Below, one piece after another: positions 1 through 64,000 of a DNA stretch of 64,000 nt (its first letter is position 1; each line of letters starts with the position of its first letter). The notes below the pieces were generated by a model that saw nothing but the letters and a program-made list of their open reading frames with translations, was not told the origin of the DNA and searched no databases. Origin of the DNA: an uncultured Solirubrobacteraceae bacterium. Lineage in GTDB: Bacteria; Actinomycetota; Thermoleophilia; Solirubrobacterales; Solirubrobacteraceae. The stretch spans positions 1,189,492 through 1,253,491 of the forward strand of contig OY970163.1 in NCBI GenBank assembly GCA_963706615.1, read 5' to 3'. The translations under genes and the position numbers were made by a program.

Positions 1-36
1 CGCGGGCTTAGGCCCGTATCTGAAGATCATCAGCAG

Positions 37-1092
37 ATGCACGCTTCCTCGCACCCCACCGAAGTGAGAGCGCAGATGCCCGAGACAGCGCTTCGCACCC
101 CCAGACTGCTCAGCATCGTCGCGCCCGTGTACGACGAGCAGGAGCTGATCGAGGACTTCGTCTTGCGCGCGTGCGCGGCGGCAGCCGACTACGAGTTCGA
201 GCTCGTGCTCGTCAACGACGGCTCATCAGACCGCACGCCCGAGCTGCTCGACGCGATCGCCGCGAAGGACGAGCGCGTGCGCGTGATCCACCTGTCTCGC
301 AACTTCGGCCACCAGGCGGCGCTCACCGCCGGCCTGGAGCATGCCACGGGTGACGTCGTCGCGATGATCGACGCCGACCTGCAGGACCCGCCGGAGCTGA
401 TACCCGACATGATCGCCCAGTGGAGCCAGGGCGCCGACGTCGTGTACGCGGTGCGCAAGCAGCGCGAGGGGGAGACGGCCTTCAAGCTCGCCACCGCCTC
501 GTGGTTCTACAAGCTGTTCGACAAGCTCGCGCAGGTCGACCTCGAGCCCAACTCCGGCGACTTTCGCCTGCTCGACCGCCGCGCGCTGGACGCGCTGCTG
601 GCGATGACCGAGCGCTCGCGCTTCCTGCGCGGGATGACCGTGTGGGTCGGCTTCAACCAGACCGCCGTCTCCTACGAGCGCGACGCGCGCCACGCCGGCG
701 AGACGAAGTACACGCTGCGCAAGATGCTGCGCTTCTCACTCGACGCGATCACCTCCTTCTCGCACCTGCCGCTGCAGCTGGCGACGTACGCGGGGATGCT
801 CTCGGCGACCGTAGCCTTCGTGGCGATCCCCGTGGTGATCGTGCTGCGCGTGTTCGACTCCTACCTGCCCGGCTTCAGCTCGATCACGATCGCGATCCTG
901 CTGCTCGGAGGCATCCAGCTGATCGCGATCGGCGTGATCGGCGAGTACGTCGGACGCATCTACGACGAGGTCAAGCACCGGCCGCTGTACATCGTGCGCG
1001 ACGAGCGCAACCGTCCCGTCCCCCCCGGCGGCTCGCCCGTCGTGCCCGCGGCCCGCGCGGGCCTCGCGGCGCGCGCGACCGAGCGCGTCTGA
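37..1092 (+). CDS. Glycosyltransferase family 2, polyprenyl-phosphate glycosyltransferase (GtrB/ArnC-like)
   Basis: Motifs SIVAPVYDE, VNDGSSD, SRNFGHQAAL, DADLQDPPE, SGDFRL, then two C-terminal TM helices and GEYVGRIYDEVKHRPLY. The start could be ATG 76. Confidence 0.9.
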   Translation: MHASSHPTEVRAQMPETALRTPRLLSIVAPVYDEQELIEDFVLRACAAAADYEFELVLVNDGSSDRTPELLDAIAAKDERVRVIHLSRNFGHQAALTAGLEHATGDVVAMIDADLQDPPELIPDMIAQWSQGADVVYAVRKQREGETAFKLATASWFYKLFDKLAQVDLEPNSGDFRLLDRRALDALLAMTERSRFLRGMTVWVGFNQTAVSYERDARHAGETKYTLRKMLRFSLDAITSFSHLPLQLATYAGMLSATVAFVAIPVVIVLRVFDSYLPGFSSITIAILLLGGIQLIAIGVIGEYVGRIYDEVKHRPLYIVRDERNRPVPPGGSPVVPAARAGLAARATERV

Positions 1093-1158
1093 CCGAGCGC
1101 GTCCGATAGCCGCGCACGCAACCGCTCCGCCGTGCTGCGCGCGGTGTTGTGGGCGTCG

Positions 1159-3432
1159 ATGAGCTCCGCGCGCCACCGCCCAGCCGCAGCGCTCGCGCTG
1201 CTCGCGGCGATCGCCTGCGCGTGCTTGGCGGCGAGCGCCGGGCGAGCGTTCGCAGAGGCCTGCGCGGGCGTCGGCGGGGCGCCGTGCCCGTACTCCTCCG
1301 CGCAGATCATCGGCCAGCGCGCCGAGGGCGTGCTGCGCTTTCCCGAGGCCGTCGCCGTGGACGTTCAAGGCAACGTCTACGTCGCCGACCAGCTCAGCTA
1401 CGTCGTGCAGAAGTTCTCCGCCGCGGGCGTGTTCGAGACCGAGTGGGGCTCCTACGGCGGCGCGCACGGCCAGTTCGGGCCGATCGGCGGCCTCGCCACC
1501 GACGCCGCCGGCGACGTGTACGTGGTCGACTCCAGCCACAACCGCATCGAGAAGTTCGACGCCAACGGCAACTTCATCCTGCAGTGGGGGCACAAAGGAT
1601 CCGAACCCGGCCAGTTCAGCTTCGGCTCCTCGCAGGACTACACCAAGCCGCCGGGCGGCGGCATCGCCGTGGCGGGCAGCTACGTGTACGTCGCCGACTC
1701 CGGCAACAACCGCATCCAGCGCTTCAACCTGGAAGGCGGCGAAGGCATGCAATGGGGCACCAACGGCTCGGGCCCGGGGCAGTTCAACTACCCGCGCGGC
1801 GTCGCCGCGAACGCCTCGGAGGTGCTGGTGGCCGACGACGACAACCACCGCATCGAGAAATTCGACGTCAACGGCGCATACCAGACCTCAGCGGGCTCGC
1901 AGGGCACGGGACCCGGGCAGTTCAGCTTTCCCTACGGCATCGCGCTCGACGCCGCCGGCAACTCCTACGTCGCCGACGACCTCGGCCACCGCATCGTCAA
2001 GCTCACGCCCGAACTCGCCTTCGCCGGCGCGTGGGGCGGCTACGGGACCAAACCCGGTCAGCTCGCCTTCCCGCGCGCCGTCGCGAGCGATCCGGCGGGC
2101 GACAACTACGTCGCCAACACGGCCAACGATCGCGTCGAGGTCTACGACCCGCAAGGGCGCTTCCTGCACACGATCGGCATCTCCGCGCGCGGGCCGAACA
2201 CGATGACCGCTCCGCGCGGGCTGGCGATCGACCCGACCGGGCGGCTGCTCGTGTCCGACACCGTCGGCAGCCGCGTCGAGGCCTTTGCCCCCGAAAGCGG
2301 CCTGTATGCCGGCCAGTGGATCGGCGCGGGCGGCCACGCGGCGAGCTTCGCCAAGCCGTCGGGCATCGGCATCGACGCGCGCGGCTCGGTGTACATGACC
2401 GACGAGGGCAACGAACGCGTCGTGCGCCTGTGGGGCGACGGCACGTACCTCTCCGAAGCAGGCGGCCCGGCGAACCTCGGCGGGGCGCAGCTCAACGGCC
2501 CCGACGCGGTGGCCGTCGCGCCGCTGTCCGGGCGCACCTACGTCGCCGACTCCGGGCACAACCGCTTGCTCGTGTACGGCGCCGCAGGCTCGCTGATCGC
2601 GCGCTGGGGCGCCGGCGGCGGCAACGGCACCGCGAGCAGTGCGAGCGGCGCCTTCAACCATCCCACCGGCGTGGCCGTCAGCGGCTCGCCGTTCGGCGAA
2701 GACGTGTACGTCGCCGACAAGGGCAACGACCGCATCGTCGAGCTCGCGCAGAACGGCGAAGTGCTGCGCCAGTGGGGCGGCCGCGGCGGCGGCGACGGGC
2801 GCTTTCACGCGCCCGCCGGCGTGGCCGTCGACGGCGGCGGCGAGGTGTTCGCGCTGGACAGCGAAAACAACCGCGTCGAGGTGTTCGACGCGTCCGGGCA
2901 CTACCTGGCCAAGTGGGGCCTGCACGGCAGCGGTCTCGGCGACTTCTCCCAGCCCTCGGCGATCGCCGTCGACTGCGCCGGCAGCGTGTACGTGGCCGAC
3001 ACGAACAACAACCGAGCCGAGCGCTTCAACCTCGCCGAACCTCACCCGACAGGCTGCCTGGCGCCCGGGACCTGGCCGCCGCCGCTGGACGTGGCGCCCG
3101 TGCTGCGCGTGGGCCTGCCCTCCCGCGGCGGCGTGCTCGCCCGGCGCGCGCTCACGCTCAGCGTCGCCTGCCAGCGTGGCTGCAAGGTGCTCGCCTCGGG
3201 AACGATCTCGCCGGCCGGGCGCCGCGGCTCGGTGTCCCTCGTCGCGGCCGCGCAGACGCTGGCGCAGGCGACGTTCGCACACGTGCGACTGCGTGTCGGG
3301 CCGTTCGCGCTGCGCAGGCTGCGCAAGGCGCTCGGGCGCCGCGCGGGCATGACCGCGCGCGTGCAGATCGTCGCCGTCGGACCGACCGGGCGGCGCACGA
3401 CCGTTAATCGAATCTACTCAGTCCGCCGATAG
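1159..3432 (+). CDS. Secreted NHL-repeat beta-propeller protein
   Basis: Signal peptide, then about 12 repeats of F.xP.GIAVD..G.VYVADS.N.RI.KF. Alternative start GTG 1132. Confidence 0.85.
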   Translation: MSSARHRPAAALALLAAIACACLAASAGRAFAEACAGVGGAPCPYSSAQIIGQRAEGVLRFPEAVAVDVQGNVYVADQLSYVVQKFSAAGVFETEWGSYGGAHGQFGPIGGLATDAAGDVYVVDSSHNRIEKFDANGNFILQWGHKGSEPGQFSFGSSQDYTKPPGGGIAVAGSYVYVADSGNNRIQRFNLEGGEGMQWGTNGSGPGQFNYPRGVAANASEVLVADDDNHRIEKFDVNGAYQTSAGSQGTGPGQFSFPYGIALDAAGNSYVADDLGHRIVKLTPELAFAGAWGGYGTKPGQLAFPRAVASDPAGDNYVANTANDRVEVYDPQGRFLHTIGISARGPNTMTAPRGLAIDPTGRLLVSDTVGSRVEAFAPESGLYAGQWIGAGGHAASFAKPSGIGIDARGSVYMTDEGNERVVRLWGDGTYLSEAGGPANLGGAQLNGPDAVAVAPLSGRTYVADSGHNRLLVYGAAGSLIARWGAGGGNGTASSASGAFNHPTGVAVSGSPFGEDVYVADKGNDRIVELAQNGEVLRQWGGRGGGDGRFHAPAGVAVDGGGEVFALDSENNRVEVFDASGHYLAKWGLHGSGLGDFSQPSAIAVDCAGSVYVADTNNNRAERFNLAEPHPTGCLAPGTWPPPLDVAPVLRVGLPSRGGVLARRALTLSVACQRGCKVLASGTISPAGRRGSVSLVAAAQTLAQATFAHVRLRVGPFALRRLRKALGRRAGMTARVQIVAVGPTGRRTTVNRIYSVRR
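3405..3432 (+). promoter_or_regulatory. Candidate sigma28 (FliA/WhiG-type) promoter for the 3440 gene
   Basis: TAAT-N16-GCCGATAG embedded in the AT-enriched last codons of the NHL gene, ending 7 nt before ATG 3440. Confidence 0.45.
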
Positions 3433-3439
3433 GGACCCG

Positions 3440-3733
3440 ATGAGCTCAGCAGACCGCTTCAAAGACGAGCAGCCGAGCATGGACCACAGGCGCGAACGCA
3501 TCAGGATCGAGACCGAGCGCCACCGCATCGAGGGCTTCCTCACGCTCGCGCGCGACGGCTACCGCAGCCGCGTCTCCGACGTGCTCAACGCCTCAGAGCG
3601 CGACTTCCTGACGCTCACCGACGTGACCGTCGCACCGCTGCAGGGCGGCCCGGTCGAACTGCACCAGTACCTCACGCTCGCGCGCCGGCACATCGTCTTC
3701 GCCGTCGCCGCGCCGGATCAGCCGGAGAGCTGA
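3440..3733 (+). CDS. Small conserved hypothetical protein (DUF6812-like)
   Basis: RIEGFLTL...RSRVSDVLNASERDFLTLTDV pattern and GC3-biased codons. Confidence 0.65.
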   Translation: MSSADRFKDEQPSMDHRRERIRIETERHRIEGFLTLARDGYRSRVSDVLNASERDFLTLTDVTVAPLQGGPVELHQYLTLARRHIVFAVAAPDQPES

Positions 3734-4119
3734 GCGCGCCGAAGATCCTCGACCGGGCACGGCAGGTCGGGGAGCTCGATGATCTCGGGGTCGCCCGTGA
3801 GCAGCACGAAACCGTGCGCTGCAGCGGTGGCGACGGCGAAGCAGTCGCCAAGCGCAATCGGCGCGCGGGCCTTCAGGCGAGCGGTCTCGATCATCCGCGC
3901 GGTCCCCGGAAGATCCAGCGAAAGCGAAGCGCGCAGCGCAGCAAGCATGTCGTCAGCGGCAATCCGTCCGTGATCTCGCTCGACGCGGTAGTAGACCTCG
4001 ACGACGTTCACCCAGCTGACTACCGGCCGAGTCGGGACCAACGCCTCGATGCGCGAGAGCGCGGGCTCCTCCCCGTCGAGCCATGCGAGGATCGCCCAAG
4101 CGTCGAGGCAGACGCTCAC
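3718..4119 (-). CDS. vapC: VapC-type PIN-domain toxin
   Basis: PIN acidic motifs LDAWAIL, VNVVEVYY, IALGDCFAVATA, LLTGDPE. GTGA overlap with the upstream antitoxin. Confidence 0.88.
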   Translation of the reverse strand: MSVCLDAWAILAWLDGEEPALSRIEALVPTRPVVSWVNVVEVYYRVERDHGRIAADDMLAALRASLSLDLPGTARMIETARLKARAPIALGDCFAVATAAAHGFVLLTGDPEIIELPDLPCPVEDLRRAQLSG

Positions 4120-4331
4120 CGCGGCTCGCGCGAGCGGTCTTCGAGCAGGCGTGCGGCCATGCCGCTATTGCCGAACCGGCTGCCGAGCCGCTCCGGATGC
4201 CGGCGGGCGACGAGCACGATCTCCTCGTCGCGCAGCTCGAACTCGACCTCATCGCCCGGCTGCAGGCGAACGCGGTCGCGCAGTGCCTTCGGAATGACGA
4301 CCTGCCCCTTCGCGCCGATCCGGCCAGTCAT
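4116..4331 (-). CDS. vapB: AbrB/MazE/SpoVT-family antitoxin
   Basis: RIGAKGQVVIPKALRDRVRLQPGDEVEF swapped-hairpin signature, directly upstream of the PIN gene. Confidence 0.88.
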   Translation of the reverse strand: MTGRIGAKGQVVIPKALRDRVRLQPGDEVEFELRDEEIVLVARRHPERLGSRFGNSGMAARLLEDRSREPR

Positions 4332-4345
4332 ACTTTGAAAGTATA
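4330..4345 (-). promoter_or_regulatory. TA autoregulatory operator overlapping a leaderless -10 box
   Basis: Perfect inverted repeat ATACTTT-G-AAAGTAT (4330-4344) overlapping TATACT (minus strand) and the ATG. Confidence 0.7.
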
Positions 4346-4395
4346 ACGCCGCTCTCGGACTAACCGCGGGCGTCGCAACGGTCTACAGAGGGCTA

Positions 4396-4484
4396 CGGAG
4401 AGGGCGGGATTCGAACCCGCGATGGAGTTTGACCCCCATACTCGCTTAGCAGGCGAGTGCCTTCAGCCACTCGGCCACCTCTCC
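4396..4484 (-). tRNA. tRNA-Ser (GCT)
   Basis: Reverse complement GGAGAGGTGGCCGAGTGGCTGAAGGCACTCGCCT-GCT-AAGCGAGT...GGTTCGAATCCCGCCCTCTCCG with a long variable arm. CCA is not encoded. Confidence 0.96.
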
Positions 4485-4620
4485 CGGGATTTGGGCGCCA
4501 AGTCTAGAGCCTGCCGGGACGCGCCGAGCGAGGCGCGGGACCGCGGCCACACGGCGCCGAGCCCGCCGCCGTCCCATCGGTGGCCCTGCGTGGCGAGCGC
4601 GTAGCATCTGCGGGTCCCTC

Positions 4621-4710
4621 GGAAGGGTGGCAGAGCGGTTGAATGCGGCGGTCTTGAAAACCGTTAGACGGGCGAACCCCGTCTCGGGGGTTCGAATCCC
4701 CCCCCTTCCG
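4621..4710 (+). tRNA. tRNA-Ser (TGA)
   Basis: GGAAGGGTGGCAGAGCGGTTGAATGCGGCGGTCT-TGA-AAACCG...GGTTCGAATCCCCCCCCTTCCG with a long variable arm. Confidence 0.96.
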
Positions 4711-4743
4711 CTCGTCGAGCCGGATTCCTGGAAACGCCCGTGA

Positions 4744-5010
4744 TCAACCGTTGCTCGGCGCGCTCCGGCCCCCCGGAGTCTCGTCGGTGGTCTGCTCGGT
4801 CGCCTGCGGGCTCTCGGTCCCTTTCAGGCCCTCGACGAACGTGTCCGCCTTATCCCCGGCCTTCTGTATCTGCTCGTGATACTTGCCGCCCGTCCTTTCA
4901 TCGGCAGCGGCCTCGGCCTTCTGGACGGCGTCATGGATCTGGTCCTTGTGCTCCGCAGCCGTCTCCTCGGCCTTCTTCGTGATGTCTTTCAGGCGATCTC
5001 CGAGTCCCAT
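4744..5010 (-). CDS. MT0933/Rv0909-like small protein (antitoxin-like family)
   Basis: MGLGDRLK...DERTGGKYHEQIQKA signature, with an SD-like AAGGGA upstream. Confidence 0.75.
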   Translation of the reverse strand: MGLGDRLKDITKKAEETAAEHKDQIHDAVQKAEAAADERTGGKYHEQIQKAGDKADTFVEGLKGTESPQATEQTTDETPGGRSAPSNG

Positions 5011-5142
5011 GGTTCCCTTTCGAGCGTTCGATATGCGACCGACGCTACGCGGCTCGCTTGCAGAACGAGTCTAGGCCGATGCCGCGGCTCGCGCGTCGGA
5101 CGCTCGATGTTTCGCCGGCGCGTTGGAGGGTAAACAGTAAGC

Positions 5143-5364
5143 ATGCCCCTAGGAACCTCGATATTTCTAATCGCCGTCGGAGCGATCCTGCGCTATGCGG
5201 TGACGGCGACCGTGTCTGGCATCTCGATCACGACGATCGGGCTCATCCTGATGATCGTCGGGGCGCTCGGGCTGGTCTTGTCGCTGCTTTACATGGTCAC
5301 GTCGCGTCCTCGCGGCGGCCGCGTGGTACGCGAGCGCGTAGTCGAGCGCGACCCGTACGCCTAG
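5143..5364 (+). CDS. Small 2-TM membrane protein (DUF6458-like)
   Basis: LGTSIFLIAVGAILRYAV...IGLILMIVGALGLVLSL followed by an R/E-rich tail. Confidence 0.8.
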   Translation: MPLGTSIFLIAVGAILRYAVTATVSGISITTIGLILMIVGALGLVLSLLYMVTSRPRGGRVVRERVVERDPYA

Positions 5365-5391
5365 CTCAGTCCTCGCTCAGCTCCAGGTCGC

Positions 5392-6417
5392 TCAGATCAG
5401 CTCCAGGTCGCCAAGCGACAGCGCCCACGAGCGGCGCAGCGTCGGATCGGGGGCCAGGTCGTCGTGCAGCGGGTTGGCGGCGATCATCGCGGAACCGGGA
5501 GCGCGCACGAGCCCGCTTAGGGCGGCCGTTCGCCACGATGTGAGGGCGCATACGACGAGGTCTGCCGCGGACGCCCGGCGAACGTCGCGCACGAGCGTGC
5601 GCGTAAGACGAGCATCGTCGCGCTCGATCAGCAACTCGTGGATGTGCGCAACCGAGAACCGGCCCTGATGCTGCACGCGAAAGATCGCGACCCCCACCTG
5701 TCCGCGCCGGTCCTTGACGCAGAGCGCGCGATAGACGTTCAGCCGTCCGTAGCGCCAGCGCAGGAAATCCGGATCGCGGGCGGTCGAGATCCGCTCACCA
5801 TCGGTAGCGCTGCTAGACAGCGCGCGCTCGAGCAGCGCGTCGTCACCGAGCACAGAGGCAGCGCCGTCCGTTTCGCGTCCGACCAACGCGGCCGCGGCGC
5901 CACCGTGCACGGCCAGGCGCTTGACGCTCTCCCACGTGAGCGCGCCCGTGCCGGCAAAGCGCGGCAAGCCGCCAACGCGCCGGCGCCCGGATTTGAGCAC
6001 GCCGGTGCGACTTCGCTCGTTGGGATTGCTCCAACTCATCGCGATCTCCTCGGAGTAGCGCGCTCGCGTGGCGGCGATCAGCTGCATCGAGACGCCGCGC
6101 CGCTGAACGGCTGGATCGACGGCGAGGTCGACGCCGCGCATCGTCTGGCGGATCCGTCCGCCAAAGCGCAGGCGCCACGGCATCAACGCGATGCATCCGG
6201 CGAGCGCGCCGTCGGCCTCTGCGACCAGCACGATCGAGTGACCGAACGGGCTTTCGCGATGCTTCCAGCGAAAGAACGCCTGCGGCTCGGCGCCCTCGAT
6301 GCCCAGCGGCCAGCGTCCAAACGCACCCTGCAGCAGCTCGAGCACGCGCGGCAGGTCGTCGTCGCGAAAGTCGCGGACCGGCACGACCTCCGCACCCGGG
6401 GGTGCCTGCCCGCTCAC
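5392..6417 (-). CDS. GNAT-family N-acyltransferase (tandem-GNAT type)
   Basis: FFRWKHRESPFG, acyl-CoA motif A (DLAVDPAVQRRGVS) and RDPDFLRWRY. GTG 6417 overlaps the TGA of ASST-1 (GTGA). Confidence 0.8.
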   Translation of the reverse strand: MSGQAPPGAEVVPVRDFRDDDLPRVLELLQGAFGRWPLGIEGAEPQAFFRWKHRESPFGHSIVLVAEADGALAGCIALMPWRLRFGGRIRQTMRGVDLAVDPAVQRRGVSMQLIAATRARYSEEIAMSWSNPNERSRTGVLKSGRRRVGGLPRFAGTGALTWESVKRLAVHGGAAAALVGRETDGAASVLGDDALLERALSSSATDGERISTARDPDFLRWRYGRLNVYRALCVKDRRGQVGVAIFRVQHQGRFSVAHIHELLIERDDARLTRTLVRDVRRASAADLVVCALTSWRTAALSGLVRAPGSAMIAANPLHDDLAPDPTLRRSWALSLGDLELI

Positions 6418-8237
6418 GTCCTCGCCGTGGCCGCGGTGCCGATGACCTGGCCGGTGGCATCGAGCGCCTGCACCGTCATGTAACGCCCGCGCGCGCCCGG
6501 CGCGAGCGCGATAGCCGTCTCGAAGCCGCTGCGCGCCACCTGTGCGACCTGCTGCAGGCCGCTCGGATCTGGACCGGCCAGCACGCGCCAGCTGGTCACG
6601 AGCGTGGCGCCGTTCCAGCTGGCGTCGACGATCGACGCCCCGCCCGCGGCTGCCCGCACGACGAACGCGGGAGCGTGCGCCGGCGTGCCCGTCCACGCGA
6701 AGCGCAAGGCACGATAGGACTGCGTGTGCGCGGGGAAGTGCGCATCGAACAGCAGCGCCCCCGCGGAGTTGAACTCGGAGAATGTGCCAACCTGTCCCCA
6801 GCCCGCGAACCAGTCGCCGTTTTCCAGCGCCTGGAAGTTTCCCTGGCTGTCGGAGACCAGCGGGGGCGCGTGCAGGACCTGCGCGGCGAGCGTCGCCGTC
6901 TTGTGCTGCGCGTCGAGATCGACGACGATGCCGCGCGATTGACCGTGCACCTTGGGCGAGGCGCCGTTGTCGAAGATGCTGATCGCGCCACCGGCGAGCT
7001 CGCGCGGGTCGTGCTGCCAGGCGGTGCCCGTGCCTGGGCCCATGTGGAAGCTCGAGGCCTTGCCGCCGAGGCGCCAGAGGATCTGTCCGCTGCGGGGATC
7101 CAGGTCGTAGGCCGCCCAGGTGTTGCGCGCGGAGATCAGCAGGCTGGCGTCCTGGTCGACGTTGATCGAGTTGATGTGGAAGTAGTCGAACGGAGCGGCC
7201 GTCGAGGCCTGGCTCGCCTTCATGTAGGACTCCGCGAGGGCGACGTGGTCGAGGCTCGTCCACTGGAACATCACGAGGCCCGTCTTCACGTCGATCTCCT
7301 GAACGAGCCCGTCGGTGACCGCGTTGTTGGGGGAGCCTCCGGCGGTGGAGAGATCGCAGAGGATCGGGTCATACGCCGTGATCAGCGCTGTGCCCCGCTT
7401 GGTCAGCTGCAGATCGTGCAGGTCGGCTTCCAGGCCGTTGCCGGCGCGCACGTGAGCCACGGCGGTATAGGACTGATCGAAGATCACGCCTTCGCCGAGC
7501 CCGAAGCCGTGCACCGAGATGTCGCCCTGCCACCACGTCAGCACGGGCTTGCCGAGGTATTCCTGCACGCGCAGGTTCGTCGCGAACCTGCCGGGGGGCA
7601 GCGGCTTGAACCACACCATCGCCCCGCTCGCGTCGAGGATCATCGGGCCTGCCTGCCCTGGCCCGGTGTACGGCGCGACGAACTCCTCCCCGGGAGCCAC
7701 CGCCGGCGACTGCGCCGTGACCGTAACCTGCGGCGGGTGCAGGTCCGGGCGCGAGGAGAAGCCCTGGACATCGCTGGGATGCCCCGGGTAGATCGTCTCG
7801 GGCGTTCGCGTGATCGCGTCCTGCTCGCCGATCGCAAATATGTCGAGTACGCGCTCGACGCGAGCGCCGCTGCGCACCCGCGCGCGAGCGACCACCCGCT
7901 CGCCTTCGACGAACGGCCGAGCGGGCACGAAGCTGGCGCCGTCGCCCTGCGAGTAGGCCAACAGCCGCCCCGCGTGAGCGCCACTCTTAGAGCCGACGAC
8001 GCTCACGCCGCTGATCGCCCCCGCCGGGACGCCGAGGAAGCTAATCTGCGTCTGCGCGGTGGCGTCGCGGCTTCCCGACAGCGGCGACACGGTCACTAAC
8101 GCAGCCTTTATCGCCGACGTATTCAATGTCGAGGGCGTACAGCGTGGAGCGCGGGTCGCGGCGGTCGCCGGCGCGACGCACAGCGCGAGCGCCAGCGCCG
8201 CCACCAGTCCTACGATCAGAGCGCGTATGGAGAGCAT
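6414..8237 (-). CDS. Arylsulfotransferase (ASST)-like protein 1, Sec-secreted
   Basis: Signal peptide MLSIRALIVGLVAALALALCVAPATA, Ig-like N-domain, motifs DLHD / DYFHINS / SARNT / WQHD, C-terminal ASWNGAT...GFET domain. Confidence 0.82.
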   Translation of the reverse strand: MLSIRALIVGLVAALALALCVAPATAATRAPRCTPSTLNTSAIKAALVTVSPLSGSRDATAQTQISFLGVPAGAISGVSVVGSKSGAHAGRLLAYSQGDGASFVPARPFVEGERVVARARVRSGARVERVLDIFAIGEQDAITRTPETIYPGHPSDVQGFSSRPDLHPPQVTVTAQSPAVAPGEEFVAPYTGPGQAGPMILDASGAMVWFKPLPPGRFATNLRVQEYLGKPVLTWWQGDISVHGFGLGEGVIFDQSYTAVAHVRAGNGLEADLHDLQLTKRGTALITAYDPILCDLSTAGGSPNNAVTDGLVQEIDVKTGLVMFQWTSLDHVALAESYMKASQASTAAPFDYFHINSINVDQDASLLISARNTWAAYDLDPRSGQILWRLGGKASSFHMGPGTGTAWQHDPRELAGGAISIFDNGASPKVHGQSRGIVVDLDAQHKTATLAAQVLHAPPLVSDSQGNFQALENGDWFAGWGQVGTFSEFNSAGALLFDAHFPAHTQSYRALRFAWTGTPAHAPAFVVRAAAGGASIVDASWNGATLVTSWRVLAGPDPSGLQQVAQVARSGFETAIALAPGARGRYMTVQALDATGQVIGTAATART

Positions 8238-10047
8238 GGGCCCGGAGCAGGATAGGAAAGTGGATCGGCGGACATTCGTTAAGGGCGGGATCGCTGCGGG
8301 CGGCCTGCTCACGGGCGCCGGCCTGGGCATCGCGCGCTTGGCCGACGCCACCGAAGACTCCGGCGCCAGCGCCGCCTCGAGCGTGGCCCCGGCTCCGGTG
8401 TCGGTGGACCCGCAGCACCCGAACATACTGGTCATCCTCGTCGACCAGATGCGCTTCCCGGCGTGGTTCTCGCCGACGGGCGACGGATCGGGGCTTCCGC
8501 CGAACCTCGCGGCTCTGCGCCAGAACGCGGTTTCGTTCTCCGGTCACTACACAGCCGCCAACGACTGCACGCCGGCCCGCGCAACGCTGCTCACGGGGCT
8601 CTACACGCACCAGACGGGATGCATGATCACCGGCGGCAGCACGCTGGACCCGGGGTTCCCGACGTGGGGCACGATGCTGCGCGAGCAGGGCTATCGCACG
8701 CGGTGGTACGGCAAGTGGCACCTGACGCATCGCGACAATAGGTGGGGACCGCGTCGCGGCGAACGCGCGATGCAGCGCTACGGCTTTCACGGCGGGACCT
8801 TCCCCTCGCCCGACGGCGCGCCCGGGCAGGGCTGGCGCCTGGACGGGTACATCGCCCGCCAGTTCGCCAAGTGGTATGCCGAGGAGGGCGGCGCCGGGCC
8901 GTGGTGCACGACGGTGTCGTTCGTCAATCCGCACGACATCGCCTGGTGGTACGTGTGGAGCAACCGCGTGCGTGCGGAGACCAGCGCACGTCCCGTCGCC
9001 CGATCGCTGCCCGGCAACTTCGAGACCCCCGAACTGCTGACGCAACGCAACAAGCCCGTGCTGCAGCGCTCTCTGCAGGACACCGCCGCCGCCTCGTTCG
9101 GCGTGGTCCCCTTCGAAGGCCCGGAAGCGGACCAGCTGTGGATGCAGTTCCTCGACCTCTACGGCAAGCTGCAGCGCGAGGTCGACGTGCACATCGGCCG
9201 GGTGCTCGCGGCGCTCGACAGCCGTCCCCAGGTCGCGGCCAACACGGTGATCGTGTTCACCTCCGATCACGGCGAGTACGGCGGGTCGCACGGGCTGCGC
9301 GGCAAGGGCGCGGCGGCATACGAGGAGGCGCTGCGCGTGCCGCTGCTCGTCAAGGACAACCGCAACATGCTCACGCAGGCCCCCGAAACGACGCGCAGCC
9401 AGCTGACCTCGAGCGTCGACATCGCGCCGCTGCTGCTGACGATCGCCACCGGATCCAACGCCTGGCGAGGCGAGCCGCGTTACGACCACCTCGCCGCCCG
9501 CGCCGACCTCGCGGCGATCCTCGCCAACCCCAACGCCCCCGGGCGGCCGTACGTGCTGCACGCCACCGACGAGACCGTGACGGAGTTCGCCGTCCAGTCC
9601 TACGCCGCCGACGCGCCGCTGCACGTGGTCGCGCTGCGCACGCAGGAAGCCAAGTACGCCACGTACTCCAGCTGGCAGCCGGGCGGCATCGAGCCGCTGG
9701 CCACGAGCGAGGAACGCGAGCTGTATGACTACAGCAACGACAGCGGGCGCCTGGAGCTGCACAACAGCGCCGGCGAAGGCGGCCTCGAGAGCGGCCTGCG
9801 CGCGACGCACGAGCAGGCTCTCGCACAGGAGCTGCGCGCTCCGCTGCCGGGACGCTTCGGCGCCGCGCAGGCGCGCGGCTTCGCCGACTACTTTCAGGTC
9901 GCCAAGAACGCCGCCAACTCCGCGGCCGCGATGCACGAACGGCGCGCAAAACGCTACTTCGAAGGGCGGCAGGAACAGGGTGGCGTGTCGCCCGGCGAGA
10001 ATCGCGTCAAGCGGCTCAGATCCGCTTCGCGCGCGAGACGCCGATGA
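8236..10047 (+). CDS. Tat-exported Cys-type (formylglycine) sulfatase
   Basis: Twin-arginine DRRTFVKGG; PNILVILVDQ; CTPARATLLTG (CxPxR); YGKWHL; VNPHD; FTSDHGE; GLRGKG...YEEALRVPL. The start could be 8227, 8236 or 8260. Confidence 0.9.
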   Translation: MGPEQDRKVDRRTFVKGGIAAGGLLTGAGLGIARLADATEDSGASAASSVAPAPVSVDPQHPNILVILVDQMRFPAWFSPTGDGSGLPPNLAALRQNAVSFSGHYTAANDCTPARATLLTGLYTHQTGCMITGGSTLDPGFPTWGTMLREQGYRTRWYGKWHLTHRDNRWGPRRGERAMQRYGFHGGTFPSPDGAPGQGWRLDGYIARQFAKWYAEEGGAGPWCTTVSFVNPHDIAWWYVWSNRVRAETSARPVARSLPGNFETPELLTQRNKPVLQRSLQDTAAASFGVVPFEGPEADQLWMQFLDLYGKLQREVDVHIGRVLAALDSRPQVAANTVIVFTSDHGEYGGSHGLRGKGAAAYEEALRVPLLVKDNRNMLTQAPETTRSQLTSSVDIAPLLLTIATGSNAWRGEPRYDHLAARADLAAILANPNAPGRPYVLHATDETVTEFAVQSYAADAPLHVVALRTQEAKYATYSSWQPGGIEPLATSEERELYDYSNDSGRLELHNSAGEGGLESGLRATHEQALAQELRAPLPGRFGAAQARGFADYFQVAKNAANSAAAMHERRAKRYFEGRQEQGGVSPGENRVKRLRSASRARRR

Positions 10048-11917
10048 CGGCGCCCGCCGCATCGAGCGCCTGCACCTGTACGTAGCTGCCGACCGCGGCG
10101 CTCGTCAGAGCGACTGCCGTCTCAAAGCCGCCGCGCGGCGCCTGGCCCGCGGGCGCGAGGCTGCTCGGCGAAGGACCGGCCAGCACGCGCCAGGAGGCCA
10201 GCGCGGTCGCGCCGTTCCAGCTGGCATAAACGGTCGCCCCGCGGCCGTCTGGGGAACGCACCGTCGCCAGCGCCGGCGGTTCTGCAGGGCTCGCGCTCCA
10301 CGCCAGGCGATACGCCCGGTAGGACTCATACGACGCGGGCAGGTGCGCGTCGAACAGCAGTTGCCCGCCGGCGCCGTATTCGGTCAGGTACGGCATTTCG
10401 CCCCAGCCGACCATCCAGGCCCCGCCGGCGAGCTCCTGGACGTTGCCCTGGCTGCCGGCCACGAGCGCCTTGCCGGGATGCCCGGATTCGCGCACGAGCG
10501 TCGCGGTCATCCGCTGAGCGTCGAGACGCACGTCGATCGCGCGCGACTGCGCGTGGATCGCCGGCGTTGCGCCGTTGTCGAACAGCGTGATCGTCCCGTC
10601 GTTCTGTTCGCGCGCGTCGTGCTGCCAGGCCGTGTGCGTGCCCGGACCCATGTGGAAGCTGCTGCGCCGGCCGCCGAGCGCCCAGCGCACGCGCCCGCTG
10701 CGCGCGTCGATGTCGTAGGCGGCCCAGGTGTTGCGCGCGTCGACGAGCAGGTCGCCGTCGCTGCGCACGTCGACGGAGTTGATGTGAAAGAAGTCAAACG
10801 GCGTCGTGCGGCTCGCGTGCCTGGCCGAGGCATAGGAGTCCGACAGCGCGACGTGGTCGAGGCTGTGCCACTCGTACCTCACCAGCCCGGTCTTCAGGTC
10901 GAGTTCCTGAAACAGCGTGTCGGCGATCGCCGCATCGCGCGGTCCGCCGACCCTCGTGAGGTCGCAATCGATCGCGTCATAGACGGTGATCAACGCCGTG
11001 CCCCGGGGCGTGATCTGGAATTCGTGCAGGTCAGGCTGATAGCCGTTGCCCGCGCCCACGACCGCGATCCGGCGATAGGAGCTGTCCAAGACCACCTCGG
11101 CCGACTTGCTCTGGCCGCCGAAGATCAGCGGGTCCTGCCACCAGGTCAGCACCGGCCGGCCTTCGTATTGCTGGACGCGAAAGTCCGACGCGCGCGTGCC
11201 CGCGGGCGACAGTGGATCGAACCAGACCATCGAGCCGTCTTCGGCGAGGATCATCGGGCCGTACTGCCCGGGTCCGGAGTACGGCGCGATGAAGACGTCG
11301 CCCGGCGTAGTACCGGCCGCGCGCGCCGTGACGGCAACCGTCGGAGGCTGCAGGTCAGGCCGCGAGTGAAAGCTCTGGTAGGAGGCCTTCTCGGGCGCCG
11401 GGCGCGGGCTGCCGCCGGCGACGCCGCCGTGATCCTGCACGGCTGCCGTGAAGCTCCAGGCGAAGGGGGTCGTCGTCGCGCCGAAGCGCAGCTGCCCGTG
11501 GACGCTCACCCTCTCTCCCTGCGTGAACGGGCTGGAGGGGGCAAAGCTCGCTCCGTCGCCCTGCGAGTAAGTCATCAGCCGCCCCGCATGCCGGCCACTG
11601 AGCGAGCCCGTGACCGTGACGTGCGACAGCTCGCTCGCCGGCTGCCCGAGCATGCTGATCTGAGTCGAAACCGAGGCGTCACGCGAGTCGGGTGCAGGCG
11701 AGACGGTCACGTGCGAGCCGGCAAGCGCCGTCGACACGTTCAGCCGGGGCGGCGTGCAGCTCGGCGAGACGCTCGGTTCCCGAAACCTGCTCGCCGTGGC
11801 CCTCGCGTCGGCCCGCGCGAGACTCGAGTGCGTCCCAAGCGCGACGCCCGCCGGTGCGAGAAGCGCCAGCGCCGCGAGTGCAAGCGCTGGGCATGGCGGC
11901 GTGTGGCGGGGGCTCAC
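10016..11917 (-). CDS. ASST-like protein 2, Sec-secreted
   Basis: Same architecture as ASST-1: DLHEFQIT / DFFHINS / DARNT / WQHDAR. GTG 11917 overlaps the TGA of ASST-3. Confidence 0.82.
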   Translation of the reverse strand: MSPRHTPPCPALALAALALLAPAGVALGTHSSLARADARATASRFREPSVSPSCTPPRLNVSTALAGSHVTVSPAPDSRDASVSTQISMLGQPASELSHVTVTGSLSGRHAGRLMTYSQGDGASFAPSSPFTQGERVSVHGQLRFGATTTPFAWSFTAAVQDHGGVAGGSPRPAPEKASYQSFHSRPDLQPPTVAVTARAAGTTPGDVFIAPYSGPGQYGPMILAEDGSMVWFDPLSPAGTRASDFRVQQYEGRPVLTWWQDPLIFGGQSKSAEVVLDSSYRRIAVVGAGNGYQPDLHEFQITPRGTALITVYDAIDCDLTRVGGPRDAAIADTLFQELDLKTGLVRYEWHSLDHVALSDSYASARHASRTTPFDFFHINSVDVRSDGDLLVDARNTWAAYDIDARSGRVRWALGGRRSSFHMGPGTHTAWQHDAREQNDGTITLFDNGATPAIHAQSRAIDVRLDAQRMTATLVRESGHPGKALVAGSQGNVQELAGGAWMVGWGEMPYLTEYGAGGQLLFDAHLPASYESYRAYRLAWSASPAEPPALATVRSPDGRGATVYASWNGATALASWRVLAGPSPSSLAPAGQAPRGGFETAVALTSAAVGSYVQVQALDAAGAVIGVSRAKRI

Positions 11918-13704
11918 CCCTTGACCGTGGCCGACGTGCCGAGCACCGCGCCCGAGCCGTCGAGCGCCTGCGCCGCCACGTACGGACCGACGGTGTGCGC
12001 CGTGAGCGTCGTCTGAAAGCCGGACTTGGCAGCGGTCGCGACCGGCGCCAGCGCCGACGACGAGGGTCCGGCGAGCACCCGCCAAGAGGCGACCTCGGTG
12101 GCGCCGTTCCAGCTGACGTCGACGCTGACCGTCCCGCCGCTGCCCGCACGCGCGACGACCGCAGGCAACGTCGTCGGGCGCCCTTCCCAGGGCGAGAGGA
12201 AGGTCTTGAAGTTCTGGACGTTCCTACCGAGCGTGCCGTCGAGCAGGACGTGTCCCGATGCGTCGAACTCGGTGAAGTTCGGCAGCCGCCCATAGCCGAG
12301 CAGCCAGTTGCCCGCGGGCAGGCTCTGCGTGTTGCCCTGGCTTTCGGCCAGCAGCGTCTTGGTCGGATTGACGAACTGCTTGACCAGGCTGACCGTGTGG
12401 CCCGACGTGTCGGCCCGCAGCAGCAGCCCCCGCGATTGCTTCTCCTTCGGAGGGTCCGAGCCGTTGTCGAAGAGCGAGATCAGCCCGCCGGGCTGGAACT
12501 CGGCGTCGTGCTGCCAGTAGAAGCGCGTCCCGGGTCCCTGGCGGAAGCTGCTGTGCGCACCGCCCAGTCGCCAGACGATGCGCCCCGTGGCGATGTCGAG
12601 GTCGTACACGGTCCAGGTGTTGCGCACGGAGACCATCACGTCGTTGGAGGGGCCGGGGTCGACCGAGTTGAGGTGGGCGTAGTCCCACGGATAGTTCTGC
12701 GGAACGGGGTTGTTCGAGTCGGCTACCGGGATGTGTCCGAGCGTGTGCCACTCCCACATCACCAGCCCCGTCTTGATGTCGACCTCCTGCACGACCGAAT
12801 CGCTGAGGATCCCGTGGGCGGGACCGTGCACGCCCGAGAGGTTCGCGCTGATCGGGTCGAACGCGTCGATCCACGCGGTGCCTTGCGGCGTGATGCGTAT
12901 CTCGTGCAGGTCGGCGTGATAGCCGTTGCCGGCCCTGACCGTCGCGATGCGCCGGTATGAGCTGTCATAGATGACATCCTCGCCCTCGCCGAACCCGGCC
13001 TGGATGATCCTGCCCTGCCACCACGTGAGCACGGGTTTGCCCTGGTACTGCTCGACTTGGAGATTGGTCGACGATTCGCCCGCGCCCAGCGGCTTGAACC
13101 AGACGAGGCTGCCGTTCTGTTCGGCGATCATCGGCCCTGGCGTGCCCTGGCCCTGGTAGGGCGCGAGGAACAGGTCGCCGGGCGTAGTGCCGGGCTTTGC
13201 GGCTGTCGTGATGCGCACGGTCGACGGGGTCAGCGTCGGCGCCGAGCTGTAGTGCTGGACCGCGCGTGCGTCGCCCGGGTTCAGCGGGAACCCCTTCTGG
13301 CTGACCGCCGCCTGGTGGGCGATCGTGAAGCTCGTGCCGATCGGCGTCGCGCCGGCCTTGGCGTGGACGATCACCTTCTCGCCCGGGCGAAACGCGTGGC
13401 TGGGCAGGAAGCTCGCGCCTGTGCCCGTCGAGTAGGCGCGCAGGACGCCTGTATGGGCGCCGCTGCTGGAGCCGGTCACGCGCACGTCAGAAACCTGCGT
13501 GCCGGGGACGCCGAGGAAGCTGATCTGCGTGCCCGGCGAGGCGTCCGGCGTGCCCGGCTGCGGCGACACGGCCACCGAGCCTGCGGCGGCCCTCGCGACG
13601 GGGGGGTCCAGCGCGGCGGACGTGGCCGGCGAAGCGCCGCCGCATGCCGCCACGCCGGCGACGGTCGCGAGCGCGGTGACGAGAATGCCGGCGGGACGGA
13701 GCAT
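11914..13704 (-). CDS. ASST-like protein 3, lipoprotein
   Basis: Lipobox-like VAAC-GG; DLHEIRIT / DYAHLNS / SVRNT / WQHDAE. Alternative start GTG 13719. Confidence 0.82.
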   Translation of the reverse strand: MLRPAGILVTALATVAGVAACGGASPATSAALDPPVARAAAGSVAVSPQPGTPDASPGTQISFLGVPGTQVSDVRVTGSSSGAHTGVLRAYSTGTGASFLPSHAFRPGEKVIVHAKAGATPIGTSFTIAHQAAVSQKGFPLNPGDARAVQHYSSAPTLTPSTVRITTAAKPGTTPGDLFLAPYQGQGTPGPMIAEQNGSLVWFKPLGAGESSTNLQVEQYQGKPVLTWWQGRIIQAGFGEGEDVIYDSSYRRIATVRAGNGYHADLHEIRITPQGTAWIDAFDPISANLSGVHGPAHGILSDSVVQEVDIKTGLVMWEWHTLGHIPVADSNNPVPQNYPWDYAHLNSVDPGPSNDVMVSVRNTWTVYDLDIATGRIVWRLGGAHSSFRQGPGTRFYWQHDAEFQPGGLISLFDNGSDPPKEKQSRGLLLRADTSGHTVSLVKQFVNPTKTLLAESQGNTQSLPAGNWLLGYGRLPNFTEFDASGHVLLDGTLGRNVQNFKTFLSPWEGRPTTLPAVVARAGSGGTVSVDVSWNGATEVASWRVLAGPSSSALAPVATAAKSGFQTTLTAHTVGPYVAAQALDGSGAVLGTSATVKG

Positions 13705-13885
13705 GCCGAGCGGGCTCACCCTCGCCTGATGCGCTTCAGCCGACTCTGGCGCTGTCGCGGGAACTGTCCGTGCGGGCTCGTCAAGGTCGGCGATCCTATC
13801 CGGTCGCCAGGCGGCGGGAGCCAGGCGCTGCGCGGGCGCCGGCACGGTGTTCGGGGTCTGCCGCTGCGAACGCGAGGCAGCGCGC

Positions 13886-16855
13886 TCACGAGCTCGAGGC
13901 GAACGGCCGCGTGACGCCGATCACCCTGCCGCCGGTGCCGAGAGCCTGGATCTGAAAGCTCTTGTAGCCCTGCGGCACGGTGATCGCCGTCTCGAACCCG
14001 GACTTGGCGTGGCTCGCGACGGCGCTCAGCCGACCGCCTTCGGGTCCCGCGAGGACTCTCCAGGACGCCACCTGCGTCGCGCCGTTCCAGCTCGCGTAGG
14101 CGATCGTCTTGCCGTCGGCGCTGCGGGCGGCGCCGGCGGGGGCAGCGAGCGGGAGGCCGACCCACTGCTCGAGCGTCGCTCGGTAGGTCAGGTCGGGCCC
14201 CGGGAGTTCCCCTTCGAACAGCAGTTTTCCGGCTCGGTCGAACTCAGAGAAGAACGGTTCCGATCCCCAACCGACGAACACGTTGCCGTTGGACAGCGGC
14301 TGCGTGTCGCCCATGTAGTCGGAATGAAAACCGCCGCCGTTGCCATATTGAGCCGCGAGCGTCGCCGTGCGCGTCTGCTGGTCGAGCTTCAGCACGAGCC
14401 CCCGAGACGCCCCCGTCGGATTGACGTAGGTCCCCCCGCCGGTCAGCTGGCAGCAGTGATCGTCGTACAGGCTGACCGTCGAGCCGGGCTGCAGCCTCGC
14501 GTCGTGCTGCCACTCGAAGGCGGCTCCCGGACCGAGGTCGAAGCTCGACTCGTTGCCGCCGAGCGTCCATTGGATCTTGCCGCTGGCGCTGTCGACGAGG
14601 TAGGCGGCCCAGGTGTCGCGCATCGAGACGAGGAAGGTCCCGTGAGCGCCCAGGTCGATCGAGTTGACATGGTAAGCGTCCCACGGGAACCCGTTCGTCG
14701 GCAGCGAGGCTCGCGACTCGCTCAGCGGGATGTGCTGCAGCGCATCCCAGCTGCGCTGCAGCTTGCCGCTGTTGAGGTCGTACTCCTGCACGGCAGAGTC
14801 GATCACCGCGCCGTTGTAGGCGCCCCCGTACTTGGACAGGTCCATCGGGATGTTCCTGTTCGCGGTCACCCACGCGTGGTCGCCGTCGATCACGAGCTCG
14901 TGCAGGGTGAGCACCCAGCCGTCCTTTGCTTTCAATCGCGCGAGCAGCTGGTAGTGCTGGTCGACCACCACGTATTCGCCGCTTTCGGTCGCTCCGGTGT
15001 TCGTGACCACGCCCTGCCACCAGGCGAGCGCCGGCTTGCCGCGATAGGTCTGCAGGCTGAGGTTGGAGGCGACGAGCTTTTCCGGCACCGGCTGGAACCA
15101 GACCGGCTGCAGGCCTCGGTCGAGGATCAACGGCCCGCTCTGACCGACGATCGGCGGTTCGTTGAGGTCGTAGAAGTTCGCGGCGAAGATGTAGCCCGGC
15201 GCGGGCCGTCCCGCCGGCGCCTGCTTGACGCTGCGGACCTCGGGGGGATGCAGCGACGGGGCGGTGACGAAGCTGAAGGCGCCCTTGGTCGTGTACGCCC
15301 CGATCGGAGCGCCGTGGGAGCCTGAGAACGCGGCCGTGAGCACGACGAAGACCGCGAGCACGGCGGCGATTGCCAGCGCAAAGCGCCGTGGCGCAGCTCC
15401 CAGCGCAGCGTCGGGCCTGGGCAGCGAGGTGAACGTGATGACCGCTGCCACCGCGGCCAGGCCGGCTCCGATCAGGTAGGCGAGCCGAAAGCCGTCGGTC
15501 AGCGCCGGCGCCACCTGTTCGCCCGAGCCGATCAGGTGGGTGGTGCGCTGCGTCGCGAACGTGATCAGCATCGCCAGCCCCAGGCCGCCGCCCACCTGAC
15601 GCGACGTGTTGACCAGACCTGACGCGAGCCCCGCCTGGCCCTCCCTGGCGCCCTGCGTCGCGGCGATCGTCGAGGGCACGATCGACATCGCGATCCCCGC
15701 CGCCGTGAGCACTCCGGGAATCACCACGTAGACGATCGGGCTGCCGCTGGAGCCGATCCTCGTGAACAGCAGCAGGCCGCCGGTCAGCATGATCAGCCCG
15801 CCGCCGAGCACCGGGCGCACGCCGAATCGGCTCACGAGCTTTCCCGCGCGCGAGGCTATGAGCATGATCGTCAACGTCATCGGCAGGAAGATCAGCCCGG
15901 TGTGCAGCGGCGAGAGCCCCAGCACCTGCTGCAGGTACAGAGAGCCCACGAACCACATCGGAAAGAGCGCCGCGCTGAACAGCAGGACGACGGTGTTGGC
16001 GGTTCTCAGCGGCTTGGTCAGCTGCTTGAACGGGATCAGCGGGGCCGAGGCCACGCGCGTCTCGATCACGCCGAAGGTCCCGAGCAGGACCAGACCGAGG
16101 ACGATCGGACCGAGCGCGGCGAGCGTGCCCCAGCCCTTCAGGCCCGCTTCCACGACGCCGTACACGACCACCATCTGACCGATCGTCAGCGTGAGCGCGC
16201 CCGCGAGGTCGAAGGGGGCGGCGTCACGGCCCTTGCGCCGCTCCGCCACGACCGCGTAGGCGACCGCGGCCGCGGCGATCGCGATCGGGGGATTGATCAG
16301 CAGGACCCAGCGCCAGCTGAGCACTTCGGTGATGATCCCTCCGAGCAGCACGCCGGCGGCGCCGCCGAGCCCGTTCATCGCTGCCCAGATGCCGATCGCA
16401 CGGTGCAGCTTCGGACCCGGCGGAAACGACCCGGTGATGATCGCCAGCGAGGTCGCCGCCATGAGCGCCCCGGCGAGACCCTGCACGGCGCGAGCGGCGA
16501 TCAGCACGCCCTGGTCGGGCGCCGCGCCGCCGGCGAGCGAGGCGAGCGCGAACAGGACGAGCCCGGCGACGAGCGTCCGGCGCTGCCCGAAGTGGTCGGC
16601 GACTCGGCCGCCGAGCATCAAGAAGCCCGCGAACGTGATCGCGTACGCGTCGACGACCCATTGCAGGTCGGGCGAGGAGAAGCCCAGGCTCGACTGGATC
16701 GAGGGCAGCGCGACGTTGACGATGCTCAGGTCGAGGATGACCATGAACTGAGCCACGCAGCAGACGGTCAGCAGCCACGCCGAACCCGAGCGCTTGTCGC
16801 TCTCGACAGGGGGCGTCTGCGGCACGCCAGGACTCGCTGTCGTCTCGACGCTCAC
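13886..16855 (-). CDS. Fusion of a DHA2-type (14-TM) MFS transporter and an ASST-like domain (ASST-4)
   Basis: N-half: QFMVILDLSIVNVALPSI, GGRVADHFGQRR, WRWVLLINPP, ASGLVNTSRQVGGGLG. One extra TM helix follows, then TLHE / DAYHVNS / SMRDT / WQHDAR / ASWNGAT in one uninterrupted frame. Confidence 0.85.
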   Translation of the reverse strand: MSVETTASPGVPQTPPVESDKRSGSAWLLTVCCVAQFMVILDLSIVNVALPSIQSSLGFSSPDLQWVVDAYAITFAGFLMLGGRVADHFGQRRTLVAGLVLFALASLAGGAAPDQGVLIAARAVQGLAGALMAATSLAIITGSFPPGPKLHRAIGIWAAMNGLGGAAGVLLGGIITEVLSWRWVLLINPPIAIAAAAVAYAVVAERRKGRDAAPFDLAGALTLTIGQMVVVYGVVEAGLKGWGTLAALGPIVLGLVLLGTFGVIETRVASAPLIPFKQLTKPLRTANTVVLLFSAALFPMWFVGSLYLQQVLGLSPLHTGLIFLPMTLTIMLIASRAGKLVSRFGVRPVLGGGLIMLTGGLLLFTRIGSSGSPIVYVVIPGVLTAAGIAMSIVPSTIAATQGAREGQAGLASGLVNTSRQVGGGLGLAMLITFATQRTTHLIGSGEQVAPALTDGFRLAYLIGAGLAAVAAVITFTSLPRPDAALGAAPRRFALAIAAVLAVFVVLTAAFSGSHGAPIGAYTTKGAFSFVTAPSLHPPEVRSVKQAPAGRPAPGYIFAANFYDLNEPPIVGQSGPLILDRGLQPVWFQPVPEKLVASNLSLQTYRGKPALAWWQGVVTNTGATESGEYVVVDQHYQLLARLKAKDGWVLTLHELVIDGDHAWVTANRNIPMDLSKYGGAYNGAVIDSAVQEYDLNSGKLQRSWDALQHIPLSESRASLPTNGFPWDAYHVNSIDLGAHGTFLVSMRDTWAAYLVDSASGKIQWTLGGNESSFDLGPGAAFEWQHDARLQPGSTVSLYDDHCCQLTGGGTYVNPTGASRGLVLKLDQQTRTATLAAQYGNGGGFHSDYMGDTQPLSNGNVFVGWGSEPFFSEFDRAGKLLFEGELPGPDLTYRATLEQWVGLPLAAPAGAARSADGKTIAYASWNGATQVASWRVLAGPEGGRLSAVASHAKSGFETAITVPQGYKSFQIQALGTGGRVIGVTRPFASSS

Positions 16856-16910
16856 GGGCGCCCGCCCAACTGCGAAAGGCAGCGCAGACGGCTGGTAGGG
16901 TGGGCGCCCG
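16855..16910. promoter_or_regulatory. Inverted repeat/hairpin in the divergent intergenic region
   Basis: Arms CGGGCGCCCGCCC (16855-16867) and GGGTGGGCGCCCG (16898-16910), with an inner CTGC-GAAAG-GCAG hairpin. Confidence 0.45.
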
Positions 16911-16940
16911 AGCCCTCGCGCGACGATTGGAGTCCGCCCC

Positions 16941-17126
16941 ATGAGAAGAACGCCACTGACCGCCATGCTAACGGCGCTGGCCGTCCTGGCGAGCACCGTC
17001 GCGGTGGCAGGGTGCGGCAGCAGCTCCTCCTCGTCCACGGCCTCGACGAGCACGACGCCGACGTCGAGCACCACGCCGACGAGCACGACGACGACGCCCA
17101 AGCACAAGTCCAAACCGGCCTACTAG
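16941..17126 (+). CDS. 61-aa Ser/Thr-rich lipopeptide
   Basis: GGAG SD, basic N-terminus, hydrophobic core, lipobox VAGC, then GSSSSSSTASTSTTPTSSTTPTSTTTTPKHKSKPAY. Confidence 0.75.
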   Translation: MRRTPLTAMLTALAVLASTVAVAGCGSSSSSSTASTSTTPTSSTTPTSTTTTPKHKSKPAY

Positions 17127-17183
17127 ACAACCGGAGGACTCGTCCGCGGCACCGCGTCGCGGCGCGCTCGCCGAGCATCGCGC

Positions 17184-19085
17184 TCATCCCGCCTGCCCCG
17201 AGCCCGGCAGCGAAGCCGCGTAGCTGATCACGCCGACCGTCTTTGACGTGCCTAGCACGCGCCCGGCCCGGTCGAGCGCCTGCACGGCGACGTAGGCGTG
17301 CTGCTGGGGCAGCGTCATGGAGCTCTCGAAGTCGTCGGCGGGGATGCTCGTCTGCGCCTTCAGCGATTCGGGCTGCTCGCCCGCCAGCACCCGCCACGCC
17401 GTCACCTCGGTCGCGCCGTTCCAGCTGGCGTGCACGATCGTCTCTTCGCCCGTGTCGTTCAGGCTGGCGAGCACCGCCGGCAGGCTCGACGGGCGACCGC
17501 TCCAGGGGAAGCGGAAGGCGCGGTAGAAGGACATGTCCAGCGGCTGATGCGCGTCGAACAGCAGCGAGCCATCGCTGGCGAACTCGCTGATCGCCGGCAC
17601 TCCGCCGTAGCCGACGAGCGTGCTCCCGCCGGCCAGCGTTTGCGCGTTGCCCTGGCTTGCCGCGAGCAGCGGCGGGTCGCGGTGCGTGTAGACGGCAGCG
17701 AGGCTCGCCTTGTGAGCCTTCAGGTCGAGCTTGATCCGGATCGCGCGCGACTGGCTGTGGATCGGCGGATTGGAGCCGTCGTCGAAGAAGCTGACGTCTC
17801 CGTTGGCGAGCAGGCGGCCGTCGTGCTGCCAGGCCATCCTCGTGCCCGGGCCCATCTGGAAGGAGCTCTTGTTGCCGCCCAGGCGCCAGAGCACGTTGCC
17901 GCTGGTCCCGTCCAGCTGATAGCCCGCCCAGGTGCTGCGCGCCGAGATCAGAAGATTGCCGTCGGCCTCGCGATCGATCGAGTTGAGATGGAAGTAATCC
18001 CAGGGCGTCGCCTGCGTCGGCGCTTCGACTTCTGACTCCGAAGCGCCGACGTGATCGAGGCTGTGCCATTCCCAGCGCACGAGGCCCGTCTTCATGTCGA
18101 TCTGCTGGATCGCCGTGTCCAGGATCGACCCATCCGCCACCCCCTTCACCGGCGTGAGGTCGCAGCGGACCGGGTTGTACGCCGTGATCAAGGCGACCCC
18201 ATGCGCGGCGATCTGGAAGTCGTGCAGGTCGGCCTTCAGGCCATTGGCGCCGGGGAGCCTGGCGAGGACCCGGTAGTGGGAGTCCATCACGATGTCTTCG
18301 CCCTGACCGAAGCCGGCCGAGAGCACGCGCCCCTTCCACCACGTCAGCACGCGGCGGCCTTCGTAGGTCTGCTCGCTCAGGTTCTCCGCCGTCTCGCCGC
18401 CCGACAGCTTGTCGAACCAGACCAGCCGGCCGGCCGGCGTGTAGATCAACGGCCCGTATTGGCCTGGACCCGGCCCGTTGGTCGTGAGGATGTCGCCGGC
18501 CGCGGGATCACGATCGGGAGCGGTGACCGTCATGACCGGGGCCTGGACGCCGGGCATCGTGTAGAAGCTCCGATAGTCGGCGGGCGCCGCCTGTGGGTTG
18601 CCGAACGACGGCGTGCTCGCTGTCGAATACGGAGTGTCGACGCCAAACCGAAATGCGACCGGCTTGGCGCCGGTGCCGACGCCGATCACCGCACGCACCG
18701 AGACGCTCTCGCCGGCCGCGAACGGGGCGTCGGGCGCGAAGCTCGCCCCATCGCCCTGCGCGTAGCCGCGCATGCTCCCGGCGTGCCGGCCGCTGTGCGA
18801 TCCCACGACGGTGACCTCGCGGATCGCCGCGGCCGGCGGGCCCAGAAAGCTGATCTGCGTGTTCGGATTGGCCGTGTTCGTGTCCGGCGCCGGCGAGACG
18901 TCCACGCCGGCGCCCGCCAGTGCGGCGCTGTGCGCGAGCGTGGCCGGCAGGCACGAAGGCGCCACGCGGATGCGCGCGCTGGAGCTTCCCGACGACAGCT
19001 TCAGGCTCGGCGACCCCAGCACGATCGCCAGCACGCCCCAGACGAGCACGACGGCCCCCAGGATGATGAGTACGTTGCGGCGCAT
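17184..19085 (-). CDS. ASST-like protein 5, N-terminal TM anchor/signal
   Basis: MRRNVLIILGAVVLVWGVLAIVLG; DLHDFQIA / DYFHLNS / SARST / WQHDGR / ASWNGAT. Confidence 0.82.
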   Translation of the reverse strand: MRRNVLIILGAVVLVWGVLAIVLGSPSLKLSSGSSSARIRVAPSCLPATLAHSAALAGAGVDVSPAPDTNTANPNTQISFLGPPAAAIREVTVVGSHSGRHAGSMRGYAQGDGASFAPDAPFAAGESVSVRAVIGVGTGAKPVAFRFGVDTPYSTASTPSFGNPQAAPADYRSFYTMPGVQAPVMTVTAPDRDPAAGDILTTNGPGPGQYGPLIYTPAGRLVWFDKLSGGETAENLSEQTYEGRRVLTWWKGRVLSAGFGQGEDIVMDSHYRVLARLPGANGLKADLHDFQIAAHGVALITAYNPVRCDLTPVKGVADGSILDTAIQQIDMKTGLVRWEWHSLDHVGASESEVEAPTQATPWDYFHLNSIDREADGNLLISARSTWAGYQLDGTSGNVLWRLGGNKSSFQMGPGTRMAWQHDGRLLANGDVSFFDDGSNPPIHSQSRAIRIKLDLKAHKASLAAVYTHRDPPLLAASQGNAQTLAGGSTLVGYGGVPAISEFASDGSLLFDAHQPLDMSFYRAFRFPWSGRPSSLPAVLASLNDTGEETIVHASWNGATEVTAWRVLAGEQPESLKAQTSIPADDFESSMTLPQQHAYVAVQALDRAGRVLGTSKTVGVISYAASLPGSGQAG

Positions 19086-19274
19086 GTGCGATTCGACAGC
19101 TCGAGCGCGGGCGGGTCGCGCCCGCGGGTGTCGAGGCGGGAAGGGTGCCACATCCGCCGCAGGCCAACGTAAGAGTTTGCTTCGGCCCCGCCCGGCCAGC
19201 GCAGGGTCGCCACGCGAGCGCGCCGACGCGCCGCACCGGCGCGACCCGCAACCGACACGAGTAGCCTCGGGTGC

Positions 19275-19955
19275 ATCAGACCGCTCGCCCTCACCGTCGT
19301 TTCACTGATCGCGCTGGCGACGGCGCCGACCGCGGCGCTCGGCGCTTCCGCCGACGTGGCCACGACCGAAACCTACGTGCGCGCGAACTATGCCCTGGTG
19401 AGCGCCGGGCGGGCCAAGCTCGCGAGCGCCGAAAGCGCGCTGCAAGGACTGCTGGCGCGCATGCGGCGCGAATGCCCGATGGTCGTCGCCGGATCGCCAC
19501 AGAACGAAGCGTCGGAAAAGCTCACCTGGGAGGTCGCTGCGACGATGCGGCTCGTCGCATTCCATCGCGTGGCCGGGCCGATCGGCGCCTTCGCGCGCAC
19601 CGCGCGTAAGCTGCATTGGAGCAACGCGACGCTCACGAGCGGCGTCCACGAATACGCGCGCCGGCTGAACGCCGAGGCGACCGCCACGCCGCCTGACCTG
19701 TGCGCCGATCTGCGCACGTGGAAGGCCAGCGGCTACACGAAGCTGCCCGCCGACACGATTCCTTTCGATAACGCCTACTACCCGGTCCAGGCGATCGGCA
19801 TGTTGCCCAGGCAAATGCTCGCCCCCTTCCTGTCGTCCGCTCAGAACGGAGTCCTTCAGCGGACCAATCAGCTCGAAGGCCAGCTTTACGACTTCGAAGC
19901 AAACGCCGTGGAAACGTGGGGAAGCATCATGGACGCCGTCGCGCTGAACCCGTAG
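19275..19955 (+). CDS. Secreted hypothetical helical protein (start uncertain: ATC 19275 or GTG 19356)
   Basis: An in-frame signal-peptide-like stretch (I/M)RPLALTVVSLIALATAPTAALGASA precedes the 199-aa ORF. TAGCCT lies 7 nt before the ATC. Confidence 0.55.
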   Translation: MRPLALTVVSLIALATAPTAALGASADVATTETYVRANYALVSAGRAKLASAESALQGLLARMRRECPMVVAGSPQNEASEKLTWEVAATMRLVAFHRVAGPIGAFARTARKLHWSNATLTSGVHEYARRLNAEATATPPDLCADLRTWKASGYTKLPADTIPFDNAYYPVQAIGMLPRQMLAPFLSSAQNGVLQRTNQLEGQLYDFEANAVETWGSIMDAVALNP

Positions 19956-20880
19956 CGGGCCCTTCAGCGCGGCCGGCGACCGCGACCGAGCGCACATGCG
20001 GCGACAGCTCCTCCGAGGAGAGCACATCCGGCGAGAGAGCGTCCGACGAGCGATCCGACGAGCGCGCGTCCGGCGAGATCGCGCCGACGCCCGCAAGGGC
20101 CCGCGGTCGGCCGTCCGGGGCGCGCGCGAGGAGGCGGGCAAGCAGCTGCGCGAGGAGCGCTCCGACCAGCGCCAGCGCGAACGCCGCCGCGACACCCAGC
20201 GGGATGACGAGCACGGCGACGAGAAAGCAGAACGCCGCAAAGCCGAAAGCGCCGCGCAGGAAGCCGCGCAGGAAGGTGTCTGCCTGCGCCGGCCCCTCGA
20301 GCACCAGCACGAACGCCGCGAGCACCGTGTTTGAGACGGGAAACGGCGTGAGCACACCCGTCAGGGTCGGCCCGAGGCCTGCGGCGGCGCCAGTCAGCCC
20401 CAGCACCAGAAGCGCCGTCGCGATCGCGCGCGCCGGCAGGTCCCAGGCGGGCAGCGCGGCGATCGGCATGTCCTGTTCGGGCGGGTCGGGCGGCAGCAGC
20501 CGCGGCGCGAGCGCAAAGGCGCCGGCGGCGAGCGCGAAGGCGCCTACTGCGGGGATCGCGGTCTGCCCGAACGCGAGCGCGACCGCGAGGAAGGCGATCC
20601 AGCCGGCGAGCACCGCGATCGGCCAGCCGGCGTGGCGCGCGGCGCGCGCGAAGACGACGACGAAGCACGCCAGCGCCACCAGCCCGAGCAGCGACGCGGC
20701 GGCGGCGCGCGCGGCGAAGTGCGCGCCGTGCTCGAGCTCGGTGATCAGCAGGATCGGTCCGGCGACCAGCGGCATCGCGACGAGCAGACCAGAGACCTGA
20801 TGACCCCAGCGCCTGCCCGCCAGCGAGGACCCGACGACGAGCGCAGGCGCGAGCGCGAGCTTGACGAGCAGCAGCGGCAC
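19927..20880 (-). CDS. Multi-pass membrane protein with internal duplication
   Basis: About 8 hydrophobic helices; repeated G..vsGlL.amP / GPtLtGVLtpFP halves. Confidence 0.7.
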   Translation of the reverse strand: MPLLLVKLALAPALVVGSSLAGRRWGHQVSGLLVAMPLVAGPILLITELEHGAHFAARAAAASLLGLVALACFVVVFARAARHAGWPIAVLAGWIAFLAVALAFGQTAIPAVGAFALAAGAFALAPRLLPPDPPEQDMPIAALPAWDLPARAIATALLVLGLTGAAAGLGPTLTGVLTPFPVSNTVLAAFVLVLEGPAQADTFLRGFLRGAFGFAAFCFLVAVLVIPLGVAAAFALALVGALLAQLLARLLARAPDGRPRALAGVGAISPDARSSDRSSDALSPDVLSSEELSPHVRSVAVAGRAEGPATGSARRRP

Positions 20881-20933
20881 GCGCCAATCCTCGCAGCCGG
20901 CCGCTCAGCCGTGCGAGCGCTCGCCGCCGATCG

Positions 20934-21785
20934 TCACACCGGTGCGCTCGCCGCGGCGGTCGCGCGCACGAACTCGCGGATCTCCCGCGCGAACGCCTGC
21001 GGCTGGTCACGCATGATCAGCGTGTAGCTGTCGGCGATCTCCACCAGCCGCGCATCGGGCAGCAGCTCGGCGAAGCGGCGGCCGTGCTCGGGGCGCTGCA
21101 CTTTGTCCTCCGGCGTCCACACGACGAGCGCCGGGCGCTCGAAGGCGCGCAGGCGCTCGCAGACTTCGACCATCTGCCTGCGGCGCCCGCCGGTGACGTA
21201 CTTGCGCAGGTCGCGCCGTACCGCGCGCTGTCGCTGAAGCGGTTGCAACCAGTGGTCGAGCAGCTCGTCGGGCAGCCGATGCTTGGCCATCCAGCCGAAG
21301 GCGATCGGCAGGCGGCGCAGAGCGCGTATGCGCATCGCCTGCATCGTCACGAAGATCCCGCCGGGGACGAACGCCGTCAGGCGCACGTTCTTGCCGGGCA
21401 GCCCCGGCGGGTAGTTCTCGAAGGCCTCACACGAAGAGACGACCAGGCGCGCCACGCGCGCGGGGTTCTCGCCGGCGAGCACGAGCGCCGCGGCGTGGTC
21501 GTTCTGCACGAGCGTCACGTCGTCCAGCTCCAAACGAGCCAGCAGCTCGGCGACCATCCGTCCGAAGGCCGCCAGCGAGAGGTCGGCGGCGGGGCGCATC
21601 GCTTTGCGATGAGCTCCCAGCGGGAGCGTCGGCACGACGCAGCGATGGTCGCGGCGCAGGTCCTCGACGACCGGGTCCCACACCGAGCCGTCCATCACCA
21701 GGCCGCCCAACAGCACGAGCACCGGCCCGTCGCCGCCGCTGTCCTCGTACTCGATCGTGCCCGCCGTCAGCTCCAGCTCAGCCAT
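20934..21785 (-). CDS. Alpha/beta-fold hydrolase (Asp-nucleophile type; catalytic His absent)
   Basis: GTIEYEDSGG, LPLGAH, VQNDH, WTPEDK, IADSYTLIMRDQP. GGAGG SD upstream. Confidence 0.85.
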   Translation of the reverse strand: MAELELTAGTIEYEDSGGDGPVLVLLGGLVMDGSVWDPVVEDLRRDHRCVVPTLPLGAHRKAMRPAADLSLAAFGRMVAELLARLELDDVTLVQNDHAAALVLAGENPARVARLVVSSCEAFENYPPGLPGKNVRLTAFVPGGIFVTMQAMRIRALRRLPIAFGWMAKHRLPDELLDHWLQPLQRQRAVRRDLRKYVTGGRRRQMVEVCERLRAFERPALVVWTPEDKVQRPEHGRRFAELLPDARLVEIADSYTLIMRDQPQAFAREIREFVRATAAASAPV

Positions 21786-21805
21786 GAAAACCTCCAAGAA
21801 AATAG

Positions 21806-21827
21806 GACTAGATAGATCGCTCTAGTC
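21806..21827. promoter_or_regulatory. TetR operator
   Basis: GACTAGA-N8-TCTAGTC perfect inverted repeat between the divergent hydrolase and TetR genes. Confidence 0.7.
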
Positions 21828-21850
21828 ACACGTAAAGTATCATCTTCCCC

Positions 21851-22450
21851 ATGGCCACGGCAACGAAGGACCGAATCGTCCAGCACAGCGCAGAGCTGTT
21901 CCGGCGCCAGGGCTTCGCGGGCACCGGCGTCAAGCAGATCGTCGCCGAGGCGAGCGCGCCGTTCGGCTCGCTCTACCACTTCTTCCCCGGCGGCAAGGAG
22001 CAGCTCGGCGAGGAGGTGATCCGTTGGTCGGGCGCCATCTACGGCCAGCTGCTCGACGCCTTCTTCGTGCCCGGCGCGGACCCCGTGGCGGCGACGCGCA
22101 ACTTCTTCGCCGCCGCCGCCGTGACGCTGCGCGAAAGCGACTACGCCGACGCCTGCCCGATCGCGACCGTCGCGCTGGAGGTCTCGAGCACGAACGAGCC
22201 GATGCGCCAGGCATGCGCAGACGTGTTCAACGGCTGGGTCGACGGCGCCACGCAGCGCCTGAGCGAATGCGGTCTGTCGCGCAAGCGTTCGCGCGCGCTC
22301 GCATTCGAGATAATCGCGTCGCTGGAGGGCGCCTTCGTGCTCGCACGCGCGCTGCGCAGCACCGAGCCCGTCGAAGCTGCCGGCGCCGCCACCACCGCGT
22401 CGGTGCGCGCGGCGATCGCAAAGCAGGCAAAGCGCCGCGCCGCGCGATAA
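21851..22450 (+). CDS. TetR/AcrR-family regulator
   Basis: ELFRRQGFAGTGVKQIV...GSLYHFFPGGKEQL HTH and ACPIATVALE. TATCAT lies 7 nt before the ATG. Confidence 0.92.
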   Translation: MATATKDRIVQHSAELFRRQGFAGTGVKQIVAEASAPFGSLYHFFPGGKEQLGEEVIRWSGAIYGQLLDAFFVPGADPVAATRNFFAAAAVTLRESDYADACPIATVALEVSSTNEPMRQACADVFNGWVDGATQRLSECGLSRKRSRALAFEIIASLEGAFVLARALRSTEPVEAAGAATTASVRAAIAKQAKRRAAR

Positions 22451-22457
22451 TCGCGCG

Positions 22458-23366
22458 ATGGACGAGACCGAAGCCGACGCGCCCAACAGCGAAGACATCG
22501 AGGTTTGGTGGTCGGGCGGCGAGCGCGTCTCGCTCGCGCTGGGCGACGCACAGCGGAGGATCTTCGTACGGCGTCTCGGCGCCGGCGCGCAGATGACGCT
22601 GCTGCACGGCTTTCCGAGCTCGTCGCACGACTGGGCCAAGGTCGCGCCGGCGCTCGCCGAGCGCCACTCGCTGCTGATGGCAGATTTCCTCGGCTTCGGC
22701 GCCTCGGACAAGCCGCGCGCGCACGCCTACTCGCTGCACGAGCAGGCCGATCTCGTCGAGGCGCTGTGGCGCCACGATGGCGTCGGCGAGACCGTGCTCG
22801 TGGTGCACGACTACGCGGTGTCCGTCGCACAGGAGCTGCTCGCGCGCAAAGCCGAAGGCAAGCTCGCGGTGGACGTGCGCTCGGTGCACCTGCTCAACGG
22901 CGGCGTGTATCCGGACGTGCACCGGCGCCAGCCGACGCAGACGGCGCTGCTCGATCCCGAGCACGGGCCCCGGATCGGCGAATTGATGAACGACGAGCTG
23001 TTCGTCACAGGCATCGCGCCGACGTTCGCCGAGGACTACGACGCCTCGCGCGACAGCGCGCAGATGTGGCGCGCGATGAAGCGCGACGACGGCCAGCGGA
23101 TCGGACACCTGCTGATCCGCTACATGACCGACCGCGAAGCGCACGAACGGCGCCGGGTCTGCGCGCTGGAGCAGACCGACGTGCCGCTGAGCTTCGTCTG
23201 GGGCATGCTCGACCCCGTCTCCGGCGCGCACATGGCTCAGCGCATCGCCGAGCGGCTGCCCGCCGCGCCGCTGCTGGAGCTGGCCGAGGTCGCGCACTGG
23301 CCGCAGCTGGAAGCGCCGAGCCGTGTGACCAGTGCGCTGACCGACCTTCGATCGCTCGGCGCCTGA
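22458..23366 (+). CDS. Alpha/beta hydrolase, epoxide-hydrolase/MEST-like
   Basis: LLHGFPSSSHDW, DFLGFGASDKP, VHDYA, WGMLDPVSG, VAHWPQLE. Confidence 0.88.
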   Translation: MDETEADAPNSEDIEVWWSGGERVSLALGDAQRRIFVRRLGAGAQMTLLHGFPSSSHDWAKVAPALAERHSLLMADFLGFGASDKPRAHAYSLHEQADLVEALWRHDGVGETVLVVHDYAVSVAQELLARKAEGKLAVDVRSVHLLNGGVYPDVHRRQPTQTALLDPEHGPRIGELMNDELFVTGIAPTFAEDYDASRDSAQMWRAMKRDDGQRIGHLLIRYMTDREAHERRRVCALEQTDVPLSFVWGMLDPVSGAHMAQRIAERLPAAPLLELAEVAHWPQLEAPSRVTSALTDLRSLGA

Positions 23367-23367
23367 C

Positions 23368-24759
23368 TCAGCGCCGCCCCGACGCCCCGTCGACGAACCG
23401 CGCCAGGCGCGAGGAGCGCCCGCTGCGCCGCTCGCTGCGATCGGCCTGGCGATACAGCGAGTAGACGCCGCGAATCGCCGCCCAGCGCAGCGGCTCGAGC
23501 TCCCATCTGCGGGCGCGGCGCCCGACCCAGGCAAGCTCTGTGAGCGCCGTGCGCTCGCCGACCGATCGAGGATCGGCCAGCAGGTCGCGCAGGGTGCGCC
23601 CGGCGAGGTTCGCCGCAGCGACCCCCTCGCCAACGTATCCGCCCGCCCACGCCTGACCGGCGCCTGCATCGGCGCCGATCGACACGCACCAGTCGCGCGC
23701 CACGCCGAGCACGCCCGACCAGGCGTGGTCGATCTCCACGCCCGCGAGCGCCGGGAACATGCTCTGCAGCTTGCCGCGCAGGCTGTCGATCGTCGCAGCG
23801 GCGATCGCGCCGTCGCCATCGGTGCGCGAGCCGAAGCGATACGGCACGCCGCGACCCCCGATCGCGATGCGCCCGTCGGCGGTGCGCTGCAGGTACACGA
23901 ACACATGCGCGCCGTCGTCGAGCACCTCCGCCCCGCGCCAACCGATCTCATCCCAGGCGCTCGCCGCCAGGCGCTCGGTGACGATCATCGAGCTGTTCAT
24001 CGGCACGAGCGCTCGGCGCATGCCGCGCAGCGATGCCGTGTATCCCTCCGTCGCGCGCACGACCCAAGCGGCGCGCACGTCCCCGACGTCCGTGCGGCAT
24101 AGTCCCGCGGCGATCTCGCGCACGGGTGTCTGCTCGTAGATCGTCACGCCCAGACGCTCGACCGCCTCGGCGAGCCCGACCACCAGCTTGGCCGGATGCA
24201 CACGCGCGGCATGCGGTGAGAACGTAGCCAGCCGCGCTCCGGCGATGCGCACGCGCTCGGCGAGAGCGTCGCCGTCCAACTCGCTCAGATCCGCGTCACC
24301 GAAGCCGAGCGCGCGCATCTCGTGCACATGCGCGCGCAAGCGCAGCGCCTGCGCATCGTCGAGCGCGACCTCCAGATGGCCGCCCTTGACGAAGTCGGCG
24401 TCGATCTGCTGCTCGGCGAGCACGCGCGCGACCTCGTCGACCGTCTCGTGCATCGCGCGGGTCAGGGCAGCGTAGGCGGCGTGGTCGCCGCCCCGGTCGT
24501 ATGCACGCGGCGGCCCGGAGAACGAGCCCGTGACCCAGCCGCCGTTTCGCCCCGAGGCGCCAAAGCCGCAGCGCTGCGCCTCGAGGATCGCGATGCGTAG
24601 CGATGGCTTCGCGCGCTTGAGGTAGTAGGCGGTCCACAGGCCCGTGTAGCCGGCGCCGACGATCGCCACGTCCAGCTGCAGCGGCTCGCTCAGCGGCTCG
24701 CGCAGCGGCGGCGGCCCTCCGAGCGAACGCCACCAGAAGCCGAGCTCGCCCGTGCGCAT
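23368..24759 (-). CDS. FAD-dependent oxidoreductase (DAO/PuuB-like)
   Basis: DVAIVGAGYTGLW, GASGRNGG, HPAKLVVGLA, ATEGY, GYVGEGV. TAACCT lies 7 nt before the ATG. Confidence 0.88.
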   Translation of the reverse strand: MRTGELGFWWRSLGGPPPLREPLSEPLQLDVAIVGAGYTGLWTAYYLKRAKPSLRIAILEAQRCGFGASGRNGGWVTGSFSGPPRAYDRGGDHAAYAALTRAMHETVDEVARVLAEQQIDADFVKGGHLEVALDDAQALRLRAHVHEMRALGFGDADLSELDGDALAERVRIAGARLATFSPHAARVHPAKLVVGLAEAVERLGVTIYEQTPVREIAAGLCRTDVGDVRAAWVVRATEGYTASLRGMRRALVPMNSSMIVTERLAASAWDEIGWRGAEVLDDGAHVFVYLQRTADGRIAIGGRGVPYRFGSRTDGDGAIAAATIDSLRGKLQSMFPALAGVEIDHAWSGVLGVARDWCVSIGADAGAGQAWAGGYVGEGVAAANLAGRTLRDLLADPRSVGERTALTELAWVGRRARRWELEPLRWAAIRGVYSLYRQADRSERRSGRSSRLARFVDGASGRR

Positions 24760-24769
24760 CCTCGGGAGG

Positions 24770-25963
24770 TTAGCCTCGTGCGTCGGCTGCTCGAGGCGGT
24801 GCGAGCTCGCCCAGGCGGCGCTGCAGCAGGCTGCGCTCGGCGTCCGTGTGCACGAGCGCCAGCGCGCGCTCGTAGGCCGCGCGAGCTTCGTCGGTGCGCC
24901 CGAGCCGGCGCAGCAGCTCCGCTCGCGTGGCATGCAGGTAGTGGTAGGCGTCGAGGTCGAGGTCCTCAGCGAGCGCGAGCGCCGCCGCCACGTCACCGGA
25001 CTCGGCGAGCGCGACGGCTCGGTTGAGCTCGACCACCGGCGAGCCCGTGAGCGCCGCCAGCCTGCCGTACAGCGCGGCGATTGCCGGCCAGTCGCTCGGC
25101 TCCTGGGCGTGCAGCTCTGCGATCGCGCCCTGCAGCGCATACGGCCCGCGCGCGTCGAGCGCCTGCGCGCGTTGCAGCGACACGCGTCCAAGCTCGATCT
25201 GCTCGCGGTCCCACAGCGAACGATCCTGGTCGGCGAGCAGCACCACGGCGCCGTCGGCGAAGCGCGCCTCGCGGCGGGCGTCGTGCAGCAGCATCAGCGC
25301 GAGCAGCGCGTGCGCCTCGGCCTCGTCGGGCATCAGCTCGCACAGCGCGCGGCCCAGCCGGATCGCCTCGGCCGCCAGCTCGTTGCGCCCTGCGTAGCCC
25401 TCGTTGAAGATCAGGTAGACGACCGCGAGGACCGCGACCAGGCGCTCGGGGAGCAGATGGTCGGGCGGCACGCGAAAGGGGATCCCGGCGGCCTTGATCT
25501 TGTGCTTGGCGCGCACCAGACGCTTGGCGAGCGTGGCCTCCGAGACGAGGAAGGCGCGCGCGATCTCCTCCGTGCGCAGCCCGCCGAGCGTGCGCAGCGT
25601 GAGCGCGACCTGCGCCTCGGTCGCGAGCGCCGGGTGACAGCACGTGAACAGCAGCTCCAGGCGCTCGTCTGAGAAGGAGCTTTGCTCCATCGGGTCGTCC
25701 ACGGTCTCGGGCACCTCCAGCAGGCGGGTCTTCGCCGCGAGCGTGCGATCGCGGCGAATCCGATCGATTGCCCGGTTGCGTGCGGTCGTGATCAGCCACG
25801 CTCCGGGGACCGCCGGCACGCCCTCGCGCGGCCAGCGCTCGGCGGCGGTCGCGAAGGCCTCCTGGGCGGCTTCCTCGGCGAGGTCGAAGTCGCCGAGGAA
25901 GCCGATCAGCGTCGCCAGGACGCGACCCCACTCGTCTTGGAAGACCCGCTCGAGGATCGTCAG
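24770..25963 (-). CDS. ECF sigma factor with C-terminal TPR extension (ECF42-type), probable CTG start
   Basis: [13 protein letters not shown]...[16 protein letters not shown] (region 2), [10 protein letters not shown]...RLVRAKHKI (region 4), [18 protein letters not shown]. The conserved N-terminus extends upstream of the listed GTG to a CTG overlapping the DGPF gene stop. Confidence 0.85.
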
Positions 25964-26304
25964 CGCTCCACCACCGGGCGGACCTCGATCGCACCGCCCA
26001 TGCGTGCGGCGGGTATCCGCGCGGCGAGCTCGATCGCGGCGTCGAGGTCGTCCGCCTCGAGCAGGTAGTAGCCGCCGATGACCTCCTTGGTCTCGGCGAA
26101 CGGGCCGTCCGTCGTCAGCGTGCTGCCATCCTGCACGCGCACCGTCGTCGCCGTCTCGGGGCCCTGCAGCTGATGGCCGCCCACGATCCCCGGCGCCTGT
26201 CCGATCGCCATGTACTCGTCTGTGATCGCCTTCTGCTCATCCGTCGACAGCGCTTCGTAGTCAGACGCCGTTTGGGCGGTGTAGATCTGCAGCAGGTAGG
26301 TCAT
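25960..26304 (-). CDS. YCII-related DGPF-domain protein
   Basis: [26 protein letters not shown]...[16 protein letters not shown] upstream. Confidence 0.92.
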
Positions 26305-26349
26305 CGCTTGCGCTCCTTGATCTTGGATTTTTGCCTCTGTCGCTCTTAC

Positions 26350-26376
26350 GACGAATGGGATCTGGAGAAATGGACA
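26350..26376 (-). promoter_or_regulatory. Candidate ECF42-type promoter
   Basis: Minus strand TGTCCA-N17-CGTC upstream of the DGPF gene, resembling the TGTCGA...CGTC ECF42 motif. Confidence 0.55.
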
Positions 26377-26533
26377 CGCCTTCAAGAGCACCAGAGCGCC
26401 CGAGCGATCTCGACGTGATCGTGCCCGCGCAATCCTGCAAGCGCCTCGCGCAGTCAAGCGCCGCCCCGACCCGTCCCGAATGATCCGCGCCGACCGCGAA
26501 GCCGCCGTCGGCGCCGCGTGAAGCGCGACGCGC

Positions 26534-27412
26534 TCAGTGACAGCCCAGCTGCGCCAGGCTCTTGGTCACCTCTGACTTGAGCTCGGCAGCGATGTCGGTG
26601 ACTTCGGAGGCCGCGGGGGGCGTCACGACCGGCTGGCGTCCGTAGTCATAGAGGTCCGTGCTGATCGACTCATGTACCCGACCTTCAGACGAGCACAGCG
26701 AGAAAGCCAGCGACACGCGCGCGATGCGCCCACCGCCGATCCAGACGTCCATCGGCAGCGTCTTGGCGCCTGTGACGCGTTCGAGCATCTGCCCCACCCG
26801 CTGCGCTGCGACGCGCTGACCGGCCGGCGCCGCCAGGGCGAAGCGGGCGAGATCTATCAGCGCGTGATAGTGCGTCGATGCCACGCCGCGCACTTCCTCG
26901 CTGCCGACCCGCGTCACCGTGCCCGCTGATTGGAGGTAGCTCAGCACTTCCGTCGGGTTCGACGAGCTCGGGCCGATGGAGGCGCTCCCATACGGCTGGC
27001 TGAACGTGCTCAAGTCGGCGCGCACCCAAGGCTTGCCCTTCGTCGTGCGCGTGTTGGCACCACTGGGAACGCTCACATACAGGAAGGGCTTCTCGATCAC
27101 CTCGTTGATCGTCTTGCCGTCGAATTGCAGGCTGGCCGCGCCTTCTGAGCCGCGGTCGTTGATCGAGCCCGTACCTTCGACCGCGATGCTCTTGCCGCCG
27201 ACTTCCGTCGTCGTCTCGATCGCAAACTTGTACCCGGGAACCCGATCGGTGGCGTAGGCCGCGCGCGTCACCGCGGCTAGGTAGGAAGCGCTCGCGTCGC
27301 TCGAGCTCGAGCCGCCCCCACCACCACCGCCGCCGCAGCCACCGGCGGCGAGACCGGCCAGCCCGGCAGCCGCCGCGAGCGCGATGCGTGCAGTCAGCCG
27401 TCCGTTCGACAT
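26534..27412 (-). CDS. Lipoprotein, LppX/LprAFG (LolA-like) fold
   Basis: Lipobox AGGC, Gly/Ser linker, GKPWVRADL, GSEEVRGVASTHY, DVWI, DYGRQPVVTPP. Confidence 0.7.
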   Translation of the reverse strand: MSNGRLTARIALAAAAGLAGLAAGGCGGGGGGGGSSSSDASASYLAAVTRAAYATDRVPGYKFAIETTTEVGGKSIAVEGTGSINDRGSEGAASLQFDGKTINEVIEKPFLYVSVPSGANTRTTKGKPWVRADLSTFSQPYGSASIGPSSSNPTEVLSYLQSAGTVTRVGSEEVRGVASTHYHALIDLARFALAAPAGQRVAAQRVGQMLERVTGAKTLPMDVWIGGGRIARVSLAFSLCSSEGRVHESISTDLYDYGRQPVVTPPAASEVTDIAAELKSEVTKSLAQLGCH

Positions 27413-27442
27413 GCTGGACTCGCTACCCCACCCGAGCGAGAT

Positions 27443-28069
27443 CTATGCGCGCTCGGACGAAAGGGGCGCGGTCCGCTGGGGCGCGCCGGGCGAGCGCAGC
27501 GCGTCGATGCCGAGCTCCAGCATGCGCCGCCACGCGCCCGGCTCCAGCTGCCCCGCCGCTCGCGTGGCGGCGAACAGCAGCCGCAAGTCGAGCGTCGTGG
27601 CGTCGGCACGCAACTCCCCCTCCTCACGCGCCGCGGCGAGCAGGCGCTCCAGCGAGACGACCGTCGCCTGCAGCGCCTCGGTCACGGCCGGGTGCTCGGA
27701 CACGGTCGCCATCGCCTCCCCGAGCACGTCGTCACCGGCCTGGCGCTCGGCGAGCATCCACAGCAGCCCGGTGAGCGCCGACCACGGGCCATCGTCGCTT
27801 GCCAGCGCCGCCTCGGCGCCGAGCTCTGACTCGTGCAGGCGCTCGACGACGAGCGCCGCCAGCAGGTCGCGCTTGGAGGGGAACTGGCGATAGACGCTGC
27901 CCACCCCCGCGCCGGCCGCGGTGGCGACCGCCGGCATCGGCGCGTCGAGTCCCTCGCGCGCGAACACCTCCCCCGCCGCGCGCAGCAGCCGCGCTCGCTT
28001 CTCAGAGGCGTCGAGAGCTGACCAGCAGCTCTCGGCTCCTGCCACCCCCACCAAGACCGGAATGCTCAT
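27443..28069 (-). CDS. TetR-family regulator
   Basis: RARLLRAAGEVFAREGL...GVGSVYRQFPSKRDL. TACAGT lies 6 nt before the ATG. Confidence 0.9.
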   Translation of the reverse strand: MSIPVLVGVAGAESCWSALDASEKRARLLRAAGEVFAREGLDAPMPAVATAAGAGVGSVYRQFPSKRDLLAALVVERLHESELGAEAALASDDGPWSALTGLLWMLAERQAGDDVLGEAMATVSEHPAVTEALQATVVSLERLLAAAREEGELRADATTLDLRLLFAATRAAGQLEPGAWRRMLELGIDALRSPGAPQRTAPLSSERA

Positions 28070-28071
28070 TC

Positions 28072-28084
28072 CACTACTGTAGTG
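28072..28084. promoter_or_regulatory. Palindromic operator over the TetR -10 box
   Basis: CACTAC-T-GTAGTG between the divergent TetR and MFS genes. Confidence 0.5.
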
Positions 28085-28156
28085 CGCTACGTCGGAGCAG
28101 CGCAACCCCCGCCGTCGTCGACAGATGCCCTCGATGATCCCCGACCCCCTCTCGCG

Positions 28157-29623
28157 ATGAACTCGAGCAGCCCCAACGGCGCCGCCGCACCCGCTTCCGA
28201 GCGCACGCATCCGACGTTGATCCTCGCCGTGCTCTCACTCGCCGGCGTGGCCTACGCGATGCTCAGCTCGTCGGTCGTGCCCGCGCTGCCGACGATGCAG
28301 CACGACCTTCATGCGACCGAGAGCGGGATCACCTGGCTGCTGACCGCCTACCTGCTGTCGGCCTCGGTCGGCACGGCGATCCTCGGCCGTCTCGGCGACA
28401 TGTACGGCAAGGAGCGCCTGCTGCTGGTGACGCTCGTGATCCTCGCCTTCGGCACGCTGCTCGCCGCCGTGTCCAGCTCGCTCGGGGTGATCATCGTCGC
28501 GCGCTTCATCCAGGGCGCAGCCGGCGGCATCTTCCCGCTCGCCTTCGGAATCGTGCGCGATGAGTTTCCGCGCGAGAAGGTCGCTGGCAGCATCGGCCTG
28601 CTCTCGTCGATCCTCGGCGTGGGCGCAGGCATCGGGATCGTCTCCGCGGGCTTGATCGTCGAGCACCTCGACTACCACTGGCTGTTCTGGTTCCCCCTCG
28701 TCGCGACGATCCTCGCCGCGATCGCCACGTGGAGGTTCATCCCCGAGTCGCCCGTGCGCGTCCCCGGGCGGATCAACTGGCTCGCGGCCGCGCTGATGAC
28801 GATCGGCATCTCCGCCGTGCTGCTGGCGATCTCCGAGACGACGACGTGGGGCTGGGGGTCGCTCAAGACGCTCGGGCTGATCGCCCTCGGCCTCGCGTTC
28901 GGCGCCGGGTGGATCGCCGTCGAGATGCGCAGCCGCAACCCGCTGATCGACATGGCGATGATGCGCATCCGCGGCGTGTGGACGACGAACCTCGCGGCGT
29001 TCCTGCTCGGCGCCGGGATGTACGCGTCGTTCATCATCTTCCCGCAGTTCGCGCAGCTGCCGAGGAGCACCGGCTTCGGCTTCGGCGCGTCAGTTGTCGT
29101 CTCCGGCCTATACCTGCTCCCGTCCACGATCGGAATGACGATCCTCGGCGTGTACGCTGGGCGGATCTCCGCCCGTTTCGGTTCGCGCGCGGCGCTGCTC
29201 TCGGGCACGGCCTTCACCACCGCCTCGTTCGCCCTGCTCGCGATCGACCACAGCCAGCCGATCGAGTTCCTGATCGCGGCCGGGTTGCTCGGCGTCGGCA
29301 TCGGCCTGGCGTTCGCCGCTCTCGGCAACCTGATCATCCAGGCCGTCTCCAGCCACCAGACGGGTGTGGCGACCGGCATGAACACGGTCATGCGCACGCT
29401 CGGGGGCGCGCTCGGCGGTCAGCTTTCGGCGACGTTCATCGCCGCGCACACCGTGCGCGGCCAGCCGGCCGTCACCGGCTTCACGGAGTCGTTCGTGATG
29501 GCCACCGGCTTTCTCGTCGTGTGCTTCGTCGCGGGCCTGCTCGTGCCGAAGGCCGCGACGGCGCCGGCGCCGGCCGAGGAGGCCGTCGTCGAGAACGCCC
29601 AGCCCGAGATGGCGCGGGTCTAA
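28157..29623 (+). CDS. MFS transporter (14-TM)
   Basis: GRLGDMYGKERLL motif A, ARFIQG, ATGMNTVMRTLGGALG. Confidence 0.9.
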   Translation: MNSSSPNGAAAPASERTHPTLILAVLSLAGVAYAMLSSSVVPALPTMQHDLHATESGITWLLTAYLLSASVGTAILGRLGDMYGKERLLLVTLVILAFGTLLAAVSSSLGVIIVARFIQGAAGGIFPLAFGIVRDEFPREKVAGSIGLLSSILGVGAGIGIVSAGLIVEHLDYHWLFWFPLVATILAAIATWRFIPESPVRVPGRINWLAAALMTIGISAVLLAISETTTWGWGSLKTLGLIALGLAFGAGWIAVEMRSRNPLIDMAMMRIRGVWTTNLAAFLLGAGMYASFIIFPQFAQLPRSTGFGFGASVVVSGLYLLPSTIGMTILGVYAGRISARFGSRAALLSGTAFTTASFALLAIDHSQPIEFLIAAGLLGVGIGLAFAALGNLIIQAVSSHQTGVATGMNTVMRTLGGALGGQLSATFIAAHTVRGQPAVTGFTESFVMATGFLVVCFVAGLLVPKAATAPAPAEEAVVENAQPEMARV

Positions 29624-31182
29624 CTCGGCGCCGAGACGGGCGCGGCTGGCGCGGCGGGCACGCTCGGCGACTCGGCGACCCGCTCCTCGGCGCGGCCGCC
29701 CGGCATCGCGCGCAGCGCGACGACGAAGGCGACGGCCATCGCCGCAGCCATCCCGTAGACGACCGTCTGCGTGGAGTGAGCGAAGTCGAGCCGGATCTGA
29801 TGCGTGACAGCGCGAGAAGCGCCCCGACCGCCTCCGCCCGAGCCGCGCGCCGCGCCGGAGATTGCGTGGGCGACCGTGTCCGCCTGGGCCTTGGGCACGC
29901 CCACCTTGCCTAGCGTCTTCTCCACGCGCGACACGTTTTCGGTGATCAGGATCGAGCCGAGCACCGCGAGGCCGAGGCTGCCGCCGAAGTTGCGCACGGT
30001 CTGCGTCAGGCCGGTGACGGATCCGTAGGTCGCGCGCGCGGTGCGGTTGAGCGCATCTGTGCTGGCGGGCCCGAGGACCATGCCGAGACCCAGGCCGGCG
30101 AGCGCGAGGAAGTACCACTGTTCGCCGAAAGACAGGTTGTCCAGTTCCGAGGCCCAGAAGTAGAAGCCGATCGCGGCGATCGCGCAACCGGGGACGACGA
30201 CCGGGCGAGCGCCCTTGCTGTCGAGGACCGCGCCGCCGCGACGCGCCCCGACGGTGAAGCCGAGGAAGAACACGAGCAGGACCAGGCCAGCTTCCGAAGC
30301 GCTTTCGCCGAGCGCGATCTGCGAGTACAGGCTGGCGAAGAAGAACAGCGGCACGAAGCAGATCGACAGCAGGAACAGCACGATGTTGTCGACGGCGAAG
30401 CCACGGTCGGCGAACAGCCGCATGGGCACCAGCGGATCGTCGGTGCGCAGCTCGAAGCGCGCGAACACGAGCAGCAGCGCGACCCCGGCGATCAGGCACA
30501 GCCAGGTGGCGGGACTGCCCCAGCCCCACACGCTCGCCTGCTGCAACCCGAGCACGGCGATTCCCATGCCGCCACCGACGAGCGCAGCCCCGCGCAGGTC
30601 GATGCGCGATCGGCTGCGTTCCTCGCTCGGTTTGGAGATCACGGTCAGCACGATCGCGATGACGGCAATCGGCACGTTCACCCAGAAGATCGCACGCCAG
30701 GTCCACTCGGTCAGATAGCCGCCGGCGATCGGCCCGACCGCCGTCAGCGCACCGGAGATCGAGAAGAACACCGCCAGCGCCTTGCCCCGCTCGTTGACCT
30801 CGTAGGTCGCCACGACGATCGCCAGGGCCGCGGGAAACAGCACCGCGGCGCTCGCGCCCTGCAGCACGCGGAACACGATCATCCACGTCTCGCCGATCGA
30901 GCCCGTCGGCGTCGCGCCGCACAGCGCCGAGAACACGGCGAAGGCGATCACGCCGACCATCACCATGCGGCGCGGGCCGAACACGTCGGCTACCTTCCCG
31001 CCGAGCGCGAACAGCGCAGACAGCGACAGCAGGTAGCCGTTGACGATCCACTGCGACCCCGTCGAGGAGAGGTGCAGATCGTGCTGCAGATTCGGGATGG
31101 CCAGAGCGACGATCGTCTGGTCGATGAACAGCATCGCGACGGCGAAGATCATCGCCGCGAGCACCAGTTTGTTGCGATCCAT
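29620..31182 (-). CDS. DHA2 (EmrB/QacA-like) MFS transporter
   Basis: MLFIDQTIVALAIP, GGKVADVFGPRR, WRAIFWVNVP, TQTVRNFGGSLG. Confidence 0.9.
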   Translation of the reverse strand: MDRNKLVLAAMIFAVAMLFIDQTIVALAIPNLQHDLHLSSTGSQWIVNGYLLSLSALFALGGKVADVFGPRRMVMVGVIAFAVFSALCGATPTGSIGETWMIVFRVLQGASAAVLFPAALAIVVATYEVNERGKALAVFFSISGALTAVGPIAGGYLTEWTWRAIFWVNVPIAVIAIVLTVISKPSEERSRSRIDLRGAALVGGGMGIAVLGLQQASVWGWGSPATWLCLIAGVALLLVFARFELRTDDPLVPMRLFADRGFAVDNIVLFLLSICFVPLFFFASLYSQIALGESASEAGLVLLVFFLGFTVGARRGGAVLDSKGARPVVVPGCAIAAIGFYFWASELDNLSFGEQWYFLALAGLGLGMVLGPASTDALNRTARATYGSVTGLTQTVRNFGGSLGLAVLGSILITENVSRVEKTLGKVGVPKAQADTVAHAISGAARGSGGGGRGASRAVTHQIRLDFAHSTQTVVYGMAAAMAVAFVVALRAMPGGRAEERVAESPSVPAAPAAPVSAPS

Positions 31183-31267
31183 GGTTCGCTCCCCCTTGCG
31201 CGCGTGGTTGGGAGTGCTCTTCAGTCCCGACTCGCGAAGTCCTGCCGCCGTTGAGCTCCGAAGGGCG

Positions 31268-33265
31268 CTACAGCCCCACGCGCTCGCCCACCGTCACGGT
31301 GCGCTCGTCGGGTAGGCGGAAGTACACGACGGGGTTGGCGGCGTTGCGCGCGAGCGTGAGGAACAGCCGCTTGCGCCATGGGTTCATGCCGCGAGCGCGT
31401 GTTGGCACGATCGTGATCTGCGAGAGGAAGTAGGACGCGTCCTCCAGGCCCAGCGAGCGCTCGAGCAGATCTTGGCGAATCGCCAGTTTGAGCATCGCCG
31501 GAACGTTCGGCGCGTCCTGAAAGCCAAAGCGCACCGTGAGGCCGGTGATGCCGTCGGCGGCGTGCCCGAGCTCGTCGCACGTCAGGCGATCGGCGTGGTA
31601 GACGTGCGGCACGCGCTCGGTTTCGATCGAAACGATGATCACGCGCTCGTGCAGCACGTGGTTGTGTTCGACGTTCGCGCGCAGCGCCAGCGGCGTGGTC
31701 TGCGGGTGGGCGTTCAGGTACACGGCCGTGCCGGGCACGCGCGCCAACTCGCGCCGGCGTGCCTGCAGGGAGTCGATGAAGTCCTGCAGCGGCCCCTCCT
31801 CCCTGACGCGGTTGGCGCTCACGGTCTCGCTGCCCTTGCGCCAGGTCATCAGCACGATGAACGCCGTGGCGGCGATCGCCAGCGGCAGCCAGCCGCCGTG
31901 CACGACCTTCGTCAGGTTGGCCGCGAAGAACGTCAGCTCGACCGACAGGAAGACGACGGCGCCGAGCGCGATCCAGCGGCGCGGCGTGTGCCACAGCAGC
32001 CGCGCGACGGCGAGGAACAGGATCGTGTTGAGGATGAACGTGCCCGTGACCGCAACGCCGTACGCGGAAGCGAGCGCGGCAGAGGAGCCGAAGCCGACGA
32101 CGATCGCCAGCACGATCGCGAACAGCGCGGTGTTGACCGCCGGCGCGTAGACCTGGCCGACCTCGCGACGCGAGGTGTGACGGATCGTCAGGCGCGGCAG
32201 GAAGCCGAGTTGGACGGCCTGGTTGGTGACGCTGAAGGCGCCTGAGATCACCGCTTGGGAGGCGATCACCGTGGCGAGCGTCGCGAGCAGCACCATCGGT
32301 ATCTGCGCCCATGTGGGCATCAGCAGAAAGAACGGGTTGGCGACCGCCGTGGGCGAGCGCAGGATCAGCGAGCCCTGCGCGAGGTACTGCAGCGTCAGCG
32401 CGGGGAACACGAGCAGAAACCACGCGCGGCGGATCGGCGCGCGCCCGAAGTGGCCCATGTCGGCGTACAGCGCCTCCGCGCCGGTCACGGCGAGCACGAC
32501 GGAGCCCAGCGCGATGAACGCGACATGACCATGCGCGAACATGAATTTCGCGCCATAAGTGGGCGACAGCGCACGCAGCACGGCCGGGTGCTGGGCGATC
32601 TCCACGATCCCCGTCACGCCGAGCACGCCGAACCACAGCGCCATCACGGGGCCGAACAGGTTGCCGACGAGCTTCGTGCCGTAGCGCTGGATCGCGAAAA
32701 GTCCCGTCAGGACCGTTACGGTGATCGGCAGGACCATCGAGTGCAGGCTCGGCACCGCGACCTTGACGCCTTCGACGGCCGACAGCACCGAGATCGCCGG
32801 GGTGATCGCACCGTCGCCGTAGAACAGCGATGCGCCGAGGATGCCCAGCGTGACCAGCAGCAGCTTGGCCATCGCGCTGTTCACACGCGCGCGCTGCACG
32901 AGCGCCGTAAGCGCCATGATGCCGCCCTCGCCGTCGTTGTCGGCGCGCATGATGAACGTTACGTACTTGACCGATACGACCATCGTGATCGACCAGAAGA
33001 CGAGCGAGATGACGCCGTAGACGTCGCCCGAGGTGACGTGCACGGCGTGGTGGTCGGCCGTGAAGACCGTCTGCAGCGCGTACAGCGGGCTAGTGCCGAT
33101 GTCGCCGAAGACCACGCCGAGCGCGCCGAGCGTGAGCGCGGCCATCCCCGTCTTGGCGACGGTGTGGCGCCGCGCCGCCGACTCGGGCGGCGGCTGCTGC
33201 TCGGGCGGGCCCTCGGGCTGCTCGGGCGCCGGACCCTCGGGCTTCGCTGGGCCGGCGGTGGGCAC
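31268..33265 (-). CDS. kup: KUP/HAK potassium uptake transporter
   Basis: GVVFGDIGTSPLY, ADNDGEGG, TPAISVLSAVEG, TGAEALYADMGHFG, IASQAVISGAFS. Confidence 0.96.
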   Translation of the reverse strand: MPTAGPAKPEGPAPEQPEGPPEQQPPPESAARRHTVAKTGMAALTLGALGVVFGDIGTSPLYALQTVFTADHHAVHVTSGDVYGVISLVFWSITMVVSVKYVTFIMRADNDGEGGIMALTALVQRARVNSAMAKLLLVTLGILGASLFYGDGAITPAISVLSAVEGVKVAVPSLHSMVLPITVTVLTGLFAIQRYGTKLVGNLFGPVMALWFGVLGVTGIVEIAQHPAVLRALSPTYGAKFMFAHGHVAFIALGSVVLAVTGAEALYADMGHFGRAPIRRAWFLLVFPALTLQYLAQGSLILRSPTAVANPFFLLMPTWAQIPMVLLATLATVIASQAVISGAFSVTNQAVQLGFLPRLTIRHTSRREVGQVYAPAVNTALFAIVLAIVVGFGSSAALASAYGVAVTGTFILNTILFLAVARLLWHTPRRWIALGAVVFLSVELTFFAANLTKVVHGGWLPLAIAATAFIVLMTWRKGSETVSANRVREEGPLQDFIDSLQARRRELARVPGTAVYLNAHPQTTPLALRANVEHNHVLHERVIIVSIETERVPHVYHADRLTCDELGHAADGITGLTVRFGFQDAPNVPAMLKLAIRQDLLERSLGLEDASYFLSQITIVPTRARGMNPWRKRLFLTLARNAANPVVYFRLPDERTVTVGERVGL

Positions 33266-33313
33266 CGTCAGACGGTACTGGTCAGGAGGACGCGCAGAGC
33301 CGCGGCGCGCTCC

Positions 33314-34618
33314 TCAGGAGGGGCCCGCCTCATAGCCGAAGGCCGGCTCGACGGCGACGCCCGCGGCGTCGAACAACTCCCTCGCCTCGGCCTCGATGCC
33401 CTCGGCCATCAGCTGCAGCTCGTCGACGAGATGCGGGTCTGCGCACAGCCCGAAGCAGAGCAGGCCGGCAAGCGACGTCGCCGAGACGCGCAGCGCGTGG
33501 CGTTCGCCGATCTCGGCGATCGAGTGCAGGTGCACGACCGGCGCGCTCAGCACGCTGACCGGCTCGCGCGGGCCACGCACGTTGGACACGCTCAGCGCGA
33601 AGCGGCGCGGGTTGTTCTCGATGCGCGAGACGAAGCGCTCGAGCGCCGGCACGCTCGCCAGCTCGCGCAGCAGGCGCTCGCGGTACTGGGCGTCGCGATC
33701 GAGCTTTCGCTCCGTCGTCGCCGCGTGTGTCGCGCGCAGGCGGGCGACCGGATCGGGCTCGTTCAGCGGCAGCCCCACCGAGAAGAACGAGTCGTGATTG
33801 GCGACGTCGTCGCCCTCGTGGTGCAGGCTCACCGGCACGCGCAGGCGGATCGTTCCGAGGTCGCCGTGGCGCTCGCGAAGCCAGCGCCCGACGGCGCCCG
33901 CGACGATCGACAGCACGGCGTCGTTGACGGTCGCGCCGTAGAGCTGCTTGGCGGCTTCGTGCAGCGGCTGCAACGGGACCGCCGCGAAGGCAACCTCGCG
34001 GCGCGCGCCGATCGTCCCGTCAAACGGCGAGCCGCACTCCCCGCGCGCGTACTCGCGGTGCAGAAAGCCGGCCAGATGCGCGCGCCGGCGCGCCTCGTCG
34101 GCTGCGTACGCGGCGTGCGCCTGCGCACGGGTCATGCTCGCCTCCGCGCCGTCGTCCCACAGCAGCGCGCGCGCGTAACGAACCGACGCCGTACCGTCGG
34201 CGAGCGAGTGGTGGATGCGCCAGATCAGCGCGCTGCCGCCGTCGGCCAGCGCGACCGTGTCGATCCGCCACAGCGGGCGCGAGCGGTCCAGGCGCTGCTC
34301 GAACAGCCGCGCGATCAGCGCGAGGAGTTCGGCATGGTCCACCGGGCCGTCGACGGGCGCCGCGACGACGTGCTCGGACAGATCGAAGTCCTCGTCTGGC
34401 ACCCACGCGGGGGCGTGCTCCGTCCCACCGAGCTTGCGCGTCAGCGGCAAAGCGAGCTCGATGCGCTCGCCCACGCGTTCGCGCAGGCGCGCCGCGGCGA
34501 ACGCATCGCCCTGGCCGGGCGCAAGACGTACGACCTTGCACGTGTGCCCGGCGATCGTGCGGCACTCGAGATCGAGGATCGCACGATCCTCGGGCCCCAG
34601 CGGAATCGACTCCTCCAT
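33314..34618 (-). CDS. Wax ester synthase/DGAT-like O-acyltransferase
   Basis: LDRSRPLW, HHSLADG (HHxxxDG), ATVNDAVL, VPVSL, SNVRGP. Confidence 0.82.
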   Translation of the reverse strand: MEESIPLGPEDRAILDLECRTIAGHTCKVVRLAPGQGDAFAAARLRERVGERIELALPLTRKLGGTEHAPAWVPDEDFDLSEHVVAAPVDGPVDHAELLALIARLFEQRLDRSRPLWRIDTVALADGGSALIWRIHHSLADGTASVRYARALLWDDGAEASMTRAQAHAAYAADEARRRAHLAGFLHREYARGECGSPFDGTIGARREVAFAAVPLQPLHEAAKQLYGATVNDAVLSIVAGAVGRWLRERHGDLGTIRLRVPVSLHHEGDDVANHDSFFSVGLPLNEPDPVARLRATHAATTERKLDRDAQYRERLLRELASVPALERFVSRIENNPRRFALSVSNVRGPREPVSVLSAPVVHLHSIAEIGERHALRVSATSLAGLLCFGLCADPHLVDELQLMAEGIEAEARELFDAAGVAVEPAFGYEAGPS

Positions 34619-34678
34619 TGCAGGGATAGTCTCGCCTATGCTGCGGCCGCGACAGGCTCGAGTAGACAGGTGGAGGAA

Positions 34679-35977
34679 ATGACAAGCCAGCCGATCAACG
34701 GTGCGCTCGCCTCGCGCGAGCGCACCGCCGACGCCGTGCTCGAGTGGATCGAACCTGACATGGACGTGATCGTCGGCCTGGCCAACGGCGAACCCGTTCA
34801 CACGATCGACGCGATCGAGGCGGCGGCCGACGGCCTGCGCGACTTGCGCCTGCACCAGATGATGCCGCTGCGCGCGCGGCGCTACATCGACGGCGAGCTG
34901 CCCGGTCTGCGCCACATCGCCTGGTTTCTCTCGCCGCACAGCCGAGCCGCGTTCCATCGCGGCGACTGCGACCTCGTGCCCAACTCGTTCAGCGACGTGC
35001 CGCGCCTGATGCGCCAGACGCTTTCGCCGCGGCTGGTGCTGACCGCCGTCTCGCCGCCCGACCGCCACGGGTACTTCTCGCTCGGCCCGCATGCCGAGTA
35101 CACGGCGTCGTTCATCGGCGAGGTCCCCTTCTTCGTCGAGGTCAACCCCAGCGTGCCGCGTACGTTCGGCGGCAACCAGCTGCACGTCTCGGACATCGTC
35201 GGCTACTGCCAAGCCGACACGCCGCTCGTCGAGGTCGCGCCACCGATCGGCAGCGAGCGCGACCACAGGATCGCCTCGCTCGTCGCCGAGCGGATCCCCG
35301 ACGGCGCCACGCTGCAGGCGGGGATCGGCGCGGCCCCGGATCTCGTGCTGGGGATGCTCACCGAGCACCGCGAGCTCGGCGTGCACACCGAGCTGCTCGG
35401 CGACGGCTTCGTCGACCTCGTCGAGTGCGGCGCGCTGACCGGCACGCGCAAGGCGACCCACCGCAACACGATCGTCACGACCTCGGCGCTCGGCTCAAAG
35501 CGCCTGTACGACTTCGTCGACGAGAACCCCGGCGTGGAGTTCCATCCGGTCGACTACACCAACGACCCCGCCGTGATCGCGCGCGAGCCGAACATGACCG
35601 CAATCAACGCCACGCTCGAGGTCGACTTCCTCGGCCAGTGTGCGTCGGAGTCGCTCGGCAGCGACTACCTGTCCTCCTCCGGCGGCCAGCCCGACTACGC
35701 GCGCGGCGCCGTGATGGCCGAGCACGGCCAGGCGTTCATCGTGCTGCACTCCAGCACCGCCGACGACACCGTCTCGCGGATCGTTCCCCAGCTGCACCCG
35801 GGGGCCGCCGTGACGACGTTCAAGAACATCGTCGACAAGGTGGTCACCGAGTACGGCGTCGCCGAGCTGCGCGGCAGCTCGATCGCCGAGCGCACGCGGC
35901 GGTTGATCGCGATCGCGCACCCGAGCCACCGCGACGAGCTGACAGCTCGTGCGCGCGAGCTCTGCTACCTCGTGTGA
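34679..35977 (+). CDS. Acetyl-CoA hydrolase/4-hydroxybutyrate CoA-transferase family protein
   Basis: SPPDRHGYFSLG, DGATLQAGIG, GVHTE, GGQPDYARGA, VTEYGVAELRG...IAHP. GGAGG SD upstream. Confidence 0.92.
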   Translation: MTSQPINGALASRERTADAVLEWIEPDMDVIVGLANGEPVHTIDAIEAAADGLRDLRLHQMMPLRARRYIDGELPGLRHIAWFLSPHSRAAFHRGDCDLVPNSFSDVPRLMRQTLSPRLVLTAVSPPDRHGYFSLGPHAEYTASFIGEVPFFVEVNPSVPRTFGGNQLHVSDIVGYCQADTPLVEVAPPIGSERDHRIASLVAERIPDGATLQAGIGAAPDLVLGMLTEHRELGVHTELLGDGFVDLVECGALTGTRKATHRNTIVTTSALGSKRLYDFVDENPGVEFHPVDYTNDPAVIAREPNMTAINATLEVDFLGQCASESLGSDYLSSSGGQPDYARGAVMAEHGQAFIVLHSSTADDTVSRIVPQLHPGAAVTTFKNIVDKVVTEYGVAELRGSSIAERTRRLIAIAHPSHRDELTARARELCYLV

Positions 35978-35985
35978 GGCTCGCG

Positions 35986-36957
35986 CTAGAGCCAGTCGCG
36001 GCGGCGAAAGGCCACGTACAGCCCGCCCGACACGAACACGATCAGCGCCGAGGAGAACCAGAATCCCCAATGCGTGGAGAAGCCCGGGTAGGGAACGTTC
36101 TGGCCGTAGAAGCCCGTGATCGCCGTCGGCACGGCGATGATCGCCGCCCAGCTCGTCACCTTCTTCATGACCAGGTTCATGCGATTTCCCTGGATCGTGA
36201 TGTTCGTCTCGAGGATCGTCGTGACGAGGTCGCGCAGCGACTCCGTCCAGTCCGTCGCGCGCATCACGTGGTCATAGACGTCCTGGTAGTAGGGCGCCAT
36301 TTCCTGATCGAGCACATGCAGGTCGCGGCGCATCAGCGAGTTGACGACCTCGCGCATCGGCAGCACGAGACGACGCAGCAGCACGAGGCTCTTGCGGAAC
36401 TCATAGGAACGACGCTGGACCTCGCTTTCGCGTGGCGCGTCGTCGAACAGCAGGTCCTCGAGCTGCTCGATCTCCGAGTCAAGCGACTGCACCGTCTCGA
36501 AGTGACCGTCGACGATGAAGTCGAGCAGCCCCCACAGCAGGAACGAAACGCCGTGCTTGGCGAGCTCCTTCGTTTCGTCCCAGCGCGCGACGACCGCCTC
36601 GATGTCCACGCCCTCGTTCTTGCGCACCGTGACGAGCGCATGGGGAGTTATGAACACGCCGATCTCGCTCGTCTGCAGCTCCCCGCTCGCCGTGTCCAGC
36701 GAGAGCGCGTAGACGCTCATGAAGAGGTGTGAGTCATAGCGATCCAGCTTCGGACGCTGATGCTCGTTGACGGCGTCCTCGACGGCCAGCGGGTGCAGCT
36801 GCAGCTCTTCGGCGATCGTCGCCAGCTCCTCCCCGGTCGGCTCGCAGTAGTCAAGCCACACGCACGCGTCGGGTTCGGCGATGTGATCGGAGATCTCGCC
36901 GACAGGGAAGTCCTCGCGCACGAGCTCGCCGTTGCGGTAGAGCCTCGTGCGCGCCAT
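35986..36957 (-). CDS. corA: CorA-family divalent-cation transporter
   Basis: LHPLAVEDA...QRPKLDRY, DVYDH, MKKVTSWAAIIAVPTAITGFYGQN and two TM helices. Confidence 0.9.
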   Translation of the reverse strand: MARTRLYRNGELVREDFPVGEISDHIAEPDACVWLDYCEPTGEELATIAEELQLHPLAVEDAVNEHQRPKLDRYDSHLFMSVYALSLDTASGELQTSEIGVFITPHALVTVRKNEGVDIEAVVARWDETKELAKHGVSFLLWGLLDFIVDGHFETVQSLDSEIEQLEDLLFDDAPRESEVQRRSYEFRKSLVLLRRLVLPMREVVNSLMRRDLHVLDQEMAPYYQDVYDHVMRATDWTESLRDLVTTILETNITIQGNRMNLVMKKVTSWAAIIAVPTAITGFYGQNVPYPGFSTHWGFWFSSALIVFVSGGLYVAFRRRDWL

Positions 36958-37037
36958 CGCCCCGCACGATACGGCCGCCGCCGGATCGTCCCGCGGCCTT
37001 CGCGCCGAGGCGCCGGCTCGCCGTGCGCACGCCATCA

Positions 37038-37088
37038 CGATTACCTCACGGGTAATCGCCATCAAAGTGGTTACCAGCGAGGTAATCG
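37038..37088. promoter_or_regulatory. Tandem palindromic operators upstream of the MFS gene
   Basis: CGATTACC-TCACG-GGTAATCG (37038-37058) and TGGTTACC-AGCGA-GGTAATCG (37068-37088). Confidence 0.7.
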
Positions 37089-37121
37089 ACAGGGCACCGG
37101 CGGTGCGGCAGGCTCGCCCCC

Positions 37122-38555
37122 ATGTCCATTCAACGCATCGCATCCAATCGCTTCATGCCGCTCGCAGTGCTCATGGCGGGGACGTTCATGGTCGTCCTCG
37201 ACTTCTTCATCGTCAACGTCGCGCTGCCGTCGATCCAAGGGCGCCTGCACGCCTCCGCCGGCTCGACCGAGTGGGTCGTCGCCGGCTACGGCGTCGCACT
37301 CGCCGCTTTCCTGATCGCCGCAGGACGTCTCGGCGACGCGTTCGGAAGGCGGCGCATGTTCGTCGCCGGCCTCGCCCTCTTCACGCTCGCCTCCGGCGCC
37401 TGCGGCGTCGCGCCGAACCCGACCGTGCTCGTCGTCGCCCGCGTCATGCAGGGTCTCGCGGCAGCGCTGCTCCTCCCCAGCGTGCTGTCGATCATCAGCG
37501 TGCTCTATGCCGACGAGGACCGCACGCGCGCGCTCAGCGTGTACGGCCTCGTGATGGGCCTCGCCGCGGTCGGAGGGCAGCTGATCGGCGGCGTGCTCAT
37601 CCATCTCGACATCGCCGGACTGGGCTGGCGCAGCTGCTTTCTCATCAACCTGCCGATCGGCGCGGTCGCGCTCGCACTCGCGCCGAAGCTCGTGCCCGAG
37701 TCGCGCGCCGGCGTGCGCGAGGCGCTCGACCCGCTCGGCACCTTCCTGCTCAGCGACGCCCTGCTCGCGCTCGTGATACCGCTCGTCGAGGGTCGCCAGC
37801 ACGGCTGGCCGCTGTGGAGCCTGTGCTCGCTCGCGGCAGCGCCGCTGCTGTTCGGCGCGCTCGTCGTGCAGCAGCGTGCGCGTCTGGCGCGTGGTCAAGC
37901 GGCGCTGATAGCCCCCTCGCTGCTGCGCGAGCGCGCGTTCTCGGCGGGGCTCGGCCTGCAACTGGCGTTCTGGGCCGGACAGGCGTCGTTCTTTCTCGTG
38001 CTCGCGCTCTACCTGCAGGAGGGGCGGCGGATGAGCGCGCTCGGCGCGGGCGCGGTGTTCACGATCCTCGCTGTCGCGTACCTCGCCACCTCGATCCTCG
38101 CGCCGGCGCTGACCGCCCGGCACGGCAGGCGTCTGATCGCCGCCGGCGGCGTGACGCTCGCCGCCGGGCACCTGGCGCTGCTGCTCGCCGTGTCGTCAAT
38201 CGGCGTCGGCGGCTCGGTATGGGCGCTCGCGCCAGGCCTGCTGCTCGCCGGCGCCGGCATGGGCCTGTGCGTGACACCGCTCACCGCCATTTCCATGGCG
38301 CCGCTCGCGGCCGAGAGCGCCGGTTCGGGCTCGGGTGCGCTGTCGACCGTGCAGCAGGTCGGCAACGCGCTCGGCGTGGCGATCACCGGCGTTATCTTCT
38401 TCGGCGCGCAGGCCGCCGGGTTCGCGCACGCGTTCGAGCTCAGCGTCGCCGAGCTTGCCGGGCTGCTGTTCGCCGTCGCCCTGCTCTCGCGCCTGCTCCC
38501 GGGGGCGCAACGCCGCGCGGTCGCTCGAGCCGACGTCGCGCTCGCCGATGCCTGA
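37122..38555 (+). CDS. DHA2 MFS transporter
   Basis: FMVVLDFFIVNVALPSI, GRLGDAFGRRR, WRSCFLINLP, STVQQVGNALG. Confidence 0.9.
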   Translation: MSIQRIASNRFMPLAVLMAGTFMVVLDFFIVNVALPSIQGRLHASAGSTEWVVAGYGVALAAFLIAAGRLGDAFGRRRMFVAGLALFTLASGACGVAPNPTVLVVARVMQGLAAALLLPSVLSIISVLYADEDRTRALSVYGLVMGLAAVGGQLIGGVLIHLDIAGLGWRSCFLINLPIGAVALALAPKLVPESRAGVREALDPLGTFLLSDALLALVIPLVEGRQHGWPLWSLCSLAAAPLLFGALVVQQRARLARGQAALIAPSLLRERAFSAGLGLQLAFWAGQASFFLVLALYLQEGRRMSALGAGAVFTILAVAYLATSILAPALTARHGRRLIAAGGVTLAAGHLALLLAVSSIGVGGSVWALAPGLLLAGAGMGLCVTPLTAISMAPLAAESAGSGSGALSTVQQVGNALGVAITGVIFFGAQAAGFAHAFELSVAELAGLLFAVALLSRLLPGAQRRAVARADVALADA

Positions 38556-38581
38556 CGGCAACGTGCTCGTGGACGCCAGGG

Positions 38582-38602
38582 CGATTACCTCACAGGTAGT
38601 CG
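38582..38602. promoter_or_regulatory. Third copy of the operator, upstream of the XRE regulator
   Basis: CGATTACC-TCACA-GGTAGTCG. Confidence 0.7.
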
Positions 38603-38634
38603 CCCTGCCGCGCGCCCGGCGCTACGCTCGCGAC

Positions 38635-39432
38635 ATGGCAGTCGCGACCCCCGCCCCGCGCTTCGGCGAGCTGCTGCGCGACTGGCGCAAGCGGCGCAGC
38701 GTCAGCCAGCTCGAGCTGTCGCTCGACACGGACATCTCCGCGCGCCATCTGAGCTTCGTCGAGACCGGGCGCTCCAAGCCCAGCCGCGACGTCGTCGTGC
38801 GCTTGGCCGAGACGCTCGACGTGCCGCTGCGCGAGCGAAACGCGCTGCTGTTGGCGGCTGGATATGCGCCGCTGTACGGCGAGCGGCCGCTCGCGTCCGA
38901 GGAGATGGCGCCCGTGCGCTCGGCGCTCGACCGCTTCCTGCGCGCCCACGAGCCCTACCCGGCGCTCGTCATCGACCGCCGCCACGACCTGATCGCGGCC
39001 AACGACGCGCTCGGCGCGCTCACCGACGGCTGCGCGCCCGAGCTGCTCGCGCCGCCGGCCAACGCAATCCGCATCGCGCTGCACCCGCAGGGCATGGCGC
39101 CGCGCACGGTCAACCTCGCCGAGTGGAGCGCGCACCTGCTCGCGCGGCTGCGCCGCGAGGCCGCGATCACCGGCGACCCCGCGCTCGAGCAGCTGCGCGA
39201 GGAGGTCTGCGCCTACCCCGGCGTCGTCGGCGACGCGCTCGTCGGCGAGCGCGGCGCCGAGATCGTCGTTCCGCTGCGCTTGACCGAGGGCGAGCGCGAG
39301 CTCGCATTCATCTCCACGCTCTCGACGTTCGGCACCGCCGTCGACATCACGCTCTCCGAGCTCTCGATCGAGGCCTTCTACCCGGCCAACGCCGAGACGG
39401 CCATGCGCCTGATGCGCGACGTCGGCGGCTGA
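38635..39432 (+). CDS. XRE-family regulator with MmyB-like ligand-binding domain
   Basis: LRDWRKRRSVSQLEL...SARHLSFVETGRSKPSR, HEPYPALVID, FGTAVDITLSELSIEAFYPA. TACGCT lies 6 nt before the ATG. Confidence 0.92.
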   Translation: MAVATPAPRFGELLRDWRKRRSVSQLELSLDTDISARHLSFVETGRSKPSRDVVVRLAETLDVPLRERNALLLAAGYAPLYGERPLASEEMAPVRSALDRFLRAHEPYPALVIDRRHDLIAANDALGALTDGCAPELLAPPANAIRIALHPQGMAPRTVNLAEWSAHLLARLRREAAITGDPALEQLREEVCAYPGVVGDALVGERGAEIVVPLRLTEGERELAFISTLSTFGTAVDITLSELSIEAFYPANAETAMRLMRDVGG

Positions 39433-39452
39433 GCGCGACCCGTCGGCCGTCC

Positions 39453-40040
39453 CTATGCGCCCGCGCGCAGCCCGTCGAGCATGCGCTCGAGCGTCGCCGC
39501 GACCGCATCGGTGGCGGCGGGGTCGCGCACGACGAGCAGCGCGGCCTCGTCGAGCGCGCCCATCAGCAGATGGGCGAGCAGCTCGGGCGCCAGCCGATCG
39601 ATCTCGCCGGCCTCGATCGCGGCACCGACCACCGCTTCGATCAGCCCCAGCCCGTTGCGCTCGGCCACCTCGCGCCAGCGCTCCCAGCCGAGCACGGCAG
39701 GACCGTCGATCAGCACGATCCTCTGCACCTCCGGCGTCCGGCAGGCCTCGAGGAAGGCGCGGATACCCGCGCGCATCGCGGCGAACGGGCTCGTGACCTC
39801 GCCGAGCGTTCCCGCCACGCGCTGGGTCAGCTCCTGCTCGACCTGCTCGTACACGGCGAGGAACAGATCCTCCTTGCCGGAGAACTGGTGGTAGAGCGCG
39901 CCGCGCGTAACGCCGGCGCGGCGGACGATCTCCTCGGTGCCCACGGACGCGTAGCCCCTGTTCGCGAACAGCTTGCGCGCAGCGCGGATCAGCTTGGCGC
40001 GCGTAGATGCGGAGCGCGAGGCTTGGCGATTGACATTCAT
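39453..40040 (-). CDS. TetR-family regulator
   Basis: RKLFANRGYASVGTEEIVRRAGVTRGALYHQF and DGPAVLGW. Confidence 0.92.
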   Translation of the reverse strand: MNVNRQASRSASTRAKLIRAARKLFANRGYASVGTEEIVRRAGVTRGALYHQFSGKEDLFLAVYEQVEQELTQRVAGTLGEVTSPFAAMRAGIRAFLEACRTPEVQRIVLIDGPAVLGWERWREVAERNGLGLIEAVVGAAIEAGEIDRLAPELLAHLLMGALDEAALLVVRDPAATDAVAATLERMLDGLRAGA

Positions 40041-40074
40041 GCAGTATGTATGTTAGTTTCGTACAGCCTGTATG
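40033..40074. promoter_or_regulatory. Imperfect palindromic operators between TetR and hydrolase
   Basis: ACATTCAT-N5-ATGTATGT (40033-40053) and CGTACAG-C-CTGTATG (40060-40074) in an AT-rich spacer. Confidence 0.55.
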
Positions 40075-40104
40075 CAACTACGACGATAGAGGAGGCTGCG
40101 GACG

Positions 40105-40956
40105 ATGGACACAAGCGTCGCGCTCGAACAGGGAACGATCAGTTACCGCGACGTCGGCGAGGGCGATCCGCTGGTGTTCGTGCACGGACTGCTCGTCGAC
40201 GGGCGCCTGTGGCGCGACGTCACGCCGGCGCTCGTCGAGGAGTACCGCTGCATCGTCCCCGACTGGCCGCTGGGTGCGCACCGCGTCGCCCTGGGCGCAG
40301 GCGCCGACCGCTCTCCGCGAGGCATCGCCAACCTGATCGCCGATTTCCTCGATGCGCTGCAGCTGAGCGACGTGACGATCGTCGCCAACGACACCGGCGG
40401 CGCGATCTCGCAGATCCTCGCGAGCGAGCGCCCGCAGCGACTGCGCGGGCTCGTGCTGACCAACTGCGACTGCCTGGAGAACTTCCTGCCGCCGGTCCTG
40501 CGGCCGCTGCAGTGGCTCGCCCACGTGCCCGGGGCCTACTGGCTGCTCGCCAACGCTGCGCGCTCCGCGCGTGTTCGCCGCTCGCCGCTCGGCTTCGGCA
40601 TGCTCAGCCACACTCCGCTGCCCGACGAGCTCACCGCCGACTGGCTCGCGCCGCTGCGCCAGCGCGACGTGCGCGCGGACGTGCTCGCGACGCTCAAGGC
40701 GATCGACCGGCGCGACACGCTCGACGCCGCGCAGCGCCTGGCCGAGCACCCGCTGCCGACGCTGCTCGCCTGGGCGCCCGACGACCTGATGTTCTCGCTG
40801 CGCTTCGCCGAGCGCCTGGCCGCGATGATCCCGGGGGCGCGCCTGGAGCAGATCGCCGACAGCCGCGCGTTCGTGCCCCAGGACCAGCCACAGCGGCTGG
40901 CCGAGCTGATCGCCGCGTTCGTCGCCGAGCAGGCCTCGCTTGCGACCTCCATCTGA
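40105..40956 (+). CDS. Alpha/beta-fold hydrolase (paralog of 20934; catalytic His absent)
   Basis: FVHGLLVDG, WPLGAH, VANDTGGA, WAPDDL, IADSRAFVPQDQP. GGAGG SD upstream. Confidence 0.88.
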   Translation: MDTSVALEQGTISYRDVGEGDPLVFVHGLLVDGRLWRDVTPALVEEYRCIVPDWPLGAHRVALGAGADRSPRGIANLIADFLDALQLSDVTIVANDTGGAISQILASERPQRLRGLVLTNCDCLENFLPPVLRPLQWLAHVPGAYWLLANAARSARVRRSPLGFGMLSHTPLPDELTADWLAPLRQRDVRADVLATLKAIDRRDTLDAAQRLAEHPLPTLLAWAPDDLMFSLRFAERLAAMIPGARLEQIADSRAFVPQDQPQRLAELIAAFVAEQASLATSI

Positions 40957-41110
40957 AGATAGGCGGCCGCTCGCGACCCCGCATGCCGGTCTGGGTCGGT
41001 TTGTTGCGGGGAGAACCAACGTTGACAAGTTCTTGTATGTATGGTTGAGTCGGGTCAACCGGCCGGCAAGGAAGCCAGCCAGTGTCCGATCACGGATTGA
41101 GAGGTGGACG

Positions 41111-42376
41111 ATGAGTTCTGCGCGACTTGCAGCTGCGCGATTTTTGAGTTACACGCGAATCGCGCGCCTGTGCGCCGGGGCGCTGGCGGTCGGTGCTGTG
41201 ACCGTCGCGCTGGCGAGCGTGCCGGCGGCGGGGGCCGCCGTCCACCAGAGCAGCGTCAGGGTTGGGCTGATTCCGCAGAACGGCCCTGTGCCGCCAAACG
41301 GCCCCGACGGGATCATGCCCACCTCCGCGTACGTGAGCGGCAGGCCGAATGAGACGTTCGGACGGTTCTCGTTCAGCAATCTCGCGCTCGACCAGGTCAC
41401 GACCTCGAGCCTGTCGCAGTTCGACACGGTGGCGCTGATCCAGGTGAGCACCTCGAGCTTGAGCGCTACCGCGAAGGCCGCTCTCACGCAGTTCGTGGCG
41501 GCCGGCGGAAAGCTGATCATCCATGACAGCGACGAGACGAAGCTGAACGACTACTCCTGGCTGCTGCCGGGCCCCTACACCACCAGGGTGGGCGCCGGCT
41601 GCCAAGGCTGTGGCGGGACGTCGGGAACCTCCACGATCACCAACAGCTCCCTGATCAGCGCCAATCCCGCCGACGCCTCCTACGTGAACACCGCGGATCT
41701 CATGCGGTTCACCGATGCGATCGGCGATGCCAATCTGCTGGTGTCGACCGATCCCCGGTGGTTCGCGGTGGCCACCGGCACGAATGCCAACGTCCACAAC
41801 GAATCGGGCGCGCAGGTGGCATTCGCGAACAACAACGGCCTGATCGTCTACAACGGGTTCGACACCGACTTCGTCAAGAGGATCCCGTCTGACGCGTGGC
41901 GGTGCAACGACGCCGCATCCGGCTACCACTGCCCGGCCGGCTCTACGCCGACGGTCGATTGGATCGCTCACATGTGGTACTCGGAGCTGGTGGCGCCCTG
42001 GGGCACCGCATCCGCACAGCCGGGCGCCCCCGGCGCCAACGGCGGAAGCGCCGGCGGCGCGCTGCCGCAGAGCAAGTCGGTCGCCAAAGTCGGAGCGACC
42101 CTCGCAGCGACGCCGGCGGGGCTTCCGCCGAACCTCAGCTGCGTCGCGAATCGGCGGCTCATGCTGCGCCTGAAGAACCTCGCGCATCTGCGTCACCGCA
42201 AGATCTCACAGGTGGAAGTCTTCGTGAGCGGCAAGCGCCGGCTTCGCGAGCGCGGACGCCTGGTCAACGTGATGCTCGCGCATCTCCCCGCTCACGGCCG
42301 CTTCACCGTCGAAGTCATCGCCACGACGCGCCAGGGTTATCACCTGATCGCCAAACGGACTTATCGTGCCTGCTGA
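41111..42376 (+). CDS. Secreted hypothetical protein (class I GATase-like segment possible)
   Basis: Signal peptide; LSQFDTVAL...LTQFVAAGGKLIIHDSD; basic C-terminal beta domain. Confidence 0.65.
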   Translation: MSSARLAAARFLSYTRIARLCAGALAVGAVTVALASVPAAGAAVHQSSVRVGLIPQNGPVPPNGPDGIMPTSAYVSGRPNETFGRFSFSNLALDQVTTSSLSQFDTVALIQVSTSSLSATAKAALTQFVAAGGKLIIHDSDETKLNDYSWLLPGPYTTRVGAGCQGCGGTSGTSTITNSSLISANPADASYVNTADLMRFTDAIGDANLLVSTDPRWFAVATGTNANVHNESGAQVAFANNNGLIVYNGFDTDFVKRIPSDAWRCNDAASGYHCPAGSTPTVDWIAHMWYSELVAPWGTASAQPGAPGANGGSAGGALPQSKSVAKVGATLAATPAGLPPNLSCVANRRLMLRLKNLAHLRHRKISQVEVFVSGKRRLRERGRLVNVMLAHLPAHGRFTVEVIATTRQGYHLIAKRTYRAC

Positions 42377-42480
42377 CGGCGTGCGGCGCCCTCGTCGCGG
42401 TGTTTTGGCCGGGCGTCCTTGCCGACCCGGACATCGGGTGTAGAGTCCTCGCGACATCGCCCGGACAGAAAGGCGTAAAC

Positions 42481-44160
42481 ATGCCGTCTTCCTTGTTGAC
42501 CACCGTCGCCAGCCGGCGACGCCGTCGCCTGCTCGTCGCCGCATCGGCGCTTGGGCTGCTCATCGCGCTCGCCGTCGCTTCTGCGGCTGCAGCCGAACGC
42601 CACGTACTGCTCGTAGGGGAATACAACGGTGTCCCCGGGCAGTTCAGCTCGATCCAGAGTGCCGTCGACGCCGCACACCCGAGCGACTGGATCCTGATCG
42701 GCCCCGGCGACTACAAGCAGACGGGCAGCCGAACGCCCGCGGGGGCGCTGGGCGACGACAGGGCAGGGGCGGACGTCCTCATCACCACGCCGAACATCCA
42801 CGTGCGGGGCATGAACCGCAACACGGTCATGATCGACGGGACGAAACCGGGTTCGTCGCAGTGCAGCTCCCAAGAAGCCGACCAGACCTTTGGCCCGGCC
42901 GAAGGCAGCCGCTACCTCGGCAACAACGGCGTCGTCGTCTACAAGGCACGCGGTGTCCAGCTGCAGAACTTCTCGACCTGCAACTTCCTCGGCGACAACA
43001 GCGGCGGCGACTCGATCTGGTTCGACGGAGGCGGCGCGTCGGGCAAACAGGAACTCGGGGCCTGGTCGGGCTCCTACCTGAGCGCGACCTCGACCTACTG
43101 GGCCGGCGTGGAAAAGCCCTCCACGAAGTACGGGCTGTACACGTCGAACACGCACGGGCCGGGAACGTTCAACCAGACCTACGCCAGCAACATGTCCGAC
43201 TCGGGCTACTACTTCGGCGCCTGCCCGGACTGCAACTCCACGATCACCCATGGGCACGCCGAGAACAACGACCTCGGCTATTCCGGCTCGAACTCCGGTG
43301 GCCACCTGACGATCACGCACTCGGAATTCGACAACAACGAGGAGGGCATCGCGACGCAGAGCCAGAACAACGACGACGCCCCGTCCCCCCAGGACGGGCT
43401 CTGTCCCAATGGGGCGACCAACCCGAAGTCTCCTGCGGGCGCGCAGCGAACGAACGTCTGCTGGGTGGTGACCCACAACAAGATCGTCAACAACAACAAT
43501 GGCGCGACGCCGACGTCCAGCAGTGCTCCTGGGCTCGTAGGCACGGGAATGACGATCGCCGGCGGACGCCACGACCTCGTTATCGACAACACCTTCTCCG
43601 GCAACAACGCTTGGGGCATCCTGCTGCTGCCCTACCCCGCGACGGAACAGCCACCGCCCCAGGTGACCGAACCCTGCAAGGGCGGCGTCGGCTCGGGAAG
43701 CGGGGAAAGCTATGTCTGCTACTTCGACGACTACGCAAACGAGATCGCAAGCAACAAGTTCGCCAACAACGGCGGCTACGCCAATCCCACCAATGGCGAC
43801 ATCGGGGAAGTCTCAAACGCACAGAGCGACGGCAACTGCTGGCATGGCAACGTGGAGATCGGCGGGGGCACGCTGAGCAGCTATCCGCCACAGATCCAGA
43901 CCACGCACGGGACGTGCGGCCAACCCAACTCAGGCGAACCGCCCAGCAGCGTGCTCTCGGCCCAGGCTACGTGCGACTCGCAGCTGGTGGCTCCATGCCC
44001 GCCGGCTCCCGGCGAGAACTATCCACGATCGACCAACGTCAAATTGATGCCCCTGCCTGCCCAACCCACGATGCGCAATCCCTGCGCCGGAGTGCCGGCG
44101 AACGCATGGTGCACGGGAGCGGCGATCGCCGGAGCACGGCGAGCTCGTCGCGTGCACTGA
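42481..44160 (+). CDS. Secreted right-handed beta-helix (pectin-lyase fold) protein
   Basis: SSIQSAVDAAHPSDWILIGPGDY, Asn-ladder repeats (NNDLGYSGSNSGG, FDNNEEGI, FSGNNAWGI), many Cys. Confidence 0.75.
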   Translation: MPSSLLTTVASRRRRRLLVAASALGLLIALAVASAAAAERHVLLVGEYNGVPGQFSSIQSAVDAAHPSDWILIGPGDYKQTGSRTPAGALGDDRAGADVLITTPNIHVRGMNRNTVMIDGTKPGSSQCSSQEADQTFGPAEGSRYLGNNGVVVYKARGVQLQNFSTCNFLGDNSGGDSIWFDGGGASGKQELGAWSGSYLSATSTYWAGVEKPSTKYGLYTSNTHGPGTFNQTYASNMSDSGYYFGACPDCNSTITHGHAENNDLGYSGSNSGGHLTITHSEFDNNEEGIATQSQNNDDAPSPQDGLCPNGATNPKSPAGAQRTNVCWVVTHNKIVNNNNGATPTSSSAPGLVGTGMTIAGGRHDLVIDNTFSGNNAWGILLLPYPATEQPPPQVTEPCKGGVGSGSGESYVCYFDDYANEIASNKFANNGGYANPTNGDIGEVSNAQSDGNCWHGNVEIGGGTLSSYPPQIQTTHGTCGQPNSGEPPSSVLSAQATCDSQLVAPCPPAPGENYPRSTNVKLMPLPAQPTMRNPCAGVPANAWCTGAAIAGARRARRVH

Positions 44161-44188
44161 CCGTTCGCGAGCGGCCAGTGCACATCGC

Positions 44189-46417
44189 TCAGGGCCGGTG
44201 CGATGCGCGCGGTCGCGAAGACCGCACAACAGTTGCAGCCGGAGTTTCGCTTGCTGCCGTGGGTGCAGGGCCTTGAGCGGGCGGCCTGCTCGGCGCGGAC
44301 GACGCGGGCGTAGGCGCGAGCGCAGGGCTGCCCCCAGGCACAATTACCGAGCAGGCCGCGGACGCTTCGAGACAGGCCGATGACGTGGCGGTTGTCGAAG
44401 GAGTGACGTTGCTTGGTGGGCCCGTTTCGACGGGCGTCTTTGCAAGCGGCGTTCCCACCATCACGCGCAGCTTCTTGCCGAAGGTGACTTTGATTTCATA
44501 CGGCACCGGTTCAAGCGGCGCATCGTAGATTTCAGTGATCGATCTGCTGCCGCTGCCCCCGGGCAGTTTTACGCTCTCGGGCTTGGACCGTCTCGCTTCG
44601 TCTTCGGTTTTGACGATCTGAGTGGAGAGCGACGTGGCCGCGCAGCGAGTTCCGTCTGACCCGATCGCCGTGATGATGAACTGCAGCGTGTATCCGGCAT
44701 CGGCCGGGCCGGGCAGGTAGCTGGCGCCGACTGCCCCGGCGACCGGCGCACATTGGCCGGCCCTGCAGCGCTGCCATTGATATTCAAACCGCGTCGGTTC
44801 GGCGCCCGACCACGTGCCGTTGGTCCCGCTGAGCAGCTGATTTTCGCGAGCTTCGCCCTTGATCCGCGGGCGCGTCGTGTTTTGCAGAGCACCCGCTTCG
44901 CCGGCGGTCGCCGAGGCGCCGGGTTCTTCGGTTTCTCCTGTTTCTTCTTCTGCTTCGCCGGCCGCCGGCCGTTCGAACACCCGGTCGATGATCCTGTCGG
45001 CGTTACCCGAGCTCCACGCTAGATCCAGCCCTCCCGCTTTCGGCGCCAAGGTGAGCGGTGGCGGCGGGGGTTGGACTCCACCGGCGAGCAGCGCGACGAC
45101 GTGGCTGCCGCCCGCCGATACGCTCGTCACCGGCCCAAGCCCGGCAACGGCGGTCGGGACCAGGCTGGCGGAGATCCCGCCATTGCCGAGTTCCCCGTAG
45201 TCGTTTCTTCCCCAGGCGTACACCTTGTGATCGATCAGCGCAAGGCTGTAGCGAACTCCGGCGGCGGTCGCTTCCACCTGTCCCGCGGGCAGCTTGATCG
45301 GCTGCGCCGTCTTTACGCAATGGAGTTCCGGGTGGTGTATCTGACAGATTTCTGTTCCCGCGGGCCCTGCTTCGCCGAGCTCGCCGTCTTCGTTGTTGCC
45401 CCACCCCACCACTTCCCCGCTGTTGAGGCGAGCGAGCACGTGATCGTAGCCGGCTGAGATTTCGGCAACGTTCGTCAACGCCCGCGTACTGCTTCTCATG
45501 ACCCTTCCGGGCGGTCGGAACCTGTTATGGGGACCCGTTTGCACCCCTACCTGTCCGAGCTCTCCCTTCAGGTTGCTGCCCCAAGACACGACTTCACCGT
45601 TTTTGAGCAGCGCATACGTGGCTTCCTGGGCGGCAGAGATCGCCACGACTTCAGTGAGCGGTCTTTTTGGCGCGATCATCACGAGAGCTGGCCTGGGACT
45701 GCACAGTTCGTTGCCGACTTCCGTTAGGCATTCGTATGCACCGCAGCCCGGAGCGTTGCGCGCCTGGCATTTTTCCGGCCAGTCGACACCGAGCTGGCCC
45801 TTTGCGTTGTTGCCCCAGGCCATGACCGTCCCGTTGTCCAGCAGGGCGTAGTTCGAGGGGCCGCCCGCGGCAATTGCCGCCACGTGTGTCAGCCCTTCGA
45901 CGGTTTTGGGAACACGCTGGTTCTGTCCGGTGGCGGGTTCAAACCCCCCCTTGCCATCGCCGAGCTGGCCGGACTGATTGTTTCCCCACGCCCGCACCGT
46001 GCCGTCGCGCATCAGCGCGAGAGCATGCTCGTTGGCGGCGGCGATGGCCTTGACGCCGCTCAGCCCAGTGACTTGGACGTGGCTCCTGCCCAGTTCCCAG
46101 TTGGCTTTGTAGCCGTTGTTGCCGAGCTGGCCATAGATGTTGCCTCCCCACGAGGCGACCGTGCCGTCACTGAGGAGGGCGAGGTTGAAGCTGCTCGCGG
46201 CCGCGATCGACGTGATGCCCGTCAGGCCTTCCACGGGGATCGGGCTCTCTTCGCGCTGGCTCCTGAAGAATGCCCCCAACTGGCCATGCCAGTTTTCGCC
46301 CCAGGCAGCCGCAGCGCCGCCTTCGGCGTGCGCCGAAGCGGGGGCCGATGCGAGAGCGGCCGCTATCACGAGCAGTGCACAGCTGCATAGAAGCCGTCGG
46401 TTTCGCGCGTGGCGCAT
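44189..46417 (-). CDS. Secreted RCC1-repeat protein with Ig-like C-terminal domain
   Basis: Seven repeats of ALL.DGTV.AWG.N..GQLG, then NTTRPRIKG...GTWSG...EYQWQRC. GGAGGA SD upstream. Confidence 0.85.
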   Translation of the reverse strand: MRHARNRRLLCSCALLVIAAALASAPASAHAEGGAAAAWGENWHGQLGAFFRSQREESPIPVEGLTGITSIAAASSFNLALLSDGTVASWGGNIYGQLGNNGYKANWELGRSHVQVTGLSGVKAIAAANEHALALMRDGTVRAWGNNQSGQLGDGKGGFEPATGQNQRVPKTVEGLTHVAAIAAGGPSNYALLDNGTVMAWGNNAKGQLGVDWPEKCQARNAPGCGAYECLTEVGNELCSPRPALVMIAPKRPLTEVVAISAAQEATYALLKNGEVVSWGSNLKGELGQVGVQTGPHNRFRPPGRVMRSSTRALTNVAEISAGYDHVLARLNSGEVVGWGNNEDGELGEAGPAGTEICQIHHPELHCVKTAQPIKLPAGQVEATAAGVRYSLALIDHKVYAWGRNDYGELGNGGISASLVPTAVAGLGPVTSVSAGGSHVVALLAGGVQPPPPPLTLAPKAGGLDLAWSSGNADRIIDRVFERPAAGEAEEETGETEEPGASATAGEAGALQNTTRPRIKGEARENQLLSGTNGTWSGAEPTRFEYQWQRCRAGQCAPVAGAVGASYLPGPADAGYTLQFIITAIGSDGTRCAATSLSTQIVKTEDEARRSKPESVKLPGGSGSRSITEIYDAPLEPVPYEIKVTFGKKLRVMVGTPLAKTPVETGPPSNVTPSTTATSSACLEASAACSVIVPGGSPALAPTPASSAPSRPPAQGPAPTAASETPAATVVRSSRPRASHRP

Positions 46418-46660
46418 TTGTCCTCCTGGTCTCCGAGCGTGTGGACCAAGCGCTCGCCATGGCGAACACCGAGAGCCCAACCCTGCAAACGGGTCGCACC
46501 GCTTATCGAGCGCTCCCAGGCGCAACTCGAATGCAATCCGCCGCCCTAAACACCTGTTGGAAGGTCGGTGGGCCGAAGATCAGTAGGGCCCTCGTCGACT
46601 GGCCTATTCCGCTGCCGGCAGCCGTGATCGTGCGACCGCGCGGCCAACGCTCACGCGAAC

Positions 46661-46846
46661 CTAGGAGTTGGTCGCCTCGTCCGGCCTCAGCCGCTTGCGC
46701 CCCTTGTGGTCAGCCCGGCCGGTGCCGATGCATTCGCGACAGACGATCCACTTGCCCTCCGGCTCGGCCTCGAACCACGTCCAGCCGGCCCCCGCGCAGG
46801 TCGGGCATCGGTCCTTCTCGGCGATGATGCGGTCGCTCTGGGTCAT
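46661..46846 (-). CDS. 61-aa stand-alone DnaJ-type zinc-finger protein
   Basis: CPTCAGAG and CRECIGTG (two CxxCxGxG). TAGGCT lies 6 nt before the ATG. Confidence 0.65.
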   Translation of the reverse strand: MTQSDRIIAEKDRCPTCAGAGWTWFEAEPEGKWIVCRECIGTGRADHKGRKRLRPDEATNS

Positions 46847-46907
46847 GCGCTAAGCCTACATCGCTCCGTGGGCGAATCGAGCCGCCGACGCGAGGGCTGG
46901 AACTGCG

Positions 46908-49427
46908 CTATTCAAACCTGAAGAGGTCTCCCGGCGGGGCCGCTTGGCTCGTCTGCCGGGCGACGGTCGCGCGTACGTCGGCGGACCCGGCCTTTCGCGC
47001 GGCGGGCGAAACGACGGAACAGGTTGAGACTGCGCTGCACTGCACGCTCGTGGCGGTCACAGACCCGAACTTGACGCTCGTCGCGCTCGTCCCGAGCGCA
47101 AAGCCCGTGCCAGTGATCGTCAGGCTCGTCCCGCCGGCCCTCGGACCAGAGCCTGGGGTCACGCTGGTCACGGTCGGCGGCCCAAACGTGAAACGGTCGC
47201 CGGGCACCAGTGAGCTGGTGCCGTTGGGCGTGGTCACGGTCAAATCGACCTTTCCGGCACTCGCGGGCGGTGAGACCGCGGTCAGCGAAGTCGGCGATTG
47301 CGTGGCGTAGCCTACTTCGGCATCCCCGAAATGAACTGCCGTCACGCCAACGAATCCGGCGCCGGTGACGGTCACGCTCGTGCCGCCGCCGGCCGGTCCG
47401 GATGCGGGCGCGACCCGGGTGACCTGAGGGCCGGCTCCGTTGGCCACATAGGTAAAGCGGTCGAGCGAGCCACTGGCGCTCGACCCGCCGGCGTTGGCGG
47501 CGGTGACATCGACCGTACCCGTCCCGCTCGGCGAGACGACGGTGATCGAGCTGTTGGAGTCGATCGTGAAGCTCGGCGCAGCGCTGGTGCCGAAGGCGAC
47601 CTTCGTCACCTGGCTCAGGTTGTCGCCCCGCAGCGTCACCGTCGTGCCGCCGCTCTGCAGGCCGGCGTCTGGCGAGACCGACTGCAGCACCGGCGGCTTG
47701 GGCAGCGTACGCATGCTTTGATCGACGCTGGCGCTGGTGCCGTGTTCGTTGCTCGCCGAAATGCGGAAGTGGTAGGTCGTGTCGGGACTCAGGCCTTCGA
47801 GAGTCGCCGAGACCGCGACAGGGCCTTGTTCCTTTTGCGGGGTTGGCGAGCAGGGGACGCTGGCTTCGTAGAAGACGGAGGTGCCGTATTCAAAGCGGCA
47901 GGCGCTGAGTTCGCTGCGCCCTGCGTCGACCGACCCGTTCAGCTGGGCGGTCGTCTGGGCGATCGCGCTCGCCGACCCGGCCAGCACGGTCGGCGGCTTG
48001 CTCCCGCCGGGCGGTTCGGAGGCCGGACCTGGTGGGGGCTGTGGGGAGAGCAGCAGCGCAGGACGCGGGGTCTGCTGGAAGTCGAACTCGTTTGCGAGGT
48101 CGCCCAGCCCGGGCAATTCGTCACGCACGGTCGGGCGTTTGTCGGGCCGTCCGTCGGTCGCGGGGTTCAACCGGGCGCCGTTGAGGAAGTCGTCCTCAAT
48201 GAACTTGAGGTATGCGTCGTGGCTGAGCTGCTGATGATCGATGTAGCCGGTCTTCGCGTACGGGCTGATGAGAAGGCCGGGCACCCGCAGGCCATACCCG
48301 TTTTCATCGACGCTGGGCGGCTGCACGTGATCGTAGAGGCCGCCCCAATCGTCCCAGGACAGAAATATCGCCGTACTTCCCCAGCATGGGCTGCGCATGA
48401 CGGCGTTGACCAGCGTCGTCACGTAGGCCTGACCGGAAGAGATCAGTGCGCTCGGGTGTTCTGAAACCGCGAACTTCGGGTTGATCCATGCGACGTTGGG
48501 AAGTCCGCACTTGGCGGTATCTCCGACGGCGGCGAAGTATTCGTTGAGACCTTGAATGTTGCCGAGCTGGCCGTCTTCGCCGACGTCCGTGAAATTGGGC
48601 AGCGGATTCCAGATACCGGGCGTCTTGGGGCCCTGCTGAACCGGCGCGCAGGTCGTCGCTTCATTGGACTCGCAGTCAGGCTCGGTGCCCGCGAAGAGGT
48701 AGTAGCGCCAGCTGATGTTGGCCTTGTTGAGCAGATAGGTGATGTCGGTCCAAGCAAAGGGCCGGTCGCCGAACACTCCTTCCGGGTAGTTGACGCAGTC
48801 CATGGGATTGACGTCGCCGTTGGGGCATTTCGCGTTCCACTCCGAGACCATCGCGTTGTGCTCGCGCTGACTGGCCGAGAGGTCGGACTCGTACATCTGG
48901 TCCTGCAAGACGTAGTTTTGGGCATAGGACCAATAGTTAGGAATCTCCCGCGCATCGTGGTAGCCCATCACTTCCCGGCAGCCCGCCGCTTCTGCCCCTT
49001 CGCATTGGCTGCAGTTCGGGTTGGTGCCCGAGCAGTGCAGCCCCGTCTCGGCTTGAGCCACGAAGCCATCCATCTTTCCCCCGTTGATGTCCTGGACCGC
49101 CGCGTTGCGACCATGCGGTCCGCCGGCGTTTTTGTCGAGCGGGTCGTGGAAGGGTGCGACGCATCCGCCGTGCAGGGGGTCCGGAACGCAGACTCCCGCC
49201 GGAATCCCGTCAGCCCCCGGGTACGTGCCGAAGTAGGAGTCGAACGAGCGGTTCTCCTGCATGATCACGATGACATGCTGGATTTTGTGAATGCCTTCCG
49301 CCGGCGCCGCGAAGGCCGCCGAAGCCAGCGCGAGCGAGAGGGACGCGCTCGCCGTTACCACGCCAAGCAAAGCGGCCACGACGACGGCCCGAAGCAGTCG
49401 TCGGCGCGAGCTGCACGACTCGGTCAC
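46908..49427 (-). CDS. Secreted phosphoesterase (PLC/AcpA family) with FN3-like and three IPT/TIG domains
   Basis: IQHVIVIMQENRSFDSYFG, SEHP, WDDWGGLYDHV, GLRVPGLLISPYAK, then P.V.SVSP..G...GGT.VT..G repeats. Confidence 0.88.
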   Translation of the reverse strand: MTESCSSRRRLLRAVVVAALLGVVTASASLSLALASAAFAAPAEGIHKIQHVIVIMQENRSFDSYFGTYPGADGIPAGVCVPDPLHGGCVAPFHDPLDKNAGGPHGRNAAVQDINGGKMDGFVAQAETGLHCSGTNPNCSQCEGAEAAGCREVMGYHDAREIPNYWSYAQNYVLQDQMYESDLSASQREHNAMVSEWNAKCPNGDVNPMDCVNYPEGVFGDRPFAWTDITYLLNKANISWRYYLFAGTEPDCESNEATTCAPVQQGPKTPGIWNPLPNFTDVGEDGQLGNIQGLNEYFAAVGDTAKCGLPNVAWINPKFAVSEHPSALISSGQAYVTTLVNAVMRSPCWGSTAIFLSWDDWGGLYDHVQPPSVDENGYGLRVPGLLISPYAKTGYIDHQQLSHDAYLKFIEDDFLNGARLNPATDGRPDKRPTVRDELPGLGDLANEFDFQQTPRPALLLSPQPPPGPASEPPGGSKPPTVLAGSASAIAQTTAQLNGSVDAGRSELSACRFEYGTSVFYEASVPCSPTPQKEQGPVAVSATLEGLSPDTTYHFRISASNEHGTSASVDQSMRTLPKPPVLQSVSPDAGLQSGGTTVTLRGDNLSQVTKVAFGTSAAPSFTIDSNSSITVVSPSGTGTVDVTAANAGGSSASGSLDRFTYVANGAGPQVTRVAPASGPAGGGTSVTVTGAGFVGVTAVHFGDAEVGYATQSPTSLTAVSPPASAGKVDLTVTTPNGTSSLVPGDRFTFGPPTVTSVTPGSGPRAGGTSLTITGTGFALGTSATSVKFGSVTATSVQCSAVSTCSVVSPAARKAGSADVRATVARQTSQAAPPGDLFRFE

Positions 49428-49611
49428 TTAGCGTCCTCCCTGCCGGCTAGATCCGCGCGCCCAGGCGCACATTGAAGGGCGCGAAGCCTACAGGGGCGAC
49501 CCGGCCGCTGCGGCCGACCGCACACCGGATCTCCTCCGCCGGACCGTTTGCGCGACCCTCGCTGGAGGAGTAGGCTCGGCGTACGATCAGTGCCACGAGG
49601 GAGGTCACGTC

Positions 49612-50856
49612 GTGAGTAGCACCAGGCAGGATCAAACGCCGCTCGATCAGGTGCTCGTCGGCGATCTCGCGAACTTCGCCGACGGCCCTCCGCACGATCT
49701 GTTTCGGCGGCTGCGCACGCAGTGTCCGGTCCACTGGACCGAGCGGATCTCGGAGTATCCCGACGAGGATGGTTTCTGGTCTGTGACGACCGCCGACGAC
49801 GTGCTCGAGGTGAGCCGCGACTGGCAGACGTTCTCATCTGCGCTCGGCGGCTTCACGGCCACGAAGAACGCGGGCGTGTCGCTGGAGCTGCAGCAGGCGA
49901 TGTTCATCGGCATGGATCCGCCCAAGCACGACCGCCTGAAGTCCCTCTTCCAGCGCGGCTTCACGCCCAAGCGGATCGCCGAGCACGAGGACGCGATCCG
50001 CGCGATCGTGGTCGGCGTCCTCGACCGTCTCGATGGCCGCGCGAGCTGCGATCTGGTCGACGATGTCGCACAGCCGGCGGTGTCGCGCGTGATCGGCAGC
50101 TTCATGGGCCTGCCGCCCGAGGACGATGAGGTGTGGGCGCGCCTGATGAACGCGCTCGTCGCATCAGGCGACCCGGATGCGACGCCCGGCGGCGCCGAGC
50201 ACGTGATGGAGCACGACGTGCCGGAGGTGTTCGAGCGCTGCGGCAAGCTGATTGCCGAGCGCCGCGCGACGCCGACCGACGATCTGACGAGTGTGCTCGT
50301 GCATGCGGAGATCGACGGCGAGCGGCTCGAGGATCACGAGATCGTGATGGGCTTCGTGCTGCTGATGGCGGCCGGCAACGACAGCACCAAGGCGACGTAC
50401 TGCAGCGGCATGCGCGCGCTGATGGAGAACCCCGAGCAGCGACGCCTGGTCCTGGACGATCCGTCACTCGTGCCGGCCGTCGTGGAGGAGTCGCTGCGCA
50501 TGTTCCCGGCGTTCGGTCACTTTGCCCGTACCGCCACCCGCGACACGGAGCTTCACGGCCAGACGATTCGCGAGGGCGAGAAGCTGGTCATGTGGTACCC
50601 GTCATCAAACCGCGACGAGACGCGCTACGAGGACGCCGACCGCTTCGACGTGACGCGCAATCCCGAGCACCAGGCGTTCGGTGCGGGCGGACGCCACTTC
50701 TGTCTGGGCACGGCGCTCGCGCGGCTGGAGCTGCGCATCCTGATCGAGGAGACGCTGTCGCGCTTCCCCGAGATGGCGATCGCCGACGCGCCGAAGTACG
50801 TCGAATCGCCGTTCGCCAATCAGCTCAAGACGCTGCCCGTCCTGCTGCACCCCTGA
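49612..50856 (+). CDS. Cytochrome P450 (CYP125/CYP142-like)
   Basis: MDPPKH, AGNDST, EESLR, FGAGGRHFCLG. GGAGG SD upstream. Confidence 0.93.
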   Translation: MSSTRQDQTPLDQVLVGDLANFADGPPHDLFRRLRTQCPVHWTERISEYPDEDGFWSVTTADDVLEVSRDWQTFSSALGGFTATKNAGVSLELQQAMFIGMDPPKHDRLKSLFQRGFTPKRIAEHEDAIRAIVVGVLDRLDGRASCDLVDDVAQPAVSRVIGSFMGLPPEDDEVWARLMNALVASGDPDATPGGAEHVMEHDVPEVFERCGKLIAERRATPTDDLTSVLVHAEIDGERLEDHEIVMGFVLLMAAGNDSTKATYCSGMRALMENPEQRRLVLDDPSLVPAVVEESLRMFPAFGHFARTATRDTELHGQTIREGEKLVMWYPSSNRDETRYEDADRFDVTRNPEHQAFGAGGRHFCLGTALARLELRILIEETLSRFPEMAIADAPKYVESPFANQLKTLPVLLHP

Positions 50857-50902
50857 GCCGGGCCTGGGCCTGGGCTCGGGGCTTCTTCATCTGCCGTGGC
50901 AG

Positions 50903-51433
50903 CTAGAGCGGCGGGACCTGGTTGTTGACTTGCGTGCCGTGGTAGAGGTGATCCTGATCCTTGCAGGCAGCCGGGAAGAAGAACTGCACGCTGTCGCTGC
51001 GCACGTTGTTGTAGCTGGCGTAGAGGGTCGCGCGACCGACGGTGCCTACGACGCAGTTGTTATCGGTGCTGCTCGTGACCCGGAACTTGATCTTCATGAT
51101 GTTGCCTGGGTAGCCCCACATCATCGCGTAGTGGGAGTGGTACTCGACATGGTGCGCCACCGACATGATGATCACGCCGGCCCGATCCTGCTGGCACATG
51201 ATCCCCGAGACCGTGTTGGCTTCGAGGTTGATGTTTCCGTGGCCCTTGGCGAAGCTGCTTTCCCCCGTGTACGAGCCCGTGTGGAAGCCCCATGGGGGAA
51301 TCCCGTAGACGGTCGGCACCTCAGAGCAGGACGTCGCACCGCTGGCCGAGCCGGTCATGCCCAGCGTCGCCAGCAACGCTGTCAACGCCGCGAGCGCGAC
51401 GCCGAACCGCGCCGTTGTTCGCGTCCGCCCCAT
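50903..51433 (-). CDS. Secreted hypothetical protein
   Basis: Signal peptide ending ASG-A, four Cys, GC3-biased codons. Confidence 0.65.
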   Translation of the reverse strand: MGRTRTTARFGVALAALTALLATLGMTGSASGATSCSEVPTVYGIPPWGFHTGSYTGESSFAKGHGNINLEANTVSGIMCQQDRAGVIIMSVAHHVEYHSHYAMMWGYPGNIMKIKFRVTSSTDNNCVVGTVGRATLYASYNNVRSDSVQFFFPAACKDQDHLYHGTQVNNQVPPL

Positions 51434-51482
51434 ACCGGCGGGACTATACGCCTCCCGACGAATCAGCAGGCATTTTCGCGAA

Positions 51483-51555
51483 AGCCGACGCGGGGACTCG
51501 AACCCCGGACCCCTTCATTACGAGTGAAGTGCTCTACCAGCTGAGCTACGTCGGC
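51483..51555 (-). tRNA. tRNA-Thr (CGT)
   Basis: Reverse complement GCCGACGTAGCTCAGCTGGTAGAGCACTTCACT-CGT-AATGAAGGGGTCCGGGGTTCGAGTCCCCGCGTCGGCT. Confidence 0.96.
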
Positions 51556-53429
51556 GCGGCCTCGGATGCTAGCGAGGCATCCGTCGCCCGTGGCTGCTCG
51601 CCGCCCGGCTCGGCTCGGTCGTCGCCGGCGCCCTGCCCGAGCGCCCGCAGCTCCGCCAGCAGCGACTCGCCGTGCTTCTCGCAGAACGCCGGGCCGATGC
51701 CGCGGATCTCCAGCAGCGCCTGCGTGCTCGCCGGCGTCGCGCGCAGCAGGTCTTCGAGCACGGCGTTGGACGCGACCGTGTACGCCGGCTTGCCCTCCGC
51801 GCGCGCATAGCGCCAGGCGCGCAGGCGCTCGAAGCTGTCGCCGTCCACCGGCGGCCCGGCCGGCTCGCCCGACGCGCCGGCGCCCGGCCCGCTTGCGCGC
51901 CCGCCGCGCCCGCCGCGTCCGCGCGTCGCCTTGATCGGCGCGTTCGCCGCCGCCACGAGCGCCGCGTCGGGCTCGCACACGTCACAGCAGCGTCCCGTCG
52001 GGTGCCCCGGCTCGTCGTCGCCGAAGTGGTCGAGGATCTGCCGGCGGCGACAGATCTCGCCGCTGGTCATGTAGCGCTCGATCGAGCGGTAGGCGTCCCA
52101 GCCGCGGTCGCGCGAGGCCTTGATCGCCGCGAACGCCTTGCGCGGACTGCCCTGTCCGGTCAAGCGGATCAGCAGGCCGTCGCGGCCCGCCGGCTCGAGC
52201 TCGACCGCGCCCGAACGCTCGGCGATCGACAGGAGCACGCGGTCGCGTTCGCCGAGATCACGGTGGCCGACCGTTGCGATCTCGCCGTCGGCGCCGCGGC
52301 GCAGGCGCCCGACGTAGGACTTGACGTCCTCGACGCTCGTCTCGCGTTCTTTGATGAAGCGAATCAGCCTTCCCAGGTCCATCCGTGCGCCGAGCAGCAG
52401 CGCGCGCGCGGGCAGGCCGTCGCGCCCTCCGCGTCCGGCCTCCTGGTAGTAGGCCTCCAGGCTCGTCGGCAGCGCCCAGTGCGCGACCGTGCGCACGTCG
52501 GCCTTGTCCACGCCCATGCCGAACGCGTTCGTCGCCACGACCACCTCCGCGCGATCCTCCATGAACGCCTCTTGGCTGGCGCGCCTGTCGTCGGGGCTCA
52601 TCCCGGCGTGGTAGGCGACCGCCGCGAGCCCCTCTTCGCGCAGCCTCGCCGCGACGGCGTCGGTGTCCTTGCGCGTGCCGCAGTAGACGATCGCCGGACG
52701 CGCGCGCTCGTCGGCGAGCACGTGCAGCAGCGCCGCCCACTTGCGCGCCACGGCGCCCTTGCCCTCCACACTGACCACGTCGAACGTCACGTTCGGTCGA
52801 TCAAAGCCCGAGCGGATCGACACCGGCTCGTGCAGCTCCAGGCGCGCGGCGATCTCCTCGGCCACGCGCGGCGTCGCCGTCGCCGTCGCCGCCATCACCG
52901 CCGGGCGCCCGCCCGTCGTTCCTCGAAGCGAAGCGATCGCGTCGTGTAGGCGCAGGTAGTCCGGACGGAAGTCGTGCCCCCACTCGGCCACGCAATGCGC
53001 CTCGTCGACGACGAACAGCGCGACCTCGCGCTGCGCCAGCGCCGCGCGAAACGCGCCCGAGGCAAAGCGCTCGGGCGCCGCTAGCACCAGCGCCGTCTCG
53101 CCCGAGGCGATCTGCGCGAGCGCCTGCTCGTTGTGGCCTTCCTCCATGCCCGACGCGAGCATCGTCGAGCTCACGCCCGCCTGCTGCAGCCGGCGCCACT
53201 GGTCGGCCATCAGCGCGATCAACGGACTCACGACGACGACCAGACCGCCCCCCGCGAGCGCAGGCAGCTGGTAGCACAGCGACTTGCCGCCGCCGGTCGG
53301 CATCACCACCAGGCTGTCGCTGCCCGCCAGCGCCGCCGCCACCGCCTCGCGCTGCCCCGGCCTGAATGCTTCCAGGCCGAAGCGCGCCAGCAGCTGCTCC
53401 GGGGTGGCGTCGATCGTCGACATGCTCAT
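51546..53429 (-). CDS. recQ: RecQ-family DNA helicase with Zn-binding and HRDC domains
   Basis: MPTGGGKSLCYQLPA, DEAHC..WGHDFRPDY, ATNAFGMGVDK, QEAGRGGRDG, CRR...CCDVC, HRDC LRAWR...KPAYTV. Confidence 0.93.
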   Translation of the reverse strand: MSMSTIDATPEQLLARFGLEAFRPGQREAVAAALAGSDSLVVMPTGGGKSLCYQLPALAGGGLVVVVSPLIALMADQWRRLQQAGVSSTMLASGMEEGHNEQALAQIASGETALVLAAPERFASGAFRAALAQREVALFVVDEAHCVAEWGHDFRPDYLRLHDAIASLRGTTGGRPAVMAATATATPRVAEEIAARLELHEPVSIRSGFDRPNVTFDVVSVEGKGAVARKWAALLHVLADERARPAIVYCGTRKDTDAVAARLREEGLAAVAYHAGMSPDDRRASQEAFMEDRAEVVVATNAFGMGVDKADVRTVAHWALPTSLEAYYQEAGRGGRDGLPARALLLGARMDLGRLIRFIKERETSVEDVKSYVGRLRRGADGEIATVGHRDLGERDRVLLSIAERSGAVELEPAGRDGLLIRLTGQGSPRKAFAAIKASRDRGWDAYRSIERYMTSGEICRRRQILDHFGDDEPGHPTGRCCDVCEPDAALVAAANAPIKATRGRGGRGGRASGPGAGASGEPAGPPVDGDSFERLRAWRYARAEGKPAYTVASNAVLEDLLRATPASTQALLEIRGIGPAFCEKHGESLLAELRALGQGAGDDRAEPGGEQPRATDASLASEAAPT

Positions 53430-53466
53430 GCGCCAGACGGTACTTCGCGCTGCGGCTGCGACAAGG

Positions 53467-55002
53467 TCAGCGTCGCGCGCTCCACAAGACGCGCGCCCCG
53501 GCCGACGGGACGAGCGTGATCGCGCGGCGGCGCACCAGCTCAGCGCGCCGCCCGCGGCGACCTTGCGGCAGGCTCGGCTGCAGCTCGCCGAGCATCGTTG
53601 CCAGCATCAGCTTCATCTCCAGCTGCGCAAACGACGCGCCGATGCAGCGGCGGATGCCGCCGCCGAAGGGGATCCAGGAGAAAGTCTCGGGGGCCGCCTG
53701 CTCAAAGCGCTCGGGGCGAAAGCTCTGCGGGTCGTCGTACACGCGCGCGTTGCGGTTGGTCAGGTAGATCGACGGCGTCACGCGCGTCCCGGCCGGCAGC
53801 ACATACCCGTCTACCTCCAGCTCCCGCATGAGCAGGCGCGCGACGATCGGCACGACAGGGCGCACGCGCAGCGTCTCGGCGATCACCGCGGCCATGTAGC
53901 GCTCGCCCGCTGCGGCCGCGTCGTCCCCGCCGCGCGGGCCGCCGCCGCCTACCGCGTCGCCCACGTCCCCGCGCCCGGCGTCGACCTCCGCGGTGAGCCG
54001 CGCGAGCTTGTCCGGATGGCGCACGAGTCGCTCGATCGCCCACGCCACAGAAGTCGCCGTCGTCTCGTGCCCGGCGAGCAGCAGTGTCACGAGCTCGTCG
54101 CGCAGCTCGCCGTCGGTCATCGGCGCGCCGTCCTCGTCGCGCGCCTGCAGCAGCAGCGAGAGGATGTCCGCGCGCTGCGCGAGGTCCGGCTGCGCGCGGC
54201 GCCGCGCGAGCTCCTCGTAGATCACGGCGTCGAGGCGGTCGAGCGCGCGTCCGATCACGCCCGGCGGGCGCTCGGCGCTGGGCGGGCGCAGCGCGAGCAG
54301 CACCGTGCGCCACGGCCGGATCGGCGCGAGCAGCTGCTCGATCGCCGTGCGCAGCGCGCCCATCCGCTCGGCCTCCACGCCGAACACGGCGCGCAGGATC
54401 ACCTCGAGCGTGATCGCGCGCGTGCGCTCGTGCAGGCGCATCGGCTGCCCCAGCGGCCACGTCGCCATGTCCTTGCGCGTCGCGTCGACGATCGTCTGCT
54501 CATACTCGCGCATGCGCTCGCCGTGAAACGGCGGCAGCAGCAGCTTGCGCTGGCGCATGTGCTCGGCGCCGGTCAGCACGATCACCGAGCTCGGACCCAT
54601 CACCGGACGCACCGGCGAGTTGCCGGCGGCCGAAGGCGCCACGTCGGGCGGCGCCGTGAAGACGGTCTTGACGGCCTCCGGGCCGCTGACCATCACGAGC
54701 TTCATGCCGCTCGGCCAGAACGTCAGCGTGAACGACTCGCCGAGACGCTGCGCGCAGTTGTCCATCACCCACGTCGGCGCCACCGACCAGACGAGCGTCT
54801 GCAGCAGCGCCGGCGCCCGCGGGCCCGCGGGCAGCCCGCGTCTCGCGGCCACTGCGGACGTGCCGGACGTGCCGCCGCCGGGCTCGGCGTGTCGGCTCGC
54901 TGGGCCGTCCGGTGCGGCGGCGTCGAGCGCGCCCGCCTGCAGCGCACGCTCGCTGGACGCGTCATCGGACTGCGCAGCCGTCGCCGGCACGGTCGCTGCC
55001 AT
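53467..55002 (-). CDS. Cytochrome P450 (CYP135/CYP138-like)
   Basis: AGHETTAT, ETLR, FRPERF, FGGGIRRCIG. Confidence 0.93.
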   Translation of the reverse strand: MAATVPATAAQSDDASSERALQAGALDAAAPDGPASRHAEPGGGTSGTSAVAARRGLPAGPRAPALLQTLVWSVAPTWVMDNCAQRLGESFTLTFWPSGMKLVMVSGPEAVKTVFTAPPDVAPSAAGNSPVRPVMGPSSVIVLTGAEHMRQRKLLLPPFHGERMREYEQTIVDATRKDMATWPLGQPMRLHERTRAITLEVILRAVFGVEAERMGALRTAIEQLLAPIRPWRTVLLALRPPSAERPPGVIGRALDRLDAVIYEELARRRAQPDLAQRADILSLLLQARDEDGAPMTDGELRDELVTLLLAGHETTATSVAWAIERLVRHPDKLARLTAEVDAGRGDVGDAVGGGGPRGGDDAAAAGERYMAAVIAETLRVRPVVPIVARLLMRELEVDGYVLPAGTRVTPSIYLTNRNARVYDDPQSFRPERFEQAAPETFSWIPFGGGIRRCIGASFAQLEMKLMLATMLGELQPSLPQGRRGRRAELVRRRAITLVPSAGARVLWSARR

Positions 55003-55133
55003 GCTTACAAGCTAGCGCCCGCGGGCATGAAGTGTGAGAGACGCGCCGGCGCGGAGCGCGCCGAAGCGCCTGCGCACGCCGGCAGGCGCGCGGCAGGCGT
55101 CACCGGACACACCAAGCGAAAGGCTGGATCGGC

Positions 55134-56123
<990 letters not shown>

Positions 56124-56195
56124 CGCGCGGGCGCGGGCGGCAACCGCCGCCGGCGCACAACCGCTTGCCGGCGCGCCGGCTGGCGCCGCGTGAGC

Positions 56196-56906
56196 TCAGC
56201 GCGCGGCGGCCTTGCGCCTGCGGACGACGCGTTCGCTGGTTTCGCGGTCGAGCAGCGCCTGCTTGAGGCGCTCGTGCGCGTCCTTGACCTGCGAGCGCGA
56301 GAGCGTCTCCTTGCGTTTCCTCAGGTGTGAGATCAGCACGCGCGCGGGCAGCACGCGCACGCCCTTGCGCCGGGCGAGCGGCCGGTCGACCCAGGCTCGG
56401 CTGAACACGAGCAGTGGCTCCACGCGCACGCCGATGACCTGCTCGATCGAGTCGCGCTGCGCTTGGGCCTGGCGGATCGTCGCTCCGTGCACCCGCCCGA
56501 CGCGCACTGGGCCGGGGTGGCTCTTGGTCTCGACCGTGAACAGGCCCGCAGGGCCGATCACGATGTGGTCGATGTTGCCGCGCCCGAAGCTCGCGTCGTG
56601 GATCACGTGCCAGCGGCTGGCGGGAAGCTGCTCGAGCAGGCTGCCGACGTGCTCCTCGGCGCTCGCGCCGCGGTCGCGGCGGTCGACGAGCGGCAGCACA
56701 TAGCGCGAGACGGCGAAGATGACCGCCAGCAGGGCGACCTCGGAGACCAGGAAGCGCAGGTCGTGCAGGCCGAACACGCGCCCGAGCACGGCCGTCGCGA
56801 CGGCCAGGACTCCAAGCGTGACGATCGTGCGCAGGCGCAAGCGCACGACGGTCGCCCGCGCGTGCTGCCCCGCGGCGCGGCTCGTGGCATCGCCAGCTGC
56901 GTGCAT
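56196..56906 (-). CDS. Membrane-anchored NERD-domain (nuclease-related) protein
   Basis: Two TM helices, then GASAEEHV, IHD, NIDHIVIGPAGLFTVETK. Confidence 0.85.
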   Translation of the reverse strand: MHAAGDATSRAAGQHARATVVRLRLRTIVTLGVLAVATAVLGRVFGLHDLRFLVSEVALLAVIFAVSRYVLPLVDRRDRGASAEEHVGSLLEQLPASRWHVIHDASFGRGNIDHIVIGPAGLFTVETKSHPGPVRVGRVHGATIRQAQAQRDSIEQVIGVRVEPLLVFSRAWVDRPLARRKGVRVLPARVLISHLRKRKETLSRSQVKDAHERLKQALLDRETSERVVRRRKAAAR

Positions 56907-56949
56907 CTGTGAAACCTCCGTCTCCCCGCTCGTGTTGGCTCTTGGTCAT

Positions 56950-56978
56950 CTATCGGCGAAAGGAGCGCCGATCCTGAG
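56950..56978 (-). promoter_or_regulatory. Candidate sigma28-type promoter for the NERD gene
   Basis: Minus strand CTCAG-N16-GCCGATAG. Confidence 0.5.
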
Positions 56979-57058
56979 CCTCGCTCGCCAAAGCTTTCGG
57001 TCGCGCTCGCGGCGAGCGGGAAAAATCCCCAAAAAGCGTGGAACGCGACGGCATCTTC

Positions 57059-57086
57059 TAAAGCAGCCGAGGGCCGCCGCCGAAGG
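57059..57086 (+). promoter_or_regulatory. Candidate sigma28-type promoter for the 57140 gene
   Basis: TAAA-N16-GCCGAAGG. Confidence 0.45.
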
Positions 57087-57139
57087 CCTTCCTAGCCGCC
57101 GCCCTCGCTTGCGATCACCCTCAGGGCACGGACGCTCCG

Positions 57140-57568
57140 ATGACAGACCATCCCAGCAGCTCACGCAATTCCAACAGGCCATCGACATTCGATGTCTGCC
57201 TGCTGCTGCGCGCGCACGCGGAGACGCGCTGGCTGAGCAACGAGCTGACGCCTGTGCTGCGCGAGATCGAGCAGCGCGAGACGATCTCAGAGCTGCAGCT
57301 CGGCGCCGCGCTGGCATACCTGGAGGTCCTGTGGATCGAGGCGGGCGCGCGCGCGAGGGAGACCGAGGCGGCGCGCGTGGAGCTCGACGCGCTCGGCGGC
57401 GGCGACCGGTCGCTGGCGGACAAGGCGCGCCGCTACCACGCGGCCGTGCGTCGGCTGCGCGGCGTGGTCGAGCTGCGCGTCAACCGCCAGCTGGCCGCGC
57501 CTGCGCAGGAGCGATCGCCGGAGCAGTGGGCCGATCCTCGGCTCAGCGAGCGCCCGGCCGACCTGTGA
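57140..57568 (+). CDS. Hypothetical helical protein
   Basis: 142-aa ORF with GC3 bias that fills the gap before the PHP gene. Confidence 0.6.
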   Translation: MTDHPSSSRNSNRPSTFDVCLLLRAHAETRWLSNELTPVLREIEQRETISELQLGAALAYLEVLWIEAGARARETEAARVELDALGGGDRSLADKARRYHAAVRRLRGVVELRVNRQLAAPAQERSPEQWADPRLSERPADL

Positions 57569-57590
57569 GCCGATCGCATAGGCTCGGCGC

Positions 57591-58469
57591 GTGCCGCTGC
57601 GCTTTGACCTGCAGTCCCACTCGACGCACTCCGACGGCGCGCTCGCGGCGGCCGAGGTCGTGCAGCGAGCCGCCGCGGCGGGCGTCCAGCTGCTCGCGCT
57701 GAGCGATCACGACACGATCAGCGGCGTCGCCGAGGCGATGCAGGCGGGCGAGCGCTTCGGCGTGCGCATCGTCGCAGCGGTGGAGATCTCGGCGGTCGAC
57801 GAGGGCGCGCCGGTCGGTCGCGAACTGCACATCCTCGGCTATGACATCGACCACACCGGTCCGCCGATGACCGACAGCCTCGTCGGCTTCCTCGCCGACC
57901 GCGAGAAACGCACGCTGCGCATGCGCGACGGCCTGCGCGAGGCGGGCTGGCAGCTCGACGAGACGGAGATCGAACAGCGCATCGCCGAGGGCAAACCGAT
58001 CGGGCGCCCGCATCTCGCCGCAGCCGTGCTCAACGCTCCCGCCAACGCCAAGCGCCTGGCGGACGAGGACATCGACGACGTCGGCTCGCTGATCCGCGGC
58101 TACCTGATCGAGGGCCGCCCGGCGTTTCGCCTGCGCGAGACGCCGACCGTCGGCGAGGCCGTCGAGGCGATCCACGCGGCCGGCGGCGTGGCGATCTGGG
58201 CGCACCCCTTCTGGGACATCGACAGCGCAGACGAAGTGCTGCACAGCATCGATCGCTTCCACGCGCTGGCAATGGACGGCGTCGAGGCCTTCTACGTCAC
58301 GCACGACGAGCGCCAGACGCGCCTGCTCGCCGAGCGATGCGCCGAGCTCGGGCTGCTGAGCACCGGCTCGGCCGACTACCACGGCCCGGACAACCGTCTG
58401 TTCTCGCGCTTTCTCGCCTTCGAGACGTACGGTCTAGAGCCGAACCTCGGCAGCATCGAAGATAAGTAA
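57591..58469 (+). CDS. PHP-domain phosphoesterase (TrpH/YciV-like)
   Basis: DLQSHSTHSDG, LSDHDT, ELHILGY, GRPHLA, AHP, GSADYHG. Confidence 0.92.
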   Translation: MPLRFDLQSHSTHSDGALAAAEVVQRAAAAGVQLLALSDHDTISGVAEAMQAGERFGVRIVAAVEISAVDEGAPVGRELHILGYDIDHTGPPMTDSLVGFLADREKRTLRMRDGLREAGWQLDETEIEQRIAEGKPIGRPHLAAAVLNAPANAKRLADEDIDDVGSLIRGYLIEGRPAFRLRETPTVGEAVEAIHAAGGVAIWAHPFWDIDSADEVLHSIDRFHALAMDGVEAFYVTHDERQTRLLAERCAELGLLSTGSADYHGPDNRLFSRFLAFETYGLEPNLGSIEDK

Positions 58470-58541
58470 AAACAAATAAGTAGATCGATGGTTCGCGCGT
58501 GCTCGGACCGCGCGAAGCGGAGAGCGCGAAGCCGCGCGCGG

Positions 58542-59723
58542 TCAGACCTCTGCCGTGTCTGGGGCGAGCAGCGCCTGCAGCCTGTAGGCGAGCGCCTCCA
58601 GCGCGAGCTCTTCGGAGACGTTGACCGACAGGCGCAGGCGCGTGTCCTGCACGAGCTCGATCGCCTCGCGCAGGCGCGCGGAGTCGCACTCGCGCGCGTC
58701 GTCGCGCAGCTCGGCGAGCCGGTCGACGGCGTAGACGAGCGCCTCGGCGCCCTCGCAGACGCACATCGCGTCGCGCAGCCACAGCTCGCCCAGGCGCAGC
58801 ATCAGATCGAGCGCCTGCGTGCGCGCGCGCCGCTCGCCGCGGCGCCTGGCGTCCATGCTTTCGCGCTCGAAGCGTTTGCGCTCTTTCGACGGCACCAGCT
58901 CGAGATCGTCGGCGAGCTGCTCCTGCGCGCGCACGCCCGCGCGCGCCCCGGCCGCCTTGGCCGCCTCGAGCATCTCAAGCCACGGACGCTCCGCCGTGTC
59001 CCCGGCCATCGCCGAACGCACGAAGGTCTCCGCGCCGGCGCGCAGCGCCGCCCCACCCTCGCCCGCCAGGTGCGCGGCGAGCTGCGCGTCACCGAGCGCC
59101 AGCCGCGCGCACGCCTGCGCGCGATCCTCGGCGACATCGCCGAGGCCTTCGGCGATGCGCGCCGGCGGCAGCGGGTCGAAGCGCACCGGCTGACAGCGCG
59201 AGGCGATCGTCGCGAGCACGTCCTCGCGGCGATCGGTCAGCAGCAGCAGGTGCACGAAGTCCGGCGGTTCCTCGAGCGTCTTGAGCATGCGGTTGGCCGC
59301 CTGGTCGTTCATCGTGTCGACCGCCTCGATCACGAACACGCGCCGCGCGGACTCAAACGGCGTGCGCGTGGCGCCCGCGACGACCGGCTCCTCGATGTCC
59401 GCCACGAGCATTTCCGCGGCGCCCGACGGCTTGACCCACGTCATGTCCGGGTGCGTCCCGCGCGCGATCCGCTCGCGCGCCAGCTCGACCTGCTGCGGGC
59501 TGTCCGACAGCAGCGCCGCGGCGAACGCCCGCGCGATCGCGCGCTTGCCTGTGCCCGACGGCCCGTGGAACAGATACGCGTGCGACGGCGACCCCCGCTC
59601 GCGCAGCGCCGGCGCGAGCACGGCGCGCGCGTGCGGATGTGCGGCGATGCCCGGCAGCTCGCCCTCGACATCCCGCGATGCCCGCGACGGCGGCGGCCGC
59701 GCTGAGGCTCGATCGGTGTCCAC
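58542..59723 (-). CDS. holB: DNA polymerase III delta-prime subunit
   Basis: SHAYLFHGPSGTGKR, HPD, AANRMLKTLEEPP, LATIASRCQ. Start is GTG 59723 or ATG 59732. Confidence 0.9.
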   Translation of the reverse strand: MDTDRASARPPPSRASRDVEGELPGIAAHPHARAVLAPALRERGSPSHAYLFHGPSGTGKRAIARAFAAALLSDSPQQVELARERIARGTHPDMTWVKPSGAAEMLVADIEEPVVAGATRTPFESARRVFVIEAVDTMNDQAANRMLKTLEEPPDFVHLLLLTDRREDVLATIASRCQPVRFDPLPPARIAEGLGDVAEDRAQACARLALGDAQLAAHLAGEGGAALRAGAETFVRSAMAGDTAERPWLEMLEAAKAAGARAGVRAQEQLADDLELVPSKERKRFERESMDARRRGERRARTQALDLMLRLGELWLRDAMCVCEGAEALVYAVDRLAELRDDARECDSARLREAIELVQDTRLRLSVNVSEELALEALAYRLQALLAPDTAEV

Positions 59724-59858
59724 CGCGCCCATCGTAGACGCGGGCACAACCGGTCGCGCCCCCCGCGCCGAGCGCCCCGATCTCCCGACCAGGCGCACGA
59801 CGTCCCGCCGGCCGGTCCGCCCCAACGCGCCCCGCGCGGGTTTAGCATGGGCGCCGTC

Positions 59859-60503
59859 ATGGCCTCCGCGCCCGCACTCCCCCGCCAGCTCCGCCGCGCG
59901 CAGACTCGCGCGCGCTCGCACACGCTCGCATCCCGCGCCGTGCTGCTGGCGATGCTCGTCTCGACGAGCCTCGCCGCGCCCCTCCGCGCGGCGGCGGCCG
60001 CCACGCCCACGTTCCCCGTCCCGGCGTCGGCGAAGACGCCCGCCGGCCCCGCGACCGCGACGAGCTCCACGGCGACCGCAGGAGCGGCGACGCCGACGAC
60101 GACGTACGCGCCCTCCGGCGGCGCGACCGCGCCGAGCGCGGCGACGCCGGGCGCCCCGGCCGGTGCGCTGCCGGGCGCGGCGACGAGCGCGCCGGGCGCG
60201 ACCACCCCGGCAACGCCCGCTGTGACTCCGGCGACGACGCCCGGCGCGACGCCCGCGACCGGTCCCGCCGCCGGCGCGCACGCGACCGCGAGCAAGGGCG
60301 ATCGCCCGCTGTCGACGGGCGCGATCGTGATCGCCGCGCTCGCGGCGCTGCTCGTGCTCGCGTGCCTCGCGTGGGCGCTCGCCCGGCGCAGCGTCTTCGA
60401 GCCGCACTGGCTGCTCTCGCTGCGCCACGCGACGGCCGAGGCCGGCTTTCGCGCGTCCGCGACCTGGTCGGAATTCGCCGACTGGGCGCGCCTCGGGCGC
60501 TGA
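59859..60503 (+). CDS. Secreted Ala/Thr/Pro-rich protein with C-terminal TM anchor
   Basis: Signal-like N-terminus, ATP/ATT repeats, TM helix and tail EAGFRASATWSEFADWARLGR. Confidence 0.6.
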   Translation: MASAPALPRQLRRAQTRARSHTLASRAVLLAMLVSTSLAAPLRAAAAATPTFPVPASAKTPAGPATATSSTATAGAATPTTTYAPSGGATAPSAATPGAPAGALPGAATSAPGATTPATPAVTPATTPGATPATGPAAGAHATASKGDRPLSTGAIVIAALAALLVLACLAWALARRSVFEPHWLLSLRHATAEAGFRASATWSEFADWARLGR

Positions 60504-60833
60504 CGAACCCGCTCGCAGCGAGAAACATCTTCTCCGCCGCCGCCCGGCGCCCGCCGGCCCGCAGCCGACCGCGAGCAGCGCGCGCGGGCACCGGGCGCCC
60601 TGTCCACGCCGCCGATCACGAGAGCGCAGAACGTCGCGACTTTGCAGCGCATTTCACCGCCGTCAGAGACCGGCAAGGGGCGCCTGGAGTAGTAAAATAC
60701 GAGGTACTTCTTGACCGTTTTCGAGCTTGATCGCGCGCGCTTTTCCGTCTGCCCTGTGCGCCACGATGCTTGACCCCCGATCAACAGCTCGAATGGCCGC
60801 CCGTGACGCCGGAGCAGCAGAGGAGGAAGGTCG

Positions 60834-63695
<2,862 letters not shown>

Positions 63696-63722
63696 CGCTC
63701 TGATCTCGTCTGTGGAGGCACG

Positions 63723-63756
63723 CGTGATGGGCGGGCGGCGTTGCCCACCCATCACG
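63723..63756. terminator. Hairpin terminator between convergent genes
   Basis: CGTGATGGGCGGGC...GCCCACCCATCACG stem-loop downstream of nrdJ. Confidence 0.65.
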
Positions 63757-63766
63757 GCGCGGCGAC

Positions 63767-64000
63767 CTACGGAGAGGTCGTGGGCATCTTGCCTTCGGAC
63801 TCTTCGGCCTCGCGCTTGGCGCTCTCTTTGGCCTCGTGTCCGGCGTTCTCGTTGGGTTTGAACGCTCCTGTCGGAGCGGTCCCCTGCGGCGGCCCTGACG
63901 GTGCTTCGCCTGATGGGGTCGCAGCCTGCGACGGGGTGGTCGCCGCGGTCGTGGTCGTCGTCGCTGCGCCGCTGGAGGCCGCGCCGAAGACGGTCGCGCC
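63767..64000 (-). CDS. 3-prime part of a small Thr/Ala-rich, probably secreted protein (truncated by the window edge)
   Basis: Open frame GATVFGAASSGAATTTTT...FKPNENAGHEAKESAKREAEESEGKMPTTSP* translated by hand. Confidence 0.55.
   Translation of the reverse strand, partial: GATVFGAASSGAATTTTTAATTPSQAATPSGEAPSGPPQGTAPTGAFKPNENAGHEAKESAKREAEESEGKMPTTSP

Follow-up and report, generated by a model that had tools for sequence, protein, structure and literature searches.

We report a gene that joins a DHA2-type MFS transporter to an aryl-sulfate sulfotransferase (ASST) in one polypeptide, and we propose, at about even chances, that the fusion carries out the step of a sulfate relay that crosses the membrane. 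It lies in a stretch of 64,000 nucleotides from an uncultured Solirubrobacteraceae bacterium (the window), with the following parts.

13886..16855, minus strand: MFS-ASST fusion gene (989 aa, GTG start)
15425..16786, minus strand: 14-helix DHA2-type MFS domain (residues 24-477), placed by model and motifs
15386..15424, minus strand: short loop after helix 14 with Arg-Arg at its end, predicted cytoplasmic
15323..15394, minus strand: helix 15 (residues 488-511), at the signal-peptide position of stand-alone relatives
13889..15283, minus strand: aryl-sulfate sulfotransferase domain, Cpz4-like (residues 525-988)
14504..14506, minus strand: His784 (QHD motif), putative sulfo-carrying histidine by comparison with EcAST His436 (PMC13426309)
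14450..14455, minus strand: adjacent Cys801-Cys802 in a loop insertion, a mark of the subfamily

The first-pass annotation of this DNA had described an MFS running in frame into an ASST through the linker RPDAALGAAPRR and an extra helix, FALAIAAVLAVFVVLTAAFS, and both elements are present as described. From 16855 to 13886 (-) there is a single open frame of 989 aa, free of internal stops, whose product matches Pfam MFS_1 at residues 33-426 (E 7e-50) and Arylsulfotran_2 at residues 604-881 (E 2e-42). Contigs from two different studies cross 15250-15450 and bridge the junction without a gap (run X2, 15144-15686; run X6, 15144-15685). In none of the 4 runs compared is an insertion or deletion listed; no single contig covers the whole gene, and run X1 is possibly the source sample itself. 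Among the 120 best homologues listed, of which the first is the window's own gene call, query coverage is 96-100% and every one carries both Pfam domains; the two-gene homologues that the annotation had named as evidence against itself were not seen among them. An assembly artefact or a read-through of two genes is ruled out by the junction-spanning contigs and the full-length homologues: the fusion is a genuine single gene. It is a conserved gene of uncultured soil actinobacteria. A longer start at 17113, which gives the longest ORF, was rejected; the extension is the antisense shadow of a lipoprotein gene on the opposite strand at 16941-17126 (+), and 16855 is therefore the more likely start. 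The gene calls of about 1070 aa in many homologues reflect the same antisense shadow of a small lipoprotein gene. Between 13700 and 17400 there was no match to a sigma-70-type promoter or terminator.

In the predicted model, the transporter half has 14 helices within residues 24-477; the helix count was taken from the model, the hydropathy scan alone broke helix 5 in two and failed to pick up helix 13. D42, motif A (G83, D87, G90, R92), R122 and the Gly-rich helix 5 are conserved in 71-73 of 73 rows, and we take motif A, the helix-1 acidic residue, the helix-4 Arg and the Gly-rich helix 5 to be the marks of DHA2 transporters. The best matches are efflux pumps (EfpA, QacA, LmrA-like), and comparison of models with EfpA gives a TM-score of 0.82. 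The protein scores 192.8 bits against TIGR00711, below the curated cut-off of 230.2. By fold and motifs it would be a DHA2 pump, yet outside TIGR00711, with export as its predicted function.

Behind this domain, the Arg-Arg pair of the loop is well kept (R490 in 71/73 rows, R491 in 65/73). It leads into residues 492-511 (15382-15323), whose hydropathy of 2.79 is the strongest 19-residue peak of the protein. Possible signal-peptidase sites follow helix 15 at A509-F-S511 and S513-H-G515, so the enzyme may be cut free there. The whole chain is modelled confidently (pLDDT 92.5, pTM 0.90) as 15 long helices followed by a beta domain. With segment boundaries set by hand, 19 Lys/Arg residues fall in the eight predicted inside segments and 2 in the seven outside loops. 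Among the closest stand-alone relatives listed, 115/120 start with a hydrophobic N-terminus; an APIG motif comes next, and the same motif follows helix 15 in the fusions. Since helix 15 occupies the signal-peptide position of these relatives and the loop charges point the same way, the enzyme would be placed outside. From the model, the charges and the relatives together, the ASST domain very probably lies outside the membrane, as the annotation had argued from the 15th helix.

The ASST domain scores 145.8 bits against the PF14269 profile (cut-off 27). H652, H729, N731, R746 and H784 are invariant in 73/73 rows and align with Cpz4; their counterparts in EcAST are H252/H356/N358/R374/H436 (PMC13426309). 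Compared with the Cpz4 structures 9KF4/9KF6, the domain reaches TM-scores of 0.92-0.93 at 36-37% identity, and its model aligns with 9KF6 over 447 residues (Z 49.4, rmsd 1.8). Judging from sequence and model, the fused domain is in all likelihood enzymatically active. The loop insertion with Cys801-Cys802 is missing from the four ASST paralogues of the window, which are 35-37% identical to the fused ASST; stand-alone relatives show a median of 51%. In a quick tree, rooted at the midpoint and with the sixth-paralogue row left out, the fused domains group together (SH-aLRT 99) among secreted stand-alone forms. The fused ASST aligns with the paralogues only from their residue 180-226 onward, so the absence of their N-terminal domain from the fusion stands. 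The Ig-like identity that the annotation gave this domain is only a lead: its Atlas score to Big_5 clusters is 0.87, under the 0.9 mark, and Pfam at E 0.5 gave no match for two paralogues.

Around the fusion lie the following genes, and all the enzymes of the locus look exported.

16941-17126, plus strand: unannotated 61-aa lipoprotein gene, divergent and head-to-head with the fusion
17184..19151, minus strand: ASST paralogue A1, N-terminal hydrophobic anchor
11914..13845, minus strand: ASST paralogue A2, lipobox-like N-terminus
10016..11911, minus strand: ASST paralogue A3, signal-peptide-like N-terminus
6414..8435, minus strand: ASST paralogue A4, signal-peptide-like N-terminus
8059..10047, plus strand: sulfatase with a twin-arginine-like signal (DRRTFV) and a CxPxR motif, its true start probably near 8227-8236

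Besides these four ASST paralogues, a fifth lies elsewhere in the genome, and fusion genomes hold a median of 7 ASST matches. A1 is the most constant enzyme neighbour of the fusion (67 best matches in 79 loci), and an exported-type sulfatase is present in 53/79. The search for a sulfatase maturation enzyme found none of canonical type: the only PF03781 match was a DinB-FGE protein, and TIGR03942 gave zero matches. No secondary-metabolite cluster with a known acceptor was found among the genes common to the 79 loci. In one genome (G235) a related MFS stands unfused amid ASST genes without a Cys-Cys ASST, so the fusion is dispensable there.

No other partner accompanies the fusion as constantly as the small lipoprotein gene, which is absent from the first-pass annotation. 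Its product begins with MRR and has a VAGC lipobox, a Ser/Thr-rich mature chain of 37 aa, a basic patch and a C-terminal Tyr; the basic n-region, hydrophobic h-region and lipobox predict lipidation. All 49 aligned mature chains have the lipobox Cys, which was also part of the search pattern for these genes. Such a lipoprotein occurs in 76 of the 77 loci where the region could be read, every one Tyr-ended, with mature lengths of 25-153 aa and one other Tyr in 3134 residues. In the family sample a Tyr-ended lipoprotein was found in 18/19 fusion genomes, against a background of 15/1394 ORFs for the Tyr-ended pattern; two loci (L085 and L205) have a fusion without the peptide. The terminal Tyr is kept across tails of 25-153 aa. 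A DNA-level cause for its codon is unlikely: TAC and TAT, all three stop codons and the neighbouring synonymous codons vary.

A Tyr C-terminus also marks 115/120 of the stand-alone relatives listed, for which the query included its own Tyr tail, and is found in 0/119 fusions and 0/180 paralogues of the A1-A4 type. With a tail-free query, it appears in 7/13 complete stand-alone proteins of the Cys-Cys type and in 0/16 other ASSTs. The tail of a stand-alone relative was modelled as unstructured (pLDDT <50) with no docking seen, and the predicted complex of ASST domain and peptide scored 0.05. Low-complexity Tyr-ended tails are carried by PF03640 proteins in 2/11 genomes without a PF14269 match versus 9/24 ASST-rich ones (Fisher p 0.44); the Tyr tail is therefore not exclusive to sulfate transfer. 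The host genome has three low-complexity Tyr-ended ORFs, two of them PF03640, and the divergent partner of the fusion in G116, G176 and L219, instead of being a bare arm, is a Tyr-tailed protein of PF03640 type.

On the donor side, the sample comprised 200 genomes of the family, 19 with the fusion and 181 without. The Cpz8-like PAPS-dependent sulfotransferase PF17784 was found in 19/19 fusion genomes versus 13/181 others, including 10/69 genomes having an ASST but no fusion; the 19 span 8 genera and are kin, so these counts are not independent. Within mixed genera, fusion and PF17784 co-vary (both in 5/6 genomes of g17 and in 1/2 of g114). CysC/CysD/CysN, PF17784 or a type III PKS flanks the fusion in 21/79 loci and in 10/19 loci of the family sample; such genes were not found in the examined flanks of the other 58/79, nor in this window. 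One locus (G017) unites CysC, PKS, PF17784, A1, lipopeptide and fusion, and L219 has CysDNC and PF17784 at the fusion locus. The PKS adjoins PF17784 in 18/30 PF17784 loci and is of the alpha-pyrone type (best match Pks11). The host genome encodes CysD and CysNC, and its single PF17784 gene lies 2.7 kb away from the sixth ASST; the best PDB matches of the PF17784 protein are 9KF1/9KF2, of which 9KF1 is presumably Cpz8, and SgdX2. Two Pfam models and tblastn found no type III PKS in the host genome (88.7% complete); among 24 congeners it was found in 18 and not found in 6.

Based on these findings, we suggest a plausible course for the relay, which would be of the caprazamycin type but extended over the membrane. 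In the cytoplasm, a PAPS-dependent sulfotransferase would place sulfate on a small aromatic carrier, and the MFS would export the sulfated carrier. In genomes with a type III PKS, its pyrone could serve as this carrier; since no type III PKS was found in this genome, the carrier here must be another compound, or the PKS gene is unassembled. Export of a sulfated donor is, in our judgement, probable. Of the three options in the first-pass annotation, donor export gained support from the linkage to PF17784 and PAPS genes; an exported acceptor and a desulfating uptake gained none, though neither was refuted. Outside, the sulfuryl group would move onto His784 of the fused enzyme and from there likely to the terminal Tyr of the neighbouring lipid-anchored peptide. 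ASSTs accept tyrosine peptides in vitro, and their only donors there are aryl sulfates (PMC13426309). For sulfation of the lipopeptide Tyr the chances look evenly balanced. Onward transfer, in which the sulfotyrosine would serve the exported paralogues A1-A4 and through them surface acceptors, is a tentative step that we rather doubt. The complete transmembrane relay, with PAPS-derived sulfate carried on a shuttle through the MFS, parked as a Tyr-O-sulfate arm and handed to surface sulfotransferases, is likewise put forward as a speculative scheme.

Other readings of the same locus can be considered. Helix 15 could be a cleaved internal signal peptide, the polyprotein yielding an MFS and a released ASST linked by co-expression only; such cleavage fits either transport direction. 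Helix 15 does align with cleavable-looking signal peptides, an A-x-A precedes APIG in 56/82 stand-alone proteins and ends helix 15 in 56/73 fusion rows, small residues occupy 509/511 in 68/73 fusions and 513/515 in 60/73, and the MFS of G235 is unfused. The helix is, however, more hydrophobic than signal peptides (lowest peak 2.18 among 73) and more conserved (Phe in 175/176), the A-F-A site is lost in the intact fusions L112, L218 and L219, and the whole-chain pTM suggests a fixed arrangement, though models are blind to cleavage; we consider a polyprotein unlikely. The transport direction itself could be reversed, with the outside ASSTs desulfating soil aryl sulfates, the MFS importing the phenol and the exported sulfatase freeing nutritional sulfate. 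The sulfatase and the exported look of every enzyme of the locus would suit such uptake, but the transporter is of the DHA2 efflux type, the linkage is to sulfate-activating genes and not to sulfur-starvation or aromatic-catabolism genes, and a sulfatase alone would suffice, which makes uptake most improbable. The efflux-pump matches would agree with a detoxification trap, in which an unsulfated phenol or pyrone leaves through the MFS and is then sulfated by the outside enzyme from environmental aryl sulfates, which would keep it from re-entering. In 15-16/79 loci the PKS does adjoin the fusion without PF17784; the PAPS genes, the PF17784 linkage (19/19) and the tyrosine arm would be left unexplained, and we hold this trap to be very unlikely.

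Two further readings concern the fate of the tyrosine. Sulfotyrosine could be the end product, a surface mark on the lipopeptide and other Tyr-ended proteins with nothing relayed to A1-A4. The Tyr tails on several surface proteins of this host and the Tyr-tailed PF03640-type partners in G116, G176 and L219 would be expected of a mark, but a bare, domain-free tether of 25-45 aa, set between fusion and A1 in most loci, suits a carrier better. It would be odd for a product to sit at the end of the secreted enzyme, and the many ASSTs of fusion genomes need a donor; an end product thus appears rather unlikely. The Tyr tail could instead be a general envelope tag, for anchoring, cross-linking or sorting, while the fusion would sulfate another acceptor directly with the donor it exports. 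The Tyr-ended tails of genomes lacking PF14269, the distant Cys-Cys ASSTs without a tail (6/13) and the two fusion loci without a peptide would fit this. Against it stands a strict complementarity, the tail being in cis on the nearest stand-alone enzymes, never on fusions, and in trans in 76/77 loci, and ASSTs prefer phenols as acceptors; we judge a mere tag quite unlikely.

The physiological roles of ASSTs are poorly understood, and no natural donor has been identified in >40 years, according to a 2026 review (PMC13426309). This locus supplies concrete candidates for that donor and makes the question testable. If the relay is true, it would be a route by which activated sulfate crosses a bacterial membrane, allowing extracellular sulfation without exporting PAPS, and a PAPS-independent path to bacterial tyrosine sulfation. 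The enzyme would then have evolved for sulfation of C-terminal Tyr, which would be useful in biocatalysis.

Among known systems, PMC6731281 describes the Cpz6/Cpz8/Cpz4-type sulfation of caprazamycins in Streptomyces sp. MK730-62F2 as two steps, Cpz8 then Cpz4, with a pyrone from a type III PKS as the input. The fused ASST shares the fold and catalytic residues of Cpz4, and the same three enzyme types accompany the fusion: a PF17784 sulfotransferase, an alpha-pyrone-type PKS and an ASST. Unlike Cpz4, the ASST here sits C-terminal to an MFS in one chain, with a predicted outside position, and both the Cys-Cys loop and the Tyr arm are additions; in contrast to the caprazamycin system, there are 5-10 ASST paralogues and a sulfatase, no linked antibiotic cluster, and no PKS found in the genome. 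EcAST/AssT of E. coli CFT073 (3ELQ, 3ETS, 3ETT) and ASTB of D. hafniense have the same His-His-Asn-Arg-His site. EcAST is extracytoplasmic, as predicted for the fused ASST, and works by ping-pong transfer via a sulfo-His. The fold match of EcAST/ASTB to the fused domain is weaker (E 1e-9), and they are soluble, with an N-terminal beta-sandwich and without a transporter fusion. The DHA2 pumps EfpA, QacA and EmrB share the 14-helix fold (TM-score 0.77-0.82), motif A, the helix-1 Asp and the Gly-rich helix 5; the fusion adds a 15th helix and an enzyme, and has no resistance context. In the swinging-arm sulfur carrier SoxYZ, the carrying group is the Cys thiol of a folded protein. By analogy only, the terminal residue of a flexible arm ferries a sulfur group between extracytoplasmic enzymes; here it would be a Tyr-O-sulfate on a lipopeptide, and homology is not claimed. 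We found no description of the combination of exporter, outward enzyme and tyrosine arm, in cis or in trans, in the open PubMed Central/bioRxiv literature. Its parts belong to known families, and what appears to be new is their arrangement.

The first-pass annotation had read an MFS exporter and an aryl-sulfate sulfotransferase (ASST) domain in one gene, and this is borne out: 16855-13886 on the minus strand translates as a stop-free frame of 989 aa with the Pfam domains MFS_1 (33-426) and Arylsulfotran_2 (604-881). Contigs from two studies cover the junction (15144-15686) without gaps, and 120/120 homologues among the matches listed are full-length with both domains. Our locus sample came from a scan of species genomes, in which the best 80 of 619 stretches gave 79 loci; by their titles, 78 belong to Solirubrobacteraceae or Solirubrobacterales and 1 to Polyangia. 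An intact fusion of >900 aa is present at 72 of these 79, 3 have no 5' motif, and the 4 shorter ones are contig ends or broken frames. The Polyangia-titled locus, L067, is either a misbin or a transfer. Clustering at 50% covered the whole query with one representative, and in the ESM Atlas the two domains occur together in two clusters, of 83 and 51 members, that bear the automatic name MFS transporter. The fusion is genuine and goes without annotation as such; its architecture is real, conserved and uncharacterised, assembled from known families.

Among 200 genomes drawn evenly from the family, a sample that comes from the same collection as the 79 loci and may overlap them, the fusion-type ASST subtype occurs in 19 genomes and is fused in frame in all 19; these spread over 8 of 51 genera, that of the window genome counted. 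(The 200-genome tallies count the unpublished genome G451 once; it underlies no other claim.) A class-wide draw of 300 genomes added two junction-spanning cases from another order. A 5'-broken or truncated fusion from another family lies near PKS and PF17784 genes (L112:6186-8297, genome G030). A quick, midpoint-rooted tree built from 79 ASST cores, with tails left out, groups the 26 fused domains together (SH-aLRT 99) amid secreted stand-alone relatives. A single origin is the simplest reading.

The predicted model (pLDDT 92.5, pTM 0.90; alignment of 142 rows) runs through 14 MFS helices, a 15th helix (488-509) preceded by Arg-Arg, as the annotation had claimed, and then a beta domain. The MFS part resembles the efflux pump EfpA (TM 0.82), and its transporter motifs, to which we apply what we take to be the DHA2 names, are intact; it misses the TIGR00711 cut-off. 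The ASST part resembles the caprazamycin-pathway sulfotransferase Cpz4 (9KF4/9KF6; TM 0.92-0.93; Z 49.4, rmsd 1.8 over 447 residues). It does lack the N-domain of the paralogues, as first described, but since it still matches 454/463 residues of the Cpz4 crystal chain, the model suggests that this absence is no defect. H652, H729, N731, R746 and H784 are unchanged in 73/73 rows, matching the E. coli ASST active-site set given in PMC13426309, and the four window paralogues A1-A4 also retain these residues. An adjacent Cys801-Cys802 loop (72/73 rows) marks the subtype and does not occur in A1-A4.

That the ASST domain would lie outside, also proposed initially, is supported by the sequence: with hand-set boundaries, eight inside segments carry 19 Lys/Arg versus 2 in seven outside loops. 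Moreover, the nearest stand-alone ASSTs (median identity 51%) begin with a hydrophobic N-terminus followed by an APIG motif, which recurs after helix 15; helix 15 is therefore likely their former signal peptide, an ancestry that would itself favor the outside position. The same ancestry, together with an A-x-A site closing helix 15 in 56/73 rows, raises the alternative that the helix is cleaved and the gene encodes a polyprotein. However, some intact fusions lack the site, and helix 15 exceeds signal peptides in hydrophobicity and conservation; we regard cleavage as improbable.

Head-to-head with the fusion, at 16941-17126, lies a gene for a 61-aa lipoprotein, which the first-pass annotation had overlooked. 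Such a gene was found in 73/79 loci (best 80 of 619 stretches), and inspection by hand added 3. Of the other three loci, two do not include the region and one has no lipoprotein, giving 76/77. All 76 end in Tyr, and the mature proteins (25-153 aa) contain one non-terminal Tyr among 3134 residues; only 15/1394 ORFs in the window genome are Tyr-ended. A partner adjoins the fusion in 18/19 family-sample genomes. At locus L219 and in genomes G116 and G176 this partner is a larger Tyr-tailed protein, assigned to PF03640 (Lipoprotein_15) by scan in the two genomes and by resemblance at L219. In P0002 and about 35 other homologues, gene callers lengthen the fusion by ~80 hydrophobic-looking residues; this extension is an antisense reading of the lipoprotein gene, which it masks. 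The open literature yielded no description of an MFS-ASST fusion or tyrosine arm, subscription papers being mostly beyond the search's scope.

The nearest stand-alone ASSTs carry their own flexible, Tyr-ended C-terminal tail of about 17 residues (115/120, the query having carried its own tail), whereas fusions (0/119) and paralogues (0/180) have none. With the lipoprotein beside the fusion, the Tyr tail is thus in cis on the free enzyme and in trans beside the fused one. A tail-free query found the Tyr end in 7/13 ASSTs of the Cys-Cys type and 0/16 others; this search, and the occurrence of Tyr-tailed PF03640 proteins in 2/11 genomes without an ASST match versus 9/24 ASST-rich ones (p 0.44), speak against a tail exclusive to ASST systems. 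PF03640 proteins are of two kinds (G000:C1:41845-42415 and near 44750 in the window genome; L220-L269); one carries a Tyr-ended tail rich in Ser/Gly/Thr/Pro, frequently closing with GYGY, and occurs even where the genome has no ASST. This tail is possibly an undescribed C-terminal tag. Secreted stand-alone Cys-Cys ASSTs with Tyr-ended tails form a large family in Solirubrobacterales (P0272-P0390), and in G507 one lies 5 kb from a fusion. P0131 is a 1006-aa tandem two-ASST-domain protein, and P0214 an ASST-PF03640 fusion ending in Tyr.

Three further neighbors lie in the window (locus counts from the best 80 of 619 stretches):
5392-7263, minus strand: GNAT-domain ORF after A4, at 5/79 loci
8059-10047: exported sulfatase, with CxPxR in 50/50 and a twin-arginine-like motif in 42/50 homologues
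19356-19955, plus strand: 199-aa ORF adjoining A1 at 25/79 loci, with no Pfam family and signal-like N-termini in its homologues

An exported sulfatase occurs at 53/79 loci of the same sample and may edit or recycle; no clear maturation enzyme for it was found in the window genome. Elsewhere, a related unfused MFS sits among ASST paralogue genes (L177:8600-10400, genome G235); no Cys-Cys ASST was found in that genome and no Tyr lipopeptide at L177.

PAPS is cytoplasmic. The PAPS-dependent, Cpz8-like sulfotransferase PF17784 (we take 9KF1 to be Cpz8, and presume the name Cpz6) is present in 19/19 fusion genomes and 13/181 others of the 200-genome draw, and in 10/69 genomes having ASST without fusion; the two co-vary inside mixed genera, while kinship inflates the genome counts. 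A type III PKS, with Pks11 as best match, adjoins PF17784 in 18/30 loci. Genes for PAPS synthesis, for PF17784 or for a PKS lie beside the fusion in 21/79 loci (best 80 of 619 stretches), with none in the flanks at the other 58, and in 10/19 family-sample loci; G017 has all parts at one locus. In the window genome no type III PKS was found; it has CysD, CysNC and a single PF17784 gene, which lies 2.7 kb from a sixth ASST. In that region (G000:C1:1335573-1340888; L110:7574-12889) the sixth ASST is followed by a double-TetR regulator, a small ORF resembling a lipoprotein, an MpsC-family ORF and then the PF17784 gene, and ASST-PF17784 proximity recurs in several relatives. CysD and CysNC lie in a polysaccharide cluster (G000:C1:800000-848000; L107-L109) with five PF13469 sulfotransferases, glycosyltransferases, and Wzz-like and ABC genes, which probably makes a sulfated exopolysaccharide by the ordinary PAPS route.

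ASSTs use aryl sulfates as donors and pass the sulfuryl group via a histidine, according to PMC13426309 and bioRxiv 10.64898/2026.10.08.757636. We propose that PF17784 would load sulfate on a small aromatic carrier, the MFS part would export it, and the fused ASST would take the sulfuryl group onto His784 and hand it to the tethered lipoprotein Tyr, a chain we infer throughout and hold at even chances. Tyrosine-O-sulfate, itself an aryl sulfate, could then feed A1-A4, a more doubtful step; the median number of ASST matches per fusion genome is 7. Alternatively, sulfotyrosine may be the end product, the Tyr an envelope tag without relation to sulfate, or the system a detoxification trap or an uptake route.

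A tethered tyrosine carrying sulfate between outside enzymes, which we consider a tentative idea, would if true be a new kind of system; its likeness to SoxYZ is an analogy that we assume. In the caprazamycin pathway, according to PMC6731281, a sulfated pyrone links a PAPS-dependent step to an ASST. The gene set of that two-step sulfation matches the one found with fusions, which add a transporter and would place the second enzyme outside; the fusion system would be a variant of the two-step sulfation relay.
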